From positions 1-64,000 of the IMG/VR virus record IMGVR_UViG_3300027782_000025: 64,000 nt of DNA. The stretch is one strand, 5' to 3'. The notes under the pieces are model-generated. The model was not told where the DNA came from, did not search any database, and was given only the letters and a program-made list of their open reading frames with translations. The position numbers and the translations under genes were made by a program. This document shows positions 1 to 64,000 of the stretch, piece after piece. Each line of letters starts with the position of its first letter. Positions within the stretch are counted from its first letter, which is position 1.

Positions 1-63
1 CCATATGTATACCTCAAAAAAGAACGAACGGTGCATTAAACTGAAAGTAAATTGAACCAACGT

Positions 64-155
64 GCGGAAGGGTATATTCGATCGGGAGAGCGACCTGGGG
101 ACCCTACCCGGGTCCCCCCATATACCCTTCCGCCAATACTTAGTATATTCCCCAT
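64..155 (-). ncRNA. Candidate structured small RNA (three-way junction)
   Basis: Perfect 13-bp inverted repeat 64-76/121-133 encloses two hairpins (80-95, 97-117). It lies just downstream of a leftward promoter and has no ORF. A G-U pair forms only on the minus strand. Confidence 0.45.
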
Positions 156-160
156 ACATA

Positions 161-189
161 TATGTAACAGGGGGGATATCTCGTGTCAA
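161..189 (-). promoter_or_regulatory. Early-type promoter TTGACA-N17-TACATA (extended TG)
   Basis: Minus strand reads TTGACA cgagatatcccccctgt TACATA. Confidence 0.75.
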
Positions 190-245
190 TAGTATATGTC
201 TCGTGGGTCGTCAGTATGTCATTTGAGCACCTTCCTTTCTACCCT

Positions 246-306
246 ACTGTAACAGACCATAGCCCAGCCTGCAATTATTGCAGCTGACCACCCGCTCTGC
301 TACAGG
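246..306. promoter_or_regulatory. Back-to-back divergent promoter pair
   Basis: Palindromic core CTGCAA-TTA-TTGCAG (269-283) gives TTGCAG-N17-TACAGG on + and TTGCAG-N17-TACAGT on -. Confidence 0.7.
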
Positions 307-394
307 GAGAGGCGAGGGTGGTAGGGACCGGTGGTCCGGCCGCTCGGCTGGTTCGGTCCTGATGCCCTTGCGACACACACTGGAGGTTCTGATT

Positions 395-589
395 ATGAGC
401 GATTCTTCTTCCGCTTCTTCTGTTACAGGTGACTTGCGTAGCGAGGCTGATTTGCCTGTGGGCATCGAGGTCACCAAGAACACGAAGGGCTACAATTGGA
501 CGATCAAGATCAAGGCTGTGGATGAGCTGGGTCTTGTAGATCGGCTGGAGGAGCTGGATCGCCAGCTTCGGGTGCGGTTCAAGGACTAA
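395..589 (+). CDS. Hypothetical early protein (64 aa)
   Basis: ATG 395 after ACACACACTGGAGG leader and promoter. Confidence 0.75.
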   Translation: MSDSSSASSVTGDLRSEADLPVGIEVTKNTKGYNWTIKIKAVDELGLVDRLEELDRQLRVRFKD

Positions 590-599
590 GCGGGCCTCT

Positions 600-644
600 G
601 GCCCTGAGCCTTGGTGGCTTGGGGCCTCTTTTCTTCTTTTTTTT
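600..644 (+). terminator. Intrinsic terminator
   Basis: 11-bp stem GGCCCTGAGCC/GGCTTGGGGCC followed by a long T tract. Confidence 0.8.
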
Positions 645-819
645 GGGAGGGTCTTATAATGGTTGAGTTGTACTTGTGGTGTGGTTTGGTGGCTGTGACT
701 TATGGTGCGGTTGTTACGCTGATTAATTCTAAGCCTTATTAGGCGTTGCGTTTGGAGTGGGTGTTTGTTACAGTTTTTTGTGGTTTTGGTTTTTATTTCT
801 TACACTGGAGGTTTTTATT

Positions 820-1017
820 ATGTGTGATTCATGTTGTCGGGATGTTGAAGCTCGGATTTTGTTTGATGATGAGGGTGTTGTGGCTGGGGTTTTTTGTGAT
901 GATTGCTCGCCGTCGCTTGAGGCGGCTTATGATTTGGAGCTTGCTCCGGTGATGGTTTCTGGGCGTGGGCGGATCTCGAAACGGGCTGCTGCTCGGAAGA
1001 GGGATCGGGCTGCGTAG
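820..1017 (+). CDS. Small Cys-containing protein with basic tail
   Basis: SD GGAGG, ATG 820; CxxC twice. Confidence 0.7.
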   Translation: MCDSCCRDVEARILFDDEGVVAGVFCDDCSPSLEAAYDLELAPVMVSGRGRISKRAAARKRDRAA

Positions 1018-1112
1018 GGTATCGGTTTCCTGCGAGGAAAGTGGGGTTGCTGGGTGACCCCCCGTTTGTTACAGGCTTTTGGGTTTTAAACACACTTTTT
1101 AGGAGAGACGAA

Positions 1113-1292
1113 ATGATGATGTTTGCAATGTTTGGCGTTTCGGTATTATTGGGCTGTGCTGGCTATGTCGCTGCTATCAATGCAAGCCAGATCGACATAA
1201 GCCTCGCCTTTTTCATCTCCTTCTTGGCCACAGCTGGACAAATCGTGACCGCCTTTATGGCTGGACTCTGCGTGGACCCTCCACGCAACTAG
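1113..1292 (+). CDS. Small membrane protein (2 TM)
   Basis: AGGAGAG SD; two hydrophobic segments. Confidence 0.7.
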   Translation: MMMFAMFGVSVLLGCAGYVAAINASQIDISLAFFISFLATAGQIVTAFMAGLCVDPPRN

Positions 1293-1301
1293 ATTTCAGG
1301 T

Positions 1302-1354
1302 GATCGGTCTCCTGTGTGGGAGAGGGTGAGGAGATTGCTCCGCCCTCTCTTTTT
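1302..1354 (+). terminator. Repeated GATCGGTCTCCTGTGTGGG + hairpin terminator, copy 1
   Basis: Stem GAGAGGG/CCCTCTC, then T tract; homologous to 1879, 3941, 6897. Confidence 0.7.
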
Positions 1355-1424
1355 AATATTGACAAAATCGTTACACTCTGCTACAGGATTTTGGGTTCGA
1401 AACACACTTTTTAGGAGAGTAAGA

Positions 1425-1844
1425 ATGTTGAGCAAAGATTTCATTACAGCTGGTAACGCGATCTTCACCGTCGAAAACAACAAGGGTGAGCACTTCACCT
1501 TCAAGGTCGAAAAGAAGAAGGCGGAGAAGAACTATCCGGACGCTTGGTTCGTCCGAGCCATGGTCGGGACAGATAACACCGAGCACTACGCTTACCTCGG
1601 ACTCCTCGATGCTGAATACGGCAAAGTAAAGATGACCAGAGCTTCGAAATTCACCGAAGACCAAACCCAAACCAAGGTGGTTCGCTGGGCGTTGGACAAA
1701 ATCTGGACGAACGGAAGCCTGCCTGAGGGCTACAAGATCCGCCACAATGGGCACTGCAGCCGTTGCAAGCGGGTCTTGACCAATCCCGAATCTCTCGATA
1801 CCGGAATCGGGCCAGAGTGCGCCAAGATTCTGGCGGGAGAATAA
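1425..1844 (+). CDS. DUF6011-like zinc-finger protein
   Basis: C-terminal CSRCKRVLTNPESLDTGIGPEC matches the remembered CxxCxRxLTxxxSxxxGIGPxC pattern; SD AGGAGAG. Confidence 0.7.
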   Translation: MLSKDFITAGNAIFTVENNKGEHFTFKVEKKKAEKNYPDAWFVRAMVGTDNTEHYAYLGLLDAEYGKVKMTRASKFTEDQTQTKVVRWALDKIWTNGSLPEGYKIRHNGHCSRCKRVLTNPESLDTGIGPECAKILAGE

Positions 1845-1878
1845 AACACGCCCTGAGGGCTTTCCTCAGGGCTTCAAG

Positions 1879-1931
1879 TCGGTCTCCTGTGTGGGAACGG
1901 GCTGGTGGTTAAATCACCGGCCCGTTCTTTT
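1879..1931 (+). terminator. Repeated terminator element, copy 2
   Basis: TCGGTCTCCTGTGTGGG then a different 13-bp stem and T tract. Confidence 0.7.
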
Positions 1932-2048
1932 ATATCCATGGGATTTACAGCGGAGCCCCCGCTTGTTACAGAGAAGAGGCGGGGGGAGGCGGAGGCGACC
2001 AGTGTGGTGGCCGCGCTCCCCCCGCGAGACACACACGGAGAGTTTGCT

Positions 2049-2363
2049 ATGGGTAAGGTAATGAGGTCGGATGTGGTGAAGTTCAAGTCTTGGCTCAGTG
2101 AGCGCGTCGCGTGCCCTGAGGCCTCCGGTCACTTCGAGATCTGGGAATATGAGCCCTTCTGCGAAGTCCGGGACGAGTGGGACGACTTCGGCGAGCGAAA
2201 GCTCGTGTGGCAGATGAAGAGCTCGGACTACCTCTGCGAGGACGAGATCGACCCGAAGGCCAAGGATATCGCGCGTCTCCTGAAGGCCGTCAAAGACGAG
2301 TTCAAGCTGGTGGCGGCGAAGGACGACGAGCACACGTTCTACGCGGCTCGTCTCCCCCGATAA
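2049..2363 (+). CDS. Hypothetical, probable paralog of 5612-6058
   Basis: ACACACACGGAG leader; shares DVxxFKxWL..C and DD...VWQ motifs. Confidence 0.75.
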   Translation: MGKVMRSDVVKFKSWLSERVACPEASGHFEIWEYEPFCEVRDEWDDFGERKLVWQMKSSDYLCEDEIDPKAKDIARLLKAVKDEFKLVAAKDDEHTFYAARLPR

Positions 2364-2464
2364 TCCCTGGGGGTTGCGCCAGGGCTCCGGCTCTGGCGCT
2401 CTTCCCTTTTGTTTGTTACAGTGGTTTGCGGTTTTTTCCTTTTTTTCACACTGGAGGGTTTGCT

Positions 2465-2716
2465 ATGAGGACTTCTGAACTGGTTGACTTGTCTTTTGCT
2501 GAAATGGCTGATAAGCTTGTTGTGAAGTTTGGCCCTGCGCGGCCGAGCGAGAAGCTGATGAAGAAGGCGATCGTCTGGAGCGGGACTCACTTGAACGGTC
2601 TGTTCCTTGCGCACTATCACTTGAACGTGAAGTGCTTTGAGGACTCGGTGATGTGGCGCGAGCTGCTGCTCGAGGAGCTCAGGGCTGCCGCGGACAGGCG
2701 GTACGGGCAGGGATAA
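2465..2716 (+). CDS. Hypothetical early protein
   Basis: SD GGAGG after promoter 2414. Confidence 0.7.
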   Translation: MRTSELVDLSFAEMADKLVVKFGPARPSEKLMKKAIVWSGTHLNGLFLAHYHLNVKCFEDSVMWRELLLEELRAAADRRYGQG

Positions 2717-2823
2717 TACGGTTTCCAGAGAGGAAAACGCGGGGTTGCCGGTGGCGGCCCCGCTTGTTACAGAGAAAAGTGGAAGCCACAGTGGCGACCA
2801 AGAAACACACAAAGGAGAGAAAA

Positions 2824-3258
2824 ATGGCAGAAATGAATCTTGACCTTTTCCGTTTTAACAGCACTGAAGCCAGTTTGTCTTTTAGTTCGTTTCACGAGAA
2901 AAACTGCGAATTCGGTGGTGCAGAGTCTGGTGTAGGTGAGAATCGATGGTCTTATAACATCGAAAAAGACGGTTCGACAAATTACAAAGATGACTTTTTT
3001 GATAATGATCGATGCGGCGGAGGACCAGATGAATATAGTGACTCTTTAAGTGAACCTAGTCCAGTTCCTACAAAAGAAGATGCGATAAAAGAAATAGAGA
3101 GTTTAATCGAAGGCAAAAGAAAGACATTGGCCGATTTGGAAGCCTTCTTAACAGCTTTCCAGACTGCCCCAGGACCTTACACAGACTTGGGTGACTACTG
3201 GAAGTTCGAAGCTAGCGAGGACGAGGACGAGGACGAAGACGAAGACGAAGACGAATAG
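2824..3258 (+). CDS. Very acidic protein with (ED)n tail
   Basis: SD AGGAGAG; GARGAC hexamer repeat encodes EDEDEDEDEDEDE. Confidence 0.75.
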   Translation: MAEMNLDLFRFNSTEASLSFSSFHEKNCEFGGAESGVGENRWSYNIEKDGSTNYKDDFFDNDRCGGGPDEYSDSLSEPSPVPTKEDAIKEIESLIEGKRKTLADLEAFLTAFQTAPGPYTDLGDYWKFEASEDEDEDEDEDEDE

Positions 3259-3363
3259 TCCGGTTTCCAGAGAGGAAAGCGGGGTTGCCGCTGGTGACCC
3301 CGTTTGTTACAGAGAAAAGTGGAAGCCGCTGTGGTGACCACAGAACACACACGGAGAAAAGAA

Positions 3364-3600
3364 ATGTTTACAGCGCGAATCAGCGATGGGAAGACGTCAG
3401 GAAAACTGTTCAGCGGCAAGCAAGCCGTTAACATAATGAAAAAGGCGGCGATCGACGCCAAAAAGGGCAAGGGCGCTTTTCGCTTGGAGCTGAGCGAGAA
3501 CAACAGGCTTTGCGTGGTGGCCTTCGGCAAAACGGCAGTTGAAGCCGCGTCATATGGTGCGGCGATCCACAGAAAGGAAGTCAGGGAGGGCAGGCGCTAG
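3364..3600 (+). CDS. Hypothetical basic early protein
   Basis: Cassette promoter and ACACACGGAG leader. Confidence 0.75.
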   Translation: MFTARISDGKTSGKLFSGKQAVNIMKKAAIDAKKGKGAFRLELSENNRLCVVAFGKTAVEAASYGAAIHRKEVREGRR

Positions 3601-3688
3601 TCGACCGGAAAGGCCGGGGGTTGACAAAACGACCCCCGCTTGTTACAGGGTGATGGGTTCGGAAATCACACTTTCAAGGAGAGACGAA

Positions 3689-3931
3689 ATGACGACAAAA
3701 GAATGCCAGACAGTGAGACGACAAAGGGTCGAGTTCCAAATCGCCTTGGCCGGTAATTGTGACCAATGGGTTCCAGCCTGTGGCGGGACCGAGTTGCCTT
3801 TCCGATCAAGGTCTGGACGATCTTTGCACTACATGTACAACCCCCAGCAAAAACGCCACGCTTACCTTGACACCGCGACGGACGTGATTCTCACTGATCA
3901 AGAGGCGGACGCGTTCATGGAGCGTGTTTAA
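3689..3931 (+). CDS. Hypothetical phage protein (WVPACGGTE motif)
   Basis: SD AAGGAGAG, promoter 3621-3649. Confidence 0.75.
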   Translation: MTTKECQTVRRQRVEFQIALAGNCDQWVPACGGTELPFRSRSGRSLHYMYNPQQKRHAYLDTATDVILTDQEADAFMERV

Positions 3932-3940
3932 TTTTTAGGT

Positions 3941-3992
3941 GATCGGTCTCCTGTGTGGGGGAGGGTGAGGAGTTTGCTCCGCCCTCCCTTTT
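3941..3992 (+). terminator. Repeated terminator element, copy 3
   Basis: Stem GGGAGGG/CCCTCCC, T tract. Confidence 0.7.
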
Positions 3993-4115
3993 AAAAACAA
4001 AAGGCGCCTATTGCGCCGCGGGCCTCTGTCTGCTACAGAGGAGAGGCGGGGGAGACGAGGGCGGCCAGTGTGGCGGCCCCGGCCCCACCCGCAACACACA
4101 CAAAGGAGAGAAGAT

Positions 4116-4394
4116 ATGAGAATTGAAAGCGTGGTGGTCATCATTTGGGACGAAGTTGGAGAAAAGGCTTCGACCTTCCACGAAGCAGCCGACGGGACAG
4201 GGTTAGTCTTAGACCGCGACCTGACAACGGAAGAGCTAAACAATAACATAGAACTGAAGCTGTTCGGAAAAGACATCTCGTCTTGGCGAGCGACAGGGTA
4301 CATGGAGATCAACGACGTGACCATCATCACGTCGAAATCTGACCGCGGGCATCTGAGCACGACTCAGATCGTCTGGCTCGGGGCCGCTGAATAG
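4116..4394 (+). CDS. Hypothetical early protein
   Basis: SD AAGGAGAG. Confidence 0.7.
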   Translation: MRIESVVVIIWDEVGEKASTFHEAADGTGLVLDRDLTTEELNNNIELKLFGKDISSWRATGYMEINDVTIITSKSDRGHLSTTQIVWLGAAE

Positions 4395-4486
4395 TCGGTT
4401 TCCAAGGGAGGAAAGCGGGGTTGCGCAAACGACCCCCTTTTGTTACAAGATTCTGGGTTTGATAATCACACACAAAGGAGAAAGAG

Positions 4487-4720
4487 ATGTTAACACACGA
4501 GCTAGCTAAGCTGCTTCTTGAAGGCCCAGACGTCGAGATATCCGTCATGGCCGCGCCAGGGGTTACGAACTACATCCAAGGAATAACCTCGTTTTTGGCT
4601 GGCTCTTACCCTGCACCGTCTTGGGACGATGACGCAGGATCGATGAGAGATGTGGTTGTCCTGTTGGCTACCAGAGAAACCCTAAACGAAGACGAAGCTC
4701 TCGTCTTTTCAAAGAGCTAG
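4487..4720 (+). CDS. Hypothetical early protein
   Basis: Cassette promoter, SD AAGGAG. Confidence 0.7.
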   Translation: MLTHELAKLLLEGPDVEISVMAAPGVTNYIQGITSFLAGSYPAPSWDDDAGSMRDVVVLLATRETLNEDEALVFSKS

Positions 4721-4791
4721 CCTGATTGACAAACCGGCTCCCGTCTGCTACAATTTATCGGGGTTTCAAACACACTTTTTAGGAGATAGAA

Positions 4792-5022
4792 ATGGCTGTA
4801 AAATTCCCAGAAGTAAGCGTCAAATTAGTAGGAGAAGACGGAAACGCCTTCTCTATCCTCGGAAGGGTCAAAAAAGCTATGCGTCGAGCCAAGATCGAAA
4901 AAGACCAAATCGACGCCTACATGAACGACGCCATGAGCGGCGACTATAACCACCTCCTGCATGTGACTATGGAGACAGTATCCTGCGACACCGATGAAGA
5001 CGAAGAGTACGACGAGGAATAG
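4792..5022 (+). CDS. Conserved-type small phage protein (GxDGNAF...SGDY motif)
   Basis: Near-consensus promoter TTGACA-N17-TACAAT; motif recalled from phage hypotheticals. Confidence 0.75.
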   Translation: MAVKFPEVSVKLVGEDGNAFSILGRVKKAMRRAKIEKDQIDAYMNDAMSGDYNHLLHVTMETVSCDTDEDEEYDEE

Positions 5023-5117
5023 TTAGGTTTCCAACGAGGAAATGGGGTTGCGCAAGCCACCCCAGTTTGTTACAAGATTTTGGGTTTGATAAACACACTT
5101 TTTAAAGGAGCTTCAAA

Positions 5118-5510
5118 ATGGGATTAGACATGTGGGCCTTCGCAGTACCAAAAGACGCGGTAAAAATAGCCGCCACCGACGTCAAATTCGACGACGAGAC
5201 CGAAAAAGCGCAAGAGGAATTAGCCTGCTGGCGCAAACACCATGATCTACATGGATGGATGGAAAAACTCTACAACGAAAAAGGAGGAAAAGCGCTAAGC
5301 TTCAACTGCGTCACCGTCCAGCTCGAAGAAGAAGATCTGAACCGCCTCGAAGAAGACGTAAAAAGCAACCAGCTACCCCAAACCTCAGGGTTCTTCTTCG
5401 GCAACAACCCGCCCAATGACGACACCATCGAAGAAGACCTAGAGTTCGTCGAAAAAGCAAGAGAAGCGATCAAAGAAGGAAAAGTCGTCTACTACAACTC
5501 TTGGTGGTAA
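5118..5510 (+). CDS. Conserved-type phage protein (MGLDM...WRKH...GFFFG)
   Basis: Cassette promoter, SD AAGGAG; function unknown. Confidence 0.8.
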   Translation: MGLDMWAFAVPKDAVKIAATDVKFDDETEKAQEELACWRKHHDLHGWMEKLYNEKGGKALSFNCVTVQLEEEDLNRLEEDVKSNQLPQTSGFFFGNNPPNDDTIEEDLEFVEKAREAIKEGKVVYYNSWW

Positions 5511-5611
5511 CGCGGCCGACAATCTAACCAAAATAACGAACGGGATTGCGAACAGCGACCCCGTTCGTTACAGTATATCGGGATTCAAAACACTTTTCTA
5601 AAGGAAAACCG

Positions 5612-6058
5612 ATGAAAAAAGCACAAGTGACCAAAGCCGACGTCCTCAGATTCAAAGAATGGCTCGAAACCAAAATGACCTGCGAAAGAACCAACGTCGA
5701 CACCCGACACTATCCCGCCTTCCAAGAAATCCTTGAAGAATACGACGACAAGCCACCGGTTTGGCAAATCAAAAAGCCAAAGTCCTACAAATCAGCACAT
5801 AATTACCAAACCGGCGGAACACACGAACTAGGTCAAGGCGAAAGCTACGTCGACATCTGCGGCGAAAAATACATCCAAAACGATAAAGAAAATTTTGATA
5901 GCGACGACCCAAGGCGTAAAAACACCAAGCTGCTGTTCCAAAAGACCGCCAAGCTCACCGACCTCGCCTTCAGCTATTACTACTTGCCGCCTGAGCACAC
6001 CGTCCTAGAGGAATACCCACGCGTCTTCGTTAAGCCTTGGAACCGGAAAGAACGGTAA
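5612..6058 (+). CDS. Hypothetical, probable paralog of 2049-2363
   Basis: SD AAGGA; shared N-terminal motif. Confidence 0.75.
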   Translation: MKKAQVTKADVLRFKEWLETKMTCERTNVDTRHYPAFQEILEEYDDKPPVWQIKKPKSYKSAHNYQTGGTHELGQGESYVDICGEKYIQNDKENFDSDDPRRKNTKLLFQKTAKLTDLAFSYYYLPPEHTVLEEYPRVFVKPWNRKER

Positions 6059-6078
6059 ATAACCAAAAGGAGTAACAA

Positions 6079-6318
6079 ATGGACCCAAAGCTAATCAAAA
6101 CTGCGTTCAAAGCCTTCAAAAAAAGGCTAAAACTAACCCAACTGGTCGAAGATTCAAAGGTCAGCACAAGGCAAATGACCGGGGGAAGCACCAACGACAT
6201 CATCGCCATCCAACCCCCGGTTGACTTCCCCCCAGATGTCTGGAGAGAATTGGTGAAACAGGGGAAGCTAAAACAAGCCGGGGGAGGACTATTAGAATTG
6301 GTCCCCCAGAACCGGTAG
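6079..6318 (+). CDS. Small protein resembling a Planctomycetota-type hypothetical family
   Basis: AFKAFKKRLKLT...IIAIQPP..FPPDVWRELVKQGKL; family recalled from memory, unverified. Confidence 0.65.
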   Translation: MDPKLIKTAFKAFKKRLKLTQLVEDSKVSTRQMTGGSTNDIIAIQPPVDFPPDVWRELVKQGKLKQAGGGLLELVPQNR

Positions 6319-6362
6319 ATAGTATTGTAAGTCTAGTGTTGTTTTAAATCCAGGAGCAGAAA

Positions 6363-6632
6363 ATGCGAATTTATCAGTTAGTAGACGGCGACAAGACCTT
6401 TCACTTCTTCAGGACGAAAGCAGAAGCTAAACAGGCTAAATCCGCTCTCGTCACAATTTACCGGGATTTGGACGCGGAAGAAAAAGCTCAGAAGCTCGAG
6501 ATTCTCAAAGACCAGCCCACTGAAGTAGAAGTACCGACCAACAAGGATAAATTCCTGGTTTGGTTGACTGACTACACCAAAAAGGTCCGCGTTTGTGCTA
6601 CCCCTTGTCAGGCTCAATCGACACTGGGATAA
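6363..6632 (+). CDS. Hypothetical protein
   Basis: SD AGGAG. Confidence 0.7.
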   Translation: MRIYQLVDGDKTFHFFRTKAEAKQAKSALVTIYRDLDAEEKAQKLEILKDQPTEVEVPTNKDKFLVWLTDYTKKVRVCATPCQAQSTLG

Positions 6633-6696
6633 TTGCCAAGGGCTTTCTCCTTGTTACAGGGTTTTGGGTTCGAAACACTAGCCAAGGAGATTTGAA

Positions 6697-6882
6697 ATGT
6701 ACAAGATAATCAGATTCTCAGCGATTGGCATGTCGAAGGTTATCAAGACTGTTGATACTCTTGAGGAGGCTCGGGCACATTGCGAAGACCCTGAGACTAG
6801 CTCTCGGACTTGCACTTCTGACGAGGGTTTGGAACTGACATCGAGTATTGGCTCTTGGTTTGATGGTTACACCGAGTGCTAA
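6697..6882 (+). CDS. Hypothetical early protein
   Basis: Promoter 6633-6660, SD AAGGAG. Confidence 0.7.
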   Translation: MYKIIRFSAIGMSKVIKTVDTLEEARAHCEDPETSSRTCTSDEGLELTSSIGSWFDGYTEC

Positions 6883-6896
6883 ACAATTTTTAGGGG

Positions 6897-6949
6897 ATCG
6901 GTCTCCTGTGTGGGGGAAGGTGAGGAGTTTGCTCCGCCTTCCCTTTTTT
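6897..6949 (+). terminator. Repeated terminator element, copy 4
   Basis: Stem GGGAAGG/CCTTCCC (compensatory change vs copy 3), T tract. Confidence 0.7.
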
Positions 6950-7033
6950 CATATATATTGCGTCCGTGGCTCCGCTTGTTACAAGGGAGCATGGAAGGCC
7001 ACTGTGGCCTCCCGAAACACACGGAGCGACGAC

Positions 7034-7231
7034 ATGTTTTACGTTTTCAACCGAGCAGGCGACGCCGGCTATCACGAGATAAAGAACGAAAAAGGTGAGG
7101 TCATAGCGGACGCCTATGATACCGAGGAACAAGCCAGAGGTACGTTGGAAGCTCTGGGCCTTCCCTCTGACGATCTCGAGATCGTCTACGACCAAGCACA
7201 GTGGGACAACATCGGCTTGGAATATCGCTAG
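7034..7231 (+). CDS. Hypothetical acidic early protein
   Basis: ACACACGGAG leader. Confidence 0.7.
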   Translation: MFYVFNRAGDAGYHEIKNEKGEVIADAYDTEEQARGTLEALGLPSDDLEIVYDQAQWDNIGLEYR

Positions 7232-7331
7232 ACGACGGCGGCGGCGGGGTTGCACCAGCGGCCCCTGTCTGCTACAAAGAGGAAGCGGAGGCCGACGTGG
7301 CAACCGCAAAACACACACACGGAGAAAAGAA

Positions 7332-7658
7332 ATGAAGATCAAAGAGCTAATCTACAGAGACACGCAGAACTCCATTCTCTGCGACGAACGAAGCGAGCTA
7401 TTGGCGCTGTTCAGCGTCGAGCATGATGGGCACCAAGGTCATCTCCTTTATGAGGCGACCATCGACAGGCACAACACCGACTCTGAGTGCTATTGCGACA
7501 TCGAAAGCGTAACAAAGGACACGATTGCTTACGACGGTGCCATCGTCGACGCGCTCAACATCGACGTCTGGAAAATGGTGCCGAAATACACCAAAGACAC
7601 CGCCACCGACGACGAAGTATGGAAAAAGCTCGGTAAGCTCTGGGTCAGTCCAATATAG
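7332..7658 (+). CDS. Hypothetical, paralog of 12711-13085
   Basis: Shared LxALFSVxHxGxxGxxLYEAT and YxCDIxSxT motifs. Confidence 0.75.
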   Translation: MKIKELIYRDTQNSILCDERSELLALFSVEHDGHQGHLLYEATIDRHNTDSECYCDIESVTKDTIAYDGAIVDALNIDVWKMVPKYTKDTATDDEVWKKLGKLWVSPI

Positions 7659-7751
7659 TCCGGTTTCCAAGGAGGAAAGCGGGGTTGCCTCTGGTGGCCC
7701 CGTTTGTTACAAAGTATTAGGGAATTAACACGCACCTCAAGGAGAGACAAA

Positions 7752-8156
7752 ATGAATGATTTAACTGTTCTTATCAAAGCCGGCTATGTCGCCACAGAGG
7801 CTTCCACCTCATTCGCTATGTATCACTTCCTCAACCAAAGTGGTGAAAAAGTAATAATCAAGCAAGAACAAGACGCTAACGAAAATCAAGACTGGGTAGT
7901 CACAATCGACGGTAGTCAGCAACGCGGAGAAGAATGGTTTACCAAGTATTGTGAAGAAGTCGACGAAGACAAAGAAGAAGACGCATGCGAGGCATCTGAA
8001 AATGATGTTTTATTCTGGCTTGAATGTTTTGTTTTCTTCGGTTCGCAGGATGGGGAAACCACTATCGATTTCTCGACTTTCGCTTGGGCCAAGGGGATCG
8101 CTGAAAGAAGGCAAGCCCAAGACAATGATATCTTCTCTACCGTCAGTATAGTTTAA
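7752..8156 (+). CDS. Hypothetical, tandem duplicate A
   Basis: MNDLTVLIKAG...; high similarity to 8182-8580. Confidence 0.8.
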   Translation: MNDLTVLIKAGYVATEASTSFAMYHFLNQSGEKVIIKQEQDANENQDWVVTIDGSQQRGEEWFTKYCEEVDEDKEEDACEASENDVLFWLECFVFFGSQDGETTIDFSTFAWAKGIAERRQAQDNDIFSTVSIV

Positions 8157-8181
8157 TACCACACTTTCAAGGAGAAACGAA

Positions 8182-8580
8182 ATGAATGATTTAACTGTTC
8201 TTATCAAAGCCGGTCAAATCTGCCTGCCCGCAGCACTTGGCTGCCCCACAGTCAGTATATTCCACTTCCTCAACCAAGATGGCGAAAAAGTAATAATCAA
8301 GCTAGGCGGAGACATAGATTATTACGAAAAACCGGTCTGGACAGTCACAATCGACGGTAGTCAGCAACGCGGAGAAGCATGGTTACAAAAGTATTGCTGC
8401 ATGGGTTATAAACCCTGGCTCGACTGCAGTGATGTTTTATTCTGGCTTGAATGTTTCGTTTTTTTCGGTTCAAAGGACGAAGACTCTACTATCGATTTTT
8501 CGACTTTCGTCTGGGCTAAGGGGATCGCTGAAAGAAGACAAAACATAGAAAATGAAATCTTCGACATCAGTATAGTTTAA
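8182..8580 (+). CDS. Hypothetical, tandem duplicate B
   Basis: About 430-bp tandem duplication including the leader. Confidence 0.8.
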   Translation: MNDLTVLIKAGQICLPAALGCPTVSIFHFLNQDGEKVIIKLGGDIDYYEKPVWTVTIDGSQQRGEAWLQKYCCMGYKPWLDCSDVLFWLECFVFFGSKDEDSTIDFSTFVWAKGIAERRQNIENEIFDISIV

Positions 8581-8605
8581 TACCACATTTTCAAGGAGAA
8601 ACGAA

Positions 8606-9166
8606 ATGAAAAAACGACAATCTTGGACAAGAAAACACGCGGCTGTCCTCGCAGAATGCTTCTTCGGTGACGAAGCCGCGATGCTAAAAGCCGCGCTAGA
8701 ATTCGAACAAAACGGAGAATACTGGTTTCCGCCAGAAGGAGGAATCCGCGACATGTTCAAATACATCATCGGCAGTGCGTTAAGATCCACATTCTGGACC
8801 AAAACAATACTGCATCTCGATAAAGACAGACGCATTGAAAGCCGCATAAATCTAAAAGACGTTACCGATATCAGCAAAATCACTGAGAAACTAAAGCTGT
8901 CTCGGTCAGTCCCACTCTATAAGGGCAACGAACTTGTCGGATACGCGATAAGTGCGAGAGATCATGATTTCCTGCAAAAAATCCTTGAATACGCGAAAAG
9001 CACACTGCCAATAGAAGAACCCCGAAGCGTGGCCAGAGTAAAATACCAACGACTAAAAACCGGCTTACCCGGCCTCAGGGGGGTTACGCCGCCGCCTCGG
9101 CCTGTTACAGTGATAAGAGAGGGGGCCGCAGTGGCGCCCGCAGGATACACACGGAGATCAAAATGA
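8606..9166 (+). CDS. Hypothetical protein
   Basis: SD AAGGAG; 3' end runs through the next promoter cassette. Confidence 0.7.
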   Translation: MKKRQSWTRKHAAVLAECFFGDEAAMLKAALEFEQNGEYWFPPEGGIRDMFKYIIGSALRSTFWTKTILHLDKDRRIESRINLKDVTDISKITEKLKLSRSVPLYKGNELVGYAISARDHDFLQKILEYAKSTLPIEEPRSVARVKYQRLKTGLPGLRGVTPPPRPVTVIREGAAVAPAGYTRRSK

Positions 9167-9732
9167 AAGACCAAAAGAAATTCTGGATGTACGATCTAGG
9201 TGTAGTTGGCCAAGAAATTAAAATACTCCTCCCGTACAACGACGAGGACGAGGAGAACGTGGATGAAGAAGAGGGCGTGGGAGCACACCAAAACATCAAA
9301 GACAACCTAGCACAGCTTGGGCCGATCAACATACGAAACGGGATTGTTTTCGAAGGTTCTGAAGATCTACAGTCAACAATGGTGAAAAACGAACTTTGGA
9401 CCGGAAGGGTCACGGCAGCAGAATCCACACACTACGCGGGTGACAATATAGATGAAACGGATTTCGAATTCTGGATAGATCCGGAGGACCTTCCTAAGCT
9501 CTTGGAAATAAGTACAGCCTTAGCCAAACAATATTCTGAAGAGCTCGAAAGAGTCTACAGAAACTACGCAAGATCGAAAGGACGAACAATCGAAGAATTA
9601 GATAAAGAAGACAAAGAGAAAGAAGGGTGTGAGCAGCCACTTGGCTGGGACGGACCACATCGAGAACGAGCTAACTCTACAAAATTTGCCATTGGGTCTG
9701 CGGCCGGCGGGATTCATGTCGGAAAGCTATAA
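9163..9732 (+). CDS. Hypothetical acidic protein
   Basis: ACACACGGAG leader. Confidence 0.75.
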   Translation: MKDQKKFWMYDLGVVGQEIKILLPYNDEDEENVDEEEGVGAHQNIKDNLAQLGPINIRNGIVFEGSEDLQSTMVKNELWTGRVTAAESTHYAGDNIDETDFEFWIDPEDLPKLLEISTALAKQYSEELERVYRNYARSKGRTIEELDKEDKEKEGCEQPLGWDGPHRERANSTKFAIGSAAGGIHVGKL

Positions 9733-9811
9733 AATGAACTGGGGGGTTGCACAAGCAGCCCCCGTTTGTTACAACATTTCGGATTTGAAACACACTTTTA
9801 GGAGAACCGAA

Positions 9812-9961
9812 ATGAAGATCAAAGCAACCGTCTCCGGCCAGTTCAACACGCACCGACCATCAACCGGCCATAAAAGCCTGAGCGGAACGGTCCTAAGAGA
9901 CCGAAGGCTCCGTCGGCTTTCAACAAGGGCAGCCCAGCGAAAAGCTGCCCTCAGCGACTAG
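9812..9961 (+). CDS. Small basic peptide (49 aa)
   Basis: Cassette promoter, SD AGGAG; Arg-rich C-terminus. Confidence 0.65.
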   Translation: MKIKATVSGQFNTHRPSTGHKSLSGTVLRDRRLRRLSTRAAQRKAALSD

Positions 9962-10497
9962 TCCATATAATCATTGGGACTTCTGTCATTATGGCCATCA
10001 TCGGCTTCATGGCTGTCTCTTAGCGCGTCATCGAATGCTGTGGTTCCTGAGGGGTTTATTGGTTGTTCGTGGATTATGCTCATCCCTACTTTGTCCATTA
10101 GGTCTTTGCCTTCCATCGATGTCGTTATGATGTCTATGTATTCCCCGGTTTCTGGGTCTTGGCGCTGGAAGTTATTTATCCCTTTGAAGTCATCGAATTC
10201 TACCGTATGTGACTCTCCACCGTCTTCATCGTAGTCGCCTTCGACTTTAGTGTCTACTACAAGCGTTCCACTGTAGAGCACGCCGTCTTTTTCGAATTCT
10301 TCGAAGGTATATTCGAAATTACCATAGTATTGTCTTGGACTTCCTAGGCCCTGGCCGGTCTGCATTGACGCCCCTGGCTGTTGTTCTGGTTGTTGTTCAG
10401 GCCTTACTTGTCCTGGCATATTGATTTCATCTACGTTTTCAGTGATGAATGACGCGATTTGATTTACATCATATTCTGGTCTGTTGATATTCTTCAT
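9958..10497 (-). CDS. Acidic hypothetical protein
   Basis: SD AAGGAG; stop overlaps the opposing stop in CTAG 9958-9961; N-terminal ..IASFITE/N leader-like motif. Confidence 0.75.
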   Translation of the reverse strand: MKNINRPEYDVNQIASFITENVDEINMPGQVRPEQQPEQQPGASMQTGQGLGSPRQYYGNFEYTFEEFEKDGVLYSGTLVVDTKVEGDYDEDGGESHTVEFDDFKGINNFQRQDPETGEYIDIITTSMEGKDLMDKVGMSIIHEQPINPSGTTAFDDALRDSHEADDGHNDRSPNDYMD

Positions 10498-10527
10498 CTG
10501 TTTTCTCCTTTAAATTTTATTTTTCAT

Positions 10528-10599
10528 TGGGACGGGTGGGGATCGAACCCACTTCCTTAGTGTTATGAGCACTCTGCTCGGCCGTTGAGCTTCCGTCCC
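10528..10599 (-). tRNA. tRNA with CAT anticodon (elongator Met or Ile2), atypical, no encoded CCA
   Basis: Acceptor GGGACGG/CCGTCCC, D stem GCTC/GAGC, anticodon loop CTCATAA, T arm GTGGG-TTCGATC-CCCAC, discriminator A. Confidence 0.85.
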
Positions 10600-10611
10600 T
10601 CTAGCCAATAT

Positions 10612-10836
10612 CTACGCCAAAATCTTTTCAGCACTGATCAGCCTGCTCACTTGGTAGACAAGCTCGTCATCCACCGTACATCCCCTTTCGTAAACATCTA
10701 GGGAATCAGCTAGATCTCTGTCCTTAAACTTCTTTATAGCAAACCAGTGAGCCTCAGGCACGGTTTTGAAAGGTCCATATGTTCTCGGGACCACAGCCTG
10801 GCCCCCACAGCCGAATTCTACTACTATGAACATCAT
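10612..10836 (-). CDS. Hypothetical, paralog of 11602-11793
   Basis: SD AAGGAG; shared RT(Y/F)GPFxT..EAH and LVYQV/PVYQV motifs. Confidence 0.75.
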   Translation of the reverse strand: MMFIVVEFGCGGQAVVPRTYGPFKTVPEAHWFAIKKFKDRDLADSLDVYERGCTVDDELVYQVSRLISAEKILA

Positions 10837-10903
10837 TATCTCCTTGAAAAAGTGTCCGAAACCCCCAAAATACTGTGACAGACCAGAGCCGAAAATGCAA
10901 TGG

Positions 10904-11191
10904 TCATATCCTATAGAAATGGTATGACCAATCGAAACCACGGTCCCACCAGAAACCATGTTCCTTTGCCACTTTGTTCAGCCTATCAACATCCATATCA
11001 TCCTTACCAGCTGGGATATATCCATTTAATAATTCATAAAGCGGCCCCTCACATATCAGTGTAAAGGTTGAACCGTTTCCGACCTTTTCGTTTCGGTCTG
11101 CCCATTCTTCTTTGCTATAGATCTTGGTGTCTTCATATTTCTCGGCAAGACCATTTAAAACTTCGAGCATTTTTCCTTCATCGTAAGGCAT
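10904..11191 (-). CDS. Hypothetical early protein
   Basis: Cassette promoter 11230-11258 on -, SD AAGGAG. Confidence 0.75.
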   Translation of the reverse strand: MPYDEGKMLEVLNGLAEKYEDTKIYSKEEWADRNEKVGNGSTFTLICEGPLYELLNGYIPAGKDDMDVDRLNKVAKEHGFWWDRGFDWSYHFYRI

Positions 11192-11269
11192 TAGTTCTTC
11201 TCCTTGAAAAAGTGTTAAATCTCCGAGACCCTGTAACAAAATGGGGTTGCTGCGTCAACCCCTTAGGAA

Positions 11270-11440
11270 TTAGATCTCAGTGTACGCGACACTGGCCTTC
11301 TTTCCAAACATCGCCTGAGCCGTTTTCTCGGCTTGGTTTTGGCCGGTAGACCGAATGTAAAAATTCGCGACTTCAACACCTTTTTCGTCATAAACGATAA
11401 AAACTTTGGTGCCTTTACCGACGAACTTGATTTCACTCAT
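11270..11440 (-). CDS. Small hypothetical protein (56 aa, not in ORF track)
   Basis: MSEIKFVGKGTKVFIVYDEKG...AYTEI; CACACTTTTAGGAGA leader and promoter 11481-11509. Confidence 0.75.
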   Translation of the reverse strand: MSEIKFVGKGTKVFIVYDEKGVEVANFYIRSTGQNQAEKTAQAMFGKKASVAYTEI

Positions 11441-11480
11441 TTTTTCTTCTCCTAAAAGTGTGATTTTCTAACCCCAAAAC

Positions 11481-11551
11481 CCTGTAGCAAGCCGAGAAGC
11501 CTTTGTAAACAGTGTTTGAGGGTTTACAGGCGGGCGCCGGCTTGTTACAGG
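11481..11551. promoter_or_regulatory. Divergent promoter pair
   Basis: TTTACA-N17-TACAGG on both strands, -35 boxes 13 bp apart. Confidence 0.75.
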
Positions 11552-11601
11552 GAGAGGAGCGGGGACCGCAGTGGTGACCGCGAAACACACGGAGTAGAAA
11601 A

Positions 11602-11793
11602 ATGTTTACAGTTGTGCAGTTTGAGTGCGGCGAGACGGTTGTGGCGACCAGGACCTTTGGCCCCTTCGGGACCACTATTGAGGCCCACGTTTACGCACAG
11701 AACGTGTTCCCCGGCCTGAGCGTCGACGAGTACGGCAGAGGCGTGACTGAGGACGGAGACCCCGTCTACCAAGTGACACCACTGTCCAAGTAG
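11602..11793 (+). CDS. Hypothetical, paralog of 10612-10836
   Basis: ACACACGGAG leader. Confidence 0.75.
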   Translation: MFTVVQFECGETVVATRTFGPFGTTIEAHVYAQNVFPGLSVDEYGRGVTEDGDPVYQVTPLSK

Positions 11794-11871
11794 TTCCTAG
11801 GGGTTGCGTGAGCGACCCCCGTCTGTTACAAGGTTTTGGGTTCGAAACACACTTTCTTAAGGAGAGAAAAG

Positions 11872-12297
11872 ATGAGCTATGAATCGATGAGTGAAGCGGA
11901 GAAGTTAAAAATCTGGATCGCTGGCGTGAATGGAGAGAATAAGATGACCATCAGTGATTTTGACTATGAGCCGGGCGGGAAGTGGGACTGCGGGCATTTG
12001 AATTTCACTGCCACTACGCCTTTTGGCGACTTAGAATGGGAGGAAGTTATCCCAGGGCCACGCCATAGCGGCGACTCAGCGTCAGTTACAGTCACGTTGG
12101 ACGGGGATGACGTATCAGATTTATTCTGTGACCTAGACTTTGAAGCGCCACGCGAGGAAGGGCGCTGGGCAGACGAATTTAGAGAGGACGACGGGGTTTT
12201 GGATCAGCTCTTTGTCTACCTTGAGGCCATCAAAGATCAGCTGGTGGCGTTTAAAAAGGAGAAAAACGAGAGTCCTAGCGACGATAGAGACGAGTAA
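11872..12297 (+). CDS. Acidic hypothetical protein
   Basis: SD AAGGAGAG. Confidence 0.75.
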   Translation: MSYESMSEAEKLKIWIAGVNGENKMTISDFDYEPGGKWDCGHLNFTATTPFGDLEWEEVIPGPRHSGDSASVTVTLDGDDVSDLFCDLDFEAPREEGRWADEFREDDGVLDQLFVYLEAIKDQLVAFKKEKNESPSDDRDE

Positions 12298-12390
12298 TCG
12301 GTTTCCAAGGAGGAAAGCTGGGGGTTGCCCCAGCAGCCCCGTCTGTTACAAAGTATTGGGTTCGGAAATCACACTTTTAGGAGAAGAAAA

Positions 12391-12666
12391 ATGACAACTG
12401 AAGAATCGATCTACGTGGACATTATCGAAGACAAAGTCCCACCGACCAGCGTTCTTGTTACGAATGCCCCGATTGAAGCCAATATTAAGGAGCACAAAGA
12501 AATCGGCTCCCTTTGCCCCTACCAACGCGACACCTTGCGTTTTGTCAGCATCCTCAACGTCCATGACCGGATAGCTCAAGCTAAAGCGTGGAGGGAAGCG
12601 AATTACACCGTTCAAGGGCTGGTTCCGAACCTCCTTGAAACCGCCCGGAATTACGCCAAGAGCTAA
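12391..12666 (+). CDS. Hypothetical early protein
   Basis: Cassette promoter, SD AGGAG. Confidence 0.7.
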   Translation: MTTEESIYVDIIEDKVPPTSVLVTNAPIEANIKEHKEIGSLCPYQRDTLRFVSILNVHDRIAQAKAWREANYTVQGLVPNLLETARNYAKS

Positions 12667-12710
12667 CTTCCCTAGGGGTTTCGTAAACACACTTTTAAAG
12701 GAGAATCGAA

Positions 12711-13085
12711 ATGATAATTAAAAAGCTGATCTTCAGTAAATCGCAAACGTCTATCTTAAACGCATGGAGCCGTCAGCTCCAAGCATTATTCAGTGTCTCG
12801 CATGAAGGTGAAGAAGGCTATTTCCTCTACGAGGCGACATTTTACCGACAGTTTCCGACAAAAGATTCATCAATATTCGCTGACGATGACGACGATGTCG
12901 AGTACTTTTGCGACATCAAAAGTATTCTCACGGAAGACGACCTCATGTATGATGAGGACGAAATCTTTAGCGTCTTAAACGACTTTAATTATGGCGGCGC
13001 GTTCCATATGGAGCCAGAGCACAAAGAAATTACGCCATCAATCAAAGAGATAATCGAGGGTCTGTACAAGAAACCAATAATATAA
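12711..13085 (+). CDS. Hypothetical, paralog of 7332-7658
   Basis: SD AAGGAG; shared motifs. Confidence 0.75.
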   Translation: MIIKKLIFSKSQTSILNAWSRQLQALFSVSHEGEEGYFLYEATFYRQFPTKDSSIFADDDDDVEYFCDIKSILTEDDLMYDEDEIFSVLNDFNYGGAFHMEPEHKEITPSIKEIIEGLYKKPII

Positions 13086-13179
13086 TCCGGTTTCCAACGA
13101 GGAAAGCGGGTGGGGTTTACTCCTCCACTCGCCTTTGTTACAGGGTTTTGGGGTTTTAGCATTTTTTCAAGGAGAAAAA

Positions 13180-13860
13180 ATGGAAAATAGCTTCTTTGGT
13201 GACAAAAGAGTCCTTTTAAAATTTGATAAAAGAGACCAAGAATTCGAGAAATGGTTACTGAATTGTGAAGATCAAGCAAATACCATAGCATATATTAATG
13301 GGGTAATCGATGGAAGATGGCCAGAAGCAGAGCCGATCTTAATGAAAACAGAATACGCCGTAGGATATGCAGATAAATTCATTAAAGGAAGATGGCTTGA
13401 AGCCGAGCCATATATAATGAAAAACCCAATATTGGCCTATTGTTACGCTGAAGAAGTTATAAAAGGAAGATGGCTAGAAGCCGAACAAACCATAATGACA
13501 GATCCAGAATGCACCATCGCCTATGCTTTAGAAATCATCAAAGGAAGATGGATAGAAGCAGAACCTTTTATAAAGACTTCCCCAGCATGTGCCGCGGCGT
13601 ACGCTATCGGTATCACCAAGATGAGATGGGAAGACACACAGCTTGAATTGCGTATACTTGAATGTACGACAGAGTTAAACTACATCAGAAATCCTTCATC
13701 TGACTATTGGCAACATTCATGGGGAACCGGTGTTACTAAATACGTTTATGCCAGAATGGTTGCTAAAACATCTTGGAAAAAGCTGTATGCCGAAGTTAAA
13801 GCCACGCATGCCGAGATCACATGTTACGATAACATTAATCTCGTCGGTGTCGAAGAGTAG
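13180..13860 (+). CDS. 26-aa repeat (GRWxEAEPxI) solenoid protein
   Basis: Repeats with 78-bp period; ends DNINLVGVEE like the modules of 39607-44634. Confidence 0.85.
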   Translation: MENSFFGDKRVLLKFDKRDQEFEKWLLNCEDQANTIAYINGVIDGRWPEAEPILMKTEYAVGYADKFIKGRWLEAEPYIMKNPILAYCYAEEVIKGRWLEAEQTIMTDPECTIAYALEIIKGRWIEAEPFIKTSPACAAAYAIGITKMRWEDTQLELRILECTTELNYIRNPSSDYWQHSWGTGVTKYVYARMVAKTSWKKLYAEVKATHAEITCYDNINLVGVEE

Positions 13861-13925
13861 CTATTTCCACTCGGTTTCCATTTGTTACAGGGTTTTGGGT
13901 TTTAACACTTTTTTCAAGGAGAAAA

Positions 13926-15053
13926 ATGATGAATACTGTAGTAATGCAATCGGCCAGCCTCTACTTCAAAGACAATGTAAGTGACAAAGTCTACAACGTC
14001 ACCCTCGAAGAAGCAGATGGTGGATACATCGTCAACTGCTCATGGGGTAGACGAGGCGGAGCCTTACAAAGTGCCACGCAAACCAAATCCCCAGTATCCA
14101 TCGACAAAGCCATCGCCATCTACCATAAAAAACTATCCGAAAAAACCTCTAAAGGATACATGCCCACCTCCGACACCGGCAGAACACTCGGCAACTCCAT
14201 AACCGTGCCCGACACCGATAAACCATTCGAACCAATCTGTAACCTACTAAACCCTATAAACGAATACCAACTCAAACAACTGCTAATAGACGACTCTTGG
14301 ATCATGCAAGAAAAAATGGACGGCGTGCGCATGATCCTCACGCGCAAAGGCGACAGCATCACCGCAGTCAGCCGAACAGGACGCGAAGCCACAATCCCCC
14401 AAGAAGTACACGACACCCTCATCAAGACCTCAGTCCAGAACTACATCATCGACGGAGAACTAGTCGGCGACGTCTACCACGTATTCGACCTCCTAAGACT
14501 CCAAGCAATGGACTTCGCGGCCAAGAATACCTTCGAAGAAAGATATGAAGCACTCGTCGAACTACTCAACGGCATCGACGACACCAACGTCAAAGTCGTG
14601 AAGACCCACTCAGGCTACGACAAAACCCAGGCCTTCGAAGACCTTAAATCCGCCGAAGGCGTGGTGTTCAAGCACAAAAACGCGTTCTATAAGGCTGGTA
14701 GACCATCAAGCGGTGGCGGATACTTGAAATACAAGTTCTACAAAAGCTGCAGCGCTCTGGTCACCGGGATAAATGACAAAAGGTCTATAGCCCTGAGTTT
14801 AATCGAAGACATGCCAGAGCACGGTAGCGAATATGTCGTCGGTAGAAGGCTCATATCAGTAGGGAACTGCACCATCCCCGTGAATTATGACTTCCCACAA
14901 AATGGTGACATCGTTGAGATTAAATACCTCTATGCTCGGAAGCCTAGCAACGCGCTCTACCAGCCGAGCTACCTTGGTAAAAGGACGGACATCCAGCTTA
15001 AGGATGTCCTATTGTCGCAGCTCATCTATAAGGTGGGTGAGGAAGAGGAATAG
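13926..15053 (+). CDS. WGR domain + ATP-dependent DNA ligase
   Basis: SDKVY...WGRRG...K..EK..KGY (WGR); QEKMDGVR (KxDG), DGEL, FDLL, EGVVFK motifs; C-terminal OB fold. Confidence 0.85.
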   Translation: MMNTVVMQSASLYFKDNVSDKVYNVTLEEADGGYIVNCSWGRRGGALQSATQTKSPVSIDKAIAIYHKKLSEKTSKGYMPTSDTGRTLGNSITVPDTDKPFEPICNLLNPINEYQLKQLLIDDSWIMQEKMDGVRMILTRKGDSITAVSRTGREATIPQEVHDTLIKTSVQNYIIDGELVGDVYHVFDLLRLQAMDFAAKNTFEERYEALVELLNGIDDTNVKVVKTHSGYDKTQAFEDLKSAEGVVFKHKNAFYKAGRPSSGGGYLKYKFYKSCSALVTGINDKRSIALSLIEDMPEHGSEYVVGRRLISVGNCTIPVNYDFPQNGDIVEIKYLYARKPSNALYQPSYLGKRTDIQLKDVLLSQLIYKVGEEEE

Positions 15054-15154
15054 TACCATTTCCAACGAGGAAAGCATGGGGTGGGGGGATTTACTCTTCC
15101 GCCCCTTTTTGCTACAACGTATTGGGTTAATAACACTTTTCAAGGAGAAAAACG

Positions 15155-15367
15155 ATGAGATTCAATGTAACAGCCGAAAATGCCGAACGCCTAAGGCCAG
15201 ACGAAGTAAAAGCAATACTCGAGAACCTAATCGAAACCGCCTGCACTCATTTCGAAGACGTGCTAGACTCAGACTCGGACCACGACCCCGAGTGGAAAGA
15301 ATACGCTCGGAACTCCCTCGACATAAAATTCACAATCGAAATCGCCCAGAATCAAGGAGAAATATAA
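15155..15367 (+). CDS. Hypothetical early protein
   Basis: Cassette promoter, SD AAGGAG. Confidence 0.7.
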   Translation: MRFNVTAENAERLRPDEVKAILENLIETACTHFEDVLDSDSDHDPEWKEYARNSLDIKFTIEIAQNQGEI

Positions 15368-15570
15368 TGAAATACAAAATCCTAATCGACGACAACGTAA
15401 CCGACCTAATGGAAAAAGTCAACACCCACCTCGAAGACAAATGGGAAATAATAGGCTCCCACACTGTGGCCATCCGCAAAACACAAAACCGATACTCAGG
15501 CGAACGACTTATGGACTGCTATAGCCAGCTAGAATATACGCAAACAGTCATCAAACATATTGACGATTGA
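15367..15570 (+). CDS. Hypothetical (possibly DUF1737-like)
   Basis: TAATG coupling; YKIL...LxxxVNxxLxxxWxxxG pattern. Confidence 0.55.
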   Translation: MKYKILIDDNVTDLMEKVNTHLEDKWEIIGSHTVAIRKTQNRYSGERLMDCYSQLEYTQTVIKHIDD

Positions 15571-15632
15571 CAAAGCCCATTAAACCTGCTACAATAAAAC
15601 CAGATTTCACCATTTAACCAAGGAGCATAAGC

Positions 15633-15911
15633 ATGAAAAAGAAAACCGAAAAGAAACCAGAAGTAATGATCGTCTGGGCCTCAACCAAAGAACACCTTGA
15701 CAAAGGAGAAATCCACGTCCTCGACTCCTACGTCGGCCCCCGAAAATACCTAAAAGACGAACTCGATCCCAGACTAACCATGGGAAGCGACCAAAAACTC
15801 CCATTCGCCCAAACGTGGCAAGAAGCCGTTTTCTTCATGGGTGAAAACCTAGGCAAACCAGTACAACTCCTCACCTCCGTTGGCAAACGCGTCGGCCTCC
15901 TCGAAGACTAA
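15633..15911 (+). CDS. Hypothetical protein
   Basis: Promoter TTGACA-N17-TACAAT, SD AAGGAG. Confidence 0.7.
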   Translation: MKKKTEKKPEVMIVWASTKEHLDKGEIHVLDSYVGPRKYLKDELDPRLTMGSDQKLPFAQTWQEAVFFMGENLGKPVQLLTSVGKRVGLLED

Positions 15912-15920
15912 GGAAAAAAC

Positions 15921-16337
15921 ATGGACCCACTAAGAACCTGTACATGCTGCGATAAAGAGCTACCCCCGGCCTCCTTCCCAAGAGAAGTCGGGGACTGCGA
16001 AGAATGCTGCGCCAAACGCTTCCTAATAGATATGTTCGAAAGCCCAAAAAGCGAACAACACTTCTGGAAATTCCGCGCGTGGAGCACAACAGCCTACGAC
16101 ACCAAAAGCCTACTCGAAGAAGAATCCGAATACTTCCACATAGAAGTCATGCAAAAAAATCTCCGCATCACCCTAGGCATCAAGAAAAAGACTAATTCAG
16201 AAGACGAATATCTAATCTGGGTAGGTGACAAACAATTATTAGTAAAAGCCACCCCTATGACCCCCGAGACAATCGAACTCGGTGAAGACAGTGGCAAAGT
16301 AATAAGTATCCACGAAGCAAAAGACCGATTAGAATAA
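15921..16337 (+). CDS. Hypothetical with N-terminal Cys finger
   Basis: CTCC...CEEC; SD AAGGA. Confidence 0.7.
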   Translation: MDPLRTCTCCDKELPPASFPREVGDCEECCAKRFLIDMFESPKSEQHFWKFRAWSTTAYDTKSLLEEESEYFHIEVMQKNLRITLGIKKKTNSEDEYLIWVGDKQLLVKATPMTPETIELGEDSGKVISIHEAKDRLE

Positions 16338-16417
16338 TTCACATCCATAGAATTTACACCTTGACCATTACCTGCTACAAAGTATTGGGTTTTTAACACT
16401 TGTTCAAGGAAACTAAG

Positions 16418-17173
16418 ATGAATGCTGAAATGCTACGAGCATCGGCTACTCCGAGTAAAGCTTGCAGATATGCCATTGACAATGTTACAAAACGATGGAG
16501 AAGAAAAAAAGCTTTAGAACCAATAATAATGACAAGCGCATTCTGTGCTATGGATTACGCTTGCCATGTGATTGAAGGTCGTTGGCCAGAAGCCGAACCT
16601 ATTATAATAACAAATCCATATGCTGCCTTAGAATACGCTATAAACGTTATCAAAGGTAGATGGCCGATAGGCGAACCAATTATATTAACGGACCCTGCGC
16701 GATCAGTATTATATGCTGAATACGTCATCCGTGGCCGCTGGTTAGATGCCGAACCGAGCATTATGACGTTAGAACCATGCCGTGGTGAACATATTCAACG
16801 CTATGCCAAGGAAGTAATGAAAGGAAGATGGCTAGAGGCAGAATCCAACCTATCAAAAGACGCAGAATATTCTTATATCTATGCCAGAGAAGTAATAAAA
16901 GGCCGCTTCCACGAGGCAGAGCCTACCATAAAGGCAAACACACGATATGCTTATCAATACGCAAGAGACTGCATCAGAGGAAGATGGGAAGACCCTTTGG
17001 TGGAATTAAGAATCCTAGAATACGGCAGCTTTAGCATTCGCGGCCGCCCATCAGAATACGCGCTTGAAATCGCAAAAATGTCACCAGACTCACTAAGAGC
17101 AGAACTCGAAATATACCTCGCAGATTTCTTGCCGAACGATAATGACGACCTTACCGACACCAAATCAGAATAA
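16418..17173 (+). CDS. 26-aa repeat solenoid protein
   Basis: About 7 GRWxxAEPxI repeats; cap RWEDPxVELRILE..YA..IAKMS and tail DDLTDTKSE. Confidence 0.85.
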   Translation: MNAEMLRASATPSKACRYAIDNVTKRWRRKKALEPIIMTSAFCAMDYACHVIEGRWPEAEPIIITNPYAALEYAINVIKGRWPIGEPIILTDPARSVLYAEYVIRGRWLDAEPSIMTLEPCRGEHIQRYAKEVMKGRWLEAESNLSKDAEYSYIYAREVIKGRFHEAEPTIKANTRYAYQYARDCIRGRWEDPLVELRILEYGSFSIRGRPSEYALEIAKMSPDSLRAELEIYLADFLPNDNDDLTDTKSE

Positions 17174-17185
17174 AAGGAGTAAGTC

Positions 17186-17497
17186 ATGCTAAACTGGCTC
17201 AGAGAAAAATGGACCGTCAAACAAACACCCTGCAGTGGAGCCACCCCCAACTGCCACATAATATCCGCCGCCACCGGCAAAATCATCTTCAAGGATAACC
17301 GGTACGGCCGGTCTCTAGAAAGCGCCACCCTCATGAGCGCCGCCCCAGAACTCTACGAGGCCGCAGAAAACGCATACTGTGACCTCCTAAATATCCTCTC
17401 AAGCATTGACCCAGAAAAGAAAAGCCTAGCTTGGGAGACCATAGACCAACTACAGAACGCGCTCAAAAAAGCTACCAGCTACCACAACGAGGAATAA
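17186..17497 (+). CDS. Phage hypothetical (LxSAAPELYEA family)
   Basis: SD AAGGAG; AAP(E/D)L motif also in 32721-33086. Confidence 0.7.
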   Translation: MLNWLREKWTVKQTPCSGATPNCHIISAATGKIIFKDNRYGRSLESATLMSAAPELYEAAENAYCDLLNILSSIDPEKKSLAWETIDQLQNALKKATSYHNEE

Positions 17498-18153
17498 TGG
17501 CTAAAAAGCAACCACCAAGGCCAAGACACCCCGATGTCGACAAAGCCTGGGAACAACACCATAAGCTATTAAAATATTGGGCCTCTAAATGTAAAAGAAT
17601 ATTCGGCGGCCATGTAAACACATATCTATCCGAACTTTATATAAAGCTCAACAACGACCTATGGCTGTTCGACCCATCAAGAGGAGTAAAGTTCTCAACC
17701 TATTTCTCTACCCAAATACTTGGATACCTATACCGCATCGTCAGACTAGAATCAGAAGCCGAAATGGCCACTTGGGCCGGCACCTATTCAAAAAGCAAAA
17801 CCAGCTTCAAATGCAAAGTATTCAGCGAACAATGCTGCAACATAGATCGACAAGAGTTTAAAGACAAAAGAGATTACTACAACTGGGTGCACGATATGAT
17901 AGAAGAAATCGGTGGAAGAGAAGAAGCATGGTACTGGCTCACCTTCAACATAAGCGCCAGATCGATAGATATAATCCACCGCCGATTCGTCCTAGGGCAC
18001 ACCCTAGAAGAAATCGGCCGGCATTATAATGTGACTAGAGAAAGAATAAGACAATTAGAGTTTTTAGCGATGGCCACAATCAAAGAACGATTCGGTAACA
18101 ATAAAAAAATCGAAACACTAATCAAAAGATATGGCTTAAAATTTAAAGATTAA
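17497..18153 (+). CDS. RNA polymerase sigma-70 family factor
   Basis: Region 2 FDPSRGVKFSTY; region 4 TLEEIGRHYNVTRERIRQLE. Confidence 0.9.
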   Translation: MAKKQPPRPRHPDVDKAWEQHHKLLKYWASKCKRIFGGHVNTYLSELYIKLNNDLWLFDPSRGVKFSTYFSTQILGYLYRIVRLESEAEMATWAGTYSKSKTSFKCKVFSEQCCNIDRQEFKDKRDYYNWVHDMIEEIGGREEAWYWLTFNISARSIDIIHRRFVLGHTLEEIGRHYNVTRERIRQLEFLAMATIKERFGNNKKIETLIKRYGLKFKD

Positions 18154-18365
18154 TAAGGATAGCCCCAGTGCGGAACCAACACATCACAAACCCTAATCAT
18201 ATGCTCAGCAGGAATACAACGCGCCACCAACTGCCGGTCCTGTGACGTCCGATAAGACGCCACATCCTTCAACCCCTCCTCCTTCGACTCATAAATAATC
18301 TCATTAATCGGCGCCCAAGTATCACCCTTCTTACTCGACTTCTTCAATTTAACAAGTCTAAACAT
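18150..18365 (-). CDS. Hypothetical protein
   Basis: ATG overlaps the upstream TAA. Confidence 0.65.
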   Translation of the reverse strand: MFRLVKLKKSSKKGDTWAPINEIIYESKEEGLKDVASYRTSQDRQLVARCIPAEHMIRVCDVLVPHWGYPY

Positions 18366-18799
18366 TACCAACTCCCTTTAAAAGAAGCGCCAAGGTTCAC
18401 CTTATTAACCACATGAGGGTCCTGCGGCAACACATCAGTATTAACATTAGTCTCAATAGATCTAGTGCAACCGCAAAATAAACACAAAACTAAACACACT
18501 AGTAAAGCTTTACATTTCTCCCAAAGGAAATAACTGAGCCCAGAAGGCATATAACCATGCTTTAACCACAGCCTACCCTGCTCGCGCCGATTCTCAAGGA
18601 ATTTAACCCTTAAGTATCTCTTAACAATCCCACCACCACAATCAACACTGGCGATCGTAGTAGCCCCGCCAAGATCCAAACTCGGCGGGGCTACAGTTAC
18701 CATGATTTCTCTATGATCAACACCCTCTTTGATCAGCTTTATAATCATCTCTTCGATAAAATAATCAGCTGACTCTTCTGGCAACATTTCTTCTAACAT
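18365..18799 (-). CDS. Hypothetical with internal hydrophobic/lipobox-like segment
   Basis: SD GGAGG; LLVCLVLCLFCGC. Confidence 0.65.
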   Translation of the reverse strand: MLEEMLPEESADYFIEEMIIKLIKEGVDHREIMVTVAPPSLDLGGATTIASVDCGGGIVKRYLRVKFLENRREQGRLWLKHGYMPSGLSYFLWEKCKALLVCLVLCLFCGCTRSIETNVNTDVLPQDPHVVNKVNLGASFKGSW

Positions 18800-18825
18800 A
18801 ATTCCTCCATGAAATATATGATTAA

Positions 18826-19125
18826 TTAATCCTCGTCATGCTCCCCATCTTCTTCGACTTCATCCAAAAAATCATCATCAACTGGCTTCATCTTAGCTAC
18901 CCGATCCCAAGCGTCAAGGATCTGATCGGGAATGCCAGCGACCTCTTTTGGATCACCCTTATCCAGCAGCATAGCTGCCAATAGGATATCAAGCGACGCC
19001 CCCATCATACCGATAGCCCCCATGATTTTCTGGGGCGGCTCTTCGCAATACTTCTGAATCTCAGCCAAAGCATTATGCATCGCATTGTGAACCGGAATCA
19101 ACTGACTAACTCTTCTATCGCTCAT
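18826..19125 (-). CDS. Hypothetical acidic-tail protein
   Basis: Promoter TTGACA-N17-TACAGG at 19164-19192 (-), SD AAGGAG. Confidence 0.75.
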   Translation of the reverse strand: MSDRRVSQLIPVHNAMHNALAEIQKYCEEPPQKIMGAIGMMGASLDILLAAMLLDKGDPKEVAGIPDQILDAWDRVAKMKPVDDDFLDEVEEDGEHDED

Positions 19126-19188
19126 TTTCGTCTCCTTAGAAAGATTTATCATCACCACAAAAGCCTGTAACAGACTATAGATAATTTG

Positions 19189-19890
19189 TCAATCCAATAA
19201 TTTCAATAATAAACTAACAAGCGCCTCTGACTCAACCACCGAAAACCACCGGGAAAAAGTATCTGTCTCGCGGTGGCACTGAGCCCAACGCTCACAGCGC
19301 CCCCGTAATTTAATTTCCGCTAAATCTTTGTCTGACACCAGAGTTAAACACGCGCTCCCGCGCAGTGTAGAGCCCGGGGACCTAGCGGTGATCGCCAAAA
19401 CAGAATTATTCGGCGGCATGATGACCTCAACCAAATCCGGGAGCAAATCAAACGTCCCGTGCCTATTAATCACCGGGTGACTTCCCCCGGCAGTAAGCTC
19501 CAGATCAAGCAGATACTCTATGGGATAATCCCGCAGCAGCTGGTTGACACCGGCAAGCGCCGGGTTACACGCCTCCTCCATATCCACCCAGGCTATAACA
19601 ACGTCCCGTTTAGGTGGTTGTCCCTGAAGACTATTTTGTATGATCTGGTTATTGAGACTTACCAGGTTAAGAAGGCTAGCGTTGTTGTCTAGGCAATTCT
19701 CTGATTTCTTATTAACCACATCGTGGTGCGCAGTGATAGCTAGCGCGGGCCCTGGCTCTCGGCCTTTGATAAACGAGTATAGATTAAAGTATTTGTCAAG
19801 ATATGGTTTGATGGTGCCGACGCCGGAAATAAGATCGTTGATGGCGTTGAGCTTCTCTAAACCGTGGACGCCGATTATTTTATTATAAAT
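19189..19890 (-). CDS. M28/M20-like zinc peptidase, start codon uncertain (ATT proposed)
   Basis: Frame open 19923 to 19189: AITAHHDVV..CLDNNAS..AWVDMEE..LDLELTAGG. The first GTG (19719) lies after the HxD motif. Confidence 0.65.
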   Translation of the reverse strand: MYNKIIGVHGLEKLNAINDLISGVGTIKPYLDKYFNLYSFIKGREPGPALAITAHHDVVNKKSENCLDNNASLLNLVSLNNQIIQNSLQGQPPKRDVVIAWVDMEEACNPALAGVNQLLRDYPIEYLLDLELTAGGSHPVINRHGTFDLLPDLVEVIMPPNNSVLAITARSPGSTLRGSACLTLVSDKDLAEIKLRGRCERWAQCHRETDTFSRWFSVVESEALVSLLLKLLD

Positions 19891-19923
19891 ATTTAAATCC
19901 CCTAAGGATTTAATACTTTTGAA

Positions 19924-20289
19924 TTATTTCTTTTTGCGCTTCGGTAATTGGATTTCGATCAATTGAATTATGGCTAAGAGCCCGGAGATAGCGTCGCGTA
20001 TCTTGTCGCCTCGAGAGATTTCTACTGGTTTCTTTTCTTTCCCCCTTTTCTTAGCGCTATTAACATATATCTTGTGTTTAAACACCGGGACTGCGCGGCC
20101 ACGCTGATTCAGCCTAGTGGTGCCGTCCGAGTAAATCTCACCGTTAGACAGCAGCCGGTGCCTGATGGTTTTAACACTAGCCGGCTTACTATCCTCCATA
20201 TGTCGAAGCAATTCATCATCAGTCAGTCCTAGGGCGCTGTTCTTAAACGCTCCCAATACTTTCTTTGAGGCGTCATTGTCTCTTGGCAT
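19924..20289 (-). CDS. Winged-HTH-like DNA-binding protein
   Basis: GLTDDEL...RHRL...GEIYSDG..R..RGR pattern, similar to 51755-52252. Confidence 0.6.
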   Translation of the reverse strand: MPRDNDASKKVLGAFKNSALGLTDDELLRHMEDSKPASVKTIRHRLLSNGEIYSDGTTRLNQRGRAVPVFKHKIYVNSAKKRGKEKKPVEISRGDKIRDAISGLLAIIQLIEIQLPKRKKK

Positions 20290-20301
20290 ACCGGGCTCCT
20301 A

Positions 20302-20330
20302 TTTACAAGATAAATACCGTTGGTTACAGA
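20302..20330 (+). promoter_or_regulatory. Promoter TTTACA-N17-TACAGA for traR-csrA operon
   Basis: Same class as the early cassettes (GG instead of TG). Confidence 0.6.
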
Positions 20331-20370
20331 AATTTCGAGAGTATTTACCGTACTAATAGGAGGATTTATA

Positions 20371-20544
20371 ATGAGAATATGCCGAGCATGTGGCCAGGAG
20401 ATTCCCGCGGGCCGTGTTGAAGCACTACCCAATGTAAAGTATTGTATAAAATGTAGCGACGCTTTTACAGCAGAGATACAGGCTGACGACGTCGTAGCTA
20501 AAGCCAGTGTAAGTGGACGGAACGGATTCGCACCCAAAGATTAA
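20371..20544 (+). CDS. TraR/DksA C4 zinc-finger protein
   Basis: CRACGQEIPAGRVEALPNVKYCIKC; SD AGGAGG. Confidence 0.85.
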   Translation: MRICRACGQEIPAGRVEALPNVKYCIKCSDAFTAEIQADDVVAKASVSGRNGFAPKD

Positions 20545-20554
20545 GGAGGACCTA

Positions 20555-20749
20555 ATGGGACTTATAGTATCACGGAAGTTAAATGAATCAATCATTATAA
20601 AAACCGATCTTGGACAGATAGAAATCATCGTTACCAACATCCACACCTCGAGAGTCAGTGTAAAGGTCGAATGCCCGCGTGAATTCCTGATTCTCAGAAA
20701 AGAATTAGACAAGACGCCGGTGCCCAAAATACAAGAACAGAAGGTATAA
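20555..20749 (+). CDS. csrA: Carbon storage regulator CsrA/RsmA homolog
   Basis: MGLIVSRKLNESIII..IEIIVTNI..SRVSVKVECPREFLILRKEL; SD AAGGAGG. Confidence 0.8.
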   Translation: MGLIVSRKLNESIIIKTDLGQIEIIVTNIHTSRVSVKVECPREFLILRKELDKTPVPKIQEQKV

Positions 20750-20751
20750 TA

Positions 20752-21660
20752 ATGAAACATGTCATCCCGTTCATCTGCTACTGGTCAGCGACAATATTAG
20801 TATTAACAGCAGTGTCACCGTTTTTAATGCTCGCCCTGATGCTGCAGCCATTCTTAGACACCGGCATAAAGAAATTATTCCCAGCTATACTAAAACATTG
20901 GACCGACTTAGTACGGGACACCAATGATCCGATCGGGGCCCTAGAACGCCAAGAACAACGCGAACGCGCAGAGGAAGAACGACTTGCGGCGCTTCCGCCG
21001 GCCAAACCCAAAGACTTCTTCAGCACCCTCGACTACATGACAAGAAAGACCTATATCGACATCGGCCGACGGTTAAGCTACCACCCCGACAACGACCCCG
21101 AGCGCTCAGACACCAAAAACCCATTCAGGCCTAGCTTTGATATGGTCGCGGACGCCGAACTACTTGAAAAGCTAAAGCACAAATGGTTATACAAAGCGCA
21201 AGAACTAATGCTCACCAACAATTTCACAAAATCAAAATGGGACGCCGACGGTTACACAAGAATAAATGATATATTCTTCGCGCCATACAGCGTGCACGGG
21301 AGCCCAGAGATACAAGTAACTAACGAAAAAGAGCACCAATGGCTGAAAGAATGCTGGTCCATCGCTTACGATAAATTAGAATACATTAAGGCGCTAATGA
21401 ACAGAGCTTACGAAAAAAACCACGCCCTGAACAAAAACCCCGAATTCGTATTCCGATATAAGACAGTAAGTAAACAACTAGCCGCATTAAACCACAAATA
21501 TGATGTCAGTATTAATGAAGTCAGATTAATGGCCAGTGAACTAATAGGAAAACGAAAAGCGGCATGCGACCCAATTAAGTTCTTCTTTGACTTCCGAGCA
21601 GCCACGCTGCAGAACGACATGTACACCTTCTTCAAGAACGCTAACAACGGGAGAAACTAA
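20752..21660 (+). CDS. Hypothetical membrane-anchored protein
   Basis: N-terminal hydrophobic segment; 302 aa. Confidence 0.7.
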   Translation: MKHVIPFICYWSATILVLTAVSPFLMLALMLQPFLDTGIKKLFPAILKHWTDLVRDTNDPIGALERQEQRERAEEERLAALPPAKPKDFFSTLDYMTRKTYIDIGRRLSYHPDNDPERSDTKNPFRPSFDMVADAELLEKLKHKWLYKAQELMLTNNFTKSKWDADGYTRINDIFFAPYSVHGSPEIQVTNEKEHQWLKECWSIAYDKLEYIKALMNRAYEKNHALNKNPEFVFRYKTVSKQLAALNHKYDVSINEVRLMASELIGKRKAACDPIKFFFDFRAATLQNDMYTFFKNANNGRN

Positions 21661-22076
21661 TGACCAAGATAACGATCAAAAACTCTGACTACCACCTCTA
21701 CGCCGACAAACGCGCCAAAACCGCGTTCAAAAAATACGCGTGCGAGCCAAAGGACCTCCTGTCCCCACTGACAGACCTAGAATTCAGAAGTCCAGACGAC
21801 CAAAAACACATCGCCGTAGAGGTCAAAATAAACAACTCAGTGGAAGGCAGCTTTCTCATACAGCCTGCACTAATCGAAACCCAAAAATGGTTCATCATGT
21901 CCTTCACCAACATCACAGAACCCCCTATAGACATAAATTCTAAGAAATATAAATTAAAACTCGCGTGCGGCCATGATGTCATTGGAGACAAGTCTGTAGA
22001 CAACAAATACATAAACCTATATCACGATTGCCAAATCTGTAAACGCGAAAAGACAAATCCGCCCGGACAAAACTAA
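21660..22076 (+). CDS. Hypothetical protein
   Basis: TAATG coupling. Confidence 0.7.
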   Translation: MTKITIKNSDYHLYADKRAKTAFKKYACEPKDLLSPLTDLEFRSPDDQKHIAVEVKINNSVEGSFLIQPALIETQKWFIMSFTNITEPPIDINSKKYKLKLACGHDVIGDKSVDNKYINLYHDCQICKREKTNPPGQN

Positions 22077-22089
22077 AACGGGGGAAGCA

Positions 22090-22620
22090 ATGAAAATACT
22101 TGACGCGCTTAAAAAATACGATCGATATAACTACTTCGACATGTTTTTTGAACAGACCGAAATACATAACCAAAGAACGGGCAAAACCCGATCATTCGAC
22201 GGCATCTACAGATTATACTATACAGCAGAACGCGACGGCGAAGACGTCGTTTGTGTGTTGTACAAAGGCGAAAACACAGACTTGCCGCCAACCATTCTAC
22301 CAATAGTCGTCAAAGAATGGACCTTTGAAGACGGTGGAGACGTAGAAAGAGAAGTAATAAACTTCATCGGCGTAGAAGGCATTAAAATCGAAGGAAAATC
22401 TGGGCAATTCGACATGGCCTGGTTCGAGAAAGTACCCAAGCGATATCCAACGACGGGAGAAGAATCCCTAGCCAAAATAGTAGCGACATCAGCGCTATAT
22501 CACCACCGTGAAACAATACTAGAAAAATTAGAAGATTTAGCTAAAATACACGAAGAAGATATGGATTATCTGATGGAAGCACAAAGAACAATCGACTACC
22601 TGCGCTACGGCACGCCCTAA
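22090..22620 (+). CDS. Hypothetical protein
   Basis: SD GGGG; operon continuation. Confidence 0.7.
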   Translation: MKILDALKKYDRYNYFDMFFEQTEIHNQRTGKTRSFDGIYRLYYTAERDGEDVVCVLYKGENTDLPPTILPIVVKEWTFEDGGDVEREVINFIGVEGIKIEGKSGQFDMAWFEKVPKRYPTTGEESLAKIVATSALYHHRETILEKLEDLAKIHEEDMDYLMEAQRTIDYLRYGTP

Positions 22621-22627
22621 CCCCACT

Positions 22628-23275
22628 CTAACCACCTCGGGAGCCAGAATAACCACCGCGCTTATCAGCAAGCACCTCACCGTCCCTAAACTTAGCATAT
22701 CCCTTAAAACCCATCCCCGATTCAAAATAACGTAGTTTAAAAGTAAGAAATGAAAAACGATTAGACATGATTTGGAGCGCCTCAACCGGGGGCGTCCAGG
22801 CAGTGTTAAAAGTGTAGAATAAACAAGCCTGATCATCAGGACCAGTCGTCTCACTGAAAATAGTAGACTCAGAAGTATCCCACTTAGTGCCCCAGTGATG
22901 GATGCGCCAGGTATACCAGGTCTTATGACCATAAAGATCATGATTTTTCTTATAGATAACAAGCGCCTCCTTGATCGCCTCCCTATTACCCTCCGGCTGC
23001 AGCGCCATAAACTTATCGAACGCGGCGACCCGGTCATCGCCCTCGAATTCATAAAGCGTCTTGATCATCGCGAACTGTTCATCTGAACCGTATACAATAT
23101 CAAAGACAATCTCCTTAGAACTCGCTTGGGCATCAGCCAGCGACGCTGGGGTGGGAACGATGTTATTGATCTTAAAAACAGAATCATCGTCCGGGCACTT
23201 AAGTGCAAGCTTAAACTCCTGGACCTTATCTGCTGGGCCAATAACTTTTAAATCACATTCGCACCAGTTAGGCAT
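22628..23275 (-). CDS. DUF1281/YubB ferredoxin-like protein
   Basis: MPNWC...WYTWRIHHWGTKW...FNTAWTPP motifs. Confidence 0.75.
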   Translation of the reverse strand: MPNWCECDLKVIGPADKVQEFKLALKCPDDDSVFKINNIVPTPASLADAQASSKEIVFDIVYGSDEQFAMIKTLYEFEGDDRVAAFDKFMALQPEGNREAIKEALVIYKKNHDLYGHKTWYTWRIHHWGTKWDTSESTIFSETTGPDDQACLFYTFNTAWTPPVEALQIMSNRFSFLTFKLRYFESGMGFKGYAKFRDGEVLADKRGGYSGSRGG

Positions 23276-23537
23276 AATCGTCCTCGCGTTCAGTTTCATT
23301 CCCCGGCGCCATGTCGTTACATATAATAGGGGTGCCCTCGCCAAGATAAACATTCTGAATATGCGCCTCGAAGAATTCTAAGGCCTCATAAATGTCTAAA
23401 CCAGACTCCAAGAGCTTTTCAATGATTTTATTCTTAGAATAAATAACCACATCATCTCTTGGATACTGATTACCGTAACCCATTATCGCTTCGTCATAAC
23501 CTTCTATATATAGCTTTTCTTCATTGTCAAGCGACAC
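23268..23537 (-). CDS. Conserved-type phage hypothetical
   Basis: GYDEAIMG..VIYS..KII..L..EALEFF...GEGTP pattern. Confidence 0.75.
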   Translation of the reverse strand: MSLDNEEKLYIEGYDEAIMGYGNQYPRDDVVIYSKNKIIEKLLESGLDIYEALEFFEAHIQNVYLGEGTPIICNDMAPGNETEREDDYA

Positions 23538-23539
23538 AT

Positions 23540-23731
23540 TTACACTGGCCTTTCTTCTTCCTTTTTCACATTATGAAGCTTCCACTCCTCATCATAATTC
23601 CATGGCTTCTCGAAAAAACGGAGTAGGTTCTTGATACCATAATCTGTGTCCCACTCCCCCGCGTCATGTAACTGACGCGCCAGAAGGCACACATTGTCCG
23701 TGCTCTCCCACCACTTTGGTTCAGACCTCAT
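23540..23731 (-). CDS. Hypothetical protein
   Basis: Operon context, SD GGAG. Confidence 0.7.
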   Translation of the reverse strand: MRSEPKWWESTDNVCLLARQLHDAGEWDTDYGIKNLLRFFEKPWNYDEEWKLHNVKKEEERPV

Positions 23732-24011
23732 TTTGATACTCCTTAAGAGAATTTTTCATCGCCAAAATACTGTTACGAAATGCAACTGTATCGTCAATCC
23801 AGTTCTCATGAACACTAAATATGCCCGCCATTCTCCTGAACTTCACCATATAACTATGAGTAAACGGGTTATAAGAAATGATCTTGCCTCGGTCAGAAGC
23901 TGCTTTCCGCAGCAAAGCCTGATTAGTGTTCTTACAGCGCAAGCACAGAGCGCCGCATCCACGCGACGTCAATGATATATATGTTGGGTTTTTTAAAAAC
24001 CATTCTTTCAT
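23721..24011 (-). CDS. Hypothetical protein
   Basis: SD GGAGG before ATG 24011. Confidence 0.65.
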   Translation of the reverse strand: MKEWFLKNPTYISLTSRGCGALCLRCKNTNQALLRKAASDRGKIISYNPFTHSYMVKFRRMAGIFSVHENWIDDTVAFRNSILAMKNSLKEYQNEV

Positions 24012-24074
24012 AAATCCTCCTGATATAGAGGCAGGGATCATCCAAGCACCCTTAGATAATCCCTGCGTCACCAA

Positions 24075-24278
24075 CTACTTGGAGTCATCCAAAATATCCA
24101 AAAGCCTCAACTCATCCTCGTGGTATGTCCGATAAACTTCTTTCCCTTCCCGATAATGATCAATGATTTTGAGAGTGATACATCTGATCCCCTCCATTGA
24201 TTCCCACGCTCGCTCCAAGACCCCAAGCCTCGGCTGGCCGTCCAGCTTGTACTCTTCAATCATATAATACTTAGCCAT
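24075..24278 (-). CDS. Hypothetical protein
   Basis: Promoter 24326-24353 (-), SD GGAGG. Confidence 0.7.
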   Translation of the reverse strand: MAKYYMIEEYKLDGQPRLGVLERAWESMEGIRCITLKIIDHYREGKEVYRTYHEDELRLLDILDDSK

Positions 24279-24349
24279 GACTAACCTCCATTGTGTTACT
24301 GAGAACCGGTCATCACCACCGATTCCCTGTAACAAACGGAGAAAGCCTG

Positions 24350-24751
24350 TCAATTGCTTGACTTCACCTTACTAGGGGTTGGGATAATCGACAATTGCGC
24401 AGGCATATATCCAATAACTAAAGAATAACCCTTGTAAGAATCATTCTTGCAATACATAACCTGACCCTTCGCAATTGCCAAAGTCGTCAATTTCACCAGC
24501 GCAAAAGCCATCTCGAACATCATATCCTCCGGCACACTGACATACTGATACTCAGCAAAATAATTGATGTCGATATCGACCAGCAATAATTTATTAAACA
24601 GATCCCTATCAACCACAGGAGCATAATCCCCGAAAAGAGACTCGCAATGATCGACATAATCATCATAAGTATCGAACCGACCCCCGTCGCCGAACATGTC
24701 ATCAATCAGATGACAATATTCCTTCAACTGCTCATCATTAACTTCAATCAT
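24350..24751 (-). CDS. Hypothetical protein
   Basis: Promoter near 24791 (-), SD GGAGG. Confidence 0.7.
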   Translation of the reverse strand: MIEVNDEQLKEYCHLIDDMFGDGGRFDTYDDYVDHCESLFGDYAPVVDRDLFNKLLLVDIDINYFAEYQYVSVPEDMMFEMAFALVKLTTLAIAKGQVMYCKNDSYKGYSLVIGYMPAQLSIIPTPSKVKSSN

Positions 24752-24816
24752 ACTACCTCCGGGATTAAAGGAAAAATCACCACCTAGCCCTGTAACAAAC
24801 ACCAAGACCAGCGCAA

Positions 24817-25227
24817 TTATCGCTGGTCGAAAATCTCAACCGACTTACCATTCAGCTCAATCCTCATCCGCGACTGCTTCGTCTCCTCGTCCAAAACCAC
24901 CTGAACCTTCGCCGACGGATGAATCTTAGAAATCAGATGAGCACTTATCAGATCAGGATGAATACCATCAGGCTCATCATCATTCCAGAACACAAAAGTA
25001 CTATTTTCAAAAACCACAAGATACCTAGCGTAATCATCATCTATCAAAAAGAAATAAGACCCTTGCAACTCAACACTAGAAACTTGGTAAAAAATATCGA
25101 CCGGGTCAAGATACCCAACAGTCACAGCCCTGGCAAACTTGCCAATGCCGCCGTGCGGCCTCACCAATGGCAAAGTCCCGGCGTCCAACATCTGCTTGTA
25201 CTTCAGAACAATTTCTGAGTCCGTCAT
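24817..25227 (-). CDS. Hypothetical protein
   Basis: Promoter 25247-25274 (-), SD AGGAGG. Confidence 0.7.
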   Translation of the reverse strand: MTDSEIVLKYKQMLDAGTLPLVRPHGGIGKFARAVTVGYLDPVDIFYQVSSVELQGSYFFLIDDDYARYLVVFENSTFVFWNDDEPDGIHPDLISAHLISKIHPSAKVQVVLDEETKQSRMRIELNGKSVEIFDQR

Positions 25228-25386
25228 TCCTTAACCTCCTCAACACCCTGTAACAAACCAAAAAACGATTGCAATCCCCGGATTCCCTCATAATACATCG
25301 AACGTATTAAATAGGAAGCGAAACATTTACAAACCATATAGACCTTGCTACAGACTGTCGTGGTTACACTAACAAAGGAGGTTCAG

Positions 25387-26571
25387 ATGTTATCGGACAG
25401 TATCATCAGCAAGTTCAAGGTCGACCCGAGAGACTACCAGCGAAGGATCGTTCGGCAAGCCCTCGACATGTTCACCGGCAAGTACATCAGCCGAAGCGGA
25501 GCCAGCAACCCGCCATTCAAAAGCGTGATGGTTGAATCACCCACAGGCTCAGGCAAGACAGTCATCGGATTCCTCACCGCCAGCGCCCTCAGCGAAGAGC
25601 TAGGCATCGACCCCGATGACCTCGCAGTCGCTTGGATCGCCATGCGAAGGAACCTGCTCACCCAAGCCGAAAGAGAGAACATCTCCAAAGGCTTTAATAT
25701 CAAGAATATCCACTTCACCAGCATGTTTAACAAGCTCCCCGATGAGCTAGTTGCCCTCAAGAAAGCTGGCAAGAAGATCCTCTTCGTGGTTGACGAGTGC
25801 CATCACGACACCGCCAGCTCGATGGTCCACCTGCATAACTTGCTCGTGCCCGACTTTGTCCTCGGCCTAAGCGCCACCCCTTACAGGACCGACAAAGCGA
25901 ACTTGTGCTTCGAGAAGGTGATCAAGGACTGTGGGATCCACCAGCTAATCGCTGCAGGATACCTAAGCCCCTACGACCACTTCACGATCACAGATTGGAA
26001 GCCAGAGACAGTCGTCGAGCGGTTCACAGCTGAGCCAGAACGATGGGGCAAAAGCGTGATGTTCTTCAAGAATCTCGAAGAATGCTTCGTCACCAAGGCC
26101 CTACTCGACGCTCAAGGATACAAGTCCGAGGTCGTCACAGGTGCCAGCGATGCCGAGCAGCAGATCGATGATTTCCAAGAAGGAAAGGTGAATATCCTCA
26201 TCAACTGCATGAAGCTCACCGAGGGCTTCGATTGCCCCGACATCAAGACAGTGTGGGTCCGTGACTCAGGCAAAGGCACCACGACACAGATGGCTGGGCG
26301 CGTCTTCCGCATCCATCCCGACCTACCTGTGAAGCAGGTGGTGCAGTCCAAGGTCACCCGATGGCCCTGCCTCAAGACCGCCATGCCGAAGATCCAGTAC
26401 AGCTACGAGAATGGCGAGTGGATGAGTTTGACCATCAATCCCAAGATCGATGAGATGACCCACAACTCCCGACGAGCCATCGCTTCGGCCGTGGTCGACA
26501 TCCCAGTTTACATTCTGAATAAGCAGGCGAAAGGCAGAAGAAAGCCAAGTGCTACGGAGCGTGTAATATAG
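25387..26571 (+). CDS. Superfamily 2 (DExH) helicase
   Basis: SPTGSGKT, VVDECHH, GLSATP, LTEGFD, QMAGRVFR. Confidence 0.9.
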   Translation: MLSDSIISKFKVDPRDYQRRIVRQALDMFTGKYISRSGASNPPFKSVMVESPTGSGKTVIGFLTASALSEELGIDPDDLAVAWIAMRRNLLTQAERENISKGFNIKNIHFTSMFNKLPDELVALKKAGKKILFVVDECHHDTASSMVHLHNLLVPDFVLGLSATPYRTDKANLCFEKVIKDCGIHQLIAAGYLSPYDHFTITDWKPETVVERFTAEPERWGKSVMFFKNLEECFVTKALLDAQGYKSEVVTGASDAEQQIDDFQEGKVNILINCMKLTEGFDCPDIKTVWVRDSGKGTTTQMAGRVFRIHPDLPVKQVVQSKVTRWPCLKTAMPKIQYSYENGEWMSLTINPKIDEMTHNSRRAIASAVVDIPVYILNKQAKGRRKPSATERVI

Positions 26572-26687
26572 GTCTTACCTCCCCCATAGTATCTAAGGAA
26601 TTATGGGGGAGTATTGCAAAAGTAGAAAAGTCTGTTACAAGGATATGTGGTTTTAATAACAATGGTTTCCTTCGAAAGGGGAATAAG

Positions 26688-27851
26688 ATGAAGATTGATT
26701 ACCGAAATGCGTCGATTAAAGATCTGAAATGCGTGTCTACTGTGGACAAGCACCGCAACAAGGTCACCGGCATCGAGGTCGATGGCGAAGTGATCAAGCC
26801 GACCGAACGCTTCTGGACGAGCGTCTGCTCACGATTCGGCTTTAACCCCAGCGTGTTCAAATACTTCGAGCACGAAGAAGTGTTCACCCGCATCTCCGAG
26901 AAGCAGCATGGTGGCCAGCTCGGCCTCACGATCGAGCGGAACGATGATGGCCTCAACAGGCTCCTAGGTGTGTCCAGCCCATCCAAGCCAGTCGCTCGCC
27001 ACGAGCAGCTGATCAGCACGCTTGACAAGTTCAAGGCAGAAGGTATCACCTACTCCAATGGGGTGATCTCTAGCCAGCACACCCCACGTGTGAACAACGG
27101 CTTCATCACCGCTGGCGATGCCTTCTCCGCCAAGTTCTTCCTTAACACCCCGATCGACGGCTATGGCGCCCCATCGATCTACCTCGGGCTTCTCCGCCAA
27201 GTGTGTGCAAATGGCATGGTCGCCCTCAGCAAAGCATTCCGCTCCGACCTCTCCCTCGGGAAGGGCGAAGACAACGTGATGCCAGCGATCATCCGAGCAC
27301 TCGACAGCTTCAACAACGACGAAGGCTACGCTGCACTCCAGCAGCGCGTCGAATCGTCCACAAAGTCTTGGGCCTCGATGTACGAAGCGAACAGCCTTCA
27401 CCAGCTGCTCTACAAGACCTTCGCACAGAACAGCCTCAAGTCCATCGAGACCGACGTGCCCCCCGAAGGCACCAAGCTCCACGAGCTGTTCCCCTCAGGA
27501 GTTGAACTCGAGTCCTATCGCAAGATCGGCAACCCGCTGTTCAAGGCCTTCCACACGATGACCGGAGACGCAGGAATGCTCTACGGCCTGTCGAATCTCG
27601 ACGCTCTCTCCAGCAAGAGACAGCGAGCATTGCCAGTGAAGTGCTCAGCTTACGATCTCATCAACTTCGCCACAGAAGTCGCCACCCACTATGCAAATGG
27701 TGATGGTGCCCGCAAGCTGAACGGCTGGGTTGGTGATATGATCGCCAACGAGTTCGACATGGAGAACACGATGGACGAGAACAAGGACTTCACCGACACC
27801 TTCCTCAGATCACAGATGAACATGATCACAGACAAGGTCGGAGCGAACTAA
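26688..27851 (+). CDS. DUF932-like phage protein
   Basis: LLRQVCANGM motif; own promoter 26614-26641. Confidence 0.6.
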   Translation: MKIDYRNASIKDLKCVSTVDKHRNKVTGIEVDGEVIKPTERFWTSVCSRFGFNPSVFKYFEHEEVFTRISEKQHGGQLGLTIERNDDGLNRLLGVSSPSKPVARHEQLISTLDKFKAEGITYSNGVISSQHTPRVNNGFITAGDAFSAKFFLNTPIDGYGAPSIYLGLLRQVCANGMVALSKAFRSDLSLGKGEDNVMPAIIRALDSFNNDEGYAALQQRVESSTKSWASMYEANSLHQLLYKTFAQNSLKSIETDVPPEGTKLHELFPSGVELESYRKIGNPLFKAFHTMTGDAGMLYGLSNLDALSSKRQRALPVKCSAYDLINFATEVATHYANGDGARKLNGWVGDMIANEFDMENTMDENKDFTDTFLRSQMNMITDKVGAN

Positions 27852-27986
27852 CCACTAGTAAGTTCCCCCAGATGAAATACTCTGGGGGGATTTATTATAT
27901 CCACCCATTGCCTCGGTGGAAAGCCTATTGCGCAGAACATATAACCCTGCTACAGAACAAAACAACCCACAACCAAGGAGCTAAGT

Positions 27987-28487
27987 ATGGACAGCAAAAA
28001 AGACATAAGAGAAGACATCATCAGCAACATCCGACACAACGACCCACTCGCTGGGCCGATGGTCCTCATCCCTGGCAAAGTATTCAGTAAACTACTCAAC
28101 CCAGGCCAGTCGACCGAACCCGAAACCACAAAGGAAGGCTACATCTTCCCATGGTCCCTAGATGAAAACACCATAAAATTCATCTTTGAGAACAACGGCG
28201 ATGTCATAGCTGTCGATAGCATCGTGCCAGAAGAAATCCTAGTAGTCAAAAAACACCTACTCGATTACGACAACTCCGGGCACACCCATGAAGTCATCGA
28301 AATCAGAAGCGGCACGGCCAAAGGCACCCGTTACCTCCGCCACGACGAGCCCACGCTCGAAGAGTACATGAGCCAGCGCCTCAAGGCAACGCGTAAAGGC
28401 ATAAGCGAACTCATAAAAGAAAACCTCTACGGGGATTTCTGCACAGACACCCGCGCCGAATACCTAGAAATCATCAACAGAAAATAA
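27987..28487 (+). CDS. Hypothetical protein
   Basis: Promoter 27928-27956, SD AAGGAG. Confidence 0.75.
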   Translation: MDSKKDIREDIISNIRHNDPLAGPMVLIPGKVFSKLLNPGQSTEPETTKEGYIFPWSLDENTIKFIFENNGDVIAVDSIVPEEILVVKKHLLDYDNSGHTHEVIEIRSGTAKGTRYLRHDEPTLEEYMSQRLKATRKGISELIKENLYGDFCTDTRAEYLEIINRK

Positions 28488-28519
28488 GTAACTAACCTAT
28501 ACCATAAAGGAGAATACAC

Positions 28520-29227
28520 ATGAAAGCAACTGAACCAGCTAAAGAGCAAACCTGCGTCGTCTTCAGCTACATCCCATTCGTCGACCTCAGCGAAATAAAC
28601 CAATATATGGGAAAACTAAATGAAAACACCACCGACAAAGACAAACTAACAGCAACCATCGAAAAAAGCATCATGGACGCGCAAGACAAAATGCCACTCT
28701 CAAGAGGAGTACTATGGTGCAACGACAACGAAAGCAACACCACCGCCGCCATGATCATCCTCGAACACAGCGCCAAAGAACTACAGGAACACATGCTAAC
28801 TTGGGCCGACGGTAAATCAACAAGATTCTCATGGTTCATCGAAAGAGAACATAATAACTATACATCCCCATCAAAATACTCCCTAGGAATAATAGCTGAC
28901 CCCCAACAAAGCATCGACAGATTCAAAATCGCACATGAAATCTTCAACGCCAAACCAGAACTCCCAGACGACAACAGCTACAAAGTATACAGCGTACCCA
29001 TCATTTCCACTCAGGAAACCGACACCTCCGTCATCGAACTAAACCAAGCGCTAAACAAAAACCTCTACACCGACGTACAGACACTAAGTATCGGCTTCGT
29101 CAACATCGAAGACATACTCAACGACGACGGGGAATTAGATCGAGATAAATTTAATAAATTAGTCGACACCTACGGATGGATGGTCCTAGAAAAAATAGCC
29201 AACGTTAAACTTAAAGAAGAAGAATAA
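28520..29227 (+). CDS. Hypothetical protein
   Basis: SD AAGGAG. Confidence 0.75.
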   Translation: MKATEPAKEQTCVVFSYIPFVDLSEINQYMGKLNENTTDKDKLTATIEKSIMDAQDKMPLSRGVLWCNDNESNTTAAMIILEHSAKELQEHMLTWADGKSTRFSWFIEREHNNYTSPSKYSLGIIADPQQSIDRFKIAHEIFNAKPELPDDNSYKVYSVPIISTQETDTSVIELNQALNKNLYTDVQTLSIGFVNIEDILNDDGELDRDKFNKLVDTYGWMVLEKIANVKLKEEE

Positions 29228-29286
29228 TGTATCAATTTATTACCTTTTACCGTAGAATAAATCCCGACTCCCCACCCGCGTCCCCA

Positions 29287-29364
29287 ATGCTCTTACTCGG
29301 CATATTCTTATTCGTATTGACACTTATAATCATAGCCGTTTGGATTTGTAGAGACGATAATTAA
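29287..29364 (+). CDS. Possible 25-aa membrane peptide
   Basis: MLLLGIFLFVLTLIIIAVWICRDDN; no clear SD. Confidence 0.3.
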   Translation: MLLLGIFLFVLTLIIIAVWICRDDN

Positions 29365-29963
29365 CCCCATTGCTCAGCCATCGCCGCCGCGATCCCATCA
29401 TAGGTCTTAGACCTCAACTTCCACCGATCCTTCGACGGTGGCAAATAATGCATCCTATTCCTCTCCCGGTGCGGCAACGCCATCATCTCCGCCTTCACAT
29501 TATTAGTCCCCACCAGCGCCGGCAGGCCCTTCAACCATAAACAAGTCGCCTTCTGCTCAGTGTGACCAAACATCCAAGGCTGAATCACCTGCGCATAACT
29601 AACCCCCACTAAAACCCGCGCATACTTATGCATAATAGGGTTCTCAACACAAACCCTCTTAACATCCGCGTGATACAACAATTTAAAGAATTCCGCCGCC
29701 TCCGCCAACCGATCCCAGCGCGAAGGATCCTTATGAAGCCAACACACACCCGCGTTCGTCATATACGTGCACGGTGGATGCGCGACCATCAGGTCCCAGG
29801 TTTGAGCCCCTGGCCCGTTGATAAGGTGCATCACATCCCCCATTATATGATTAGGAGACCCATCATCCGCGGGAAGTAAATCACAAGACCAAGCATCATG
29901 CCCCTTAGACGCGAAGGCACGCCGGACCGTTCCACTGTATTCGCACGCGACAAGTACACGCAT
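29361..29963 (-). CDS. DNA cytosine methyltransferase-like protein
   Basis: VLVACEYSG (SAM motif I variant), WDLMVAHPPC (catalytic PC), VCVENP. Confidence 0.75.
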   Translation of the reverse strand: MRVLVACEYSGTVRRAFASKGHDAWSCDLLPADDGSPNHIMGDVMHLINGPGAQTWDLMVAHPPCTYMTNAGVCWLHKDPSRWDRLAEAAEFFKLLYHADVKRVCVENPIMHKYARVLVGVSYAQVIQPWMFGHTEQKATCLWLKGLPALVGTNNVKAEMMALPHRERNRMHYLPPSKDRWKLRSKTYDGIAAAMAEQWG

Positions 29964-30004
29964 AATTTTAGCCCTTTAAAAAAACAATACATATATATAC
30001 AAAA

Positions 30005-30040
30005 ATTCCCTCGGCAACAGCATCGCCGAGGGAATAAAAT
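30005..30040. terminator. 11-bp hairpin flanked by A tracts (terminator on -)
   Basis: ATTCCCTCGGC/GCCGAGGGAAT. Confidence 0.6.
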
Positions 30041-30050
30041 TAATAATTAA

Positions 30051-30329
30051 TTATAATAAATCAACAGTCAGCATTTCCTTATCCAGCTTCAGGAAATATG
30101 AAAACTCAATCCTATGGGTAGGCACAAGTCTATCAGGATCAGTAACTGTCCACACATTAACCCGCCAATGATCACCAAACACATTATGAGCGTCAGTCTG
30201 ATAATGATTATCAGGATAGGTCCCAGACTGCCGCATCAACCTATGGACAGCGCTAGTAACATGGTCAAGGTTAGATTTCTCGGACTTTGGCTTCTTAACC
30301 ACAGTTTCACCCGCCTTAATTGTTTTCAT
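30051..30329 (-). CDS. Hypothetical protein
   Basis: Promoter 30377-30404 (-), SD GGAGG. Confidence 0.7.
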   Translation of the reverse strand: MKTIKAGETVVKKPKSEKSNLDHVTSAVHRLMRQSGTYPDNHYQTDAHNVFGDHWRVNVWTVTDPDRLVPTHRIEFSYFLKLDKEMLTVDLL

Positions 30330-30532
30330 CACCAAATGCCTCCCATAATTAAAGGAACATGTTAATCACATGATACTTTGTAACAAGGAATAGAGCACCA
30401 GCAATATTGTAGGGGAAAAGCGCCCACCTAAACAGGGGCCGACCAACACGACCAGCCCCACACCCTTCCCCCAAAAAATCTTTGAACAATAAACGAACCA
30501 ACCAATAGATTAATTACAAGTATTAAAAAAGT

Positions 30533-31147
30533 ATGAACCATACACTAATAATCATAATCGCTCTGGCCGCCCAAGACCCACGCAACGCTCCATGCGTCAA
30601 CGGTAACTGCCCAATACAAAACAATAACCAAAATAACCAACAAATAAACCTCCCACTCCGGGCACGGGACGACACCATCGGCGCCAGCCGGCTCGATTTC
30701 AAGTATATTGACCAACAAGTTCACAGCCTCAGAACCTGCATAAGCACCGGGAGTAAAACCCCCCTAGAATATGCACTAACATGCAAAGACGCCAGACTCC
30801 GCGCCGCCGCCAACCTAGTCGCCACCGACTACGGGACAGAATTCCTGCCAGACCTGATCAAAAACATCACCGACGAAGACATAGCCGTCCAACAAACCGC
30901 ACGCCAAAGCCTGGTACGCCTAGCCAGAAAAGCCTACAACATAACCACCCCCGTCCAAACCATGACCGGGCCCAAAGAACCAATCGACTTCGGACCAATG
31001 GCAACAGACAACAGCACCCAGGCTAGCACATCACAAACAATGTGGGAACTATGGCACCGTGCCCTAAAACCTGAAAACATAGCCAACATAAACAAACCCA
31101 AAGACCTACAGGTAAATATAAAGGGAGTAGAACCCAAACCCAAATAA
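30533..31147 (+). CDS. Secreted protein with CxNGNCP motif and HEAT-like segment
   Basis: Hydrophobic N-terminus; PCVNGNCP; LIKNITDED.AVQQTARQSL. Confidence 0.65.
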   Translation: MNHTLIIIIALAAQDPRNAPCVNGNCPIQNNNQNNQQINLPLRARDDTIGASRLDFKYIDQQVHSLRTCISTGSKTPLEYALTCKDARLRAAANLVATDYGTEFLPDLIKNITDEDIAVQQTARQSLVRLARKAYNITTPVQTMTGPKEPIDFGPMATDNSTQASTSQTMWELWHRALKPENIANINKPKDLQVNIKGVEPKPK

Positions 31148-31158
31148 AGGAAAGAAAC

Positions 31159-31431
31159 ATGAAAAAGACTCTAACCGCCCTCCTGGCCATCACCCTTCTC
31201 CTCAGCGCAACCAATATCGCCGACGCACGCGAAAGAAAATTCACGCCGATTAAAAACCTCCTTGAAAAACGAAAAGAATCCAACCGCGGCCTAATAAACA
31301 GAGCCCTGACCAGGATAGAAACTAGAAGAAATAAAATAAATTATGTAGAAATGGACGCCCAAACCACCATCAGGCTCACCAGCAAAAGTTGCGCCAACGG
31401 GAACTGCCCAATCCCAACCTACGACTTCTAA
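31159..31431 (+). CDS. Small secreted protein with CxNGNCP motif
   Basis: Signal peptide MKKTLTALLAITLLLSATNIADA; SCANGNCP. Confidence 0.7.
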   Translation: MKKTLTALLAITLLLSATNIADARERKFTPIKNLLEKRKESNRGLINRALTRIETRRNKINYVEMDAQTTIRLTSKSCANGNCPIPTYDF

Positions 31432-31484
31432 CGCATTTCCTTCTAGGAAACCATTAAATAAACCATCAATAAATAAATCCCCAA

Positions 31485-32231
31485 ATGACACCAATCACCA
31501 CCACCGTCGAACTAGACACAAGCACAGCCGCCAACCTGGGGACCAACGGCGGCTACAGACAACACCCAACCATAAACAACCAAACCAACACAAGCGCAAC
31601 CTACCCAGCCAAAATAATAAGCACAAGCAACACCGGCACCATAATCCAAACAATCCGCGCCATAACCATCACCGCCTACCCAACATACAACCCAAACAAC
31701 AACAACCCAACCCAAAACATTCTAAGCGCCACCAACCCAACAAACCCGACCCAACCAACAAACCCCACCAACCCCACCAACCCCACAGAGCCCCAAGCAA
31801 CTGACATAAGCATATCAACCAGCATCATCCTAACCTTCGACGCCATCTCCAAAACCATCTACACCCTAAACCAACCCAGCGGCCCAGATATAAGCCCATA
31901 CCTCCAAATGCAAATCTGTAACTGGACCGGTTACCTAAATGCCACCCCAAAAGGAACAACCAACATAATACCCTACAACGGCGCCCTCGCCGGAGAAAAT
32001 AAAACGACCACCCCAAACCTAAAAAACACTACCATCACCTTTACCACGACAAACACAGCCAAAACCACAAACGGCATCACCGCCATCTGGTTCTACAAAG
32101 GACAACCCATCAACAAAGAAACACACGACCTATTAACCAGCCAAGGATATAACATACCCCTCCTAGGGAATACCGGATACGCTCAAAGTAACATCAACCT
32201 ACTCCTCACCCTCTCCGGACCCACCTCCTAA
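31485..32231 (+). CDS. T/N/P-rich low-complexity protein
   Basis: 248-aa ORF in extremely A/C-rich DNA; TNP repeats. Composition lowers stop frequency, so it could be spurious. Confidence 0.5.
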   Translation: MTPITTTVELDTSTAANLGTNGGYRQHPTINNQTNTSATYPAKIISTSNTGTIIQTIRAITITAYPTYNPNNNNPTQNILSATNPTNPTQPTNPTNPTNPTEPQATDISISTSIILTFDAISKTIYTLNQPSGPDISPYLQMQICNWTGYLNATPKGTTNIIPYNGALAGENKTTTPNLKNTTITFTTTNTAKTTNGITAIWFYKGQPINKETHDLLTSQGYNIPLLGNTGYAQSNINLLLTLSGPTS

Positions 32232-32720
32232 AAAGACCCGTTTCCTCCTAGGAAACCATTCACCTCCCCATAATCCCTTGTAACAAAATGCGCCCCAAGT
32301 TGCAATTGCACCACACCCATTTGCAATTGCAAAAAGAACCCCAACGCACAAAAAAGTCCAAAAAAAAAACCAAAGACATAGCCTAAAAAAGAAGGAAAAA
32401 AGACGAAAATTGCAAGCATGCGTAAATTGCGTCGCGTAAAAAAGAGAAAAAAGAGAAATAGTGGACTGACTCAACACTCTGCTTCTCGCCCATTTCTAAA
32501 TTTTCATCTTCTTTTCTTATTTCCCAAACGTTTTTTTCGAAATAATTTATAGTGGGCGTTCAACGAACGATATCCTTTTTTTTCTTTTTTACCAATGATC
32601 CGGATGTATAGTTTTTATGGTTTCTTTTTTTTGGGTTTTTATGGGGTTTTTATAGTCCGAGTCTTTTGATTTATGTATTAGTGATATTCGGGCTATTATT
32701 AGTAAAGTTAGGGGGGATTA
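32232..32720. other. Non-coding region with strand-skew inversion, candidate replication origin
   Basis: A/C-rich + strand to the left, T/G-rich to the right; two TGCAATTGCA palindromes 21 bp apart. Confidence 0.45.
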
Positions 32721-33086
32721 ATGAGTTATTCTTCTGGCCCTTGGGAGGTTACTACTTCTCTTGATCCAACGGTCTGTTTTTCTATAAAAAGCGATGGTGA
32801 TTTGATTGCTCAGATCGTAAAGACTGGTTCTCCTATGAGACCTAAAGAATCTATTGGTAATCCTAATTGGTTTATTGATAATGATCTTGATAATGTGACG
32901 GCTTTGGCTAATGTTAATCTTATAGCGGCGGCTCCGGATTTGCTTAGGGCGCTGGAGCTCTCTTTAGGAGCTTTGATGATGGCTTATCCTAAGTATAAGC
33001 ATGATAGGGTTAGGCAGAGTGAAGCTATCATTTTAGCTCGCGCTGTTATCGCCAAGGCGACAGGGTTAGATTTAATCGTTCCTTGA
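32721..33086 (+). CDS. Phage hypothetical (GPW...NLIAAAPDLL family)
   Basis: MSYSSGPWEV...ANVNLIAAAPDLLRAL. Confidence 0.75.
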   Translation: MSYSSGPWEVTTSLDPTVCFSIKSDGDLIAQIVKTGSPMRPKESIGNPNWFIDNDLDNVTALANVNLIAAAPDLLRALELSLGALMMAYPKYKHDRVRQSEAIILARAVIAKATGLDLIVP

Positions 33087-33282
33087 TTTTATTAGTTAAA
33101 ATTTATTTTATGAGCTATTTTTATTATTCTTTTTGTTCGATTATTTTTATCGTTTTTGTTACGTTTGGAGTTTAATTGTGTCTAATGAATATTATGTGAT
33201 GTTTCTTGTTATTTCTTTGATTTTTATGATTCAGGTGGGTGTTCCTATTATTATTGATTATTTTTATGGTGTTGATGAGGAT

Positions 33283-33846
33283 TTATAATGGTATTTGGAC
33301 GGCCCATGAGCTGTCTTTAAACGCTTTTACGTTTTTTTCTCCGAATATTTCATCTACGGCTTGTTTTACTCCGCTGTGGTAGTCATGTCCGCTTATTATT
33401 CCTCCGGCTTTTACTTTTTCTTTCCAGTTCTTTATGTCGTTTTTTACTGATCGGTAGTCGTGGTCTGCATCTATATATATTAGATGGTAGGAGCGGTTTG
33501 GTGTTTCTTTTGCAAGTTGGTTTGAGTTTACTTTTCTTTCTATGATGTTCGGGTTTCTTTTTTTCGTTTCTAGGAAGTCTTTGTATACTGTCTGGGCTCT
33601 TTGTGGTGGTTTTATAAATTCTTCCCAGATGTCGCAGCAGGTTATTTCTCCTACGTATTGGGCTATGAGTTCTGCTGATGCTCCTGCGTATGATCCTATT
33701 TCTAGAGCTGTCCAGGTTTTGTCTATTTTAAAGTGGTCTAGTAGGTCTTTTAGGCCGTGTAGTCTGTTGATGGCTGGCATTTGGGCGTTATAGTATTCGT
33801 CTGAGTGGTTTTCTGTTATTCTGTATCTGGCTAGGATGTGTTCCAT
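33283..33846 (-). CDS. Class I SAM methyltransferase (Methyltransf_24-like)
   Basis: LEIGSYAGAS; IYIDADHDY; GGIISGHDY. Confidence 0.85.
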   Translation of the reverse strand: MEHILARYRITENHSDEYYNAQMPAINRLHGLKDLLDHFKIDKTWTALEIGSYAGASAELIAQYVGEITCCDIWEEFIKPPQRAQTVYKDFLETKKRNPNIIERKVNSNQLAKETPNRSYHLIYIDADHDYRSVKNDIKNWKEKVKAGGIISGHDYHSGVKQAVDEIFGEKNVKAFKDSSWAVQIPL

Positions 33847-33967
33847 TTTCTTTCCTTTTTTTGGCGTTTTCTTTATATACTTTTTGTTTTTTTTTGTCTT
33901 GGCGGGCTTTTGGGTTAGCTTTTGCACTCTGATGCAAGGGAGATATCTTCATTGGGCTTGAATGTTA

Positions 33968-34597
33968 TTATTTAGCCGTGATATGTGTTATTTTTATTAG
34001 GCAATTGTTGCTTTTGTTTTTGGAAAGCGGCCAATTTATTATTTCATAATTTAAGTCTATAGTTTCTCTTAGTATATCTAGTCCTTTAATATACTTTGTA
34101 ATTGTGATGTGGTTATTATGTATGTCTTCGATATAATAAACGCCGTTTTTGTTTAATTTATCTAAGGAGGAGGTTAGGAATGATATGTTGGCTTCTGAAT
34201 TGTGTTCTCCGTCGTCTATGATGAGGTCGAAGGTTATATTTTTTAGTGATTCTTGGTTCCACATTTCTTCGATGGATATTTTATCTCTCTGGTCGACGTA
34301 GAATGTTTTTATTCTTTCTTCGTCTTTTAATATAGTTTCATCGATGTCTGCGCCATAGATGGTGGCGTTGGGGAAGTATTCTCTCCAGCCTCTTAGTGAT
34401 GCGCTTGGTGTCCCTCCTTGCCCCATGTTAGCCGGTATTTTTGGATTGGTTGTGCCTATTCCCAGTTCGAATACGTTTTTTATTTCGAGCTTTTGGTCAT
34501 TAAATTGTTTAAAGTATTCTATTGTATAATTATGTATACCGTTTCCTTTATCGCTACCGTTTTTTGTCATTATTTTGCATAGGGGTGTTACATCCAT
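33968..34597 (-). CDS. Class I SAM methyltransferase-like protein
   Basis: GSDKG...HNYT; FELGIG; WREYFPNA.IYGADID; DLIIDDG.H. Confidence 0.8.
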   Translation of the reverse strand: MDVTPLCKIMTKNGSDKGNGIHNYTIEYFKQFNDQKLEIKNVFELGIGTTNPKIPANMGQGGTPSASLRGWREYFPNATIYGADIDETILKDEERIKTFYVDQRDKISIEEMWNQESLKNITFDLIIDDGEHNSEANISFLTSSLDKLNKNGVYYIEDIHNNHITITKYIKGLDILRETIDLNYEIINWPLSKNKSNNCLIKITHITAK

Positions 34598-34838
34598 TGT
34601 TTTTTTCTTTCTTAAAGTCGAGGTGATTAACCTGCGCCATGGCGGTGCCGGTTTATCTATTTTTTTTTGATTCTACGTTGGACGCAAGGATGATATATGT
34701 GGTGGCCTTGCAGCATACGGGGTCTTATTTATTAAAAATGTTAGTGTCTGTCGGACATTTATAAAAATTGATTATTTTAAAATAATTGACTTAAATATAT
34801 AATGTTTATAAGATTAATTTTTTAGGGCTAAAATCACT

Positions 34839-35516
34839 ATGATCGATGAAAATTTCAAAATTAATCCGTGCGATCCCGATGATTTTACGAGATGTTCTTT
34901 ATGTTTTGATATAGGGGCACATATAGGTAATTGGTCTTTGCAAAATATAAATAATTTTAATAAAATAATTGCGTTAGAGCCATCTACTAAGACTTTTGAT
35001 ATATTAGTGAAAAATTGTGCTAAACACAACATCATTTGTTTAAATTATGCTATAAGTAATGATATTAGAGAACAGATCGATTTTTATGAAGCCGATGAGG
35101 CTTCTGATATATCTTCGATAAATAAGAACTGGTTATGCTCGAAAGAATCAAGATTTTTTGGTCTTAAACACTCTTTAACCACCTGTAAATCTACCACCTT
35201 AGATAGGCTTGTAGAATTGTATGGAACACCTGATCTTATTAAAATTGATGTAGAGGGAGCAGAAGATTTAGTAATTCTATCTTTATCAAAGAAGGTTAAG
35301 ACTCTTTGCTTTGAATGGGCGCGAGAATCTAATTCTGTCACCACACAATGTATTGATCATCTTCTAAGCATCGGATTTACTAAATTTTATGTTCAGTTTG
35401 AGGATAAATATAGCTATGTTCCAAATGAAGAAGAATATACGGATGATTTAAATATTATTGAGTATTTGCTCACCAAAGAATTAAAATGTGATTGGGGTAT
35501 GGTTTGGGCTATTTGA
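34839..35516 (+). CDS. FkbM-family methyltransferase
   Basis: FDIGAHIG; ALEP; TTLD; IKIDVEGAE. Confidence 0.9.
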   Translation: MIDENFKINPCDPDDFTRCSLCFDIGAHIGNWSLQNINNFNKIIALEPSTKTFDILVKNCAKHNIICLNYAISNDIREQIDFYEADEASDISSINKNWLCSKESRFFGLKHSLTTCKSTTLDRLVELYGTPDLIKIDVEGAEDLVILSLSKKVKTLCFEWARESNSVTTQCIDHLLSIGFTKFYVQFEDKYSYVPNEEEYTDDLNIIEYLLTKELKCDWGMVWAI

Positions 35517-35600
35517 ATTTTTAAAAACAATTCTTCTATAATAAATGAAGGTATTTATAATAAGTATTTCCATTAATCATTTTCTTCTAAAGGATAATAT

Positions 35601-36224
35601 ATGCTTCTTGATTTTATAGGATTAATAAAAAAGTATGATATGAAAATAAGAGGAGTGATACATGTCGGGTCACACCATGGGCAAGAAAATAATCTTTATA
35701 ATTTAATTAATGTTAAAAATAGGATTTTTTTTGAGCCTCTAGATTCTAATTTTTCTGTTTTAAAAAATAATATAGAGCCAACACACACCTTGGTCAAAAA
35801 AGCATTGGGAAATGATAATAAAAAGGTGAACATGTATGTGGAGAAGCAGAATTCTGGAATGTCAAGTTCGATCTTAAAACCGAAGTTACACATTACACAA
35901 TATCCGCATATTGTCTTCGATGAAACAGAAGTAGTCGAAATGATAAAATTAGATTCCTTTGAAAAAGATTTAACTGAATTTAATCTTATGGTAATCGATG
36001 TTCAAGGATATGAGCTCGAAGTCTTTAAAGGTGCTCAGAATTCACTAAAAAATATCGATTATATTATTTCGGAGATAAATAGAGATGAACTTTATGAAAA
36101 CTGTGCTAGGATCGATCAGCTCGTAGAATTTTTGAGTATTTATGGGTTCGAGTTGGTAGAGAGTAATTGGGCTGGAGGCACATGGGGAGATGGGCTATTT
36201 ATTAAAAGAGGCAAAAGCTTATGA
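35601..36224 (+). CDS. FkbM-family methyltransferase
   Basis: VIHVGSHHGQE; FFEP; IDVQGYELEVFKG. Confidence 0.9.
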   Translation: MLLDFIGLIKKYDMKIRGVIHVGSHHGQENNLYNLINVKNRIFFEPLDSNFSVLKNNIEPTHTLVKKALGNDNKKVNMYVEKQNSGMSSSILKPKLHITQYPHIVFDETEVVEMIKLDSFEKDLTEFNLMVIDVQGYELEVFKGAQNSLKNIDYIISEINRDELYENCARIDQLVEFLSIYGFELVESNWAGGTWGDGLFIKRGKSL

Positions 36225-37009
36225 TAACCGTTAATAATTTTGGCCCATCTGGTCGATTAGGTAATCAAATTTTTCAATTCGCATTGTTGTTCGGTTTACA
36301 TAAATTACATGGATATGAGATACATCTTCCTTTAAATAATGGATGTGAATTTTGGAAATGTTTCGATATAAAAAATATAAAATTATATGATTATCTTATA
36401 AGAGATGACGTCAATACTTTTAAAGAAACATTGGGTTATAACAATTACGATGATTGTGTTTTACAGCAACCGGATAATACTGAATTTTATGGTTATTTTC
36501 AATCATATCTTTATTTTGACAGGTATAGATCCGAATTAATCGACTGCTTAAATTTTCATAATGATATAATCGAAAAAAGCGATAATATATTGTCAGGTTT
36601 TAAAGGCCCACTTATAAGCATTCACGTTAGAAGAGGTGATTATATAGATCACCCGCAATGGGGAGATCTAATTAAAGAAGGATATTATGAAAAAGCTATA
36701 GAAGATATAAATGATAGCGAAGAGGTTTTAGTGTTTTCAGATGATATCGATTTTATTAAAGATTATTTTAAAACTAATAAAAATTTTAATATTATTGACG
36801 AAGATGAATACGTTTCTTTGTGCATGATGACCAAGTGCGAAAGACATATTATCGCGAATAGTAGCTTCTCATGGATGGGTGCTTATTTAAGTGGAAAGGA
36901 CAATGTCACTTGCCCAGAAACTTGGTTACCCTCTTTATTTCCGAAACCAAATGATATTCAAAAAGACATAACAAAACAATGTTGGAATAAAATAAAGTCT
37001 TTTATTTAA
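36221..37009 (+). CDS. Alpha-1,2-fucosyltransferase-like (GT11)
   Basis: GRLGNQIFQ; SIHVRRGDY; IIANSSFSWMGAYL. Confidence 0.9.
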   Translation: MITVNNFGPSGRLGNQIFQFALLFGLHKLHGYEIHLPLNNGCEFWKCFDIKNIKLYDYLIRDDVNTFKETLGYNNYDDCVLQQPDNTEFYGYFQSYLYFDRYRSELIDCLNFHNDIIEKSDNILSGFKGPLISIHVRRGDYIDHPQWGDLIKEGYYEKAIEDINDSEEVLVFSDDIDFIKDYFKTNKNFNIIDEDEYVSLCMMTKCERHIIANSSFSWMGAYLSGKDNVTCPETWLPSLFPKPNDIQKDITKQCWNKIKSFI

Positions 37010-37244
37010 ATAACCATCCCACATAGGTCTCTCAAATATTCGGGCCGCGGTTGAATTTGTTAAAGTCAGGTTATTAGAGCCGTGGCAGAGCGTTGTAATA
37101 TTTTAATTGTTATGAAAGACTAATAACTAGCGTGACGGGTTTTTTTAACTTGTTGGCATACTGAATTAGAAAGAAACAGCAAAAATTCTAACTTGAGCCG
37201 TTGTCACACTTTATTATTACTGACGCTGTTCGTCTTCGTTGTCT

Positions 37245-37790
37245 TTATTTTGAAGCGGCTGGTCCAATGCCCATCCTTGCCATTTTTGCTGCAGAGTCTG
37301 CGTATGGGTCTTTAGTGCCAATGTTTTTCTTTACTGGCCCCTTGTCCTGTTGAAAGTCAGATCCCTTGCGCTGTAGAGCGCGTTGGTTTTGCCATATCTT
37401 ATTTCCATCCGGTAGTGTGCGAGTTCTTGGCTTTGGCTTGCCGTCGACATAAGGCATCGGATCGTGACCAACTGTTAGCTTTGGTGCCCCTGGTTTTCTA
37501 GGTGCTAGTCGATACGCTTTATTTTTACTTCTTAAACTAGATGGATCTAAAACTTCTAGGAGATGTAATAATCTGTCTATGCTTTCTTCGACTGGTTCTT
37601 TTTTGGCGAAGGGATTCCCTTCTTTTTCTTCTTTTTTGGCGAATGGGTTTTCTTTAGGAGTTTTAGCTTTTTTGCGTAAAAACTCTGGTTTTGCTCCCAT
37701 AGCGTCGCCGGTTTCTTTTTGCTTTTTGGTCGGCGTCTCGAGATCTTCGTTCATTAGTCTTGATACACTATCGATATTATATGCTGACAT
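37245..37790 (-). CDS. Lys-rich protein with Glu-flanked SIDRL spacer (putative head protein)
   Basis: N-terminus ..RLMNE; internal PVEE-SIDRLLHLLE. Confidence 0.7.
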   Translation of the reverse strand: MSAYNIDSVSRLMNEDLETPTKKQKETGDAMGAKPEFLRKKAKTPKENPFAKKEEKEGNPFAKKEPVEESIDRLLHLLEVLDPSSLRSKNKAYRLAPRKPGAPKLTVGHDPMPYVDGKPKPRTRTLPDGNKIWQNQRALQRKGSDFQQDKGPVKKNIGTKDPYADSAAKMARMGIGPAASK

Positions 37791-37838
37791 TTTATTCTCC
37801 TATATTATTATCTTTTATTAAAATTAATAAATTAAATA

Positions 37839-38981
37839 TCAATATTCTGCGTAGTCTCTGAGCTTGTCATAGAGTTTAGCGAGGAATCTGGAATGGTCGA
37901 TTACTTTTTTAAATCTCTGCTTTTCGGATTCAGTATTACCAGCTTTGCTTAAGGTGTTTTTGAGCTTATCCTCTGTTTGACCAAGAAAGGCTATTTCTGT
38001 AAGGATTTCTTCGAAATTAGATAAGTTACGGATGAAGTCGTATAGGTCACCTAGATATTCTCGCTGTACATTCGTGTTCTTATATTTTAGATATAATTTA
38101 TCTAATGAGCCTATATCTAGTTTAGATTTAATGACCATTAGGATGTTTTTAGCTTGTGTGATTATAGCAGATTGTAGTCTACCTAATTTAAGACTATGCT
38201 CTCTGGCTTTTTTGGCTGCTTCTGGTCTAAACTTATTAACTAATTGCCCAAAATAACCTGGTTTTTTATAATAGCCTGTGTCTTTCTCAGAGGTTATCTC
38301 TATGTTTTTATATTTCCTATTAGTTAAAAGTCTTAAAGCTTTCTCCTCACTATCGGCTTCGATGTGTCCGTGTTTGCGTATGCCGGTATTAGGATCATTA
38401 GCTATATATTCATATGTTTCTTCGGTTATTGGCTTTTTATTTTTCTTTTTGTGTTCGAGAGCTATAAATTCTTTTAAGCCTCTTATTAGACTACTGACAT
38501 CTGGTTCGATTTTAAGAAAGAGATCTTTACAGTTAGCTTTTAGAGTGGGCAGAACTTTGGCTAAGAAATATTTCGATAAAGCCGCAGGGTCTGTAACGTC
38601 AGCGTTGGCTGGGCGCTTTAGTCTCTGTTCATTAGATTTAATGATGTATTTGTTACGCTTGGTGTCAAATGTCGCTATTTTTATAGGTAGTGCGGCGCTA
38701 GGAAGTTTACTTAAGAAGCTAGGTGACTTTTTTAAATCTAGACCCAGATTAACATGGCGATAGTGGTAATCTATTACCACATTTACATATTTTTGGTTTT
38801 TTCTAGACTGCACGATCTGAGATACAGGGCCAATTTGTTTAGTCTGGCCGTTCCTATCTGTAAAACTGATTTGGTTTTTCGCCGGTATAAATGAGTATAC
38901 TTCATCTGCGGATCGGTCTTTAAGAGGTATAACCTGCTGGGTGCTTCCCACCACTTCATTTATAAGCTGATATAATCTCAT
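37839..38981 (-). CDS. Hypothetical with MRLYQLINE leader (putative head protein)
   Basis: 380 aa; leader class shared with other zone-3 genes. Confidence 0.75.
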   Translation of the reverse strand: MRLYQLINEVVGSTQQVIPLKDRSADEVYSFIPAKNQISFTDRNGQTKQIGPVSQIVQSRKNQKYVNVVIDYHYRHVNLGLDLKKSPSFLSKLPSAALPIKIATFDTKRNKYIIKSNEQRLKRPANADVTDPAALSKYFLAKVLPTLKANCKDLFLKIEPDVSSLIRGLKEFIALEHKKKNKKPITEETYEYIANDPNTGIRKHGHIEADSEEKALRLLTNRKYKNIEITSEKDTGYYKKPGYFGQLVNKFRPEAAKKAREHSLKLGRLQSAIITQAKNILMVIKSKLDIGSLDKLYLKYKNTNVQREYLGDLYDFIRNLSNFEEILTEIAFLGQTEDKLKNTLSKAGNTESEKQRFKKVIDHSRFLAKLYDKLRDYAEY

Positions 38982-39006
38982 ACTTTAATTTTGATCATGC
39001 CGTTGG

Positions 39007-39564
39007 TTAGACTATTGTTTTTTGTATGAATTCTAATTTATTATAATAGCATAAGTATTTGCCAATAGCTAGAACTGGTCCTCTTTTAGCGCATTCTTCG
39101 GCATATAAACCATCTTGAGAATATGTCTCTAGTCTTCTAACGCCTTTTGCATATTTATATTTCACCATAAAGCTGGCTGTGTCTATGTGTTCTACTTTAG
39201 GTGTTGCGGTCGCCTTTAGTCTACTACGTCCGCTTTGATCCAGCTGTCCCCAAGTTACGACAGCGAAGTCATCTAATGCGAGAGCGAATTCTACCGATTG
39301 AAACCATTTTTCGTGAATAATATTATCGTCATCTAAGACATATAGCCAGTCTTCATTTTTAAATGGGAAGTTATCATATACATGATTTATAGCCTTTGTG
39401 CCAGCAATTCCATTTTTACTACACATTAGGGTAGTTGTGTTAGGATACCTTGGGACTCCCTCTGGATTATCATGGCATATTATCCAATGTGCTTGTTTTG
39501 GTATGGAGTTATACATCTCAGGTAGGTTATATGATCTTGAGCATGGTGTGATTATATAGAGCAT
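39007..39564 (-). CDS. Glycosyltransferase family 2-like
   Basis: IITPCSR; WLYVLDDDN; IDTASF..DG. Confidence 0.7.
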   Translation of the reverse strand: MLYIITPCSRSYNLPEMYNSIPKQAHWIICHDNPEGVPRYPNTTTLMCSKNGIAGTKAINHVYDNFPFKNEDWLYVLDDDNIIHEKWFQSVEFALALDDFAVVTWGQLDQSGRSRLKATATPKVEHIDTASFMVKYKYAKGVRRLETYSQDGLYAEECAKRGPVLAIGKYLCYYNKLEFIQKTIV

Positions 39565-39606
39565 AAGGACTCGATGTTCTTGGCGTATTTGTTATGTTAT
39601 ATATAC

Positions 39607-42600
39607 TTATTCTTCGTCTATGTCGGATAAGTTAATGTCGTCGTCTGCGGTGGTATCTTTGAAATTTTTAAGATGCTCTCTTGCGGCTATGGCTTCACCT
39701 CTGAGGCGTCTTCGTAAATCATATTGAATGTTTTTTTGTTTTTTATGTTCTGGCGCTGGCCACTCGTGTTCCCAAGCGTCTTTTAGCGAGTTTTCATAAT
39801 CTTTATTAAGTTTTTTTTCTTCATCATGAAACGCTCCTATTAATAAACTCTTAATGGAGCTGGGTATGGTTCGATCATCTAATATCTCTTTTGGCGGATA
39901 GGGTTCTTTATATGAAAATAAATCTGCTCCGATTTTGAAGTTTTCGGCTCCTTTTTCCTTATATTCGTCCGCTTTTGCTTTGAGCGCTATAATAGATTGC
40001 TGAAACTTGGGTGGGTAGCTTCCAAAAAATCTGGCTCTTATTTTATTTATCGCTTTATCTAGCCAATTGCTGATAGGGTAATATTCTTTAAATTCCCTTC
40101 TACGCCCCCAATAGTCTTTTCTACTAGCTTCATATATAAGTGGCATTAATCTGTCTATAGCTTCGTCGGTAGTATCTGTCAAATTAATATCATCGTGTGG
40201 CACTATATCCTTTATCTTTAACTCGATTTCAGCTAAAAGATCTTCCCTAGTCATAACCGCCACATGTTCGGCATACGGCATTTCCCAAGGAGCGTTTAAG
40301 ATTAATAACTCGGTTTTAGGATCTTCCCATCTACCGTTATCATATCTGGGATTGTCTTTATCGAACGGCTTGATTACATCTTCAGCATAGTAGTATGCAT
40401 ATTCAGGGTCCTGTTTAATGGCCATTTCTCCTTCTGGCCATCTTCTTTTTAAAACATACTGGGCATAAAATAATGATGATTTTGCATCCGTAGAGATGAT
40501 TGGTTCAGCTTGCTTCCAAGGTCTATCAAGGACGTAATTCGCATAGAGGTAGGAAGCATAGGGGTGAGTTAGTATCTTAGGTTCAGCTTTGGGCCATCTT
40601 TTTTTTATAACGAATCTTGCCGTGGTGTAACATTCAAGAGCGTCTCGGCGGTTAATATCATAATCTTCTGGATCGACTTTATTCTCAGCTATAAGCGGCA
40701 TAAATCTATCGATCGCTTCTTCTGCGGTTCCAGACAGATCGGTCTCGTCATTTTTTATGAAAAACTGAGATGTTGATTTTACTTCATCTAAGAAGTCTTT
40801 AAATGGTATTTTTACTAGTCTATCAGCGTAAACTTTTGCGCGCCCCAGGTCTTTAATTATTATTGGTTCTGCTATATACCACCTTTCACCTAGTACAAAT
40901 TGAGCATAAAGCGATGCTACATGCGGATCTTTAATAATGGTACGCTCGGCCTCAGGACATCTCATTTTATTGACATTATCCTTATCTAAACTCCTAAAAT
41001 AAACATAATTAAATGCATTAATAGGACTCATCCTTTCAAAATCTGGTAGCTCTTCAGCATTCTCCATAATAAGTGGCATTAATCTATCGATCGCTTCTTC
41101 GGTTGTGTCAGTAAGATTCCTGTTTTCGTCTGGGAACATTTGACCCATTCTTATATCGACATCAGCTTGAATAACCTCTAGTGGCATGTGCGCAACATAT
41201 TGGGCGTAAAAGTAGGCATACTTTGGATCTTGCAATATGAATGGCTCAGCATCTTCCCACCTTAATTTATCCCTCTGGCCTGATTTACTATAGATATCTC
41301 TGGCATAAATATAAGCCCACTTTGGACTTTTCATAATATATTCTTCAGCATTAATGAATCTTTTCTTTCGATCGGCTTTTCTAATCGGCTCATGGTTTAA
41401 GACATTCTTAGCGTACGCTGAAGCATATTCTGGGTCATGTTTTATGATTTCTTCTGCGTCACTTAACCATTGTTCACACTTGCCATCTTGGTCCATTTTT
41501 AGAATGAAATTATATGCATAATTATAACATTCTTGTGGTGTCAGCTTTTTAGGATCTGGCAGAAGCCCTTCGATAATGAGCGGCACCAGTCTGTCGATTG
41601 ACTCATCAATACCAGTTAAGTCTTTGTCTTCTTGTGGGTGTAAGTCTCTTCGAATAGCTTCGACTTCTGCTAAAAATTGCTCATACGGCATCTGTGCTAT
41701 ATTTCTAGCATACCTTTCGGCCCAGCGTTTATCTCGTATTATGTAAGGTTCGGCCTCTGGCCACCTTATACCGAGGTTTTTACGTCTGTTTATTACATAA
41801 TCGACATATTCGTAAACATATTCTGGTGATGTTATTATATATGGCTCTGCCTCTGGCCACCTTTTGCCAAGATTTTTGCGTTTGTTGATAACATAATCAG
41901 CATATCTGCAAGCATATTCTGGTGATGTCTTTATAGATGGCTCTGCCTCTGGCCACCTTATACCGAGTCCTTTCTCTTTGTTGATAACATAAACGGCATA
42001 TTTGCAAGCATATTCAGGTGATGTCTTTATAGATGGTTCGGCCTCTGGCCACCTTTTACCGAGGTTTTTACCTTTGTTAATGGCATCTAACGTATAAAAG
42101 AAAGCATATCTTGGGTCTTTCATTATATATGGTTCGGCCTCTGGCCACCTCTTACCGCGGTTTTTACCTTTGTTCATATAACGGTAGATTTCATACTGAG
42201 TCATTTTGCTTGGGTCTGGCTCTTTTTTGTTTTCGCTGATAAGTGGCATCAGTTTATCGATCGACTCTTCGACGGTGTTGGATAAATCCAAATCATCCCC
42301 GCTAGTTAATTCCGATATCTTCATCTCTGCGTCTGCCTTAAGATCTTCAATTGACATTTTGGCTACCTCTGTACAATAAGCATATAGGTAATAACCATAA
42401 TCATCAACATCATCATCTTCGAAATGCTCTATTATTCGTAATTCGACCATTGGAGCTAATCTGATTTTACTTATATCGGTGGCATAGGACAGGGCAAATC
42501 GAAGATCCTTTCCTCCTAAAATAAGCGGTTCAGCAGCTTTCCAAGTGCCCTTTATAACGTTCTTAGCATAATTGAACGCCCAGTATTGATCTGTTAATAT

Positions 42601-44634
42601 TATGGGTTCGGCTTCGACCCATTCACCTTCTATGATGTATTGAGCATACTTATAAGCATACTCAGGTGATTTTAGGATTTCGCTTTCCTGCTTGGGTGTA
42701 AGTCCTTCTTCTTTAGCATTCTTCTTATCTAATGCTATATGAAAGAGCGCCATTGCGCGACGATTATCTTCACTACTTTCCACGATTATCTGCGTGGTGC
42801 TTTTTAATCCTTCTTCGGTGGTTTTAGATAGATCTAGATCATCAGCTGCATTCAGACCATTTAACTTTCTTTCTATATCCGATTTTAAAGCTTCTATCGA
42901 CATCTCAGCAACATTATTGGCGTAGAGTTCGCATATTTCGCTTTCTTTTTCTGAGTCATTTTCGGGTATGACAGGGTCGTGGTCTTCTAAGATTCTTGAC
43001 TCAGTCTCTATATCCCATCTTCCATTATCGTGATCATAGTCAGCTTGGTTAGAGGGTTTTATGATATAACGTGCATATAAATAAGCGATATAGGTATTGT
43101 TCTTTATAACGTTTTCGGCTGTCTTCCATCGCCTACCTAGGACATCTTTGGCATATGCATAGGCCCAGTATGGTTCAGACATAATCGTAGGCTCGGCTTC
43201 CTCCCATCTTTTGCCTAGGCATTTGCCATCATTAATAACATCGCGAGCATAATAGTAGGCTGCCCCCGGGTCTCGCATCATAACTGCTTCAGCCTTGGGG
43301 TCTGGCTCATAGTCTTCGCCATGTAGTTGTTTAGTCTTGTAATCGGTTATGGCATAAGTATAAACCGTAGTTGGTGTCATAGTTGAATAATCGCGTTCGA
43401 CTACAGCCTCAACAATGAGCGGCAATAAATTATCAATGGCTTCTTCAATAGTGTCTTTTAAGTCGATTGAGTCATGATAATGAAGATCGTTTAATTTATT
43501 TTCGATATCTTCACGTAATTCATCTTCTGAAGTCTTTGCCACGTGCTCTGCATAGTATTTTGCCGAACCACTATTAATTATACCTAGCTCTATTTCGGGA
43601 CTCTTCCAACGTTCCATTAATATGTCTCTAGCGTATCCATACGCTAGATGTGGATCAACCACTATGAATGGTTCAGCTTCTAACCATCTACCTCTATCGT
43701 AATCTGGATTTTCTTTATCATACGGCCGTATTACAAGCAAGGCATAATAATAGAGGTAATCTCTATCGTTATGTTCAATGCCTATATTTTTTAGAATATA
43801 TGGTTCGGCTTCAGGCCATCGACGTTTAAGATGATCTATGGCATAATGCACCATTACTCGAGCGCTGCTAGTTCTAACGTCTGGTTCGGGGTGTTTAAGG
43901 TTCGGATCCCACTTTGATTCTTCAACCACGTTCGTAAAATCTATGTCTTGGCCTGTATGTAGCACCTCTAGACGATAGTTTACTTCATCGTTTAATTCTT
44001 TGATCGTAAGCTCCGGTGCAACTGTGCGAGCATAAAGGGAGCCATAGATACTATCCAGAATTCTTCTCTCAGTCTGCGGATTATCATATCTTTTAGGATG
44101 TTTAAGATCCATACAATATAACGTGGCTATATAAGGATCATTAGAGATTACTGCCTCGGCATCTTCAGCATGTGGACCATCCCACTGATGCTCAAGGGCG
44201 CTTTTAGCATATTCGTAAGCCCAGTCTGGTCTAGAGGCCATAACTCGTTCTATCAAAGGCCACTTGCCCTTAACCAATTTAGCGTAATGTAGAGCAAGAT
44301 TTGGATCGGTACTAATCTTATCTTCGGCATAACGCCCTATTTCACTGTCAGGCCAAGGACCATCTAAGACATTTATTGCATAATACGCTGCAGCCTTAGG
44401 GTCTTCTTTAATGACGACTTCACCGTTAGGCCATTCTCGATAAAGGCGATTTTGCGCAAATAAATAGCAATTAAATGGCGTCCAATAAGGATCATTAGGC
44501 ACAGGGTCTTTATGTGATTTGGGTCGGTTTTGAAACGATGGCTCTGAGATATTCCGATTTTCTATAAGCATATGTTTTATAGCATCGATAGAAATTAGAA
44601 GATCGATACCGACTTGGTGCTTTTTATTACTCAT
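39607..44634 (-). CDS. 1675-aa multi-module 26-aa-repeat solenoid protein (putative polyprotein)
   Basis: Eight RWPEAEP-repeat modules plus one unrelated C-terminal domain, each ending in an acidic DxxxTxEE-like tail. Confidence 0.85.
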   Translation of the reverse strand: MSNKKHQVGIDLLISIDAIKHMLIENRNISEPSFQNRPKSHKDPVPNDPYWTPFNCYLFAQNRLYREWPNGEVVIKEDPKAAAYYAINVLDGPWPDSEIGRYAEDKISTDPNLALHYAKLVKGKWPLIERVMASRPDWAYEYAKSALEHQWDGPHAEDAEAVISNDPYIATLYCMDLKHPKRYDNPQTERRILDSIYGSLYARTVAPELTIKELNDEVNYRLEVLHTGQDIDFTNVVEESKWDPNLKHPEPDVRTSSARVMVHYAIDHLKRRWPEAEPYILKNIGIEHNDRDYLYYYALLVIRPYDKENPDYDRGRWLEAEPFIVVDPHLAYGYARDILMERWKSPEIELGIINSGSAKYYAEHVAKTSEDELREDIENKLNDLHYHDSIDLKDTIEEAIDNLLPLIVEAVVERDYSTMTPTTVYTYAITDYKTKQLHGEDYEPDPKAEAVMMRDPGAAYYYARDVINDGKCLGKRWEEAEPTIMSEPYWAYAYAKDVLGRRWKTAENVIKNNTYIAYLYARYIIKPSNQADYDHDNGRWDIETESRILEDHDPVIPENDSEKESEICELYANNVAEMSIEALKSDIERKLNGLNAADDLDLSKTTEEGLKSTTQIIVESSEDNRRAMALFHIALDKKNAKEEGLTPKQESEILKSPEYAYKYAQYIIEGEWVEAEPIILTDQYWAFNYAKNVIKGTWKAAEPLILGGKDLRFALSYATDISKIRLAPMVELRIIEHFEDDDVDDYGYYLYAYCTEVAKMSIEDLKADAEMKISELTSGDDLDLSNTVEESIDKLMPLISENKKEPDPSKMTQYEIYRYMNKGKNRGKRWPEAEPYIMKDPRYAFFYTLDAINKGKNLGKRWPEAEPSIKTSPEYACKYAVYVINKEKGLGIRWPEAEPSIKTSPEYACRYADYVINKRKNLGKRWPEAEPYIITSPEYVYEYVDYVINRRKNLGIRWPEAEPYIIRDKRWAERYARNIAQMPYEQFLAEVEAIRRDLHPQEDKDLTGIDESIDRLVPLIIEGLLPDPKKLTPQECYNYAYNFILKMDQDGKCEQWLSDAEEIIKHDPEYASAYAKNVLNHEPIRKADRKKRFINAEEYIMKSPKWAYIYARDIYSKSGQRDKLRWEDAEPFILQDPKYAYFYAQYVAHMPLEVIQADVDIRMGQMFPDENRNLTDTTEEAIDRLMPLIMENAEELPDFERMSPINAFNYVYFRSLDKDNVNKMRCPEAERTIIKDPHVASLYAQFVLGERWYIAEPIIIKDLGRAKVYADRLVKIPFKDFLDEVKSTSQFFIKNDETDLSGTAEEAIDRFMPLIAENKVDPEDYDINRRDALECYTTARFVIKKRWPKAEPKILTHPYASYLYANYVLDRPWKQAEPIISTDAKSSLFYAQYVLKRRWPEGEMAIKQDPEYAYYYAEDVIKPFDKDNPRYDNGRWEDPKTELLILNAPWEMPYAEHVAVMTREDLLAEIELKIKDIVPHDDINLTDTTDEAIDRLMPLIYEASRKDYWGRRREFKEYYPISNWLDKAINKIRARFFGSYPPKFQQSIIALKAKADEYKEKGAENFKIGADLFSYKEPYPPKEILDDRTIPSSIKSLLIGAFHDEEKKLNKDYENSLKDAWEHEWPAPEHKKQKNIQYDLRRRLRGEAIAAREHLKNFKDTTADDDINLSDIDEE
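41740..42175 (-). repeat. Five 96-bp tandem coding repeats
   Basis: CTCTGGCC at 41755, 41851, 41947, 42043, 42139. Confidence 0.9.
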
Positions 44635-44716
44635 AAAGATATTGCCGTGCTACATAATATTAATATATTATATATTTTAATAACATACGGATTAAAACGA
44701 TCTGTAGTGATTATAT

Positions 44717-45556
44717 TTATTTTGGCGAGACGATGATAGGATAATCTGCTTCTTCCTCAGCCATAAAAAGATCAGTCTTTAGTCTAAAATTTATCTCCGC
44801 TTGCTTGCCGAATTCTCTCCAAACATCGCTACGACAGACACATTTAATCGTGTTAGCAAGATCATCTATGGAAGACTCGATTATACTGCCTGACAAATTA
44901 TTCAGCTGACTTATCTCGCTGATAACTGTCCTAGAGTTAATAATGGGATAGAACATTCTTACTTGCTCTTGTCTATTATAAGGCTCAAAAGCGTGAAGAT
45001 TGAGGATAGTTTTACTATCTTGGATGTACTTATCTAACTCAAAAGAACCATAAATCCATTGTAACTTAATATCATTATAAAGGCTTTTTTGAAGACTGTG
45101 AAATATCTTAAATCTGCGTTCATTCATATACCCATAGAATAGAACATCGAAATATGGCTCGTTTTTCATTTCGATTTTTTGTAAAGTATTAGTATGCAAG
45201 ATAGGAACTAAACGATTAACCTTGATACCGTTTTCTGCGAGAAAAGCACTATTTAAAAAATCAAAATCCCAGATCTCGTCCGCACCGTCTATATTGGATA
45301 TAGTCTTTTTTACTTCGTGCCAGTTGCTTCCTGCCATCAATTGTTCTAACTGATATACTATGATCTTCTGACCGGGGAATTTCTTTTTGATTTCTTTCAC
45401 TGACTCAAGTATGTATGTTCCGAGTAGAAATGTAGTATTTTCATGCTTTGGATTATCGAAATGTTCCAGCATCATACTTGTTACGTGACTAAAGAATTGA
45501 TTTAATTCATGAATTTTTATGAATTGACCAGAAATTACTTTAGCCGTCGTCGTCAT
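44717..45556 (-). CDS. Glycosyltransferase-like protein
   Basis: FDVLFYGYMNERR...ILNLHA..EQVR...VISE resembles GT-B C-terminal lobes. Confidence 0.5.
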   Translation of the reverse strand: MTTTAKVISGQFIKIHELNQFFSHVTSMMLEHFDNPKHENTTFLLGTYILESVKEIKKKFPGQKIIVYQLEQLMAGSNWHEVKKTISNIDGADEIWDFDFLNSAFLAENGIKVNRLVPILHTNTLQKIEMKNEPYFDVLFYGYMNERRFKIFHSLQKSLYNDIKLQWIYGSFELDKYIQDSKTILNLHAFEPYNRQEQVRMFYPIINSRTVISEISQLNNLSGSIIESSIDDLANTIKCVCRSDVWREFGKQAEINFRLKTDLFMAEEEADYPIIVSPK

Positions 45557-45578
45557 AAATAGATGCCTTAATGTTTTT

Positions 45579-46901
45579 TCAACCTACACCCAATGGCCCT
45601 ATATCTCTAATATACATCTTATATCTGGATGGGTCTACTGCCTTTAGTATGCCTTCTATTTCTAGCCATCGATGCCCCAAAACATCAGTACAAAACATAT
45701 TTATGATAGGAATATTATTAAGAGCCGTTTCAATATCGAAATCATATATTACCTTCTCCCTGATCTCGTCTGATGTCATTTTTTCGAAGCTTGTTAGAAA
45801 GTAAGGATATTTGCTAATTATTAAGATGTTAGTAACCGGATCATCCCATAGTTTTCCGAAATGTCTTGCGTAATTCATTGCTTCGTGAATACTAGACTGT
45901 ATGATTTGCTCGGCCGCTGGCCAAGGGCGCTCTAAAACATTCCTTGCGTATTCACTAGCGAGGTAATCGACTCTAAGAATGGCCGGTTCGCCTTTTGGCC
46001 ATGGCGCCTTGAGTATCTGATTTGCATAGACATAGCTACTATCAGCATGTCTTGATATTGCATTTTCAGCCTCTGGCCAGCTTTCGTAGCCTTTATCTCT
46101 AGCGAAAATAACTAAATCCGCTGGTTTAATAACTTTCGAATCTACCAGGTCATCAATTTGTTTCGATGATAATCTGCTTAAATCTGATGTTTCATAATAA
46201 TGTCGCCAGTTCTTCTCGTCTTGGTCAGATTCGCCCTCAAGTAAAAAACTTCTCAATTCGCTGTTGATCTGGGCCATATTACTCAAGAATATTTTAGCAT
46301 ATGAACTGCAGTTAGTAGTTTTATGGTCTTGTATATCTTTCTTAGCCTTAGATATTATCTGGTGATCGACGATAGCGCCGTTTTTTCTTCCTGTCCATCT
46401 CTTCCTTAAAATCTTCAGAGCATAGAGGGCGGCAGTTTCGGGATCTGACCCTATTATGCTTTCGCCTAATTCCCATTCTTCCTTAAGAATCGTCATAACA
46501 TATGCTAAAGCGCCCTGTGGTGTTTCGATGATAATTGATTCCGCTGTTCTCCATCTCCCTGATTTATTATGGCTATTGCTTTCGATTATTATAGAAGCAT
46601 AATCGATTAGATTTTTAGGGTCCCGTCGTTCCAGTAGTTCTCTTTCACCAGCCGGCCATCTCTCCCCAATTATATCAGCATAGTCGATTATCTGTTTTAA
46701 AGACATCTCAGCAGGATCTGGTTCACCACTCTTCTCTTCTAGCATAGATATATTCATCGCCTCTGTAAAAAATCCGGCGGCATCATAAAACGAACGCTTG
46801 GCATTTACCGAAACGCTTACTTCTTCTAACAGACGCATACTATCCATACCCAACGGCATTTTTTTAAAGCGGCCAGTATTATGATTTTGCGGGTTTTTCA
46901 T
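45579..46901 (-). CDS. 26-aa repeat solenoid protein, two modules (start uncertain, possibly 46838 MRLLEE)
   Basis: RWPAGE, RWRTAES, WPEAE, WPKGEP, WPAAE repeats. Confidence 0.8.
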   Translation of the reverse strand: MKNPQNHNTGRFKKMPLGMDSMRLLEEVSVSVNAKRSFYDAAGFFTEAMNISMLEEKSGEPDPAEMSLKQIIDYADIIGERWPAGERELLERRDPKNLIDYASIIIESNSHNKSGRWRTAESIIIETPQGALAYVMTILKEEWELGESIIGSDPETAALYALKILRKRWTGRKNGAIVDHQIISKAKKDIQDHKTTNCSSYAKIFLSNMAQINSELRSFLLEGESDQDEKNWRHYYETSDLSRLSSKQIDDLVDSKVIKPADLVIFARDKGYESWPEAENAISRHADSSYVYANQILKAPWPKGEPAILRVDYLASEYARNVLERPWPAAEQIIQSSIHEAMNYARHFGKLWDDPVTNILIISKYPYFLTSFEKMTSDEIREKVIYDFDIETALNNIPIINMFCTDVLGHRWLEIEGILKAVDPSRYKMYIRDIGPLGVG

Positions 46902-46984
46902 GCGTTTGTCGGTAAAGATTTTATGCCTTATACTTTATATTTACAGAAATACATAATTTTGATACAGTGGGTAAAGGAGGATTT

Positions 46985-47461
46985 ATGAACATTTTCGTGT
47001 TAGATTTAGACCCTAAGAAGGCGGCTTTATATCATTTTGATAAACATGTCACTAAGATGGTGCTTGAGACAAGCCAAATGCTCTGTACGGCATTGCATTC
47101 ACATTCCAGTTTACCTGATATACCGTATAAACCGGCTCATCCAAAGCATCCCTGCACTATCTGGGCTGCGTCTTGCAGATGTAATTATCAATGGTTATGT
47201 GATTTAGGTCACGCTTTGTCTGAAGAATATACTCATAGATATGGGAAAATCCACAAATGTGCCTCTGTGATTAATTATTGTGCTTCCCACTTGAATTCTA
47301 TAACCGAAGGTGCTTTAACGCAATTCGCCCAAGCCATGCCAGATGAGTATAAACATAACAATCCGGTTGAAGCCTATCGAAATTTTTATCGTCATGGCAA
47401 GGCCTACTTCTCACATGTCTGGACAAGACGCGATAGACCTAACTGGTGGGAAACCGCTTAA
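46985..47461 (+). CDS. Pyrimidine-dimer DNA glycosylase / endonuclease V-like
   Basis: MNIFVLD...DKHVTKMVLE..QML; HPKHPCTIW; EY..RYGK.H; QAMPDEYK..VEAYR. Confidence 0.8.
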   Translation: MNIFVLDLDPKKAALYHFDKHVTKMVLETSQMLCTALHSHSSLPDIPYKPAHPKHPCTIWAASCRCNYQWLCDLGHALSEEYTHRYGKIHKCASVINYCASHLNSITEGALTQFAQAMPDEYKHNNPVEAYRNFYRHGKAYFSHVWTRRDRPNWWETA

Positions 47462-47504
47462 AAAAAATATATTTATATATCGTTTTGCGAATGGAGCCAC
47501 AGAG

Positions 47505-48986
47505 ATGCGTTTATTATCGATTCTAGAGGGTATTTGGCCCCATAACATTAAATTACACGGTCCTTATTCAGAGCCGGTGAATGTTTATCTGGCTCTTGAC
47601 GGTGTTCTTTCGGAGCCTGATTGGGGCGAAATGGCACACAGATATAAGACCGATAAAAACCTTAAAGCATTCTATGCTAGGGTTATAAAAAACCAGAAAT
47701 TGATCGATACAGCTGCTAACTTAATTAAAAGCGTTAATTCGCAGGACACCGGCAAAAAAGGTAACTTATACATTGCCGCCTATTCGATACCTAGGGATTT
47801 AAGAATTAACCCTACTGTGCTTCAGCAAGCGATCATTGATTGGGCGCACGATAATTATCCTCAGATACCTCAGGCTAATATCCTGTTTAGTAAACCAAAG
47901 GGTGTAGGCGCGAGCGATATATTAGTCGATAGAAATATCGATAATATTAGAGGATGGCAAGAATCGCAGGGTGTTGGTATTCTATACGATGCTAATAAAC
48001 CTACCTTCGCCATTCGGAGCCTTAAAGCTCCCCCAGGTCCGATGTCAGCCAAAATAGATGTCGAAAAAGAAGGGATGTTTACTACTGATTTTTCTCGTGA
48101 AGATCGAAAATTATCTCAAACAGGCCAATTCCAGATAAAAGACGAAGAAGACGGTGTTCTTAGAAACTATCGCGTCTTTATTGATAAAATCGCGCTAAGG
48201 ACTGAGAGCGGTGAATCTAAGAAGATGTCAGTATTTTCACCTTATTCTACTGATAACAAAGCTGAACAATATCTGTTCGGCTTATTAAAGAAAGAGAAAG
48301 ATCCTAATCCTTCGAGCCCTGACCCAGAACACGCTGAATATGCTCTAAATGAATTTGTAGAAAGAGCCGCTGTATGCCTTTCAGATAATTTCTTGAAAAA
48401 AGCAGGGCCATTTGGTTCGATCCACATTCCGGCTTCTGGGTCAGAAGTGGCGATTAATTTCGCTTCTGTGCTCCAGGACGAATTAGGCATTCCTAGTGAC
48501 AGCATTTATGTGTGGACTAAAAATAAAGACCCACAAAGCGTCATCGTTAATCAAGAAGGCGTTAAACAAGTTGCATATGGTAACTTAGTAAGAGACTTTA
48601 AACTTACTTCAAACACCCGTTCAAAGAAAGAAGTTAAAAGCGATAACGAAAGACTAGTCTTTGATGCTCTACGAAGCGGTGCGATTACTAATGATCAGCT
48701 TGAGGAATATCTAAATAAAATAAATATGTCATGGAAAAAGCAAGCTACTGAGTGGGTTTTAGGTAATAAGGCCACGAAAAATCTTGATCCACATATAAGA
48801 CGCGGTAATTTATTGAATCTATATGTTCCGCCAGCGAATCTAGATGTCGAGTCGCTTGCGGGTACTAAGGTCTTACTAGCAGATGACGTCGTTACATTTG
48901 GGATGACCCTTATTAATATCGCCACAAGTCTACTCAAGGCTGGCGCTGAAGATATCACAGCTGCCACAATTTACAAGTTCATGTAG
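47505..48986 (+). CDS. Protein with MRLLSILE leader and C-terminal phosphoribosyltransferase domain
   Basis: VLLADDVVTFGMTL..IA..L..AGA PRPP-binding loop; SD GGAG before ATG 47505. Confidence 0.75.
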   Translation: MRLLSILEGIWPHNIKLHGPYSEPVNVYLALDGVLSEPDWGEMAHRYKTDKNLKAFYARVIKNQKLIDTAANLIKSVNSQDTGKKGNLYIAAYSIPRDLRINPTVLQQAIIDWAHDNYPQIPQANILFSKPKGVGASDILVDRNIDNIRGWQESQGVGILYDANKPTFAIRSLKAPPGPMSAKIDVEKEGMFTTDFSREDRKLSQTGQFQIKDEEDGVLRNYRVFIDKIALRTESGESKKMSVFSPYSTDNKAEQYLFGLLKKEKDPNPSSPDPEHAEYALNEFVERAAVCLSDNFLKKAGPFGSIHIPASGSEVAINFASVLQDELGIPSDSIYVWTKNKDPQSVIVNQEGVKQVAYGNLVRDFKLTSNTRSKKEVKSDNERLVFDALRSGAITNDQLEEYLNKINMSWKKQATEWVLGNKATKNLDPHIRRGNLLNLYVPPANLDVESLAGTKVLLADDVVTFGMTLINIATSLLKAGAEDITAATIYKFM

Positions 48987-49447
48987 AATATAAACGTTCT
49001 ACTTAAAAATTCGATCGTTTTTTCACATATACCTGGAGAGGTCTTCTCAGAATTCCCAGCTATATTAAGAACTTTTATGTCTTTGTCTTTAATCCATTGG
49101 GCCAGTTCTTCTGGCATTATGTCAAGTTCAAAAGGATTTATATCCATATATGGCTTGCCGGCCAGCATGATCTCCTTGTATGTCAGTTTTTCGCCTGGAG
49201 AATTCCATTTGGTCGAAAACCTAACAGTACCATCTGAAGTCTGCACATTTGCTTTAGTGCGTGGTGGATAGTTAGGGCTGTTGTGTTCTCTCATCCCGTA
49301 GACAGAAGCGAATTCAGATCGATAGCCGTCGTGAGCTAAAAAACCTGAAGGCATATAGCCTCCAGTAATAAAGCCAGCAGCCTTAGCAGCTATAAGACCT
49401 GCTCTATCTGCACCTGTTTGCCCGCCTGAAATAACTTTTTTAAGCAT
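48971..49447 (-). CDS. SLOG-superfamily (YpsA / putative Mo-carrier-like) protein
   Basis: KVISGGQTGADRAGL; YPPRTKANV; VLNIAGN. Confidence 0.85.
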   Translation of the reverse strand: MLKKVISGGQTGADRAGLIAAKAAGFITGGYMPSGFLAHDGYRSEFASVYGMREHNSPNYPPRTKANVQTSDGTVRFSTKWNSPGEKLTYKEIMLAGKPYMDINPFELDIMPEELAQWIKDKDIKVLNIAGNSEKTSPGICEKTIEFLSRTFIFYMNL

Positions 49448-49448
49448 C

Positions 49449-49730
49449 TTATACCCCATTATTAAGATTACGTTCTTTACATAGCCAGACCTTGTCGACA
49501 TTATTTAACACATATAACCCAGGAGAGCCATATTTCTCGCATGTTCCCACATAGGATTTATCGTTCTTTTTATTATGCACATAGCCTTTACGTGTTAACC
49601 TGTGAATCGCTTTCCTGATTGCAGCGAGGTCGTAAATGTCGGTTCTAGCAGCTAGTTCTTTAAATCCGTAACCATGTAAATCATCCATCACGTCTATTAA
49701 CGCCAATTCTACTTCATCCAGCTCTTCCAT
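49449..49730 (-). CDS. Small HTH-like protein
   Basis: FKELAART...IRKAIHRLTRKGYV. Confidence 0.55.
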   Translation of the reverse strand: MEELDEVELALIDVMDDLHGYGFKELAARTDIYDLAAIRKAIHRLTRKGYVHNKKNDKSYVGTCEKYGSPGLYVLNNVDKVWLCKERNLNNGV

Positions 49731-49759
49731 TATCTGTCTACTTTCTAAATCATACCGCT

Positions 49760-49830
49760 AAAATAAACTGACTGGCGCAAGGATTGTTCACACTACCTCA
49801 ACGAGAGATAGTGCCAGTGCGCCAGCCATG
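49760..49830 (-). ncRNA. Structured leader/attenuator or sRNA
   Basis: 11-bp + 9-bp stacked stems followed by UUUAUUUU, just after promoter 49835-49863. Confidence 0.4.
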
Positions 49831-49865
49831 ACCCTTTGTAACAGATTAAATATCCGGTTGCAATT

Positions 49866-50600
49866 CTATCTAGAACCATACATGAAATGATAAGCTGTCA
49901 TATCTTCGATTTCATTTAAGTTATGGGTATCGAATTCTGTGATACTACGAAAGAATGGCGGATCCATTTTCGCTAAACAGGCCACACCACGCTGACACTT
50001 TGCGATAAATTCCGTTTTAGTCTTACATAAATAATGATTAATCTGGGCAATGTCTGCAGGACCGTCTGGGTTATAAGGCCCATTAAACAGCTTTTTATTA
50101 GTATCTCCGATAACACAATTTGGATTGTGAATATCCATGATTGCATCCCTTGATAGTCTTAGATTTAATATCGATTTTATATGCTGATCCACATGAGCAC
50201 CACGCTTTGTAAATCTCTTGATCGTACTGTAGTCTATGATCTTCCCTTTGTGCCCATTGTCCCCAAAAAGGTACCAATTTATACCTAAAGCCGGTAGATC
50301 TTCATATTCCTTTAAAAAATCACCGATATTATTGTGTTTTTTTAAAACCATGAATTCATCAACATCGAGAAATGCCGCCCAATCGAAATTATTTCGATTG
50401 TTATCTAGAAAAAGATTATAACAAATGGTTTGCTTACACTGTCCATTGGCTGTGAGAAATCTTGCTTTTTCGTTCTTAGTCTTAGATTCCCAATCATTTT
50501 GGTAAACAAAGATTTCATCGAAACCTAATTTTTTATGATAATCGATCCATTCATCAATATAATTGTCTTCATTTTTTGCAATGCAGACTAATGCGATCAT
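49866..50600 (-). CDS. Glycosyltransferase family 92/2-like
   Basis: CIAKNEDNYIDEWIDYH..LGFD; WAAFLDVDEF. Confidence 0.8.
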   Translation of the reverse strand: MIALVCIAKNEDNYIDEWIDYHKKLGFDEIFVYQNDWESKTKNEKARFLTANGQCKQTICYNLFLDNNRNNFDWAAFLDVDEFMVLKKHNNIGDFLKEYEDLPALGINWYLFGDNGHKGKIIDYSTIKRFTKRGAHVDQHIKSILNLRLSRDAIMDIHNPNCVIGDTNKKLFNGPYNPDGPADIAQINHYLCKTKTEFIAKCQRGVACLAKMDPPFFRSITEFDTHNLNEIEDMTAYHFMYGSR

Positions 50601-50616
50601 AGTGCGCCTTTAAAAA

Positions 50617-50646
50617 TGATCACGCCACTTACACTGGCGTGATAGG
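50617..50646. terminator. Intergenic hairpin
   Basis: ATCACGCCA/TGGCGTGAT between radical SAM and GT genes. Confidence 0.45.
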
Positions 50647-50654
50647 ATCATCGA

Positions 50655-51614
50655 CTAGACACCTATTTCATCTCCGTATGCTTTAGCTACCATCTGTTGA
50701 CCCGATCTCATATCAAGCCAGACTTTGCGTTCGTGGTCGCTCCAGATAGGTAATTGATTAGGAGCTAAATGTGCTACTTTAATTCTAGCATCCTGCCATC
50801 TCTTGTAATAGGCCTCCTTCCACGCGAGATAGTCAGCCTTTACTAGCATTGTAGCCTCGATCTTAGGCCAATCAAGCTCAGGGATCTCAAGGCAAGCCCT
50901 ACGGAATGCCTCAAAAGATTCCTTATAAGGCTGCATCGGATCAACAAAGTATTCATCAACCCCTATCTCAGCAAGCTTGGTAGCGAATTCTTCTATTAAA
51001 TCTTCACTCATCCCTGGCATTATTGGGCTAACATTGACATGCGTCCTGATACCCGCAGCCTTGAGCTGCTTAATAACTTCCCACCTTCTTTCTGTCGTAG
51101 GACTAAATGGCTCGATAGCCCTCAGAAGCTTAGCTGGGAAGGGTGTGATTGTAAAATGTACTCTAGCTTGCGGGAGTCTTTTAATTAATTCGATGTCTTG
51201 GAGAACGAGAGGTGATCTGGTGAAAATGCCTACTTTTTTGAAACGTGGGACTCCGTCGGCCAAAATAGCCTCCAACGCGGATCTGGTAATCCGATATTTT
51301 AATTCGGCTGGCTGGTAGGGGTCAGTCATTGTGCCGATTACTAGCCTTGCATCTTGAATAAATATCGTTGTATTTGCATCTAACCTAACGTAGCCTTTCG
51401 AAATCTCCTTAGGGAGCTTTTCAGAAACGTGCGCTCGCACTCTTACGAAATCACCCCATTCTCGATCTTCATCTTTCACGAAGAATCTTACATAACAGTA
51501 AGTGCAACCAAATTTACAACCAACGTAGGTGTTTAGACATACGTCGTAGTTTTTAAAACCGCTCTTCGTTAGGAGCTTTGATCTTGTGGCGACAGTCATC
51601 AGTTCTTTGGCCAT
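50655..51614 (-). CDS. Radical SAM protein, spore-photoproduct-lyase-like family
   Basis: GCKFGCTYCY (CxxxCxxC); GTMTDPYQPAE; FTRSPLV..D; promoter at 51659-51687 (-). Confidence 0.85.
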   Translation of the reverse strand: MAKELMTVATRSKLLTKSGFKNYDVCLNTYVGCKFGCTYCYVRFFVKDEDREWGDFVRVRAHVSEKLPKEISKGYVRLDANTTIFIQDARLVIGTMTDPYQPAELKYRITRSALEAILADGVPRFKKVGIFTRSPLVLQDIELIKRLPQARVHFTITPFPAKLLRAIEPFSPTTERRWEVIKQLKAAGIRTHVNVSPIMPGMSEDLIEEFATKLAEIGVDEYFVDPMQPYKESFEAFRRACLEIPELDWPKIEATMLVKADYLAWKEAYYKRWQDARIKVAHLAPNQLPIWSDHERKVWLDMRSGQQMVAKAYGDEIGV

Positions 51615-51754
51615 TGCATTTCTCCATGATTAGTGATAGTCCCAGTACGACACTAATACATGTAGCAAATATGCTAATCTTTGTAAATTATGTGGCTGAG
51701 TAAAGATCGCCCAAAATCTACTCAGCCACAGCACCTCCGAGGAGATGAAAAGAA

Positions 51755-52252
51755 TTACTCGTTAGAACCAAGTAAAAAATTAAAAGGATGAGATAATATG
51801 CTTTCCACCTCTTGGGCTGCAGACAAAAGACTATCACGATTAGTAATCGGGACGATTGTGTCTACAAGGTCAGGATATTTATTATAAATCTTGCTAAGCC
51901 ATTCTAATTTGGCGCCTAGATTGGAAGTATTACTAGTCTGAGCAATAGGTTCTAAATTATTGCCTTGAGCCTTAAATGCATTTGTTCTCGGCTTTCGCTC
52001 TAAACCTTGAGCTTGATCGTCTGCGATCTTCCAAGTCTTGACGATACGACCGTAACGACTCCTTGAACCTGCAGGTATTATTTTACCATCACGATAAAGC
52101 TTGTATCGACTCTGTGTCCCTTTTTGAACATCGACACCAATTCGGCGACAGATTTCGTTATCGCTCAATCCTGGCGTGTTAGTAAGACTTTCTAAAACGC
52201 GCGTGCTGATACTGCTACTCTGACGGTTATGAGACTTTTGAAGTGAAGCCAT
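51755..52252 (-). CDS. Winged-HTH-like protein
   Basis: PGLSDNEICRRIG...RYKL..DGKI..AGSR..YGR..KTW. Confidence 0.6.
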   Translation of the reverse strand: MASLQKSHNRQSSSISTRVLESLTNTPGLSDNEICRRIGVDVQKGTQSRYKLYRDGKIIPAGSRSRYGRIVKTWKIADDQAQGLERKPRTNAFKAQGNNLEPIAQTSNTSNLGAKLEWLSKIYNKYPDLVDTIVPITNRDSLLSAAQEVESILSHPFNFLLGSNE

Positions 52253-52319
52253 TATTGCCTCCTAAGCTTGGTTATGGTTATCGAAGCTAAGAATACAATA
52301 CATGGATAATTTATCCGAT

Positions 52320-53390
52320 TTATTCTTGCTCAAGATCTGAAAGGTCAAGACCATCATCTTTGAGAAGCTCTGATACTATGAAATTATTGTTTTCTATGAA
52401 AGATTCTAAATCTTCAAAGCCAGCCAATACCGTCGCATAAAATTTAAGCTGACTTCTAGCATGACCACTTAATTCTTTAAGCTTTATCATCTCGCGTTCT
52501 AATGCCGGATCGTCCCAAAAATAAGTCGTCAACGAGCCAACAGCATAATTAAGAGCTTGTCTAGTGTCTGTCTTAATTATACCCTCAGCCTCTCTCCAAC
52601 GCTCTTCTAGAATCTCGTTAGCATAATCTACACAGCATTCGGCATTTTTTAATTCTAAGAGTGCGTCTTCGCCATCAGGCCAAGAGCCTTTAACATGAAT
52701 ACAATATTCACATATCGCTCTAGGGTTTGTTAAGATAACTGGTTCGCCTTCTGGCCAAGGCTCACCCATGATGTCTTTAGCGTATAAATAGCAAGCATAC
52801 GCACTTTTTAGCACATATGGTTTAGCTAATTCGAATATCTCATCCCTATATTCAGGACTTACTTTATATGAATTAAGGAATTGTACAACTTGTATCGGCC
52901 TCCATAATTTAAATTCGGGTATCTCGTAAGGCCCGACCCACGCTTCAATGATTGATCTCTTTTCCATGAGCGAATCTATAGCGTTTTCGAGTTTTTCGTT
53001 TAACATTGAATCAAGACCATCGCTTGATAACAGATCCTCGATCTTTAAATTAAATGATTTACAATAAATAGGTGCCCAAACCATAGATTCGGCTATGGTT
53101 TTATTGGCTCTCTGGTTTTTCCAGCGTTCGTGCATTATATCCTGAGCATACCTAACAGCAGAGGTCGGGTCTTTAGCTATAGTGTCTTCTGCATCAGGCC
53201 ATCTTATAGGAATACCGTGGTTATTTTTATTTATTACATTTTTGGCATACAGATATGATAAGTAAGGGTCAGTTTTAATTATATTTTCATTTTCGAAAAT
53301 CCTAAGACCTGTTAAAACAGCTGATTTATAACATTCCGCCGGCGATTTTATTTTTTGGGTAATGCTCTTTTTAACAGCATGATTAAGCAT
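52320..53390 (-). CDS. 26-aa repeat solenoid protein, two modules
   Basis: RWPDAE/WPEGEP/RWREAE repeats; internal LENAIDSLMEKRSIIE; tail DLSDLEQE. Confidence 0.8.
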   Translation of the reverse strand: MLNHAVKKSITQKIKSPAECYKSAVLTGLRIFENENIIKTDPYLSYLYAKNVINKNNHGIPIRWPDAEDTIAKDPTSAVRYAQDIMHERWKNQRANKTIAESMVWAPIYCKSFNLKIEDLLSSDGLDSMLNEKLENAIDSLMEKRSIIEAWVGPYEIPEFKLWRPIQVVQFLNSYKVSPEYRDEIFELAKPYVLKSAYACYLYAKDIMGEPWPEGEPVILTNPRAICEYCIHVKGSWPDGEDALLELKNAECCVDYANEILEERWREAEGIIKTDTRQALNYAVGSLTTYFWDDPALEREMIKLKELSGHARSQLKFYATVLAGFEDLESFIENNNFIVSELLKDDGLDLSDLEQE

Positions 53391-53405
53391 TAAATATCTC
53401 TATTA

Positions 53406-55127
53406 TTACACGTAGGAAGCTTCTTGAGCGCCTAAGGTCGGCACATCTATCTTGAGATCCTGTAACTTTTTTATAACATCAGCATATAACAATTGACCTT
53501 TTTTCTTAGGATCATTTTGATCGACTATAGTCGAGAGTGCCTGCCATATTTCTAGAGGTACCAATTCGACCATCTTGGCTGTGAACTTATTAAATCTTAT
53601 CAGCGTTACTAAAGAACGAATATCGCCGCACAAGCATACCACCACCCTTGGATCGCCCATAATATCTTCGGCCCCAGCACCAGAGCTTAAAAACTGAACC
53701 ATTGGCGCAGGGAAGGTTTTTCTATCTGACACAGGCCTTCTTAGCCCTAAAAATAGTTCCTTGGTCGCTGTTTTGCCTATAACCAGATGGCCCGCTGCGT
53801 GGTAAATGACTGAGCCGTATATCGTTGGTTTTCTCACAAATAGGCTAACGATTTCTTTTGTACTATCAGAGATCTCTAATTCGGAGTCACTAGCTAATCC
53901 GTAGCCGCTAGCTGAACCGGTACCAGCCAAATAGAGTTCGGATAAGCCTAATATTTGCAAGGTTTGCATTAAAGATGAGGTATCGAAATCTGCGCCAGCA
54001 TCGTTTAATTTGTATTTCACTTCGTTCCTTGCATTGTCGATAAGAGGTTTAACTGCTATAGAGATAAATTTAGGATTCCTAGCGAGTTGAAGGCTATCGA
54101 CTATTTGTGATCTTAACTGTGGATTATTTGTTACCTGTTCAACACCACCAAACCTGACTATCCCAGCGATATTTTCAGCTTGAACTTCCTGATAGTTTTT
54201 GATGTAACCTATCGTTTCATCCTGAGTAGCGCCCTCTGGTGGGCTATAAGATAACATCGTCTTAGCCGCCATCATCGCAGTCAAAAACATCTTATTAATG
54301 TTCGTATCCACTTTATTTCCGACCTCTGCGCCAGAGCGATCCATGAACTGCTCGTCTTTCCCCTTCACTACTGTTTGGTAGGTAGCCACTTTATCCTTAA
54401 ACATTGTATAGATAGAATCATTTTTAAGATAATTCTCAGCTCTGCTGCCGTTAGGATAATCAGTCCTAGTGCACCATTTCGACCCCATACCAGCCTCTGC
54501 TAAAGACGTGATTACGGTTTCTGGTTCTAAGCCAAAATTTTTAGCCAAGTCCAATCGAGGATACATGTAGACCTCATACCCATTTTGGTCTAGCATCTTT
54601 ACAGCACCGCTTGTGACAATGGGATTGAAAGCTGTGGCCTTCTTATTTCTTAACTTGTCCATAAGATTTTGGGAGGCAATCAGTGCGCTTCTTATATCAT
54701 GTTTAAGTAAGTCTGTAGGTACTTCGGGAAAATTCTTTTTTAGTTGGTCTTTTCGTCCTGGATTACTAAAAAATTGGATAAGTTCGACCATACTTGCTGT
54801 ATCTTCAGGCAGTTTAATCTGTGGATTATCGCTTGGCATATTCCGGAATCCGTCGATAGCGATTTTACCATCATTGAATTGTGCTGATATCCACGGCTTT
54901 TTTAGGAATTCGGTACCGACCACCCACTTTTTCGTCGGTGTCGGATCACAGTCAGATATAATTTTTACCAATTCTGCTGCCTTACCCAGGTCTTGTGATT
55001 CAATACCAGATGATTTAGGATCAATCGATGGCATCTTATCTCCGCACATAAACTGTATTCTTTTTGGGTCTAGTTTCGATAAGACTTTTTGGATATCAGT
55101 ATTTTCGAGAATTAAGGATAACTTCAT
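53406..55127 (-). CDS. Hypothetical with MKLSLILE leader (putative head protein)
   Basis: 573 aa; GSKWCTR motif. Confidence 0.75.
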   Translation of the reverse strand: MKLSLILENTDIQKVLSKLDPKRIQFMCGDKMPSIDPKSSGIESQDLGKAAELVKIISDCDPTPTKKWVVGTEFLKKPWISAQFNDGKIAIDGFRNMPSDNPQIKLPEDTASMVELIQFFSNPGRKDQLKKNFPEVPTDLLKHDIRSALIASQNLMDKLRNKKATAFNPIVTSGAVKMLDQNGYEVYMYPRLDLAKNFGLEPETVITSLAEAGMGSKWCTRTDYPNGSRAENYLKNDSIYTMFKDKVATYQTVVKGKDEQFMDRSGAEVGNKVDTNINKMFLTAMMAAKTMLSYSPPEGATQDETIGYIKNYQEVQAENIAGIVRFGGVEQVTNNPQLRSQIVDSLQLARNPKFISIAVKPLIDNARNEVKYKLNDAGADFDTSSLMQTLQILGLSELYLAGTGSASGYGLASDSELEISDSTKEIVSLFVRKPTIYGSVIYHAAGHLVIGKTATKELFLGLRRPVSDRKTFPAPMVQFLSSGAGAEDIMGDPRVVVCLCGDIRSLVTLIRFNKFTAKMVELVPLEIWQALSTIVDQNDPKKKGQLLYADVIKKLQDLKIDVPTLGAQEASYV

Positions 55128-55283
55128 ACGATATTTTCTCATATCTGGCAAGTATTATATTTTTATATTTTATTAAAATCATGATACATATCTAATGATA
55201 AAAAGACACCAGTTATGTAGCTAATAGAGCCGTGCCAAATATAAAATATGTACCAATAACTTATTAAGAACAATTTTAAAAGC

Positions 55284-56195
55284 GTGACTAAAATGAATAA
55301 AAATTCCGAATACCTTCACCATGTACACGGCGCATCTGCGAACGAAGCGAGTATACTTATAGACGCTCATGAAGCGATCGAATCAAACCAAAAACTTTCA
55401 AAAAGCGACGAAAGCTTATTGGCCATACTTTTAACAAGCTTTAGAAATAGCCATCTAATTTTCGAATATATGGATATATTTTATGGCGATTCGCCGTGGC
55501 CGGCTTTAGAAACGGCAATCACTGAATGGCTAATAACTGGGTATAATTATACAAAAAAAGACGCATTCTATAATTTAATTAAGCCTTACCATGATAGAGT
55601 TAATAATATAGATTGGCTAATAGATAATCTTAAAAGTAGCGCCACGTCTGACAAAGGAGCCGTAAAACCTTTATCTATTATTCTTCATATGGTTAAATAT
55701 TCGCCAATATCTTCCAAAAACATTGAAAATAGTCTATCTAGTTGGTTCACTCCTTATATAGAAGAAGCAGCTATAACAGTAACACAAATATTTGGACCAG
55801 AAAGCATAACAACCATAACACATCTATGGGATACGATCGATGCTGGTAGGGATCAGAAGCTTACTGGTGCTTCAATGATTTTCGACTGGGCTGTAACTAA
55901 AAAGCTATACTATTTTCAAGGAAATAGACTTTATAACGCTGGATTTAAAATAAATTTTATTGATGCTTGTAACTTATATCTAAAAAGCAAAGCACGATAT
56001 GAAAAAATGTTTTCTATGTTTGATTTCGACGATTTTCTAGAAGATACAAGCCTCATAATACCATATTGTGAAAGAGTCCTTGAGGGACGTTTCTACGATA
56101 TCGAAGAATATTTAAAAACGATGAATTATACACTTTATAAACAATATCTTCAAAGCGTTCCACAGTTCGCAAATTATTGGAAAAGTCATATGTAA
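55284..56195 (+). CDS. Hypothetical protein
   Basis: 303-aa ORF. Confidence 0.7.
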   Translation: MTKMNKNSEYLHHVHGASANEASILIDAHEAIESNQKLSKSDESLLAILLTSFRNSHLIFEYMDIFYGDSPWPALETAITEWLITGYNYTKKDAFYNLIKPYHDRVNNIDWLIDNLKSSATSDKGAVKPLSIILHMVKYSPISSKNIENSLSSWFTPYIEEAAITVTQIFGPESITTITHLWDTIDAGRDQKLTGASMIFDWAVTKKLYYFQGNRLYNAGFKINFIDACNLYLKSKARYEKMFSMFDFDDFLEDTSLIIPYCERVLEGRFYDIEEYLKTMNYTLYKQYLQSVPQFANYWKSHM

Positions 56196-56290
56196 ATGAC
56201 AGCACATTTTGCTCGATCTTCAACCATTTATGCAAAAAATGTCAAAGTATTAGGAAAGTATATAATTTATATTAACATATGGAGATAGTA

Positions 56291-56824
56291 ATGGCAACGA
56301 CTTACTGGATGGGCGATGTTGAGGTTCAGGGGTATGTGCAAAAAGTCATGAGCACCTGGCATCAGATGTTTATCACAGCCGAAGTCAAAATTGGTGTGAT
56401 AATGTGCGCCTCTGATAAAGAAGACGTTCCAGCATTAAAGCATGGTGGCTACCCTGCACTAGCCACGATAAAGGTCGTGCCTCTTAAGGACCGAATTTCT
56501 AAAAATTATGACGCAGAAATGATGATCGACGCTAACTTCTGGAAATCGACATCAGAAGACCGCCGACTTGCTTTGATAGACCATGAATTATGCCATCTTC
56601 GTCTTAAAGAGCCAAAGGCCGGCCAAGCCAATGTTAAAACAGTCGGTGATCTGGACATCTTATATGATGATATTGGCAGGCCAGTATTAAAATTAGTCGG
56701 TGGTGATTGGAATGTCGGCGATGGATTTGAAGAGGTGGTTAGAAGGCACGGCGATATTGCGATCGAAGTGACTTCTGTTAAATCGATTGGTGATAGGTTA
56801 AAGTTAATTAACAAAGGATCATAA
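56291..56824 (+). CDS. Putative phage metallopeptidase
   Basis: ALIDHELCHL (HExxH); SD GGAG. Confidence 0.75.
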   Translation: MATTYWMGDVEVQGYVQKVMSTWHQMFITAEVKIGVIMCASDKEDVPALKHGGYPALATIKVVPLKDRISKNYDAEMMIDANFWKSTSEDRRLALIDHELCHLRLKEPKAGQANVKTVGDLDILYDDIGRPVLKLVGGDWNVGDGFEEVVRRHGDIAIEVTSVKSIGDRLKLINKGS

Positions 56825-56825
56825 T

Positions 56826-57077
56826 ATGGCCACTGCAGACAGAATTATTACAAATGGTGACAGGCTGACAATACTATTATTTAATGATCCGAATGCGTCA
56901 CCACTGCTTGAGATTATAAGCACCAATAATCCTATCGAGGACAGGGTGTTAGATATAGATAGCGCTCTAATATTAGATCTATTATCAGATGACGAAATAG
57001 ATTGGCTATTGAAAAGGAATAAAACTCTAAAATCATGGAATAAGGCGGTTAGGGAAAATGCTAGAGCTTCTGTCTGA
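56826..57077 (+). CDS. Hypothetical protein
   Basis: Coupled, SD AGGA. Confidence 0.65.
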   Translation: MATADRIITNGDRLTILLFNDPNASPLLEIISTNNPIEDRVLDIDSALILDLLSDDEIDWLLKRNKTLKSWNKAVRENARASV

Positions 57078-57243
57078 TTTTTCAAAGAGAATTTTTAAAC
57101 GCAAGAAACCTGAGTCATATAAATCACGTGCGTATGACTGCATAGAGGTCTTAAATATTATCATCGACGGAGATGATGAAATTATCGCTCAAAAGCTTTT
57201 ACCGATTAAAAGGTTATTACTCGATCTCACAAGGGATAAATAA
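57058..57243 (+). CDS. Hypothetical protein
   Basis: SD AGGG. Confidence 0.55.
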   Translation: MLELLSDFSKRIFKRKKPESYKSRAYDCIEVLNIIIDGDDEIIAQKLLPIKRLLLDLTRDK

Positions 57244-57409
57244 CTTATTAAAACACTAGAAATGATAAAAATATTTATGAATATAATGAATTTTTCCTTC
57301 ATATTAACACATATAACTATTTTTTGCATTGTGCTACTTATTGTGATTGGCTTAAGTCCTGTTTTACAATTAATGTGCTATTCTAATTCTAAAAGAAAGA
57401 AGTATATCA

Positions 57410-58147
57410 ATGTTATCTATTGCCTCGCTTCGTGAAAGCTTTATCGAGGACGGTTACGTTAAGATTTCATTAGCAGATTTCATGCCAAATCTTGATAATG
57501 TTATAGAAGAAGTAGGTCTTGACGGCGGCCAAGACAAATGGAAGAAATATGATTCTGTTATGGAATTGAGTTGTAATAAATATATCTTGGTTTTGCTAGA
57601 ATCTCTCTATAATAGAGCGCCATTCCCTTTCCAAACGCTTAACTTTATAAAGGGTCCACACTTTGGTGTGCATAGCGATGAGTGGCATTTCGGAACTATG
57701 CCGGCTGGTTTTATGTGCGGTGTTTGGGTGGCTCTAGAAGATGTCACTATGGACAATGGGCCCCTGTATTATTATAAAGGATCGCACAAGCTTCCGCCTG
57801 TTAGCCCGGCAGAGGTCGGATTAGCTCTCAGCGATAATAATGATTCTTGGGCGGAAAATGTTACTAAGTATAGCCAATATCTAGACAAAATGCTATCCAG
57901 TTTTGAGCTTCAGAAGGATATCTTTCTTGCTAAAAAGGGCGAAGCGATTATTTGGGCTTCAAATCTGATCCATGGCTCAATTATGGCCAAAGAAAACACC
58001 ACTAGATTATCCCAAGTAACACATTATCTTTTTGATGGATGTGCTTACTATACTCCCGGTAACTCTAATATGTCTGATATTAAACACCGACAGCCATTTG
58101 AAATGCGTGATGCCGCCAACAGCAAAGACCTTTTTAGCTTCATCTAA
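57410..58147 (+). CDS. PhyH-like 2OG-Fe(II) dioxygenase
   Basis: HSD; GVWVALED..DNGPL.YY.GSH; IIW..NLIHG. Confidence 0.85.
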   Translation: MLSIASLRESFIEDGYVKISLADFMPNLDNVIEEVGLDGGQDKWKKYDSVMELSCNKYILVLLESLYNRAPFPFQTLNFIKGPHFGVHSDEWHFGTMPAGFMCGVWVALEDVTMDNGPLYYYKGSHKLPPVSPAEVGLALSDNNDSWAENVTKYSQYLDKMLSSFELQKDIFLAKKGEAIIWASNLIHGSIMAKENTTRLSQVTHYLFDGCAYYTPGNSNMSDIKHRQPFEMRDAANSKDLFSFI

Positions 58148-58153
58148 GACTTA

Positions 58154-59584
<1,431 letters not shown>

Positions 59585-59666
59585 TAAACACCCCAGTATT
59601 ATATAAGTATCTTTTATCGTCCCTCAAATATAAAACACTTACAACACAGATCTTAGGAGCTTAACG

Positions 59667-60572
59667 ATGCCGGTGCTACCAGTTGATACGCACCGGCATC
59701 TCTGACTTGGTGGTAGCCTCCCTGTCAAAACCATCAGTCGCCACACTGGCTTAAGTTTAACTGAGATTTATAAAAGACACACAATTATACAACCGGTATC
59801 ATACGAAGCATTTTTTAAAAAGTTCGATATCCTTTATAGTATCGAATGGGATGAAGATAAATTATACAACTCGATTTTAGATGTCACATCAGAGATTAAA
59901 GCCGACGCCTGCAGCGGAGCCTTATTATCCGTCTCTATAGATAAATATTACTTGTCCGGTATGGATATAAAACAGATATTAAAAACTCTACAACAAGCTA
60001 GGAGCGATGCTTATGCTCCAATCGACTATTTATTATCATTAAGATATGATTGCTCACCAGCGATGGCTAAAATTCTTAGCGACCACATAGAACAATACGA
60101 TGATATCTTCGAAATATTTAAAGGAATAGACTTGGTCGGTAACGAAAAAGAAATGTTAAAGAATGATCTTACAGGATTCATAGAGCCATGGCGTAACAAA
60201 GATAAAATCATTAGAGCACACGTCGGTGAATATGGTGATGAAGAACATATAGGATATGCTGTAAAAACGCTAAAAATAAATAGGATCGCTCATGGTATCT
60301 GCGTAAATGATCCGAATCTTATTAGTGAGATAAAGGATAAAAACATACCTCTAGATATCTGTATATCTAGTAATTTTCTAACCAGTAATGTAAAGAAATT
60401 ATTGGACCATCCACTTAAGAGATTAATAAAGCATGGGCTTCGGATTACATTAGGAACTGATGACCCAACTGTCTTCAACACTGACATGGGCAAGGAATTA
60501 AGATACTGTAAATTATTACTTGGTGATGGTTTTGACGATTTTTATCTGAGAATATGCAATGAAACTTATTAG
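59667..60572 (+). CDS. add: Adenosine deaminase interrupted by an in-frame TGA (recoded or pseudogene)
   Basis: SD AGGAG, DTHRHL*LGGS; downstream AHVGE, RIAHG, ICISSN, GTDDP motifs in the same frame; TGA at 59703-59705. Confidence 0.8.
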
Positions 60573-60741
60573 TATCATCGAAGGTCATTGGGAAGTCCCG
60601 CCGATGGATTATCCTAACTCGCTAGCGCCGACAAAGAAACGCGGTCGGCTCAGCTTTTTAGTAAACCCAGACGACCGCGTTAATTTTTTCAAGAAAAAGA
60701 AAAAGCCTAAATTTCACCCTGAGACTGGCTTTCATCGGTAA
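60559..60741 (+). CDS. Small basic protein with MKLISIIE leader
   Basis: 60 aa; overlaps the add stop. Confidence 0.6.
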   Translation: MKLISIIEGHWEVPPMDYPNSLAPTKKRGRLSFLVNPDDRVNFFKKKKKPKFHPETGFHR

Positions 60742-62155
60742 ATACTGCAAGCTCTTTTCCTAGCTGAGCAATTTGTTTAGTCGAATCCGTGCTATACTCT
60801 TGGTTGGCTTTAACATTTGCTTCTAGGCCTGCTTGAATCTGGTCTGTGTGTTTCTGTAGTTCACCTAAGGTAGCGATAGCATCCTCGCGTTGCTTGTTTT
60901 GTTCTTCCTGTTTTCCTTCATTAGCTTTCTGAATGTCCTTCATGAGCTCTTCGGGGCTAGCATCAGCATTGGAAGTGATATCCTCGCCAGCGACTGCTGA
61001 GGCAGATTGCGATTTAGGGTCGACTGCGGATCCGCCAGCCAGATTTTGCTGTGAAGCGCCTGCCGCTGGGACCGCGCCGGCAGTTCCGGCCGCGCCTGGC
61101 ATAGCTTCCTCTGAAATTATTGACATACCTTCAGCTAATATTCGCTTTAATACGCCCACGCACGGCACAAAATGGTCAAGAAATAAATTTCTAAATGATT
61201 CGACAGCATTTACTTTACTGGCATAAAGACGTCTTTGAAAGGATTCAGACAATGAACGCGCTCTAGCTGGCTTAATATAACGCCTATTCTCGAGGAAATG
61301 ATTGAAGATAGCAGAGCGAATCTGGGCAGGACCAACCATCGATTTTAAATTTCGTAAAGATTCCAATATCATAATATGAAGATCTGGTCTTGCCATTATA
61401 ACGGCAGTTATGCCCTCAGATATTAATGAATCAGTCTCAAATAAATCCTCTGTAAGTCTATCGATAGAATCTTCAAGTACACCCTTATTTTTTAAATTAG
61501 ATGAACGACCGCTTTTAACATTACCTTTTCGCTTTTTCCTTTTTGAACCTTTTCTAAATAAATCTGGGAATCCAGTTTCAATTGGTATGCCCAAGATTTG
61601 GGAGATATCAGCTGCTAATGAGATACTAGGATTTCGGCCACCTGGATCTGCACCACCAGAGCTAGCTTTGGGTTTACGCAAATTTCTACTGACAGTGGAA
61701 GGATCAACATTAGCAAGTGCCGCTAACTCAGTTACAGTCATATCTTTTCGATCCATAGCCATCTCTAAGTTAGATCTGTCAACTGTATCTGAATTAATCT
61801 TAGAAAATATGCCTTCATTTTCTTTAGTATTATTTTTCTTCTTTTTCTTCTTTTTTTTCTTTTTACCCATGCCTGAGGCTTCGAAGCCACCCATACCTAA
61901 ACCTTCATTGTCTTCTTCCATGTTCATCTCTGCGTCACCCACCACTGGCCTCTCATTTTTAAAGATGAATTCAAGGATTGCAGCTCGCTCGCTTTTAAAG
62001 AATGATTTTATATCCATAGACTCGACCATATAAAAATTTTTACCATTTATTTGGCTACGGCTTAAAACGACACCTTGACGGCTAATTACGCGGCCGTCTT
62101 TAGTTAATAATGCGCCAGTTATACCAGCCGGAAGTGCTACATATTTATTTAACAT
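60707..62155 (-). CDS. Multi-segment protein with XRE-type HTH, poly-Lys tract and SIDRL spacer
   Basis: LEMAM..KDMTVTELAALANVDPSTVSR..RNPSISLAADISQILG; K10 run; ED-SIDRLTEDLFE. Confidence 0.75.
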   Translation of the reverse strand: MLNKYVALPAGITGALLTKDGRVISRQGVVLSRSQINGKNFYMVESMDIKSFFKSERAAILEFIFKNERPVVGDAEMNMEEDNEGLGMGGFEASGMGKKKKKKKKKKNNTKENEGIFSKINSDTVDRSNLEMAMDRKDMTVTELAALANVDPSTVSRNLRKPKASSGGADPGGRNPSISLAADISQILGIPIETGFPDLFRKGSKRKKRKGNVKSGRSSNLKNKGVLEDSIDRLTEDLFETDSLISEGITAVIMARPDLHIMILESLRNLKSMVGPAQIRSAIFNHFLENRRYIKPARARSLSESFQRRLYASKVNAVESFRNLFLDHFVPCVGVLKRILAEGMSIISEEAMPGAAGTAGAVPAAGASQQNLAGGSAVDPKSQSASAVAGEDITSNADASPEELMKDIQKANEGKQEEQNKQREDAIATLGELQKHTDQIQAGLEANVKANQEYSTDSTKQIAQLGKELAVFTDESQSQGEI

Positions 62156-62213
62156 TATTAGTCCCTTATTCTTTCAAATTTACTCTATCGATATTTTAAT
62201 TTTGCAGGATACC

Positions 62214-62621
62214 ATGTTTGACAATAAATTACAGCCGATTCTAGAAGCGCTTGATAAAATAAAGAATGTCGTAATACTCTTGGCGCACAAGCGCCATATA
62301 TTGCTCGGACTTAGCAAGCACAATGATTTTAGAAAGGATAAATGGACCTTCATTGGCGGCACTATAAAAAATAGTGAAAACCCGTTCCAAGCCGCTCTTA
62401 GAGAAGCTAAAGAAGAATGTGGCTTAGAAATTAAAATTAGTAATGAGAGCAAGATAGTTGGTAATGTCATGTTTATGCTAGCTACTCCAAGATATAGCTC
62501 GCTTAAACTAAAACATAATTCTGAATTTAAAGCCATGGGCTTCTTCGATAAGGCAGGCATTAAGAGTCTTAAACTCGCGCCTAAAGTCTTGGAAACCATT
62601 AAAGAATTCCGCGTTTTTTAA
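62214..62621 (+). CDS. Nudix hydrolase
   Basis: GGTIKNSENPFQAALREAKEECGL Nudix box; alternative start 62202. Confidence 0.9.
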   Translation: MFDNKLQPILEALDKIKNVVILLAHKRHILLGLSKHNDFRKDKWTFIGGTIKNSENPFQAALREAKEECGLEIKISNESKIVGNVMFMLATPRYSSLKLKHNSEFKAMGFFDKAGIKSLKLAPKVLETIKEFRVF

Positions 62622-64000
62622 CCTACCCAAGTATCGCCGTTATAGAAGAACAATCTGGTGCCGTTGTACCAGAAATCACCAAATATCGGATCTCTTCCGA
62701 GTAAGATCTTTAATCTAGGTTCGATTTGGTTTGTGTAAACATTCGGATCATTCCCTAATTCGGTAGTATTAACAATCAGCTTACAAATACGATGAGTAAG
62801 ACTCCCAGTAGAACCGAATCTCTCGATAGCCGATATAGGAGTAATTCCTTGAATGCTTTCTAGATCGATTTGCAAGCCAAGACCTTGGTCAGCTTCAGTA
62901 ATAAATCTGTTGGTGTCTGAAGGATTTAAAGCATTTATCCGATATTTATGCAGACCTGTAAGCCCAGAGCCGGTGCTACCGCGCATTGCTTCAGATTGTC
63001 CAATGGTCGGACTATATTTTGACATGCGCGACACGCCAAAGCTGCTTATTCTTGTGGCGCCTATACTAAATACAGTAGAAAAGTTATTGGCGATCGGCAA
63101 AGTCTGAAATTGCGTGAAAAAATTATCGATTTCGGAAGTCGGAGCGTTCCAAACAGACGCCAAAGCTACATGACCACGTCCAAATTGCTGATTAAATAGT
63201 ACTTGGTCTGTACCATCAGCCATCAATAAATTATTAACAGTCTGAATTGCTACAATATCGTTATAGCTGAAATCTCTAGATAGATCTAAAACCCCAAATT
63301 CAACAGGTGTAGTGCTCGCCGCATCATCAGTTACATTATAGGTAGAAAAGTGAAATCTAAGGGTGTTTTGTGAAGCCCCAACGAGTTGTACTTTATTAAT
63401 CCAGACAGGGTAATTGAGGCCAGTAATATCACCAGTCGGCTCATCACTACCTGGAGCGATAATATTGAATTCTTTAAAGATGTTTTTAGGGATTTGAATA
63501 CCGTCTGCCGACATTCTGGTAGAACTAGAATCGAAAGGATAGTTAAATGTGTCAAGCCAAGTATCGATATTACTGTCAAGCTGTGGTATAAGGGAATAGG
63601 ATGACTCTGTAAGCATGCCAGTACCATGGGTAACAGCAATCGGACTATAGTCATCTGTAGCGGTCACACTACCACCCTGACTATCGACAATATCATAAGT
63701 CGCAGATAGCATCGAACCACCAGAGGTTAACTCAGAAGGGGCTAGCAGATCAAGGAATGCTCTGTTGACTTCAAGATCCGTATCAAGTGTTCTAAAAGTT
63801 ATGAAGCCAGTAACAGTTTGGCTTTCATTCTGATTTATAGCCTCGCCTGGTACCTCTGAATCAGGCACATATTCTAGTCTCGATATCTGATATGTAAGAT
63901 CGCTGTTGATTTGGTATTCGGCCATCAATATATATGTTTCTTCTGGTGAACCAGCTATTGAAGCGGTAAATAATGCTCTAATAGTGCCCGTGTAGCCAGC
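62618..64000 (-). CDS. Probable virion structural protein, 5'-truncated by window edge
   Basis: Frame stays open from 63928 to 64000 (AGYTGTIRALF...); S/T/D/G-rich composition. Confidence 0.6.
   Translation of the reverse strand, partial: AGYTGTIRALFTASIAGSPEETYILMAEYQINSDLTYQISRLEYVPDSEVPGEAINQNESQTVTGFITFRTLDTDLEVNRAFLDLLAPSELTSGGSMLSATYDIVDSQGGSVTATDDYSPIAVTHGTGMLTESSYSLIPQLDSNIDTWLDTFNYPFDSSSTRMSADGIQIPKNIFKEFNIIAPGSDEPTGDITGLNYPVWINKVQLVGASQNTLRFHFSTYNVTDDAASTTPVEFGVLDLSRDFSYNDIVAIQTVNNLLMADGTDQVLFNQQFGRGHVALASVWNAPTSEIDNFFTQFQTLPIANNFSTVFSIGATRISSFGVSRMSKYSPTIGQSEAMRGSTGSGLTGLHKYRINALNPSDTNRFITEADQGLGLQIDLESIQGITPISAIERFGSTGSLTHRICKLIVNTTELGNDPNVYTNQIEPRLKILLGRDPIFGDFWYNGTRLFFYNGDTWVG

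What the first reader, a model, noticed from the sequence alone, without database searches (positions are those of the whole stretch)
13180..17173. Stand-alone early versions of the 26-aa solenoid module
Seen: 13180-13860 and 16418-17173 are single modules (repeats, RWED..ELRILE cap, acidic tail NINLVGVEE or DDLTDTKSE) under early promoters and without the Glu leader. Related modules are concatenated in late-zone genes 39607, 45579 and 52320. That gives about 14 module copies in five genes. Inference: one binding scaffold deployed both from the virion and by early transcription, like a diversified anti-defence or decoy repertoire.
Basis: partly seen in the sequence, partly recalled or inferred. 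Interest (0 to 1): 0.6.

Follow-up and report, generated by a model that had tools for sequence, protein, structure and literature searches.

The report
Phage solenoid-repeat family, early and capsid-borne
A freshwater jumbo phage carries an uncharacterised family of 26-residue helical-repeat proteins: two single-module genes behind host-type early promoters, and long multi-module proteins whose conserved linkers look like cutting sites for the phage's T4-type head protease, so the same binding module is probably both delivered with the DNA and made early in infection.

Summary
Genes 13180-13860 and 16418-17173 each encode one module: 4-6 tandem 26-aa repeats (P..A..YA..VIKGRWPEAEP.I), a 'RWED..ELRIL' cap, a helical end piece and an acidic tail. 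The same module recurs 8 times in 39607-44634 and in two blocks each in 45579-46901 and 52320-53390, and nowhere else in the 275-kb genome.

The repeat folds as a HEAT-like alpha-solenoid. It matches no Pfam, NCBIfam, PHROG, PADLOC or PDB family and is almost entirely confined to phages, with up to about 30 tandem copies in one contig.

Both stand-alone genes sit behind a stem-loop plus sigma70-type promoter plus conserved leader, about 20 copies of which are confined to the first 30 kb. This resembles the PeSL cassettes of T4-type phages. Gene 13180 is a cassette that is present or absent among lake variants.

Delivery from the virion is supported only indirectly. The phage has T4-type head genes, including an S77 prohead protease. 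The polyprotein linkers (..AIDRLMPLI-x-E) keep a hydrophobic-x-Glu pattern in 49 of 50 linkers across seven orthologues. A domain fused to the repeats in other phages is a mass-spectrometry-detected virion protein in phage PA5oct.

The anti-defence or decoy role is untested. I classify this as a new variant of known kinds.

The parts
13106..13179 (+). PeSL-like cassette head in front of g13180. It comprises a G+C-rich stem-loop (13106-13132) that holds the -35 TTTACT (13116-13121), a 17-nt spacer with TG at 13136-13137, the -10 TACAGG (13139-13144), and a conserved leader GGGTTTTGGGGTTTTAGCA..TTCAAGGAGAA ending at the ATG.
   Evidence: the same element stands in front of about 20 genes in the first 30 kb only
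13180..13860 (+). Stand-alone single module of 226 aa: 4-5 repeats, cap MRWEDTQLELRILE, end helix YARMVAKTSWKKLYAEV, tail DNINLVGVEE. It is an accessory cassette gene, absent from the related contig L066 and from variants in lake metagenomes.
   Evidence: anatomy; presence/absence; joints 13176>13905 and 12680>13881; orthologue P0079; contigs from an RNA library lie on 13260-13620 and 13666-13849
16353..16417 (+). Promoter and leader of g16418: -35 TTTACA (16353-16358), 17-nt spacer with TG at 16373-16374, -10 TACAAA (16376-16381), then leader GTATTGGGTTTTTAACACTTGTTCAAGGAAACTAAG.
   Evidence: in one lake variant a different gene follows this leader from position 16409 (loose end in run X23)
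16418..17173 (+). Stand-alone single module of 251 aa: 6-7 repeats, cap GRWEDPLVELRILE, end helix YALEIAKMSPDSLRAELE, tail NDNDDLTDTKSE. The AlphaFold2 (AF2) model is an all-alpha solenoid with a disordered tail.
   Evidence: (pLDDT 85.7); orthologues at 87-88% identity
39607..44634 (-). 1675-aa concatemer. It has an N-terminal leader ..IDAIKHMLIE (residue 25), 8 modules that each end in the acidic tail, 7 linkers (6 of them 'AIDRLMPLI.E' and 1 'QIIVE'), and a C-terminal non-repeat domain (RKDYWGRRREFKE..) ending DDINLSDIDEE. Proposed to be a polyprotein cut by the prohead protease.
   Evidence: orthologues with 5-11 modules and conserved linkers
45579..46901 (-). 440-aa protein with two repeat blocks. 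Its N-terminal region has leader-like ..MDSMRLLEE and ..NISMLEE|KSGEPDP. It has no canonical acidic tail.
52320..53390 (-). 356-aa protein with two modules. An internal linker-like stretch reads ENAIDSLMEKRSIIE, and the C-terminus has the canonical cap and tail DGLDLSDLEQE.
53406..55142 (-). 578-aa protein directly upstream of 52320-53390 (15-nt gap). It has a CTS-like start (MRKYR)MKLSLILE|N. Residues 57-274 are homologous to the 'DPTP..GTKWCT' domain that is fused to the 26-aa repeats in other phages and is found in virions of PA5oct.
   Evidence: (hhalign 97.6%, E 3e-12)
37839..38981 (-). 380-aa protein with the CTS-like N-terminus MRLYQLINE|, lying next to the polyprotein gene cluster.
58154..59584 (-). 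476-aa protein with the CTS-like N-terminus MKLSILYE|.

Best explanation
The five genes encode one phage-specific family of HEAT-like alpha-solenoids. Each solenoid is built from 26-residue helix-turn-helix repeats. The conserved residues (Y7, A8, R15, W16, A19, E20, P21, I23) form the core. The variable positions on the first helix form a surface that differs from module to module. This is the design of a protein-binding scaffold.

A complete module is repeats, then a cap, then an end helix, then a disordered acidic C-terminal peptide (D-x-D-L-S/T-x-T-x-E-E).

The phage deploys this module in two ways.

(1) Two leaderless single modules are transcribed by the host sigma70 RNA polymerase. Their promoters are stem-loop/promoter/leader cassettes in the early arm of the genome. 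One of the two (13180) is a mobile, dispensable cassette.

(2) Multi-module proteins, above all the 1675-aa protein, carry an N-terminal leader and an 11-residue leader-like linker ending in hydrophobic-hydrophobic-x-Glu between modules. I propose that these proteins are taken into the T4-type prohead and cut there by the S77 prohead protease into single modules of about 15-45 kDa, which enter the cell with the DNA. Those modules would end in the same acidic tail as the stand-alone proteins only if the 11-residue linker peptide is also removed, and that second cut was not examined.

The arrangement parallels T4's packaged Alt alongside its early paralogues ModA and ModB.

What is shown: the repeats, the modules, the fold class, the promoter class, the cassette polymorphism, the T4-type head genes and the conservation of the linkers. 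What is inferred: early timing, packaging, cleavage and binding of host targets. The targets are unknown, and host takeover or counter-defence is only the likeliest category.
For: Family and fold
- Repeats and modules are confirmed.
- AF2 models reach pLDDT 85-86, with the solenoid above 90, the tail as coil and the linker helices at 62-80.
- Structure searches give only generic HEAT/ARM/PUF matches. The nearest ESM Atlas clusters are phage hypotheticals at TM 0.63-0.67.
- The family is essentially confined to phages: 46 viral stretches against 3 among 185,579 prokaryote genomes.

Early deployment
- About 20 promoter cassettes lie only in the first 30 kb, including those in front of both stand-alone genes.
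- Indels are bounded by these cassettes.
- Contigs from RNA libraries lie on g13180.

Virion deployment
- The genome has a Gp23 capsid protein, a gp20 portal and an S77 protease.
- The capsid protein has I-L-E at residues 63-65 and 79-81, ahead of the Gp23 domain that begins at residue 89.
- CTS-like N-termini (M-K/N-L/I-S-x-I-L-x-E) occur on 8 of 257 proteins against 1 of 1411 internal Met windows. They include four consecutive genes next to the capsid gene and genes interleaved with the repeat genes.
- 49 of 50 linkers in seven orthologues (35-87% identical) keep [LIVM][LIV]-x-E, with x free and Glu invariant. The number of modules varies from 5 to 11.
- About 30 paralogues in another Gp23-type phage carry an extra N-terminal MKLRDLFE|A that their homologues lack.
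- The domain fused to the repeats in at least 16 proteins is homologous to PA5oct EST35_0205, a virion protein by ESI-MS/MS (PMC7318152).
- The T4 CTS and its processing rule are taken from PMC9026906.
Against: - No expression timing, virion proteomics or cleavage data exist for this uncultured phage.
- The multi-module genes lie 60 kb from the head gene cluster, among glycosyltransferase, radical-SAM and nucleotide-metabolism genes.
- (L/I)-x-E is a loose motif. A conserved linker helix could instead be a docking or spacer element. A similar 'VPLIIE' occurs near the C-terminus of a sigma-like protein.
- g52320 has no N-terminal leader, and the g39607 leader ends at residue 25, not 10 as in T4.
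- The CTS-like pattern was defined after looking at the data, so its statistics are optimistic.
- The protease-linker complex prediction gave no answer.
- Nothing identifies a target. The 16418 orthologue shows no accelerated divergence and there is no match to defence-related models.
- The RNA-library contigs could derive from contaminating DNA.
Confidence: 0.4

Rival explanations
1. The multi-module proteins are never packaged. They are large intracellular scaffolds made in middle or late infection, for example to organise enzymes of DNA or surface modification encoded nearby. The conserved linker is then a structural spacer or docking helix. The stand-alone genes are simply smaller early members of the same scaffold family.
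For: The neighbours are glycosyltransferases, methyltransferases, a radical-SAM enzyme and a phosphoribosyltransferase, not structural genes. The linker is predicted to be a helix. (L/I)-x-E is a loose motif, and a similar one sits in a sigma-like protein.
Against: - In the linkers Glu is invariant while the residue before it varies freely over 13 residue types across orthologues. That fits a protease site better than a packing helix.
- The stand-alone proteins stop exactly at the module/leader boundary.
- CTS-like leaders are found on flanking genes.
- The fusion partner domain is a virion protein in PA5oct.
Confidence: 0.3
2. The modules are packaged but act structurally inside the head, for example as an internal body, as scaffold or core components, or as counter-ions that organise the DNA. 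They would not be effectors acting on the host.
For: The head is T4-type, with leader-bearing proteins. Paralogous internal-protein families that are cut by the prohead protease are known in giant phages (SPN3US: PMC5694885, PMC7411985, titles and abstracts seen).
Against: Most predicted fragments are acidic (pI 4.5-5.1), which suits DNA condensation poorly. Leaderless copies behind early promoters would have no role in a head that has not yet been built. One of them is dispensable in natural variants.
Confidence: 0.12
3. The acidic modules with their acidic tails act as nucleic-acid mimics or decoys that soak up a host nuclease or another DNA-binding defence protein.
For: Net charge is -6 to -25 for most modules, and there is a conserved D/E-rich C-terminal peptide. 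Deployment is at or just after DNA entry (inferred).
Against: One module is basic (pI 8.9), and the repeat part of g16418 has pI 8.6. The fold is a generic solenoid, not a known DNA-mimic fold. There is no sequence or structural link to any known anti-defence protein.
Confidence: 0.1
4. The co-occurrence of early and late versions is an assembly artefact: the G+C-richer first 32 kb belongs to a different phage than the rest.
For: G+C drops from 44-52% to about 38-40% at about 32 kb.
Against: - Independent JGI contigs bridge the junction from the 31485 gene into the 1675-aa gene.
- The related 91.6-kb Logan contig carries both the early arm (L066) and an orthologue of the polyprotein (P0129).
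- The cap-and-tail module is shared by both parts and is absent from 46 other viral loci.
Confidence: 0.03

Closest known systems
T4 internal proteins and Alt with their capsid targeting sequence (CTS), processed by prohead protease gp21; the early paralogues ModA and ModB
   Same: - The phage has T4-type head genes, including an S77 (gp21-like) protease.
- Short leaders end in hydrophobic-x-Glu.
- The proposed cargo proteins are variable and non-essential-looking, and are encoded away from the head cluster.
- One protein family exists both as a packaged form and as an early-expressed form, as with Alt versus ModA/ModB.
   Different: - There is no sequence similarity to IPI-III or Alt.
- The cargo is a solenoid repeat, not an enzyme or a small basic protein.
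- The leader-like element is repeated between 5-11 concatenated modules, which would make the protein a polyprotein. I know of no such internal-protein polyprotein in T4-type phages (from memory).
- The N-terminal leader is 25 residues, not 10.
- Neither packaging nor cleavage has been shown.
PeSL (promoter-early stem-loop) cassettes of T4-type phages (PMC2839356, PMC4122927)
   Same: - The element is a composite of a stem-loop and a sigma70-type early promoter.
- It is repeated in front of many small ORFs.
- Indels between close relatives begin and end in the repeated element. The 13180 cassette is an example.
   Different: - The sequence differs, and a conserved leader of about 35 nt with a strong Shine-Dalgarno sequence is attached.
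- All copies are concentrated in one G+C-richer 30-kb arm instead of being scattered over several hyperplastic regions.
- Early timing has not been measured.
HEAT/ARM/PUF-type alpha-solenoids, and short-period helical repeats such as LRV (PF01816) and DUF4116 (PF13475)
   Same: - The predicted structure is a stack of two-helix repeats forming a superhelix. The best matches are HEAT proteins (symplekin, PP2A-A, importins, YibA) at Z 7-8.
- LRV-containing phage clusters appear at TM 0.48.
- In the Atlas feature search, DUF4116 was the commonest Pfam family in one cluster resembling the N-terminal domain (score 0.88, a lead only).
   Different: - The period is 26 residues, much shorter than HEAT (37-47) or ARM (42).
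- No HMM match to any of these families was found.
- The Z scores lie within the range the tool gives for unrelated helical repeats.
Pseudomonas phage PA5oct virion protein EST35_0205 (QCG76086.1)
   Same: Its N-terminal half is homologous to the 'DPTP..GTKWCT' domain that is fused to the 26-aa repeats in other phages and is encoded next to 52320-53390 here. It also starts with a CTS-like MKLFEVFTLYE.
   Different: It has no 26-aa repeats. Its function is unknown. Its place in the virion (head, tail or internal) was not determined here.

Membership tests
HEAT-like alpha-solenoid (structural class) | Tandem two-helix repeats that stack into a superhelix | tested here: met
   AF2 models have pLDDT 85-86 with alternating helices of about 12 and 7 residues in every 26 residues. 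The best VIA matches are HEAT proteins at Z 7-8.2.
HEAT / ARM / PUF / TPR / Sel1 Pfam families | Match to the family HMM at or above the curated score | tested here: not met
   There is no such family even at E <= 1 in Pfam, none in NCBIfam and no PDB sequence match.
DUF4116 (PF13475) | HMM match | tested here: not met
   There is no match in the two proteins or anywhere in the genome at E <= 10. The only link is a shared fusion partner suggested by an Atlas lead.
LRV, leucine-rich repeat variant (PF01816) | 24-residue alpha/3-10 repeat with an HMM match | tested here: not met
   There is no Pfam hit. The structural resemblance reaches only TM 0.48 to an LRV-containing cluster.
T4-type CTS-targeted, gp21-processed head proteins | The genome encodes a T4-type prohead protease and head genes | tested here: met
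   Peptidase_S77 at E 3e-15, Gp23 at 2e-78 and Portal_T4 at 3e-66; PHROG major head protein, portal and terminase.
T4-type CTS-targeted, gp21-processed head proteins | An N-terminal leader ending in (L/I)-x-E | tested here: inconclusive
   g39607 has ..HMLIE at residue 25, conserved in orthologues. g45579 has ..RLLEE and ..SMLEE. g52320 has none. The two stand-alone genes have none, as the model expects.
T4-type CTS-targeted, gp21-processed head proteins | Presence in virions and cleavage at the motif | not testable with these tools
   The phage is uncultured. Only a related domain is known from PA5oct virions. The complex prediction gave no answer.
PeSL cassettes | A composite of stem-loop and sigma70-type early promoter, repeated in front of ORFs | tested here: met
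   Searches show about 20 copies. The -35 lies in or next to a G+C-rich stem-loop, followed by a 17-nt spacer, a TGn motif and TACAGG/TACAAA.
PeSL cassettes | Indels between close relatives are bounded by the motif | tested here: met
   The stretch 13180-13878 is missing from L066, with the flanking leader shared. Joints 13176>13905 and 12680>13881 appear in lake runs, and a different gene follows the leader at 16409 in run X23.
PeSL cassettes | Early transcription by host RNA polymerase | not testable with these tools
   Only contigs from metatranscriptome libraries were available. They show neither transcript starts nor timing.

The most novel reading that the evidence does not exclude
The 1675-aa protein and its orthologues, with 5-11 modules, are capsid-loaded polyproteins. 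A T4-type prohead protease cuts them at the conserved ..PLI-x-E linkers and so releases a set of different solenoid binders that are injected with the DNA. Leaderless paralogues on mobile early-promoter cassettes supply a second, exchangeable wave of the same binders. This would be a previously undescribed way of packaging a diversified effector repertoire in phage heads.
Probability: 0.3. Interest if true: 0.75.

Novelty: new variant of a known kind. Interest (0 to 1): 0.55.

Why it matters
The repeat is an unannotated family, almost entirely confined to phages, that is expanded in large T4-type phages from lakes. This phage has 14 modules and another contig has about 30 genes, so naming and defining the family would annotate hundreds of 'hypothetical' proteins.

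If the polyprotein reading is right, it would extend the T4 capsid-targeting principle to concatenated cargo. It would also give a sequence rule, leader or no leader, for telling injected copies of a family from early-expressed ones.

The promoter cassettes show that PeSL-like gene shuffling operates in a distant freshwater branch of the T4 superfamily. The 26-residue solenoid is also one of the shortest-period two-helix repeats, which may interest people who design repeat proteins.

Tried and rejected
- Family scans of the two proteins against Pfam, PHROGs, NCBIfam and PADLOC gave only sub-threshold noise (SymE, DUF4216, DUF982).
- Megablast and tblastn of the region against 50,697 phage records found no match.
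- The search for related loci failed twice: the alignment query had no conserved stretch, and the single-protein query found no relative. A degenerate DNA pattern was used instead.
- A full-text paper search for 'RWPEAEP' found nothing. A jumbo-phage comparative review (PMC7824862) does not mention the family.
- PDB Foldseek, PDB profile and VIA-wide searches gave only generic solenoids.
- The genome search could not read the Logan contig L066.
- A staggered alignment of module pairs (A2) was unusable and was replaced by A3.
- Complex prediction of the S77 protease with linker residues 1470-1520 returned 'no answer' (score 0.01). This is evidence neither for nor against binding.
- The idea that the 642-aa protein with 'VPLIIE' is another leader-bearing head protein was dropped. 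It looks like a sigma factor and the motif is C-terminal.
- The idea that the PcfJ-like 629-aa protein of the head cluster is related to the fused N-domain was rejected (hhalign probability 0.3%).
- The acidic-tail motif was sought on other proteins of the genome and is essentially confined to this family.
- A late-promoter motif was not established. Only AT-rich AAATATA/TATATAA boxes are enriched 3-5 fold upstream of non-early genes, including 39607, 45579, 53406 and the portal gene.
- The large representative-protein search was not used, because relatives were already plentiful.

Full report
**Setting**

The window is the first 64 kb of a 274,625-bp IMG/VR virus record, which is linear and about 70% complete. 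The phage is widespread in freshwater and lake metagenomes, including viral fractions, and is found in 17 studies.

Its head genes are T4-type:
- a Gp23 capsid protein at genome 110326-111900;
- a scaffold-like gene;
- a Peptidase_S77 prohead protease at 112700-113452;
- a gp20 portal that contains an intein;
- a large terminase.

The nearest cultured capsid proteins are under 37% identical.

The first ~32 kb has 44-52% G+C, against 38-40% in the rest. This is not an assembly chimera:
- Independent JGI contigs bridge the junction.
- A related 91.6-kb contig carries both the early arm and an orthologue of the 1675-aa gene.

**Observation**

Both ORFs are real. Each starts at an ATG behind a strong Shine-Dalgarno sequence.

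Each encodes one module:
- 4-7 tandem repeats of 26 residues, with consensus P-x-x-A-Y-x-Y-A-x-x-V-I-K-G-R-W-P-E-A-E-P-x-I-x-T-D;
- a half-repeat cap, 'RWED..ELRIL';
- an end helix, 'YA..VAKMS.E.L.AE.E';
- an acidic tail.

Across 25 repeats, W16, E20 and I23 are invariant. Positions 2, 3, 6, 9, 10 and 22 are the most variable.

The two proteins match each other at E 1e-30 and match three minus-strand genes, and nothing else in the 275 kb matches. The cap-and-tail HMM finds 8 copies in the 1675-aa protein, 1 in 52320-53390 and 1 in each stand-alone gene.

**What the repeat is**

AF2 models are confident, all-alpha solenoids with a disordered tail:
- Gene 16418: pLDDT 85.7.
- Module 7 of the polyprotein with both flanking linkers: pLDDT 85.0.
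- In the module-7 model the linker helices score only 62-80.

Structure searches return only generic HEAT/ARM/PUF-type matches: Foldseek E > 0.2 and VIA Z <= 8.2. These values lie within the range the tool gives for unrelated helical repeats.

No Pfam, NCBIfam, PHROG, PADLOC or PDB sequence family matches.

The nearest ESM Atlas clusters are 'hypothetical proteins', 75-100% viral by recorded taxa. The word search found 216 relatives, almost all without a Pfam domain.

A degenerate DNA pattern for KGRWPEAEP hits 46 stretches of IMG/VR but only 3 among 185,579 prokaryote genomes. In those viral loci 101 ORFs carry the repeat. Jumbo-phage records hold 3-7 tandem paralogues, and one 84.9-kb contig holds about 30.

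This is therefore an uncharacterised multigene family that is almost entirely confined to phages. The complete module with cap and tail is restricted to this phage lineage plus a few distant relatives (P0070, P0076, P0100).

**Early deployment**

Upstream of both genes, and of about 20 genes in the first 30 kb only, lies a composite element. It consists of:
- a G+C-rich stem-loop;
- a -35 close to TTGACA;
- a 17-nt spacer that ends in TGn;
- a -10 of TACAGG or TACAAA;
- a conserved leader of about 35 nt, GGGTTTTGGGTT..AACAC..TTCAAGGAGA.

This has the anatomy of the PeSL cassettes of T4-type phages (PMC2839356; PMC4122927).

The element also behaves like PeSLs:
- The related contig L066 is colinear with window 8584-27149 at 80-92% identity. 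It lacks exactly 13180-13878, and the flanking leader is shared.
- Lake metagenomes contain joints 13176>13905 and 12680>13881.
- They also contain copies of 13180 in other upstream contexts.
- One variant has a different gene following the leader at 16409.

Contigs from metatranscriptome libraries lie on 13180 at 100% identity. They cannot show transcript starts or timing, and they could derive from DNA. Early timing is therefore inferred from the promoter type and its placement.

The 16418 orthologue is 87% identical, which is ordinary for the region (range 64-100%). There is thus no sign of unusually fast diversification.

**Virion deployment**

The three multi-module genes lack the early cassette. 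They have AT-rich boxes upstream like those in front of the portal gene, which is weak evidence. Their neighbours are enzymes, not structural genes.

The case for packaging rests on four observations.

1. The phage has a T4-type S77 protease. In T4, gp21 cuts after (L/I)-x-E, and a 10-residue N-terminal CTS that ends in such a site carries internal proteins into the prohead (PMC9026906).

2. In the 1675-aa protein every module except the first is followed by '[AS]ID.L.PLI-x-E', and the protein begins with '..IDAIKHMLIE'.
   - Six further orthologues, 35-87% identical and with 5-11 modules, keep this pattern.
   - 49 of 50 linkers have [LIVM][LIV]-x-E, with Glu invariant and x ranging over 13 residue types.
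   - The N-terminal leader and the C-terminal 'RKDYWGRRKEFKE' domain are conserved as well.
   - The stand-alone proteins end exactly at the module/leader boundary.

3. Short CTS-like N-termini (MKLSILYE, MNLSIILE, MKISMLLE, MKIKQIITE, MNISSILHE and others) occur on 8 of 257 predicted proteins, against 1 of 1411 internal Met windows.
   - They include four consecutive genes next to the capsid gene, and the genes 37839, 53406 and 58154 that are interleaved with the repeat genes.
   - The pattern was defined after inspecting the data, so the statistic is optimistic.
   - In another Gp23-type phage, about 30 paralogues carry an extra N-terminal 'MKLRDLFE|A' that homologues elsewhere lack.

4. At least 16 metagenomic relatives fuse the repeats to an N-terminal 'DPTP..GTKWCT' domain (A4).
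   - This domain is homologous to residues 57-274 of the 578-aa protein encoded directly upstream of 52320-53390 (hhalign 97.6%, E 3e-12).
   - It is also homologous to PA5oct EST35_0205 (99.6%, E 8.5e-25).
   - That PA5oct protein is annotated as a structural protein detected by ESI-MS/MS (PMC7318152).

The predicted fragments are 15-45 kDa and mostly acidic, with pI 4.5-5.1 and one at 8.9.

None of this shows packaging or cleavage directly. The protease-linker complex prediction gave no answer.

**Function**

The fold and the pattern of conserved core against variable surface fit a protein-binding scaffold. The conserved acidic C-terminal peptide looks like a short linear motif, and its partner is unknown.

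Deployment at DNA entry plus early transcription, a dispensable cassette copy and variable module numbers all point to host takeover or counter-defence. This is a category, not a demonstrated function.

The closest functional parallel is T4's packaged Alt alongside its early paralogues ModA and ModB. That parallel rests on established knowledge of T4 and was not tested here.

**Verdict**

- Novelty: a new variant of known kinds, namely a solenoid scaffold, CTS-type head cargo and PeSL-type cassettes. The polyprotein arrangement is the unusual element.

Noticed in passing
window 1-32300 versus the rest of the genome: The left arm has 44-52% G+C with a strong A>T and C>G skew on the + strand. 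The remaining 240 kb has 38-40% G+C. The junction is bridged by independent contigs, so one phage genome has two compositional compartments, and the richer one holds all the sigma70-type promoter cassettes.
   Followed up: partly
window about 760-30400, e.g. 3641-3690, 11824-11875, 13136-13179, 15110-15154, 16373-16417: A conserved leader of about 35 nt (GGGTTTTGGGTT..AACAC..TTCAAGGAGA) lies between the -10 and the ATG of about 15-20 early genes. It matches no Rfam family. It may be a shared translation or stability element.
   Followed up: partly
window 13926-15053 (+): An ATP-dependent DNA ligase with an N-terminal WGR domain lies between the two stand-alone solenoid genes.
   Followed up: no
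window 17497-18153 (+); genome 87625-89553 (-): There is a small protein with sigma70 region 4 directly downstream of 16418. A 642-aa sigma-like protein lies elsewhere in the genome. The phage may redirect the host RNA polymerase.
   Followed up: no
genome 116637-119147 (-), outside the window: The T4-type portal gene carries an intein (Intein_splicing domain at residues 102-252) and a C-terminal Gly/Ala/Pro-rich low-complexity stretch.
   Followed up: no
genome 113433-116576 (-), outside the window: A 1047-aa protein between the portal and protease genes has an extremely acidic C-terminal third and ends ..DRDDLDNIDL, which is reminiscent of the module tail.
   Followed up: no
genome 106380-110176 (-), outside the window: Four consecutive genes next to the capsid gene start with M-K/N-L/I-S-x-I-L-x-E. 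One of them (629 aa) has a weak PcfJ-like domain. These are candidate CTS-targeted head cargo.
   Followed up: partly
L024, L025, L028, L029, L033, L037 (IMGVR_UViG_3300035181_001867, 84.9 kb): About 30 tandem paralogues of 170-295 aa belong to the same repeat family. Each begins MKLRDLFEAMDLYKYHSNPEKLHG. The record has a Gp23-type capsid gene.
   Followed up: partly
window 33283-37009: The stretch with the lowest G+C (32-35%) holds three methyltransferase-like genes and a family-11 glycosyltransferase. Further glycosyltransferases and a radical-SAM gene lie at 39007-39564, 49866-50600 and 50655-51614. This is possibly a DNA or surface sugar-modification island.
   Followed up: no
window 10528-10599 (-): A tRNA-Met (CAT) is the only tRNA in the window.
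   Followed up: no
L066 12896-13277 (related contig; the equivalent region in the window is about 20.4-20.8 kb): The relative's gene calls include a DksA/TraR-type zinc finger and a CsrA-like protein in the early arm.
   Followed up: no

What the first reader, a model, noticed from the sequence alone, without database searches (positions are those of the whole stretch)
20302..20749. Adjacent TraR/DksA and CsrA homologs: paired transcription and translation hijack
Seen: a C4 TraR-like finger followed by a CsrA with the conserved N-terminal R and C-terminal R (LRKE), under one early-type promoter. Established: TraR mimics DksA/ppGpp on RNAP, and CsrA dimers bind GGA motifs overlapping SDs. Inference: the ACACGGAG leaders (2034, 3347, 7018, 7317, 9148, 11586) resemble the CsrA consensus ACAnGGA, so phage CsrA may shut off the early cassette regulon or reprogram host mRNAs.
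Basis: partly seen in the sequence, partly recalled or inferred. Interest (0 to 1): 0.65.

Follow-up and report, generated by a model that had tools for sequence, protein, structure and literature searches.

The report
Phage CsrA beside helix-less zinc ribbon
An uncultured freshwater jumbo phage carries, in one conserved early operon, a real but stripped-down CsrA RNA-binding regulator next to a small zinc-ribbon protein that only resembles TraR in its zinc finger, so the proposed "double hijack" of transcription and translation is only half supported.

Summary
Both ORFs exist: a 57-aa C4 zinc ribbon (20371-20544) and a 64-aa CsrA (20555-20749). They share a promoter-like element of the phage's early class and lead a five-gene operon that is syntenic in all related metagenome contigs and under purifying selection.

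The zinc ribbon matches only the finger of TraR/DksA. It lacks the N-terminal helix with the DxxDxA motif that TraR needs. It belongs to a rare, unnamed family with a conserved C-terminal RNGFAPxD tail, so a TraR-like mechanism is not supported.

The CsrA keeps the RNA-binding residues of strands β1 and β5. Its nearest cellular relatives are FliW-partnered CsrAs of Planctomycetota, Verrucomicrobiota, Spirochaetia and Bacillota. It has lost the helix that FliW binds.

ACACGGAG is real (6 copies against 0.9 expected), but it is the Shine-Dalgarno sequence abutting a CA box in one paralogous leader family. A(N)GGA at the ribosome-binding site occurs in 85% of genes. No such leader passes a multi-site CsrA-target test, and ACANGGA is not enriched.

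The densest GGA cluster at any gene start is at csrA itself, which suggests autoregulation.

Phage CsrAs are already documented. This one is a new variant of moderate interest.

The parts
20302..20330 (+). Promoter-like element TTTACA-N17-TACAGA (TGGTTACAG), a member of the phage's early-region promoter class
   Evidence: Conserved in relatives L003-L006 and L039-L041. The diverged clade (L035) has TTGACC-N17-TTAAAT instead.
20371..20544 (+). 57-aa zinc-ribbon protein with a DksA/TraR-type C4 finger (C4, C7, C25, C28) and a conserved C-terminal GRNGFAPKD tail. It has no N-terminal helix.
   Evidence: Pfam 34.7 bits. It matches only the finger part of the TraR/DksA models. In the AF2 model the ribbon has pLDDT above 80 and the tail looks disordered. 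The family has 71 representatives sharing the S.S.RNGFAP.D-COOH tail. Compared with L035, 22 codons carry synonymous-only changes and 13 carry nonsynonymous changes.
20495..20584 (+). GGA-dense translation-initiation region of csrA: 7 GGA, of which 5 are A(N)GGA, including the AAGGAGGA Shine-Dalgarno sequence. Candidate autoregulatory site.
   Evidence: This is the maximum among 298 rough gene starts (elsewhere at most 3 A(N)GGA and 5 GGA). The density is kept at 3-4 A(N)GGA and 5-6 GGA in L039, L007 and L035. The stretch ranks in the top 6 of 120-nt windows on the + strand of the 274-kb record.
20555..20749 (+). 64-aa CsrA-family protein. The β1 (LIVSRK) and β5 (FLILRKEL) RNA-binding residues are kept. 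The C-terminus is short and proline-containing, without the FliW-binding helix.
   Evidence: Pfam 40 bits. Alignment to E. coli CsrA. Alignment A1 with cellular relatives. The top 13 Foldseek PDB matches are all CsrA/RsmA/RsmE.
20752..21660 (+). 302-aa ORF with a hydrophobic N-terminus. Third gene of the operon (TAATAATG junction with csrA). Function unknown.
   Evidence: Syntenic in all relatives.
21660..22076 (+). 138-aa ORF. Fourth gene of the operon; its start overlaps the previous stop codon. Function unknown.
   Evidence: Syntenic in relatives.
22090..22620 (+). 176-aa ORF. Fifth and last gene of the operon; a convergent gene follows at 22628. Function unknown.
   Evidence: Syntenic in relatives.
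19924..20289 (-). 121-aa gene transcribed divergently from the operon and always present next to it. No family hit. Possible regulator (speculative).
2033..2040 (+). ACACGGAG: the Shine-Dalgarno sequence of a type-B early leader (ATG at 2049)
3349..3356 (+). ACACGGAG: the Shine-Dalgarno sequence of a type-B early leader (ATG at 3364)
7019..7026 (+). ACACGGAG: the Shine-Dalgarno sequence of a type-B early leader (ATG at 7034)
7317..7324 (+). ACACGGAG: the Shine-Dalgarno sequence of a type-B early leader (ATG at 7332)
9149..9156 (+). ACACGGAG: the Shine-Dalgarno sequence of a type-B early leader (ATG at 9163)
11587..11594 (+). ACACGGAG: the Shine-Dalgarno sequence of a type-B early leader (ATG at 11602)

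Best explanation
The locus is the head of a conserved five-gene early operon of an uncultured freshwater jumbo phage (record 274.6 kb, about 70% complete).

Gene 2 encodes a minimal CsrA-family RNA-binding protein. Shown: it has the family signature, the β1 and β5 RNA-binding residues, purifying selection and conserved synteny. Its closest cellular relatives are CsrAs encoded directly after fliW in flagellar operons. Unlike them, it ends 6-13 residues after β5 and lacks the I/V..N helix that FliW needs.

Inferred: it works as a CsrA dimer that binds GGA at ribosome-binding sites and blocks translation, and the host's protein antagonist FliW cannot switch it off. It would then impose a "CsrA-on" state on host mRNAs, with flagellin as the classical FliW/CsrA target. 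It would also limit its own synthesis through the unusually GGA-dense csrA initiation region. Some phage mRNAs may be targets too, but nothing singles out the ACACGGAG leaders.

Gene 1 is not a TraR mimic. It is a zinc-ribbon-only member of the DksA/TraR superfamily, from a rare family defined by a conserved C-terminal S.S.RNGFAPxD tail on a probably disordered linker. That tail is most likely a docking peptide for an unknown partner. The finger might still seat on the rim of the RNA polymerase secondary channel (inference only).

The adjacency of the two genes is specific to this phage lineage. Beyond co-expression there is no evidence that they act together.
For: - Identity: HMM matches; alignment to E. 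coli CsrA; fold.
- Context: the record is an IMG/VR virus record. Operon synteny holds in L003-L007, L035-L041 and L053.
- Selection: codons with synonymous-only changes equal or outnumber nonsynonymous ones in most comparisons. The GRNGFAPKD tail is invariant despite synonymous changes.
- Lineage: the nearest cellular CsrAs (52-56% identity) follow FliW in a flagellar operon. Relatives in genome contigs are Planctomycetota, Verrucomicrobiota, Spirochaetia and Bacillota. Ten of these 24 loci have a detectable FliW ORF directly upstream. Identity to E. coli CsrA is only 24%.
- FliW escape: FliW binding needs V51 and N55 in the first helix after β5 (PMC7829508). The phage protein has DKTPVPK there, or simply ends. 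The record has no FliW.
- Autoregulation: the GGA density at the csrA start is the genome maximum and is kept in diverged relatives.
- Zinc ribbon: finger-only matches, the TraR requirements, the family alignment with its conserved tail, and the disordered tail in the model.
- Precedent: phage and plasmid CsrAs are documented (PMC7366521, PMC11879866, PMC9928087). Eighty-eight phage records hold a CsrA.
Against: - No RNA-binding, dimerisation, FliW or RNA polymerase data exist for these proteins.
- The host is unknown, so it is not shown that it has FliW/CsrA or flagella.
- NCBIfam CsrA equivalog cut-offs are not reached (38 bits against 70). The protein is divergent.
- The GGA cluster lies partly in codons for the conserved GRNG peptide, so protein-level selection could explain it. 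My gene starts, transcription start sites and target test are home-made approximations.
- The monomer AF2 model shows a helix where β5 should be, and its fold matches are weak (E 0.04-0.3).
- The assignment to the "early" class rests on a shared motif, not on expression data.
Confidence: 0.5

Rival explanations
1. The zinc finger acts like TraR (a DksA/ppGpp mimic on RNA polymerase). The phage CsrA binds the ACACGGAG leaders to shut off an early-gene cassette.
For: - Both genes are driven by the same promoter class as the cassette genes, so a negative feedback loop is conceivable.
- ACACGGAG contains A(N)GGA overlapping the Shine-Dalgarno sequence and is mostly unpaired.
- Type-B leaders are purine-rich at the 5' end, with extra GGA or AGAGA.
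Against: - The TraR effector helix and DxxDxA motif are absent.
- The motif is a paralogous leader feature, and its junction varies.
- 85% of genes have A(N)GGA at the ribosome-binding site, and none of the 8 leaders meets multi-site criteria.
- ACANGGA is not enriched.
- There is no hairpin presentation, and the upstream GGA lies in a conserved stem.
- The more numerous type-A leaders have ACACAC separated from GGAG by TTTTTA.
Confidence: 0.1
2. The two proteins are partners. The zinc ribbon, through its conserved tail, binds and modulates the phage CsrA, acting as a phage-encoded substitute for FliW or CesT.
For: - The two genes are tightly coupled (10-nt gap), co-conserved across this phage group including the 57%-identical L053.
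- The tail looks like a docking peptide.
- The CsrA has lost the FliW site.
Against: - Other members of the zinc-ribbon family occur without a neighbouring csrA, in both phage-like and cellular contexts.
- Other phage and cellular csrA loci have no such finger nearby.
Confidence: 0.08
3. Chance neighbours with unrelated accessory roles. CsrA is a recently captured host gene with marginal function, and the zinc ribbon is one of many small phage zinc-finger proteins.
For: - Small zf-dskA_traR proteins are common in phages (phrog_54; Atlas clusters).
- CsrA occurs sporadically in about 1% of phages (PMC7366521).
- The adjacency is confined to one lineage.
Against: - Both genes are kept intact, syntenic and under purifying selection across lineages diverged to 57-77% (zinc ribbon) and about 59% (CsrA core) identity.
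- Knockdown of a phage csrA reduced plaque size in another phage (PMC11879866).
Confidence: 0.2

Closest known systems
CsrA/RsmA encoded by mobile elements: phage CsrAs (survey PMC7366521; PTXU04 gp28 knockdown, PMC11879866), plasmid RsmQ of pQBR103 (PMC9928087), and the Pseudomonas phage F116-type 'Bci' CsrA-domain proteins
   Same: It is a small CsrA-family protein carried by a mobile element. The β1 and β5 RNA-binding residues are retained. The presumed role is to take over host post-transcriptional control.
   Different: - Those are gammaproteobacterial-type CsrAs (45-100% identical to E. coli CsrA). This one is 24% identical to E. coli CsrA.
- It finds no phage in INPHARED by tblastn and groups with FliW-partnered CsrAs.
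- It is shorter (57-65 aa), has no C-terminal helix, and sits in a jumbo phage of an unknown, probably non-gammaproteobacterial, host.
FliW-partnered CsrA of Bacillota, Campylobacterota, Spirochaetia and the PVC group (structure 5DMB; PMC7829508)
   Same: These are the closest sequence relatives: an 11-residue identical block VSRKLNESIII, the APRE/CPRE and ILRKEL motifs, and 52-56% identity.
   Different: - It lacks the C-terminal extension and the I/V51..N55 helix needed for FliW binding.
- It has a 3-residue insertion after β2.
- No fliW is adjacent or anywhere in the record.
TraR of the F plasmid and its phage homologues (lambda Orf73, P2 Orf82; PMC9239242; PDB 6N57)
   Same: It has a C4 zinc finger with the same CxxC-x17-CxxC spacing and the IPxxR..LP..xxC signature. 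It is a small early or accessory phage protein.
   Different: - There is no N-terminal helix, no DxxDxA motif and no TraR-like C-terminal helix.
- Instead it has a disordered linker and a conserved RNGFAPxD-COOH tail shared by a separate family.
- It scores 21-35 bits against cut-offs of 60-108.
E. coli csrA autoregulation: CsrA represses its own translation through several GGA sites in its leader (Yakhnin et al. 2011, Mol Microbiol; cited from my own knowledge)
   Same: There is a cluster of GGA motifs over and upstream of the csrA Shine-Dalgarno sequence (7 GGA within 90 nt).
   Different: Here most of the sites lie inside the upstream gene's coding end. Binding has not been tested.

Membership tests
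CsrA/RsmA family (PF02599) | Family HMM match above the curated threshold | tested here: met
   Pfam scores 40.0 bits against a cut-off of 27. PHROG 9500 'CsrA-like regulator' matches at E = 7.6e-5.
CsrA/RsmA family (PF02599) | Equivalog-level match (NCBIfam TIGR00202 or NF002469) | tested here: not met
   It scores 38.1 bits against 70.1, and 31.5 bits against 73. It is a divergent member, not an orthologue of the housekeeping CsrA.
CsrA/RsmA family (PF02599) | RNA-binding residues of β1 (L2, L4, R6, R7) and β5 (V40, V42, R44, I47), in E. coli numbering (Mercante et al. 2006, cited from my own knowledge) | tested here: met
   The alignment gives L3, V5, R7, K8 and F44, I46, R48, L51. These positions are invariant or conservative across alignment A1.
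CsrA/RsmA family (PF02599) | Intertwined homodimer with a five-stranded fold | tested here: inconclusive
   The monomer AF2 model has mean pLDDT 76. The top 13 Foldseek PDB hits are all CsrA/RsmA/RsmE, but at E 0.04-0.3 and TM about 0.5. The dimer itself was not assessed.
CsrA/RsmA family (PF02599) | Binds GGA-containing RNA | not testable with these tools
   This needs EMSA, ITC or CLIP.
FliW-regulated CsrA subfamily | C-terminal helix with conserved I/V51 and N55 that contacts FliW (PMC7829508) | tested here: not met
   After RKEL the phage proteins read DKTPVPK..., or end at MSKERK. The cellular relatives read YETICINQ....
FliW-regulated CsrA subfamily | fliW adjacent to csrA | tested here: not met
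   There is no FliW (PF02623) in the 274-kb record. Ten of the 24 nearest cellular loci have one directly upstream.
TraR (F plasmid and phage TraR/Orf73 group) | C4 zinc-binding globular domain | tested here: met
   The spacing is CxxC-x17-CxxC. PF01258 scores 34.7 bits against 24.9. It aligns to TraR residues 35-61.
TraR (F plasmid and phage TraR/Orf73 group) | N-terminal helix carrying DxxDxA that reaches the RNA polymerase active site (critical for function, PMC9239242) | tested here: not met
   The protein begins MRIC, so the first Cys is residue 4. The models match from position 33-37 onward only. No DxxDxA occurs anywhere in the 57 residues. The 57-aa length is conserved in relatives.
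TraR (F plasmid and phage TraR/Orf73 group) | Full-length model score above the curated cut-off | tested here: not met
   TIGR02419 scores 34.8 against 59.7. NF010268 (TraR) scores 21.2 against 108. The DksA models score 18-26 against 105-289.
TraR (F plasmid and phage TraR/Orf73 group) | Binds RNA polymerase and changes initiation at rrn and amino-acid promoters | not testable with these tools
   This needs in-vitro transcription and binding assays.
Unnamed family: zinc ribbon with RNGFAPxD tail (defined here) | DksA/TraR-type finger followed by about 25 residues that end in S.S.(R/Q)NGF(A/S)Px(D/E)-COOH | tested here: met
   There are 71 representatives at E <= 1e-3 in 1.84 billion proteins. 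Most matches run to the last residue of both proteins. Alignment A4 has N51, G52 and F53 nearly or fully invariant. Neither Pfam nor NCBIfam has a model for the tail.

The most novel reading that the evidence does not exclude
A phage has taken a CsrA from the ancient FliW-CsrA-flagellin partner-switch lineage and removed the FliW docking helix. The result is an antagonist-proof translational repressor that locks the host (possibly a planctomycete, verrucomicrobium or other non-gammaproteobacterium) into a CsrA-on state. It is expressed together with a member of an uncharacterised zinc-ribbon family whose conserved RNGFAPxD tail docks on a host machine (RNA polymerase rim, ribosome or CsrA itself). 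Together they would form a true two-protein take-over module.
Probability: 0.15. Interest if true: 0.65.

Novelty: new variant of a known kind. Interest (0 to 1): 0.38.

Why it matters
Phage-encoded CsrAs are known to exist, but almost nothing is known about what they do. The documented ones are close copies of gammaproteobacterial CsrA.

This one comes from the FliW-regulated branch and has lost the part the antagonist needs. That gives a concrete, testable idea of how a virus could override a protein-controlled (rather than sRNA-controlled) Csr system. It also gives a hint about the host of an abundant, uncultured freshwater jumbo phage.

The work corrects an attractive but unsupported reading, the TraR mimic and the CsrA "regulon" motif. 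It also flags a small, uncharacterised zinc-ribbon family with a strikingly conserved C-terminal peptide.

Tried and rejected
- Complex prediction on the CsrA dimer plus the zinc ribbon returned "no answer" (score 0.00). This is not evidence either way.
No expression or transcription-start data could be obtained.
- Searches that found nothing: megablast and tblastn of the locus and of P0002 against INPHARED; the FliW-type CsrA P0014 against phages; the search for related loci in IMG/VR (the own record may be masked).
- I searched for a CsrB-like GGA-rich decoy RNA. The densest windows are coding repeats or antisense to genes. Rfam finds only a tRNA-Met.
- I considered the GGTTTCC-NNNGA-GGAAA hairpins as CsrA sites. 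This is rejected as a general explanation because the loops vary: AACGA, TGCGA, and CGGCA in relatives.
- I considered that the first 32 kb (higher GC) is an assembly chimera. This is rejected because independent contigs span the junction with the same gene order.
- I considered the TTG start at 20320, which would extend the zinc-ribbon ORF. It adds 17 hydrophobic residues, has no Shine-Dalgarno sequence and no helix or DxxDxA motif, and relatives are called at 57 aa.
- DksA-like hits in 5 genomes of CsrA relatives match only the finger. They are not members of the tail family.
- No alternative genetic code was needed.
Full report
**What is there.**
The window is the first 64 kb of a linear IMG/VR virus record of 274,625 bp. 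CheckV estimates it at about 70% complete, which makes it a jumbo phage. It comes from a JGI lake metagenome (record Ga0209500_10000004).

At the reported place two short ORFs lie head to tail on the + strand.
- ORF A (20371-20544) encodes 57 aa and is preceded by TAGGAGGA. It has Cys at positions 4, 7, 25 and 28.
- ORF B (20555-20749) encodes 64 aa and is preceded by AAGGAGG. It starts MGLIVSRK and contains FLILRKEL.

Pfam places A in zf-dskA_traR (34.7 bits, cut-off 24.9) and B in CsrA (40.0 bits, cut-off 27). PHROGs gives "DksA-like zinc-finger protein" and "CsrA-like regulator". Each family occurs only once in the 274-kb record.

**Operon and conservation.**
The gap between A and B is 10 nt. 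The next ORF (302 aa) starts 3 nt after the csrA stop codon. A 138-aa ORF and a 176-aa ORF follow without room for signals, and convergent genes begin at 22628.

The same five genes appear in every related metagenome contig that I could fetch, together with a divergent 121-123-aa gene upstream. These are L003-L007, L035-L041 and L053, from JGI, ENA and Logan assemblies. In these relatives the zinc-ribbon protein is down to 57% identical and the CsrA core about 59% identical. The zinc-ribbon protein is 57 aa in all of them.

Codon comparison shows purifying selection. Against L007, the zinc-ribbon gene has 14 synonymous-only and 2 nonsynonymous codon changes, and csrA has 16 and 9. Against L035 the counts are 22 and 13, and 15 and 21. 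Both genes are real. The "pair" is really the head of a five-gene operon.

**The promoter.**
Scanning the record for [TC][TCG]G[TCG]TACA[AG] followed by a Shine-Dalgarno sequence and an ORF start finds about 38 such modules. Their upstream hexamers are TTGACA, TTGCNN or TTTACA. All but one lie in the first 32.3 kb.

So the operon does carry the phage's "early-region" promoter type, with GG in place of TG. Calling it early rests on position and motif, not on expression data. The -10-like TACAGR is not canonical for sigma-70, and the generic scan does not report it.

**Why ORF A is not a TraR.**
Every TraR/DksA model matches only the finger: TIGR02419 positions 33-61 of 64, NF010268 (TraR) positions 36-62 of 73, PDB TraR 6n57 residues 35-61, and DksA 1tjl residues 113-140. 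All full-length curated cut-offs are missed by a wide margin.

TraR and its phage homologues need three elements. One of them is an N-terminal helix carrying DxxDxA, which reaches the active site and is critical for function (PMC9239242). ORF A begins three residues before the first Cys and has no DxxDxA anywhere.

AlphaFold models a confident ribbon (residues 1-30, pLDDT above 80) and a low-confidence tail.

An exhaustive HMMER search found 71 representative relatives among 1.84 billion proteins. They are 54-108 aa long. Most alignments run to the last residue of both proteins. Their alignment shows a conserved C-terminal S.S.(R/Q)NGF(A/S)Px(D/E)-COOH. In the phage clade GRNGFAPKD is invariant despite synonymous changes. 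Neither Pfam nor NCBIfam models this tail.

Members of the family occur in phage-like and cellular contexts. The Atlas look-alikes are short zf-dskA_traR clusters from Uroviricota and Planctomycetota.

ORF A is therefore a member of the DksA/TraR zinc-finger superfamily but of a different, uncharacterised family. A TraR-type mechanism fails a defining-feature test.

**What ORF B is.**
Aligned with E. coli CsrA it is 24% identical. L3, V5, R7 and K8, and F44, I46, R48 and L51, occupy the β1 and β5 positions known to bind RNA. These positions are invariant or conservative in the phage clade. The top 13 Foldseek PDB matches of a monomer model are all CsrA, RsmA or RsmE chains, though the scores are weak.

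Its closest cellular relatives (52-56% identity, with an identical VSRKLNESIII block) are encoded directly after fliW in a flagellar operon. Relatives among 185,579 species genomes are Planctomycetota, Verrucomicrobiota, Spirochaetia, Bacillota and a Helicobacteraceae MAG. Ten of these 24 loci have a detectable FliW ORF immediately upstream.

FliW binding needs I/V51 and N55 in the first helix after β5 (PMC7829508). The cellular relatives have ...RKELYETICINQ.... The phage proteins have RKELDKTPVPK..., or stop six residues after RKEL. The record has no FliW.

I infer a CsrA that came from the FliW-regulated branch and can no longer be antagonised by FliW.

**The ACACGGAG leaders.**
The 8-mer is over-represented: 6 copies against 0.91 expected. 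All six sit 6-8 nt before an ATG, inside one of two paralogous leader types that follow the early promoters.
- Type A is GGGTTcgAAACACACTTTTTAGGAG.
- Type B has a purine-rich start, a conserved GC hairpin, then AACACACAC and GGAG.

The conserved elements are the hairpin (8 pairs, 2 with compensatory changes), the CA box and the Shine-Dalgarno sequence. The junction between CA box and Shine-Dalgarno sequence is not conserved. Window 2764 has ACACACAAAGGAG. L035 has ACACACGGAGG where its orthologue in L037 has ACACACAGGAGG.

Further tests do not support a CsrA signature.
- The GGA of the Shine-Dalgarno sequence is mostly single-stranded and not presented in a hairpin loop. The upstream GGA lies in the conserved stem.
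- A(N)GGA occurs in the Shine-Dalgarno window of 141 of 166 genes genome-wide.
- In a simplified CSRA_TARGET test (PMC4066749; primary sites only), none of 8 type-B leaders passes, against 13 of 166 background genes.
- The looser ACANGGA occurs 24 times against 26.6 expected.

The enrichment thus reflects duplication of a leader module, not selection for CsrA sites. A 5' stabiliser hairpin plus an unstructured CA-rich spacer is an ordinary design for strong translation. Repression by CsrA cannot be excluded, but it has no specific support.

**A better-supported target.**
The csrA initiation region itself (20495-20584) holds 7 GGA, 5 of them A(N)GGA. This is the maximum over all 298 rough gene starts in the record; elsewhere the maxima are 5 GGA and 3 A(N)GGA. 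It is also among the six densest 120-nt windows on the + strand.

The density is kept in L039, L007 and the diverged L035 clade (5-6 GGA), partly through different codons. This fits CsrA autoregulation as known in E. coli (my own knowledge). However, part of the cluster encodes the conserved GRNG peptide, so the inference is moderate.

**Is the pairing meaningful?**
No C4 finger lies within 2.5-3 kb of csrA in six other CsrA-carrying phage lineages (Xanthomonas jumbo phage, F116, AUS531phi, BR228a, Vibrio D273, Bacillus Dartukuta). None lies near csrA in 27 cellular loci either. Family members of the zinc ribbon outside this phage group are not next to csrA.

A complex prediction gave no verdict. 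The adjacency is lineage-specific. Co-expression is shown, but cooperation is not.

**Comparison with what is known, and novelty.**
Phage CsrAs are documented: 30 phages in a 2020 survey (PMC7366521), 88 records in INPHARED by tblastn with E. coli CsrA, and a plaque-size phenotype on knockdown in PTXU04 (PMC11879866). Plasmid RsmQ shows that such proteins can take over host behaviour (PMC9928087).

New here are the origin from the FliW branch, the loss of the antagonist-binding helix, the minimal size, the jumbo-phage early-operon setting, and the neighbouring zinc ribbon of the tail family. I rate this a new variant of a known kind, of moderate interest.

**Limits.**
- Gene starts, transcription start sites and the target test are my own approximations.
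- The host is unknown.
- No expression data could be obtained.
- No biochemical property was tested.

Noticed in passing
window 297-32286 (also record position 155300): About 38 promoter-like modules: TTGaca/TTGCnn/TTTACA, 17 nt, then TG[TC]TACA[AG], each followed by a short leader, a Shine-Dalgarno sequence and an ATG. They are almost confined to the first 32 kb. The first hexamer often lies inside a GC hairpin (GGGGTTGC...GCCCC) that may double as the terminator of the preceding gene.
   Followed up: partly
window 1026, 2722, 3264, 4399, 5028, 7664, 12302, 13091, 15059 (+): The hairpin GGTTTCC-NNNGA-GGAAA occurs nine times directly after stop codons of early genes. The loops are AGAGA, AAGGA, AAGGGA, AACGA and TGCGA. 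Relatives have CGGCA and CGGTA. Its function is unknown; it could be an RNA 3'-end or processing element.
   Followed up: partly
window 2773-2826, 3313-3366, 6985-7036, 7278-7334, 9111-9165, 11551-11604; L035:991-1046; L037:519-575 and 1415-1472: The type-B early leaders share a two-tier GC hairpin near the 5' end with a GCAGU-like loop. It has 8 pairs, 2 of them with compensatory changes. It matches no Rfam family.
   Followed up: partly
window about 32000: There is a sharp compositional break. GC is 44-52% in 1-32 kb and 35-40% beyond, coinciding with the end of the early-promoter region. Independent contigs L050 and L051 span the junction with the same gene order, so it is not a chimera.
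   Followed up: yes
window 1291-1353, 3930-3992, 6885-6947: Three copies (90-95% identical) of a 63-nt element contain a GC-rich inverted repeat followed by TTTT, which looks like a terminator (family D13).
   Followed up: no
window 10528-10599 (-): A tRNA-Met (CAT) gene lies within the early region.
   Followed up: no
window 17497-18153 (+): A 218-aa protein has a Sigma70_r4 domain and matches phrog_351 (RNA polymerase sigma factor). It is conserved 2 kb upstream of the operon in all relatives and is a candidate phage sigma factor for later promoters.
   Followed up: no
window 32163-32286 (-): An early-type promoter on the minus strand is followed by a purine- and GGA-rich leader. The leader has a hairpin GGUUUCC-UAGGA-GGAAAC that presents GGA in its loop. 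No clear ORF could be assigned downstream.
   Followed up: partly
window 13291-13584 (+): Four tandem coding repeats of about 75-78 nt (62-75% identical) lie inside the 226-aa ORF 13180-13860 (family D10).
   Followed up: no
window 19924-20289 (-): A 121-aa basic protein is transcribed divergently from the operon promoter and co-conserved with it. It matches no Pfam or PHROG family. It may be a regulator of the operon.
   Followed up: no
window 33283-37009: Just past the GC break lies a cluster of methyltransferase genes (Methyltransf_24, two Methyltransf_21) and a glycosyltransferase family 11 gene, according to the precomputed Pfam hits for the record.
   Followed up: no

What the first reader, a model, noticed from the sequence alone, without database searches (positions are those of the whole stretch)
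39607..44634. 1675-aa apparent polyprotein: eight solenoid modules joined by a Glu-flanked 11-aa spacer
Seen: each module has 2-5 repeats of about 26 aa (RWPEAEPxIxxDPxxAYxYAxxVI), a cap (YAxxVAxM..E.L..(D/E)I), and an acidic tail (DxDL(S/T)xTx(E/D)E). Modules 1 and 2 join directly at VVEE (43918). Seven spacers follow: AIDNLLPLIVE (43408), GLKSTTQIIVE (42778), SIDKLMPLISE (42232), SIDRLVPLIIE (41569), AIDRLMPLIME (41062), AIDRFMPLIAE (40683), AIDRLMPLIYE (40129). The spacer resembles the protein's own N-terminus (SIDAIKHMLIE). The final unrelated domain ends with the same tail (DINLSDIDEE), as do the free-standing paralogs. Each unit therefore looks like a whole former gene. Established: T4 gp21-type prohead proteases cut after (I/L)xE. 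Inference: one ORF delivers about nine separate variant binders into the capsid and host, an array-like effector system I do not recognise as described.
Basis: partly seen in the sequence, partly recalled or inferred. Interest (0 to 1): 0.9.

Follow-up and report, generated by a model that had tools for sequence, protein, structure and literature searches.

The report
Phage polyprotein of shuffled binder modules
A giant freshwater phage encodes a 196-kDa protein built of eight helical-repeat modules joined by a conserved 11-residue peptide that looks like a cutting site for the T4-type capsid protease found in the same genome, so one gene probably supplies the capsid with a changeable set of separate proteins.

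Summary
ORF 39607-44634(-) is intact (1675 aa). It has eight alpha-solenoid modules, seven Glu-terminated 11-aa spacers and an unrelated C-terminal domain. Spacers are the best-conserved part: 56-75% identity between modules, against 26% for the module bodies. Their synonymous codons differ, so selection acts on the peptide.

New evidence bears on the interpretation. The window is the first 64 kb of a 274,625-bp viral contig. At 103-123 kb that contig encodes a T4-type head module: portal, Peptidase_S77 (gp21-type) protease, and a Gp23-type capsid protein whose propeptide carries I-L-E sites. At least ten other proteins of this genome start with short peptides ending hydrophobic-(I/L)-x-E, like the T4 capsid-targeting sequence. 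So do 37 of 116 free-standing relatives of the repeat family. Orthologues carry 4-10 spacer junctions. Modules are shuffled, duplicated or lost exactly at spacers. AlphaFold gives confident modules but low-confidence tails and spacers.

Packaging, cleavage and delivery to the host remain untested. The closest described concepts are T4 internal proteins and "polyvalent proteins". I rate it a new variant of a known kind, confidence about 0.5.

The parts
39607..44634 (-). Whole ORF: 1675 aa, 196 kDa, pI 5.0; predicted polyprotein
   Evidence: identical on 6 contigs
44560..44634 (-). N-terminal 25 aa ending SIDAIKHMLIE (aa 15-25): spacer-like, predicted targeting/propeptide with an L-I-E site
   Evidence: conserved in orthologues P0122-P0128
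43441..44559 (-). Block B (aa 26-398): solenoid modules 1 and 2, joined by a tail-only junction DIDFTNVVEES (43915-43947) with no spacer. Always first in orthologues
43408..43440 (-). Spacer 1, AIDNLLPLIVE (aa 399-409)
42811..43407 (-). Module C with cap and acidic tail (aa 410-608)
42778..42810 (-). Spacer 2, variant GLKSTTQIIVE (aa 609-619). In 7 of 9 cases this variant precedes module type A, whatever lies upstream
42265..42777 (-). Module A (aa 620-790)
42232..42264 (-). Spacer 3, SIDKLMPLISE (aa 791-801)
41602..42231 (-). Module I (aa 802-1011): five near-identical 32-aa repeats, seen as a 96-bp tandem DNA repeat at 41750-42178. Absent from orthologue P0123
41569..41601 (-). Spacer 4, SIDRLVPLIIE (aa 1012-1022)
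41095..41568 (-). Module D (aa 1023-1180)
41062..41094 (-). Spacer 5, AIDRLMPLIME (aa 1181-1191)
   Evidence: pLDDT 42-50
40717..41061 (-). Module G (aa 1192-1306)
   Evidence: block pLDDT 58-85, mostly 80-85
40684..40716 (-). Spacer 6, AIDRFMPLIAE (aa 1307-1317)
   Evidence: pLDDT about 45
40162..40683 (-). Module F (aa 1318-1491)
   Evidence: pLDDT 85-96
40129..40161 (-). Spacer 7, AIDRLMPLIYE (aa 1492-1502)
   Evidence: pLDDT below 50
39610..40128 (-). Domain E (aa 1503-1675): non-repeat, no Met, ends in the acidic tail. Always last in orthologues; deleted exactly at the spacer in P0126
37245..37790 (-). 181-aa protein. It starts MSAYNIDSVSRLMNE, has an internal EESIDRLLHLLE, then a very basic C-terminal part. 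It is the best non-self hit of the spacer profile
37839..38981 (-). 380-aa protein starting MRLYQLINE (CTS-like); syntenic partner of the polyprotein
47505..48986 (+). 493-aa protein starting MRLLSILE, with a weak phosphoribosyltransferase/ComF-like C-terminus
53406..55127 (-). 573-aa protein starting MKLSLILE
58154..59584 (-). 476-aa protein starting MKLSILYE; N-terminal domain resembles that of the 380-aa protein by eye (not aligned)
45579..46901 (-). 440-aa repeat-family paralogue with two spacer-like peptides near its N-terminus (GMDSMRLLEE, AMNISMLEE followed by KSGEPDP); no acidic tail
52320..53390 (-). 356-aa two-module paralogue with a degenerate internal tail+spacer (NAIDSLMEKRSIIE) and a C-terminal acidic tail
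16418..17173 (+). 251-aa free-standing paralogue in the early-looking region: acidic tail but no CTS-like N-terminus. AlphaFold gives an alpha-solenoid with a disordered tail
13177..13860 (+). Free-standing paralogue with an acidic tail (DNINLVGVEE) and no CTS-like N-terminus

Best explanation
The ORF is a capsid-targeted polyprotein of a jumbo phage that builds its head the T4 way.

Proposed mechanism:
1. The N-terminal 25 residues, and perhaps the internal spacers, act like a T4 capsid-targeting sequence and bring the 196-kDa precursor into the prohead core.
2. The phage's gp21-type (Peptidase_S77) prohead protease cuts after the Glu of each hydrophobic-(I/L)-x-E spacer.
3. This yields a 45-kDa di-module, six single solenoid modules of 15-26 kDa and a 20.5-kDa non-repeat domain. 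Each fragment except the last keeps the 11-residue spacer at its C-terminus.
4. The fragments stay in the head with the DNA and are most likely ejected into the host, where the solenoids bind targets.
5. The middle of the array is a cassette region. Modules are duplicated, lost and reordered at the conserved junctions, so related phages carry different sets.

Shown: the anatomy; peptide-level conservation of spacers; module shuffling; the protease, portal and capsid genes in the same genome; enrichment of (I/L)-x-E N-terminal peptides; flexible junctions in the model.

Inferred: packaging, cleavage, ejection and binding.
For: 1. The window is positions 1-64,000 of contig IMGVR_UViG_3300027782_000025 / Ga0209500_10000004, 274,625 bp. 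The locus fetched at 102.7-123.4 kb (L018) holds these genes in this order: terminase, T4-type portal (E 2.9e-66), a 1047-aa acidic protein, Peptidase_S77 (E 3e-15, above the curated cut-off), a 242-aa protein (scaffold position), and a Gp23-type capsid protein (E 1.9e-78). All of these except the terminase (not checked) are identical to the proteins first seen on sister contig L016.
2. The protease aligns with T4 gp21 (E 4e-12). GEFDHP matches GELNHP, GISSRGVG matches GVSSRGLG, and DAVAEPS matches DAVWGPS.
3. The capsid protein has an 88-aa N-terminal extension with SILE and MILE just before the Gp23 domain. T4 gp23 has FLTE-65 in the aligned region.
4. T4 IPII and IPIII start MKTYQEFIAE. Residues 8 and 10 of that targeting sequence are the ones needed for processing. 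T4 Alt is cut at ITE-6 and LTE-619 (PMC9026906, PMC5694885).
5. In this genome 14 of 139 ORFs start with M-x(2-12)-hydrophobic-(L/I)-x-E, against 3.9 +/- 1.9 in shuffles; none of 300 shuffles reached 14. They include four genes around the polyprotein and five in or next to the head module.
6. 37 of 116 free-standing repeat-family proteins start the same way, against 2.7 expected. One such phage (355,825 bp) also has an S77 protease.
7. By my reading of the 58-row junction table of eight orthologues, 56 junctions end (I/L)-x-E or L-I-E.
8. The free-standing single unit P0134 has a spacer-like N-terminus (..DVNKIASLITE|NPDEF), one module and the tail. The 472-aa protein five genes downstream of the capsid gene starts almost the same way.
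9. The tail co-varies with the upstream body (0.61 against 0.43-0.45). The variant spacer goes with the downstream module type.
10. In the AlphaFold models the modules reach pLDDT 80-96, tails and spacers stay below 50, and pTM is 0.35. The tail of the free paralogue is disordered.
11. Units F and E have no nearby Met or ribosome-binding site.
Against: - There are no proteomic or expression data. Cleavage and packaging are inferred from sequence only.
- Spacer conservation covers all 11 residues plus the tail, much more than a P4-P1 site needs. This could mean a docking or structural role.
- In T4 the targeting sequence works at the N-terminus, and one copy would be enough.
- One junction lacks the Glu (P0124, PLIGK) and one has lost a residue (P0122, PLIE).
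- Another 19 (I/L)-x-E motifs lie inside the modules, so the motif alone does not define a cut.
- The gene lies about 68 kb from the protease gene (about 60 kb from the nearest signature-bearing gene beside the head module), among glycosyl- and methyltransferases. No shared late-promoter motif was found.
- The paralogues at 13-17 kb have the tail but no N-terminal signal, so the family need not be packaged.
- The AlphaFold model rests on only 8 sequences.
Confidence: 0.5

Rival explanations
1. The protein is an uncleaved multi-module protein, 'beads on a string'. It stays at 196 kDa, in the virion or the cytoplasm. The conserved tail+spacer is then a repeated docking or linker peptide, for example for a scaffold, a chaperone or a host partner, and it gives avidity to an array of binders.
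For: The whole 11-mer plus tail is conserved, not only P4-P1. Block B is a stable fusion of two modules without a spacer, and one K-K junction has lost its Glu. Large uncleaved packaged proteins are known, such as the N4 virion RNA polymerase (PMC5512222). The spacers are predicted helical, though at low confidence.
Against: Glu at P1 and I/L at P3 are kept in 56 of 58 junctions, while P2 and P1' vary freely. The same ending marks the N-termini of many unrelated proteins of this genome and the capsid-protein propeptide. A matching protease is encoded. The deletion in P0126 and all module rearrangements end at spacers.
Confidence: 0.2
2. The protein is a prohead core or scaffold component rather than a cargo. 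It is targeted and cut as proposed, but the pieces help head assembly and are then expelled or degraded, like T4 gp22, gp67 and gp68. They are not delivered to the host.
For: The protein is acidic overall (pI 5.0). In T4, core proteins are cut at several sites and cleared (PMC5694885). Multiple cuts help clearance in SPN3US (PMC10052503).
Against: The modules are folded solenoids of 15-26 kDa, not short peptides. Module content turns over fast between close relatives, which is unusual for an assembly part. The genome already has scaffold-position genes next to the protease. Paralogues without a targeting signal exist.
Confidence: 0.15
3. The protein is processed by a different protease, either the stand-alone putative metallopeptidase 12 kb away (window 56279-56824, PF18894, HELCH motif) or a host enzyme. 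This would follow the model proposed for polyvalent proteins with zincin-like peptidases.
For: A PhageMetallopep gene lies in the same gene neighbourhood. Zincin-like peptidases are the commonest domain of polyvalent proteins and are proposed to release their domains (PMC5512222).
Against: Nothing links this peptidase family to cleavage after Glu. The site signature matches the gp21 type, and the same signature sits on the capsid-protein propeptide, which is an S77 substrate in T4. The peptidase is not embedded in the polyprotein.
Confidence: 0.07

Closest known systems
T4 internal proteins (IPI-III) and Alt: capsid-targeting sequence plus gp21 processing
   Same: Both have a short peptide ending hydrophobic-(I/L)-x-E (T4 MKTYQEFIAE; here ..LIxE). 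Both genomes encode a gp21-type S77 protease, a Gp23-type capsid protein and a T4-type portal. In both, CTS-bearing genes cluster and vary away from the head genes. T4 Alt is cut at both ends.
   Different: In T4 each cargo is a separate gene with one N-terminal signal. Here up to eleven units sit in one ORF with the signal repeated internally. The spacer consensus (AIDRLMPLIxE) is a different sequence from the T4 CTS. The modules are acidic solenoids of an uncharacterised family. The phage is only distantly T4-like: the protease is 28% identical to gp21, and the window genes tried found no close cultured relative.
Polyvalent proteins of phages and conjugative elements (Iyer, Burroughs, Anand, de Souza, Aravind 2017, PMC5512222)
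   Same: One large polypeptide with 2-15 units, encoded by a phage, predicted to be packaged and delivered with the DNA. The units are released by proteolysis, and the whole is read as a multi-pronged arms-race device.
   Different: Polyvalent proteins combine disparate catalytic and DNA-binding domains, usually with embedded peptidases. Here the units are paralogous repeat modules plus one unknown domain. No Pfam, NCBIfam or PHROG domain and no embedded peptidase was found. The junctions are a repeated, conserved site for a trans-acting protease.
Ejection and inner-body proteins of phiKZ / SPN3US-type giant phages
   Same: Head-internal proteins of jumbo phages are cut at several sites after Glu by a gp21-related protease; paralogous families occur.
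   Different: Those proteases belong to family S80 and prefer A/S/G at P3. Cleavage there removes long N-terminal propeptides and leaves one mature product. Here P3 is I/L, the protease is S77, and every piece between cuts is a folded module.
Polyproteins of eukaryotic RNA viruses (analogy only)
   Same: One ORF, conserved short cleavage sites between folded units, and a virus-encoded protease.
   Different: There is no homology. Here the protease is encoded separately and acts inside the prohead, and the units are variants of one fold rather than a set of different enzymes.
Alpha-solenoid repeat families (HEAT, TPR, Sel1, designed helical repeats)
   Same: Helix-turn-helix repeats of 26-32 residues form a solenoid (pLDDT 86, pTM 0.79).
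   Different: No sequence-family match was found. Foldseek gave no significant structural match: best PDB E-value 0.19, best viral E-value 0.027 to an uncharacterised protein. The RWPEAEP repeat is an unnamed family.

Membership tests
Substrates of a T4 gp21-type prohead protease (CTS-bearing head-internal proteins) | The same genome encodes a gp21-type (Peptidase_S77) prohead protease within a T4-type head module | tested here: met
   PF03420 at 56.7 bits (cut-off 27); 100% identical copy on this contig at 112,703-113,422; flanked by Portal_T4 and Gp23 genes; BLASTP against T4 gp21 gives E 4e-12 with the H, S and D motifs aligned
Substrates of a T4 gp21-type prohead protease (CTS-bearing head-internal proteins) | A short peptide ending (L/I)-x-E at the N-terminus, as the processing and targeting signal | tested here: met
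   N-terminal aa 15-25 and all 7 spacers end (I/L)-x-E. 56 of 58 junctions in orthologues do so. The T4 reference sequences were read from NC_000866
Substrates of a T4 gp21-type prohead protease (CTS-bearing head-internal proteins) | The protein is present in proheads or virions and is cut at the predicted Glu | not testable with these tools
   Needs virion or prohead mass spectrometry, or co-expression with the protease. The phage is uncultured
Substrates of a T4 gp21-type prohead protease (CTS-bearing head-internal proteins) | Late expression together with head genes | tested here: inconclusive
   ATATAATA lies upstream of the polyprotein, the 573-aa gene and the 476-aa gene, but no shared motif with head genes was found, and sigma-70-like sites are not above chance
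Polyvalent proteins (Iyer et al. 2017) | Two to fifteen units in one polypeptide of a phage or mobile element | tested here: met
   Nine units here (eight modules plus domain E); orthologues carry 4-10 spacer junctions
Polyvalent proteins (Iyer et al. 2017) | Units are disparate effector domains (ART, methylase, helicase, ParB, anti-restriction and others) | tested here: not met
   No Pfam, PHROG or NCBIfam domain. Eight units are paralogues of one repeat family
Polyvalent proteins (Iyer et al. 2017) | Embedded peptidase (zincin-like MPTase, assemblin-like, LonC or DD) | tested here: not met
   No peptidase domain in the ORF. A stand-alone PF18894 gene lies 12 kb away and the S77 protease 68 kb away
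phiKZ/SPN3US-type ejection proteins (S80 protease substrates) | S80 protease and an (A/S/G)-x-E cleavage motif | tested here: not met
   The protease scores 56.7 bits on S77 against 16.6 bits on S80, which is below the S80 cut-off. P3 of the spacers is I or L
Named alpha-solenoid repeat families (HEAT, TPR, Sel1, ankyrin, DUF4116) | A significant profile or structural match to the family | tested here: not met
   No Pfam or PDB sequence hit. Foldseek best E-value 0.19 (PDB) and 0.027 (BFVD)

The most novel reading that the evidence does not exclude
A clade of T4-type-head jumbo phages packages a recombining cassette array as one precursor. Four to eleven variable solenoid binders are strung together, each bounded by a conserved prohead-protease site. 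Head maturation turns a single gene product into a strain-specific cocktail of injected proteins. The wider RWPEAEP repeat family, about a third of whose sampled members carry T4-like targeting peptides, would then be a large, unrecognised class of capsid-delivered phage proteins.
Probability: 0.35. Interest if true: 0.8.

Novelty: new variant of a known kind. Interest (0 to 1): 0.68.

Why it matters
If the spacers are cut, this is a compact way for a phage to load its capsid with many different proteins in fixed proportion. The phage could also change the set by simple recombination at conserved junctions. That would extend the T4 capsid-targeting paradigm from 'one signal, one cargo' to a polyprotein.

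It would also show a form of polyvalent protein that depends on the head protease instead of an embedded peptidase.

Two further leads follow. The first is a large uncharacterised repeat family (RWPEAEP solenoids), found in uncultured phages and in very long signal-peptide-bearing, apparently cellular proteins. The second is a sequence signature, M-x(n)-hydrophobic-(I/L)-x-E, that could be used to predict capsid-internal proteins in uncultured T4-type phages.

The spacer is also a candidate portable tag for packaging several foreign proteins into a phage head.

Tried and rejected
- Known families: Pfam, PHROGs and NCBIfam gave nothing for the polyprotein or the repeat family beyond one sub-threshold PHROG stretch of unknown function. 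PADLOC was not run.
- Solved structures: PDB sequence search found nothing.
- Cultured phages: megablast and tblastn of the ORF, tblastn of P0007 and tblastn of the 573-aa neighbour against 50,697 phage records found no match. The helicase, radical-SAM and ligase genes find only distant relatives.
- Stop-codon recoding as the cause of the odd first 32 kb: rejected, because ORF lengths do not improve.
- DNA-level repeat or recombination site as the reason for spacer conservation: rejected, because synonymous sites differ. The only DNA tandem repeat lies inside module I.
- Internal translation starts as a way to make separate modules: rejected, because there is no ribosome-binding site, and no Met near the start of F and none at all in E.
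- Shared late promoter: not found.
- Literature search for the repeat motif: no paper.
- Contig walk: five look-ups from 64 to 110 kb met baseplate- and tail-fibre-like genes and metabolic genes, but no recognisable head genes. The sixth reached the head module.
- IMG/VR relatives of the polyprotein: only this contig was found.
- Fold search of the low-confidence multi-module model: not run, because it would be meaningless.
- Spacer-downstream linkage: the overall test that the spacer travels with the downstream module is weak (0.665 against 0.633). Only the variant spacer shows it clearly.
Full report
**1. The observation**

The minus-strand ORF 39607-44634 is intact and encodes 1675 aa.
- There are seven 11-residue spacers, each ending in Glu, at aa 399-409, 609-619, 791-801, 1012-1022, 1181-1191, 1307-1317 and 1492-1502.
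- A spacer-less junction, DIDFTNVVEES, joins modules 1 and 2.
- A spacer-like SIDAIKHMLIE sits at aa 15-25.
- The C-terminal tail is DINLSDIDEE.
- RW(P)EAEP-type repeats recur throughout.
- Four paralogues lie in the window, and three end in the acidic tail.

The same ORF occurs on six contigs, from at least three samples.

**2. More than chance, and at the peptide level**

Between the six single modules, bodies are 26% identical, caps 27%, tails 46% and spacers 56%. Without the one variant spacer the figure is 75%. Codons of the spacers differ at synonymous positions. The only DNA tandem repeat lies inside module I.

A 50-column profile of cap+tail+spacer (alignment A2) was run against 1.84 billion representative proteins. 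It retrieved only the polyprotein clade, two fragments of it and one free-standing unit, P0134. Two further hits are an LRR protein and a FIVAR-like repeat protein, and both are spurious.

**3. Relatives and module dynamics**

Word-indexed searching found seven related polyproteins of 1068-2360 aa, some of them truncated. A junction HMM catalogued the junctions; the later table lists 58. Clustering the bodies gives the following maps. Letters are arbitrary cluster labels for module types:

| Protein | Module order |
|---|---|
| P0121 (this window) | B C A I D G F E |
| P0122 | B C A I D G F L E |
| P0123 | B C A D G F E |
| P0124 | B C A A M D J H K K E |
| P0125 | B C N A F J A D O H E |
| P0126 | B C A D H P F G |
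| P0128 | B R H S E |

Block B is always first and domain E is always last. Everything between is duplicated, lost or reordered, with break points at the junctions.

In P0126 domain E is deleted and the ORF stops inside the spacer (..PLIN*). The usual downstream gene follows.

The tail co-varies with the upstream body (0.61 against 0.43-0.45). The variant spacer (GLK..IIVE or DVI..IIVE) precedes module type A in 7 of 9 cases, behind four different upstream types. Overall, however, spacer identity is only slightly higher for a shared downstream body than for a shared upstream body (0.665 against 0.633).

Exceptions to the terminal Glu are one PLIGK junction (P0124, between two K modules) and one PLIE junction with a one-residue deletion (P0122).

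**4. What genome this is**

The window equals positions 1-64,000 of JGI contig Ga0209500_10000004, also known as IMGVR_UViG_3300027782_000025, which is 274,625 bp long. Cultured-phage databases hold no close relative. Most genes have no PHROG or Pfam hit.

I walked along the contig with look-ups of encoded proteins.
- 64-72 kb: a baseplate-like 1267-aa protein (weak match to Tail_P2_I).
- 72-92 kb: sugar and nucleotide metabolism genes.
- 93-100 kb: a 2264-aa tail-fibre-like protein.
- The next look-up returned a sister contig (L016) carrying terminase, T4-type portal, a 1047-aa protein, Peptidase_S77, a 242-aa protein, Gp23 and then the 629-aa query protein.

Pfam confirms Portal_T4 (E 2.9e-66, with an intein), Peptidase_S77 (56.7 bits, cut-off 27) and Gp23 (E 1.9e-78). 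A scan of IMG/VR with the protease returned this very contig at 112,703-113,422 with 100% identity (L018). All seven proteins of the module that were checked are identical in L018.

Against T4 gp21, read from NC_000866, the protease gives E 4e-12. The blocks around the presumed catalytic His, Ser and Asp align; the residue assignment follows PMC5694885.

**5. The cleavage and targeting signature in this genome**

T4 IPII and IPIII begin MKTYQEFIAE. The first ten residues are the capsid-targeting sequence, and residues 8 and 10 are the ones needed for processing. T4 Alt is cut at ITE-6 and LTE-619, and gp21 itself has LIE-9 (PMC9026906, PMC5694885).

In this phage:
- The Gp23 homologue has an 88-residue N-terminal extension containing ..SILE and ..MILE just before the Gp23 domain. 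T4 has FLTE-65 in the aligned region.
- The protease has ..VIAE near its N-terminus, and the 242-aa protein has ..RIIE.
- Proteins in or beside the head module start MNLSIILE (629 aa), MNISSILHE (182 aa), MKIKQIITE (343 aa), MKYDLIVE (149 aa) and MKNDKYDVNDIAKFLTE (472 aa).
- Around the polyprotein, four large proteins start MRLYQLINE, MRLLSILE, MKLSLILE and MKLSILYE.
- The 181-aa protein two genes downstream of the polyprotein starts MSAYNIDSVSRLMNE. It also carries EESIDRLLHLLE, which is the best non-self hit of a spacer profile.

With one uniform pattern, 14 of 139 ORFs match, against 3.9 +/- 1.9 in shuffles.

**6. The repeat family**

The free-standing 251-aa paralogue has more than 200 relatives in metagenomes, none with a meaningful name. 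Two distant relatives are signal-peptide proteins of about 1700 aa made of some forty repeats.

Of 116 family members, 37 begin M-(K/R)-x(3-10)-hydrophobic-x-E, against 2.7 expected. Examples are MRAKEFFVE and MRLFEFIME, which are close to the T4 sequence.

In two unrelated contigs such genes cluster, five in a row in L012 and four in L013. The 355,825-bp phage that encodes P0048 also encodes an S77 protease 59% identical to ours.

P0134 and P0136 are single units with a spacer-like N-terminus, one module and the tail.

**7. Structure**

AlphaFold on the free paralogue (120-sequence alignment) gives a confident alpha-solenoid (pLDDT 86, pTM 0.79) with a disordered tail. Foldseek finds no significant relative in the PDB or BFVD.

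AlphaFold on aa 1170-1675 (8-sequence alignment) gives confident modules G and F. Tail+spacer segments and domain E have low confidence (below 50 for the tails and spacers), and pTM is 0.35. There is no sign of a continuous solenoid. The alignment is shallow, so this is weak evidence.

**8. Alternatives examined**

- Internal translation starts are excluded for units F and E.
- Stop-codon recoding is not supported.
- A stand-alone putative metallopeptidase lies 12 kb away. It is a possible alternative protease, by analogy with polyvalent proteins (PMC5512222).
- The protein could also remain uncleaved, or serve as a consumable core component.

**9. Verdict**

The anatomy is real and unusual. 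Packaging, cleavage and delivery remain inferences.

The nearest described systems are T4 CTS-bearing internal proteins and polyvalent proteins. This ORF differs from both in being an array of paralogous modules with a repeated site for a trans-acting protease. I classify it as a new variant of a known kind.

Noticed in passing
window 1-32000 versus 32000-64000: GC falls from 44-53% to 32-40% at about 32 kb, with strong strand skews (AT skew 0.41 at 30-32 kb). The first half holds many small ORFs. Repeat-family paralogues lie in both halves, so it is one genome. Stop-codon recoding does not explain it.
   Followed up: partly
L018:4288-6786 (contig about 116.6-119.1 kb): The T4-type portal gene (832 aa) carries an intein (Intein_splicing, E 2.8e-9, aa 98-248).
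   Followed up: no
L018:6847-9990 (contig about 113.4-116.6 kb): A 1047-aa protein lies between portal and protease, in the position of T4 gp67/gp68. It has a PA-rich linker and a C-terminal stretch of about 250 aa that is almost pure Asp/Glu, ending DDLDNIDL.
   Followed up: no
window 56279-56824 (+): Stand-alone putative phage metallopeptidase (PF18894, E 2.6e-12, HELCH motif) in the neighbourhood of the CTS-like genes.
   Followed up: partly
window 47505-48986 (+): A 493-aa protein with a CTS-like start (MRLLSILE) and a weak phosphoribosyltransferase/ComF-like C-terminus. It is a candidate packaged enzyme.
   Followed up: partly
window 37245-37790 (-): A 181-aa protein with a Lys/Glu-rich repeat (NPFAKKE), a spacer-like EESIDRLLHLLE and then a very basic C-terminal half. 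The basic half recalls the basic T4 internal proteins.
   Followed up: partly
L014:477-7271 (contig 92,987-99,781): A 2264-aa tail-fibre-like protein with a collagen-like stretch and Pro/Thr-rich linkers. Its length differs in the sister contig (2025 aa there).
   Followed up: no
window 41750-42178: A 96-bp tandem repeat, 4.5 copies, 81% matches. These are the five 32-aa repeats of module I, apparently a recent expansion.
   Followed up: yes
window 44666-44673, 55153-55160, 59597-59604 (-): An exact ATATAATA lies 13-32 nt upstream of the start codons of the polyprotein, the 573-aa gene and the 476-aa gene. There are 10 copies in the window against 4.4 expected. It was not found before the head genes.
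   Followed up: partly
P0129, P0130 (not in the window): Proteins of 1641-1760 aa with a signal peptide and about forty RWPEAEP repeats, Ala/Arg-rich and probably from cellular genomes. The repeat family is therefore not confined to phages.
   Followed up: no
window 33283-37009, 39007-39564, 49866-51614, 57410-58147: The polyprotein sits among several methyltransferases (FkbM type and others), glycosyltransferases (families 11, 2 and 92-like), a radical-SAM enzyme and a PhyH-type dioxygenase.
   Followed up: no
window 10528-10599 (-): A single tRNA-Met gene.
   Followed up: no
L012 (JGI 3300077752, 52-kb contig) 10001-16109: Five consecutive genes start MR(L/F)..E-type peptides (433, 276, 378 [DUF6267], 161 and 95 aa), upstream of a 1512-aa protein. 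The same N-terminal signature therefore clusters in an unrelated, smaller phage.
   Followed up: partly
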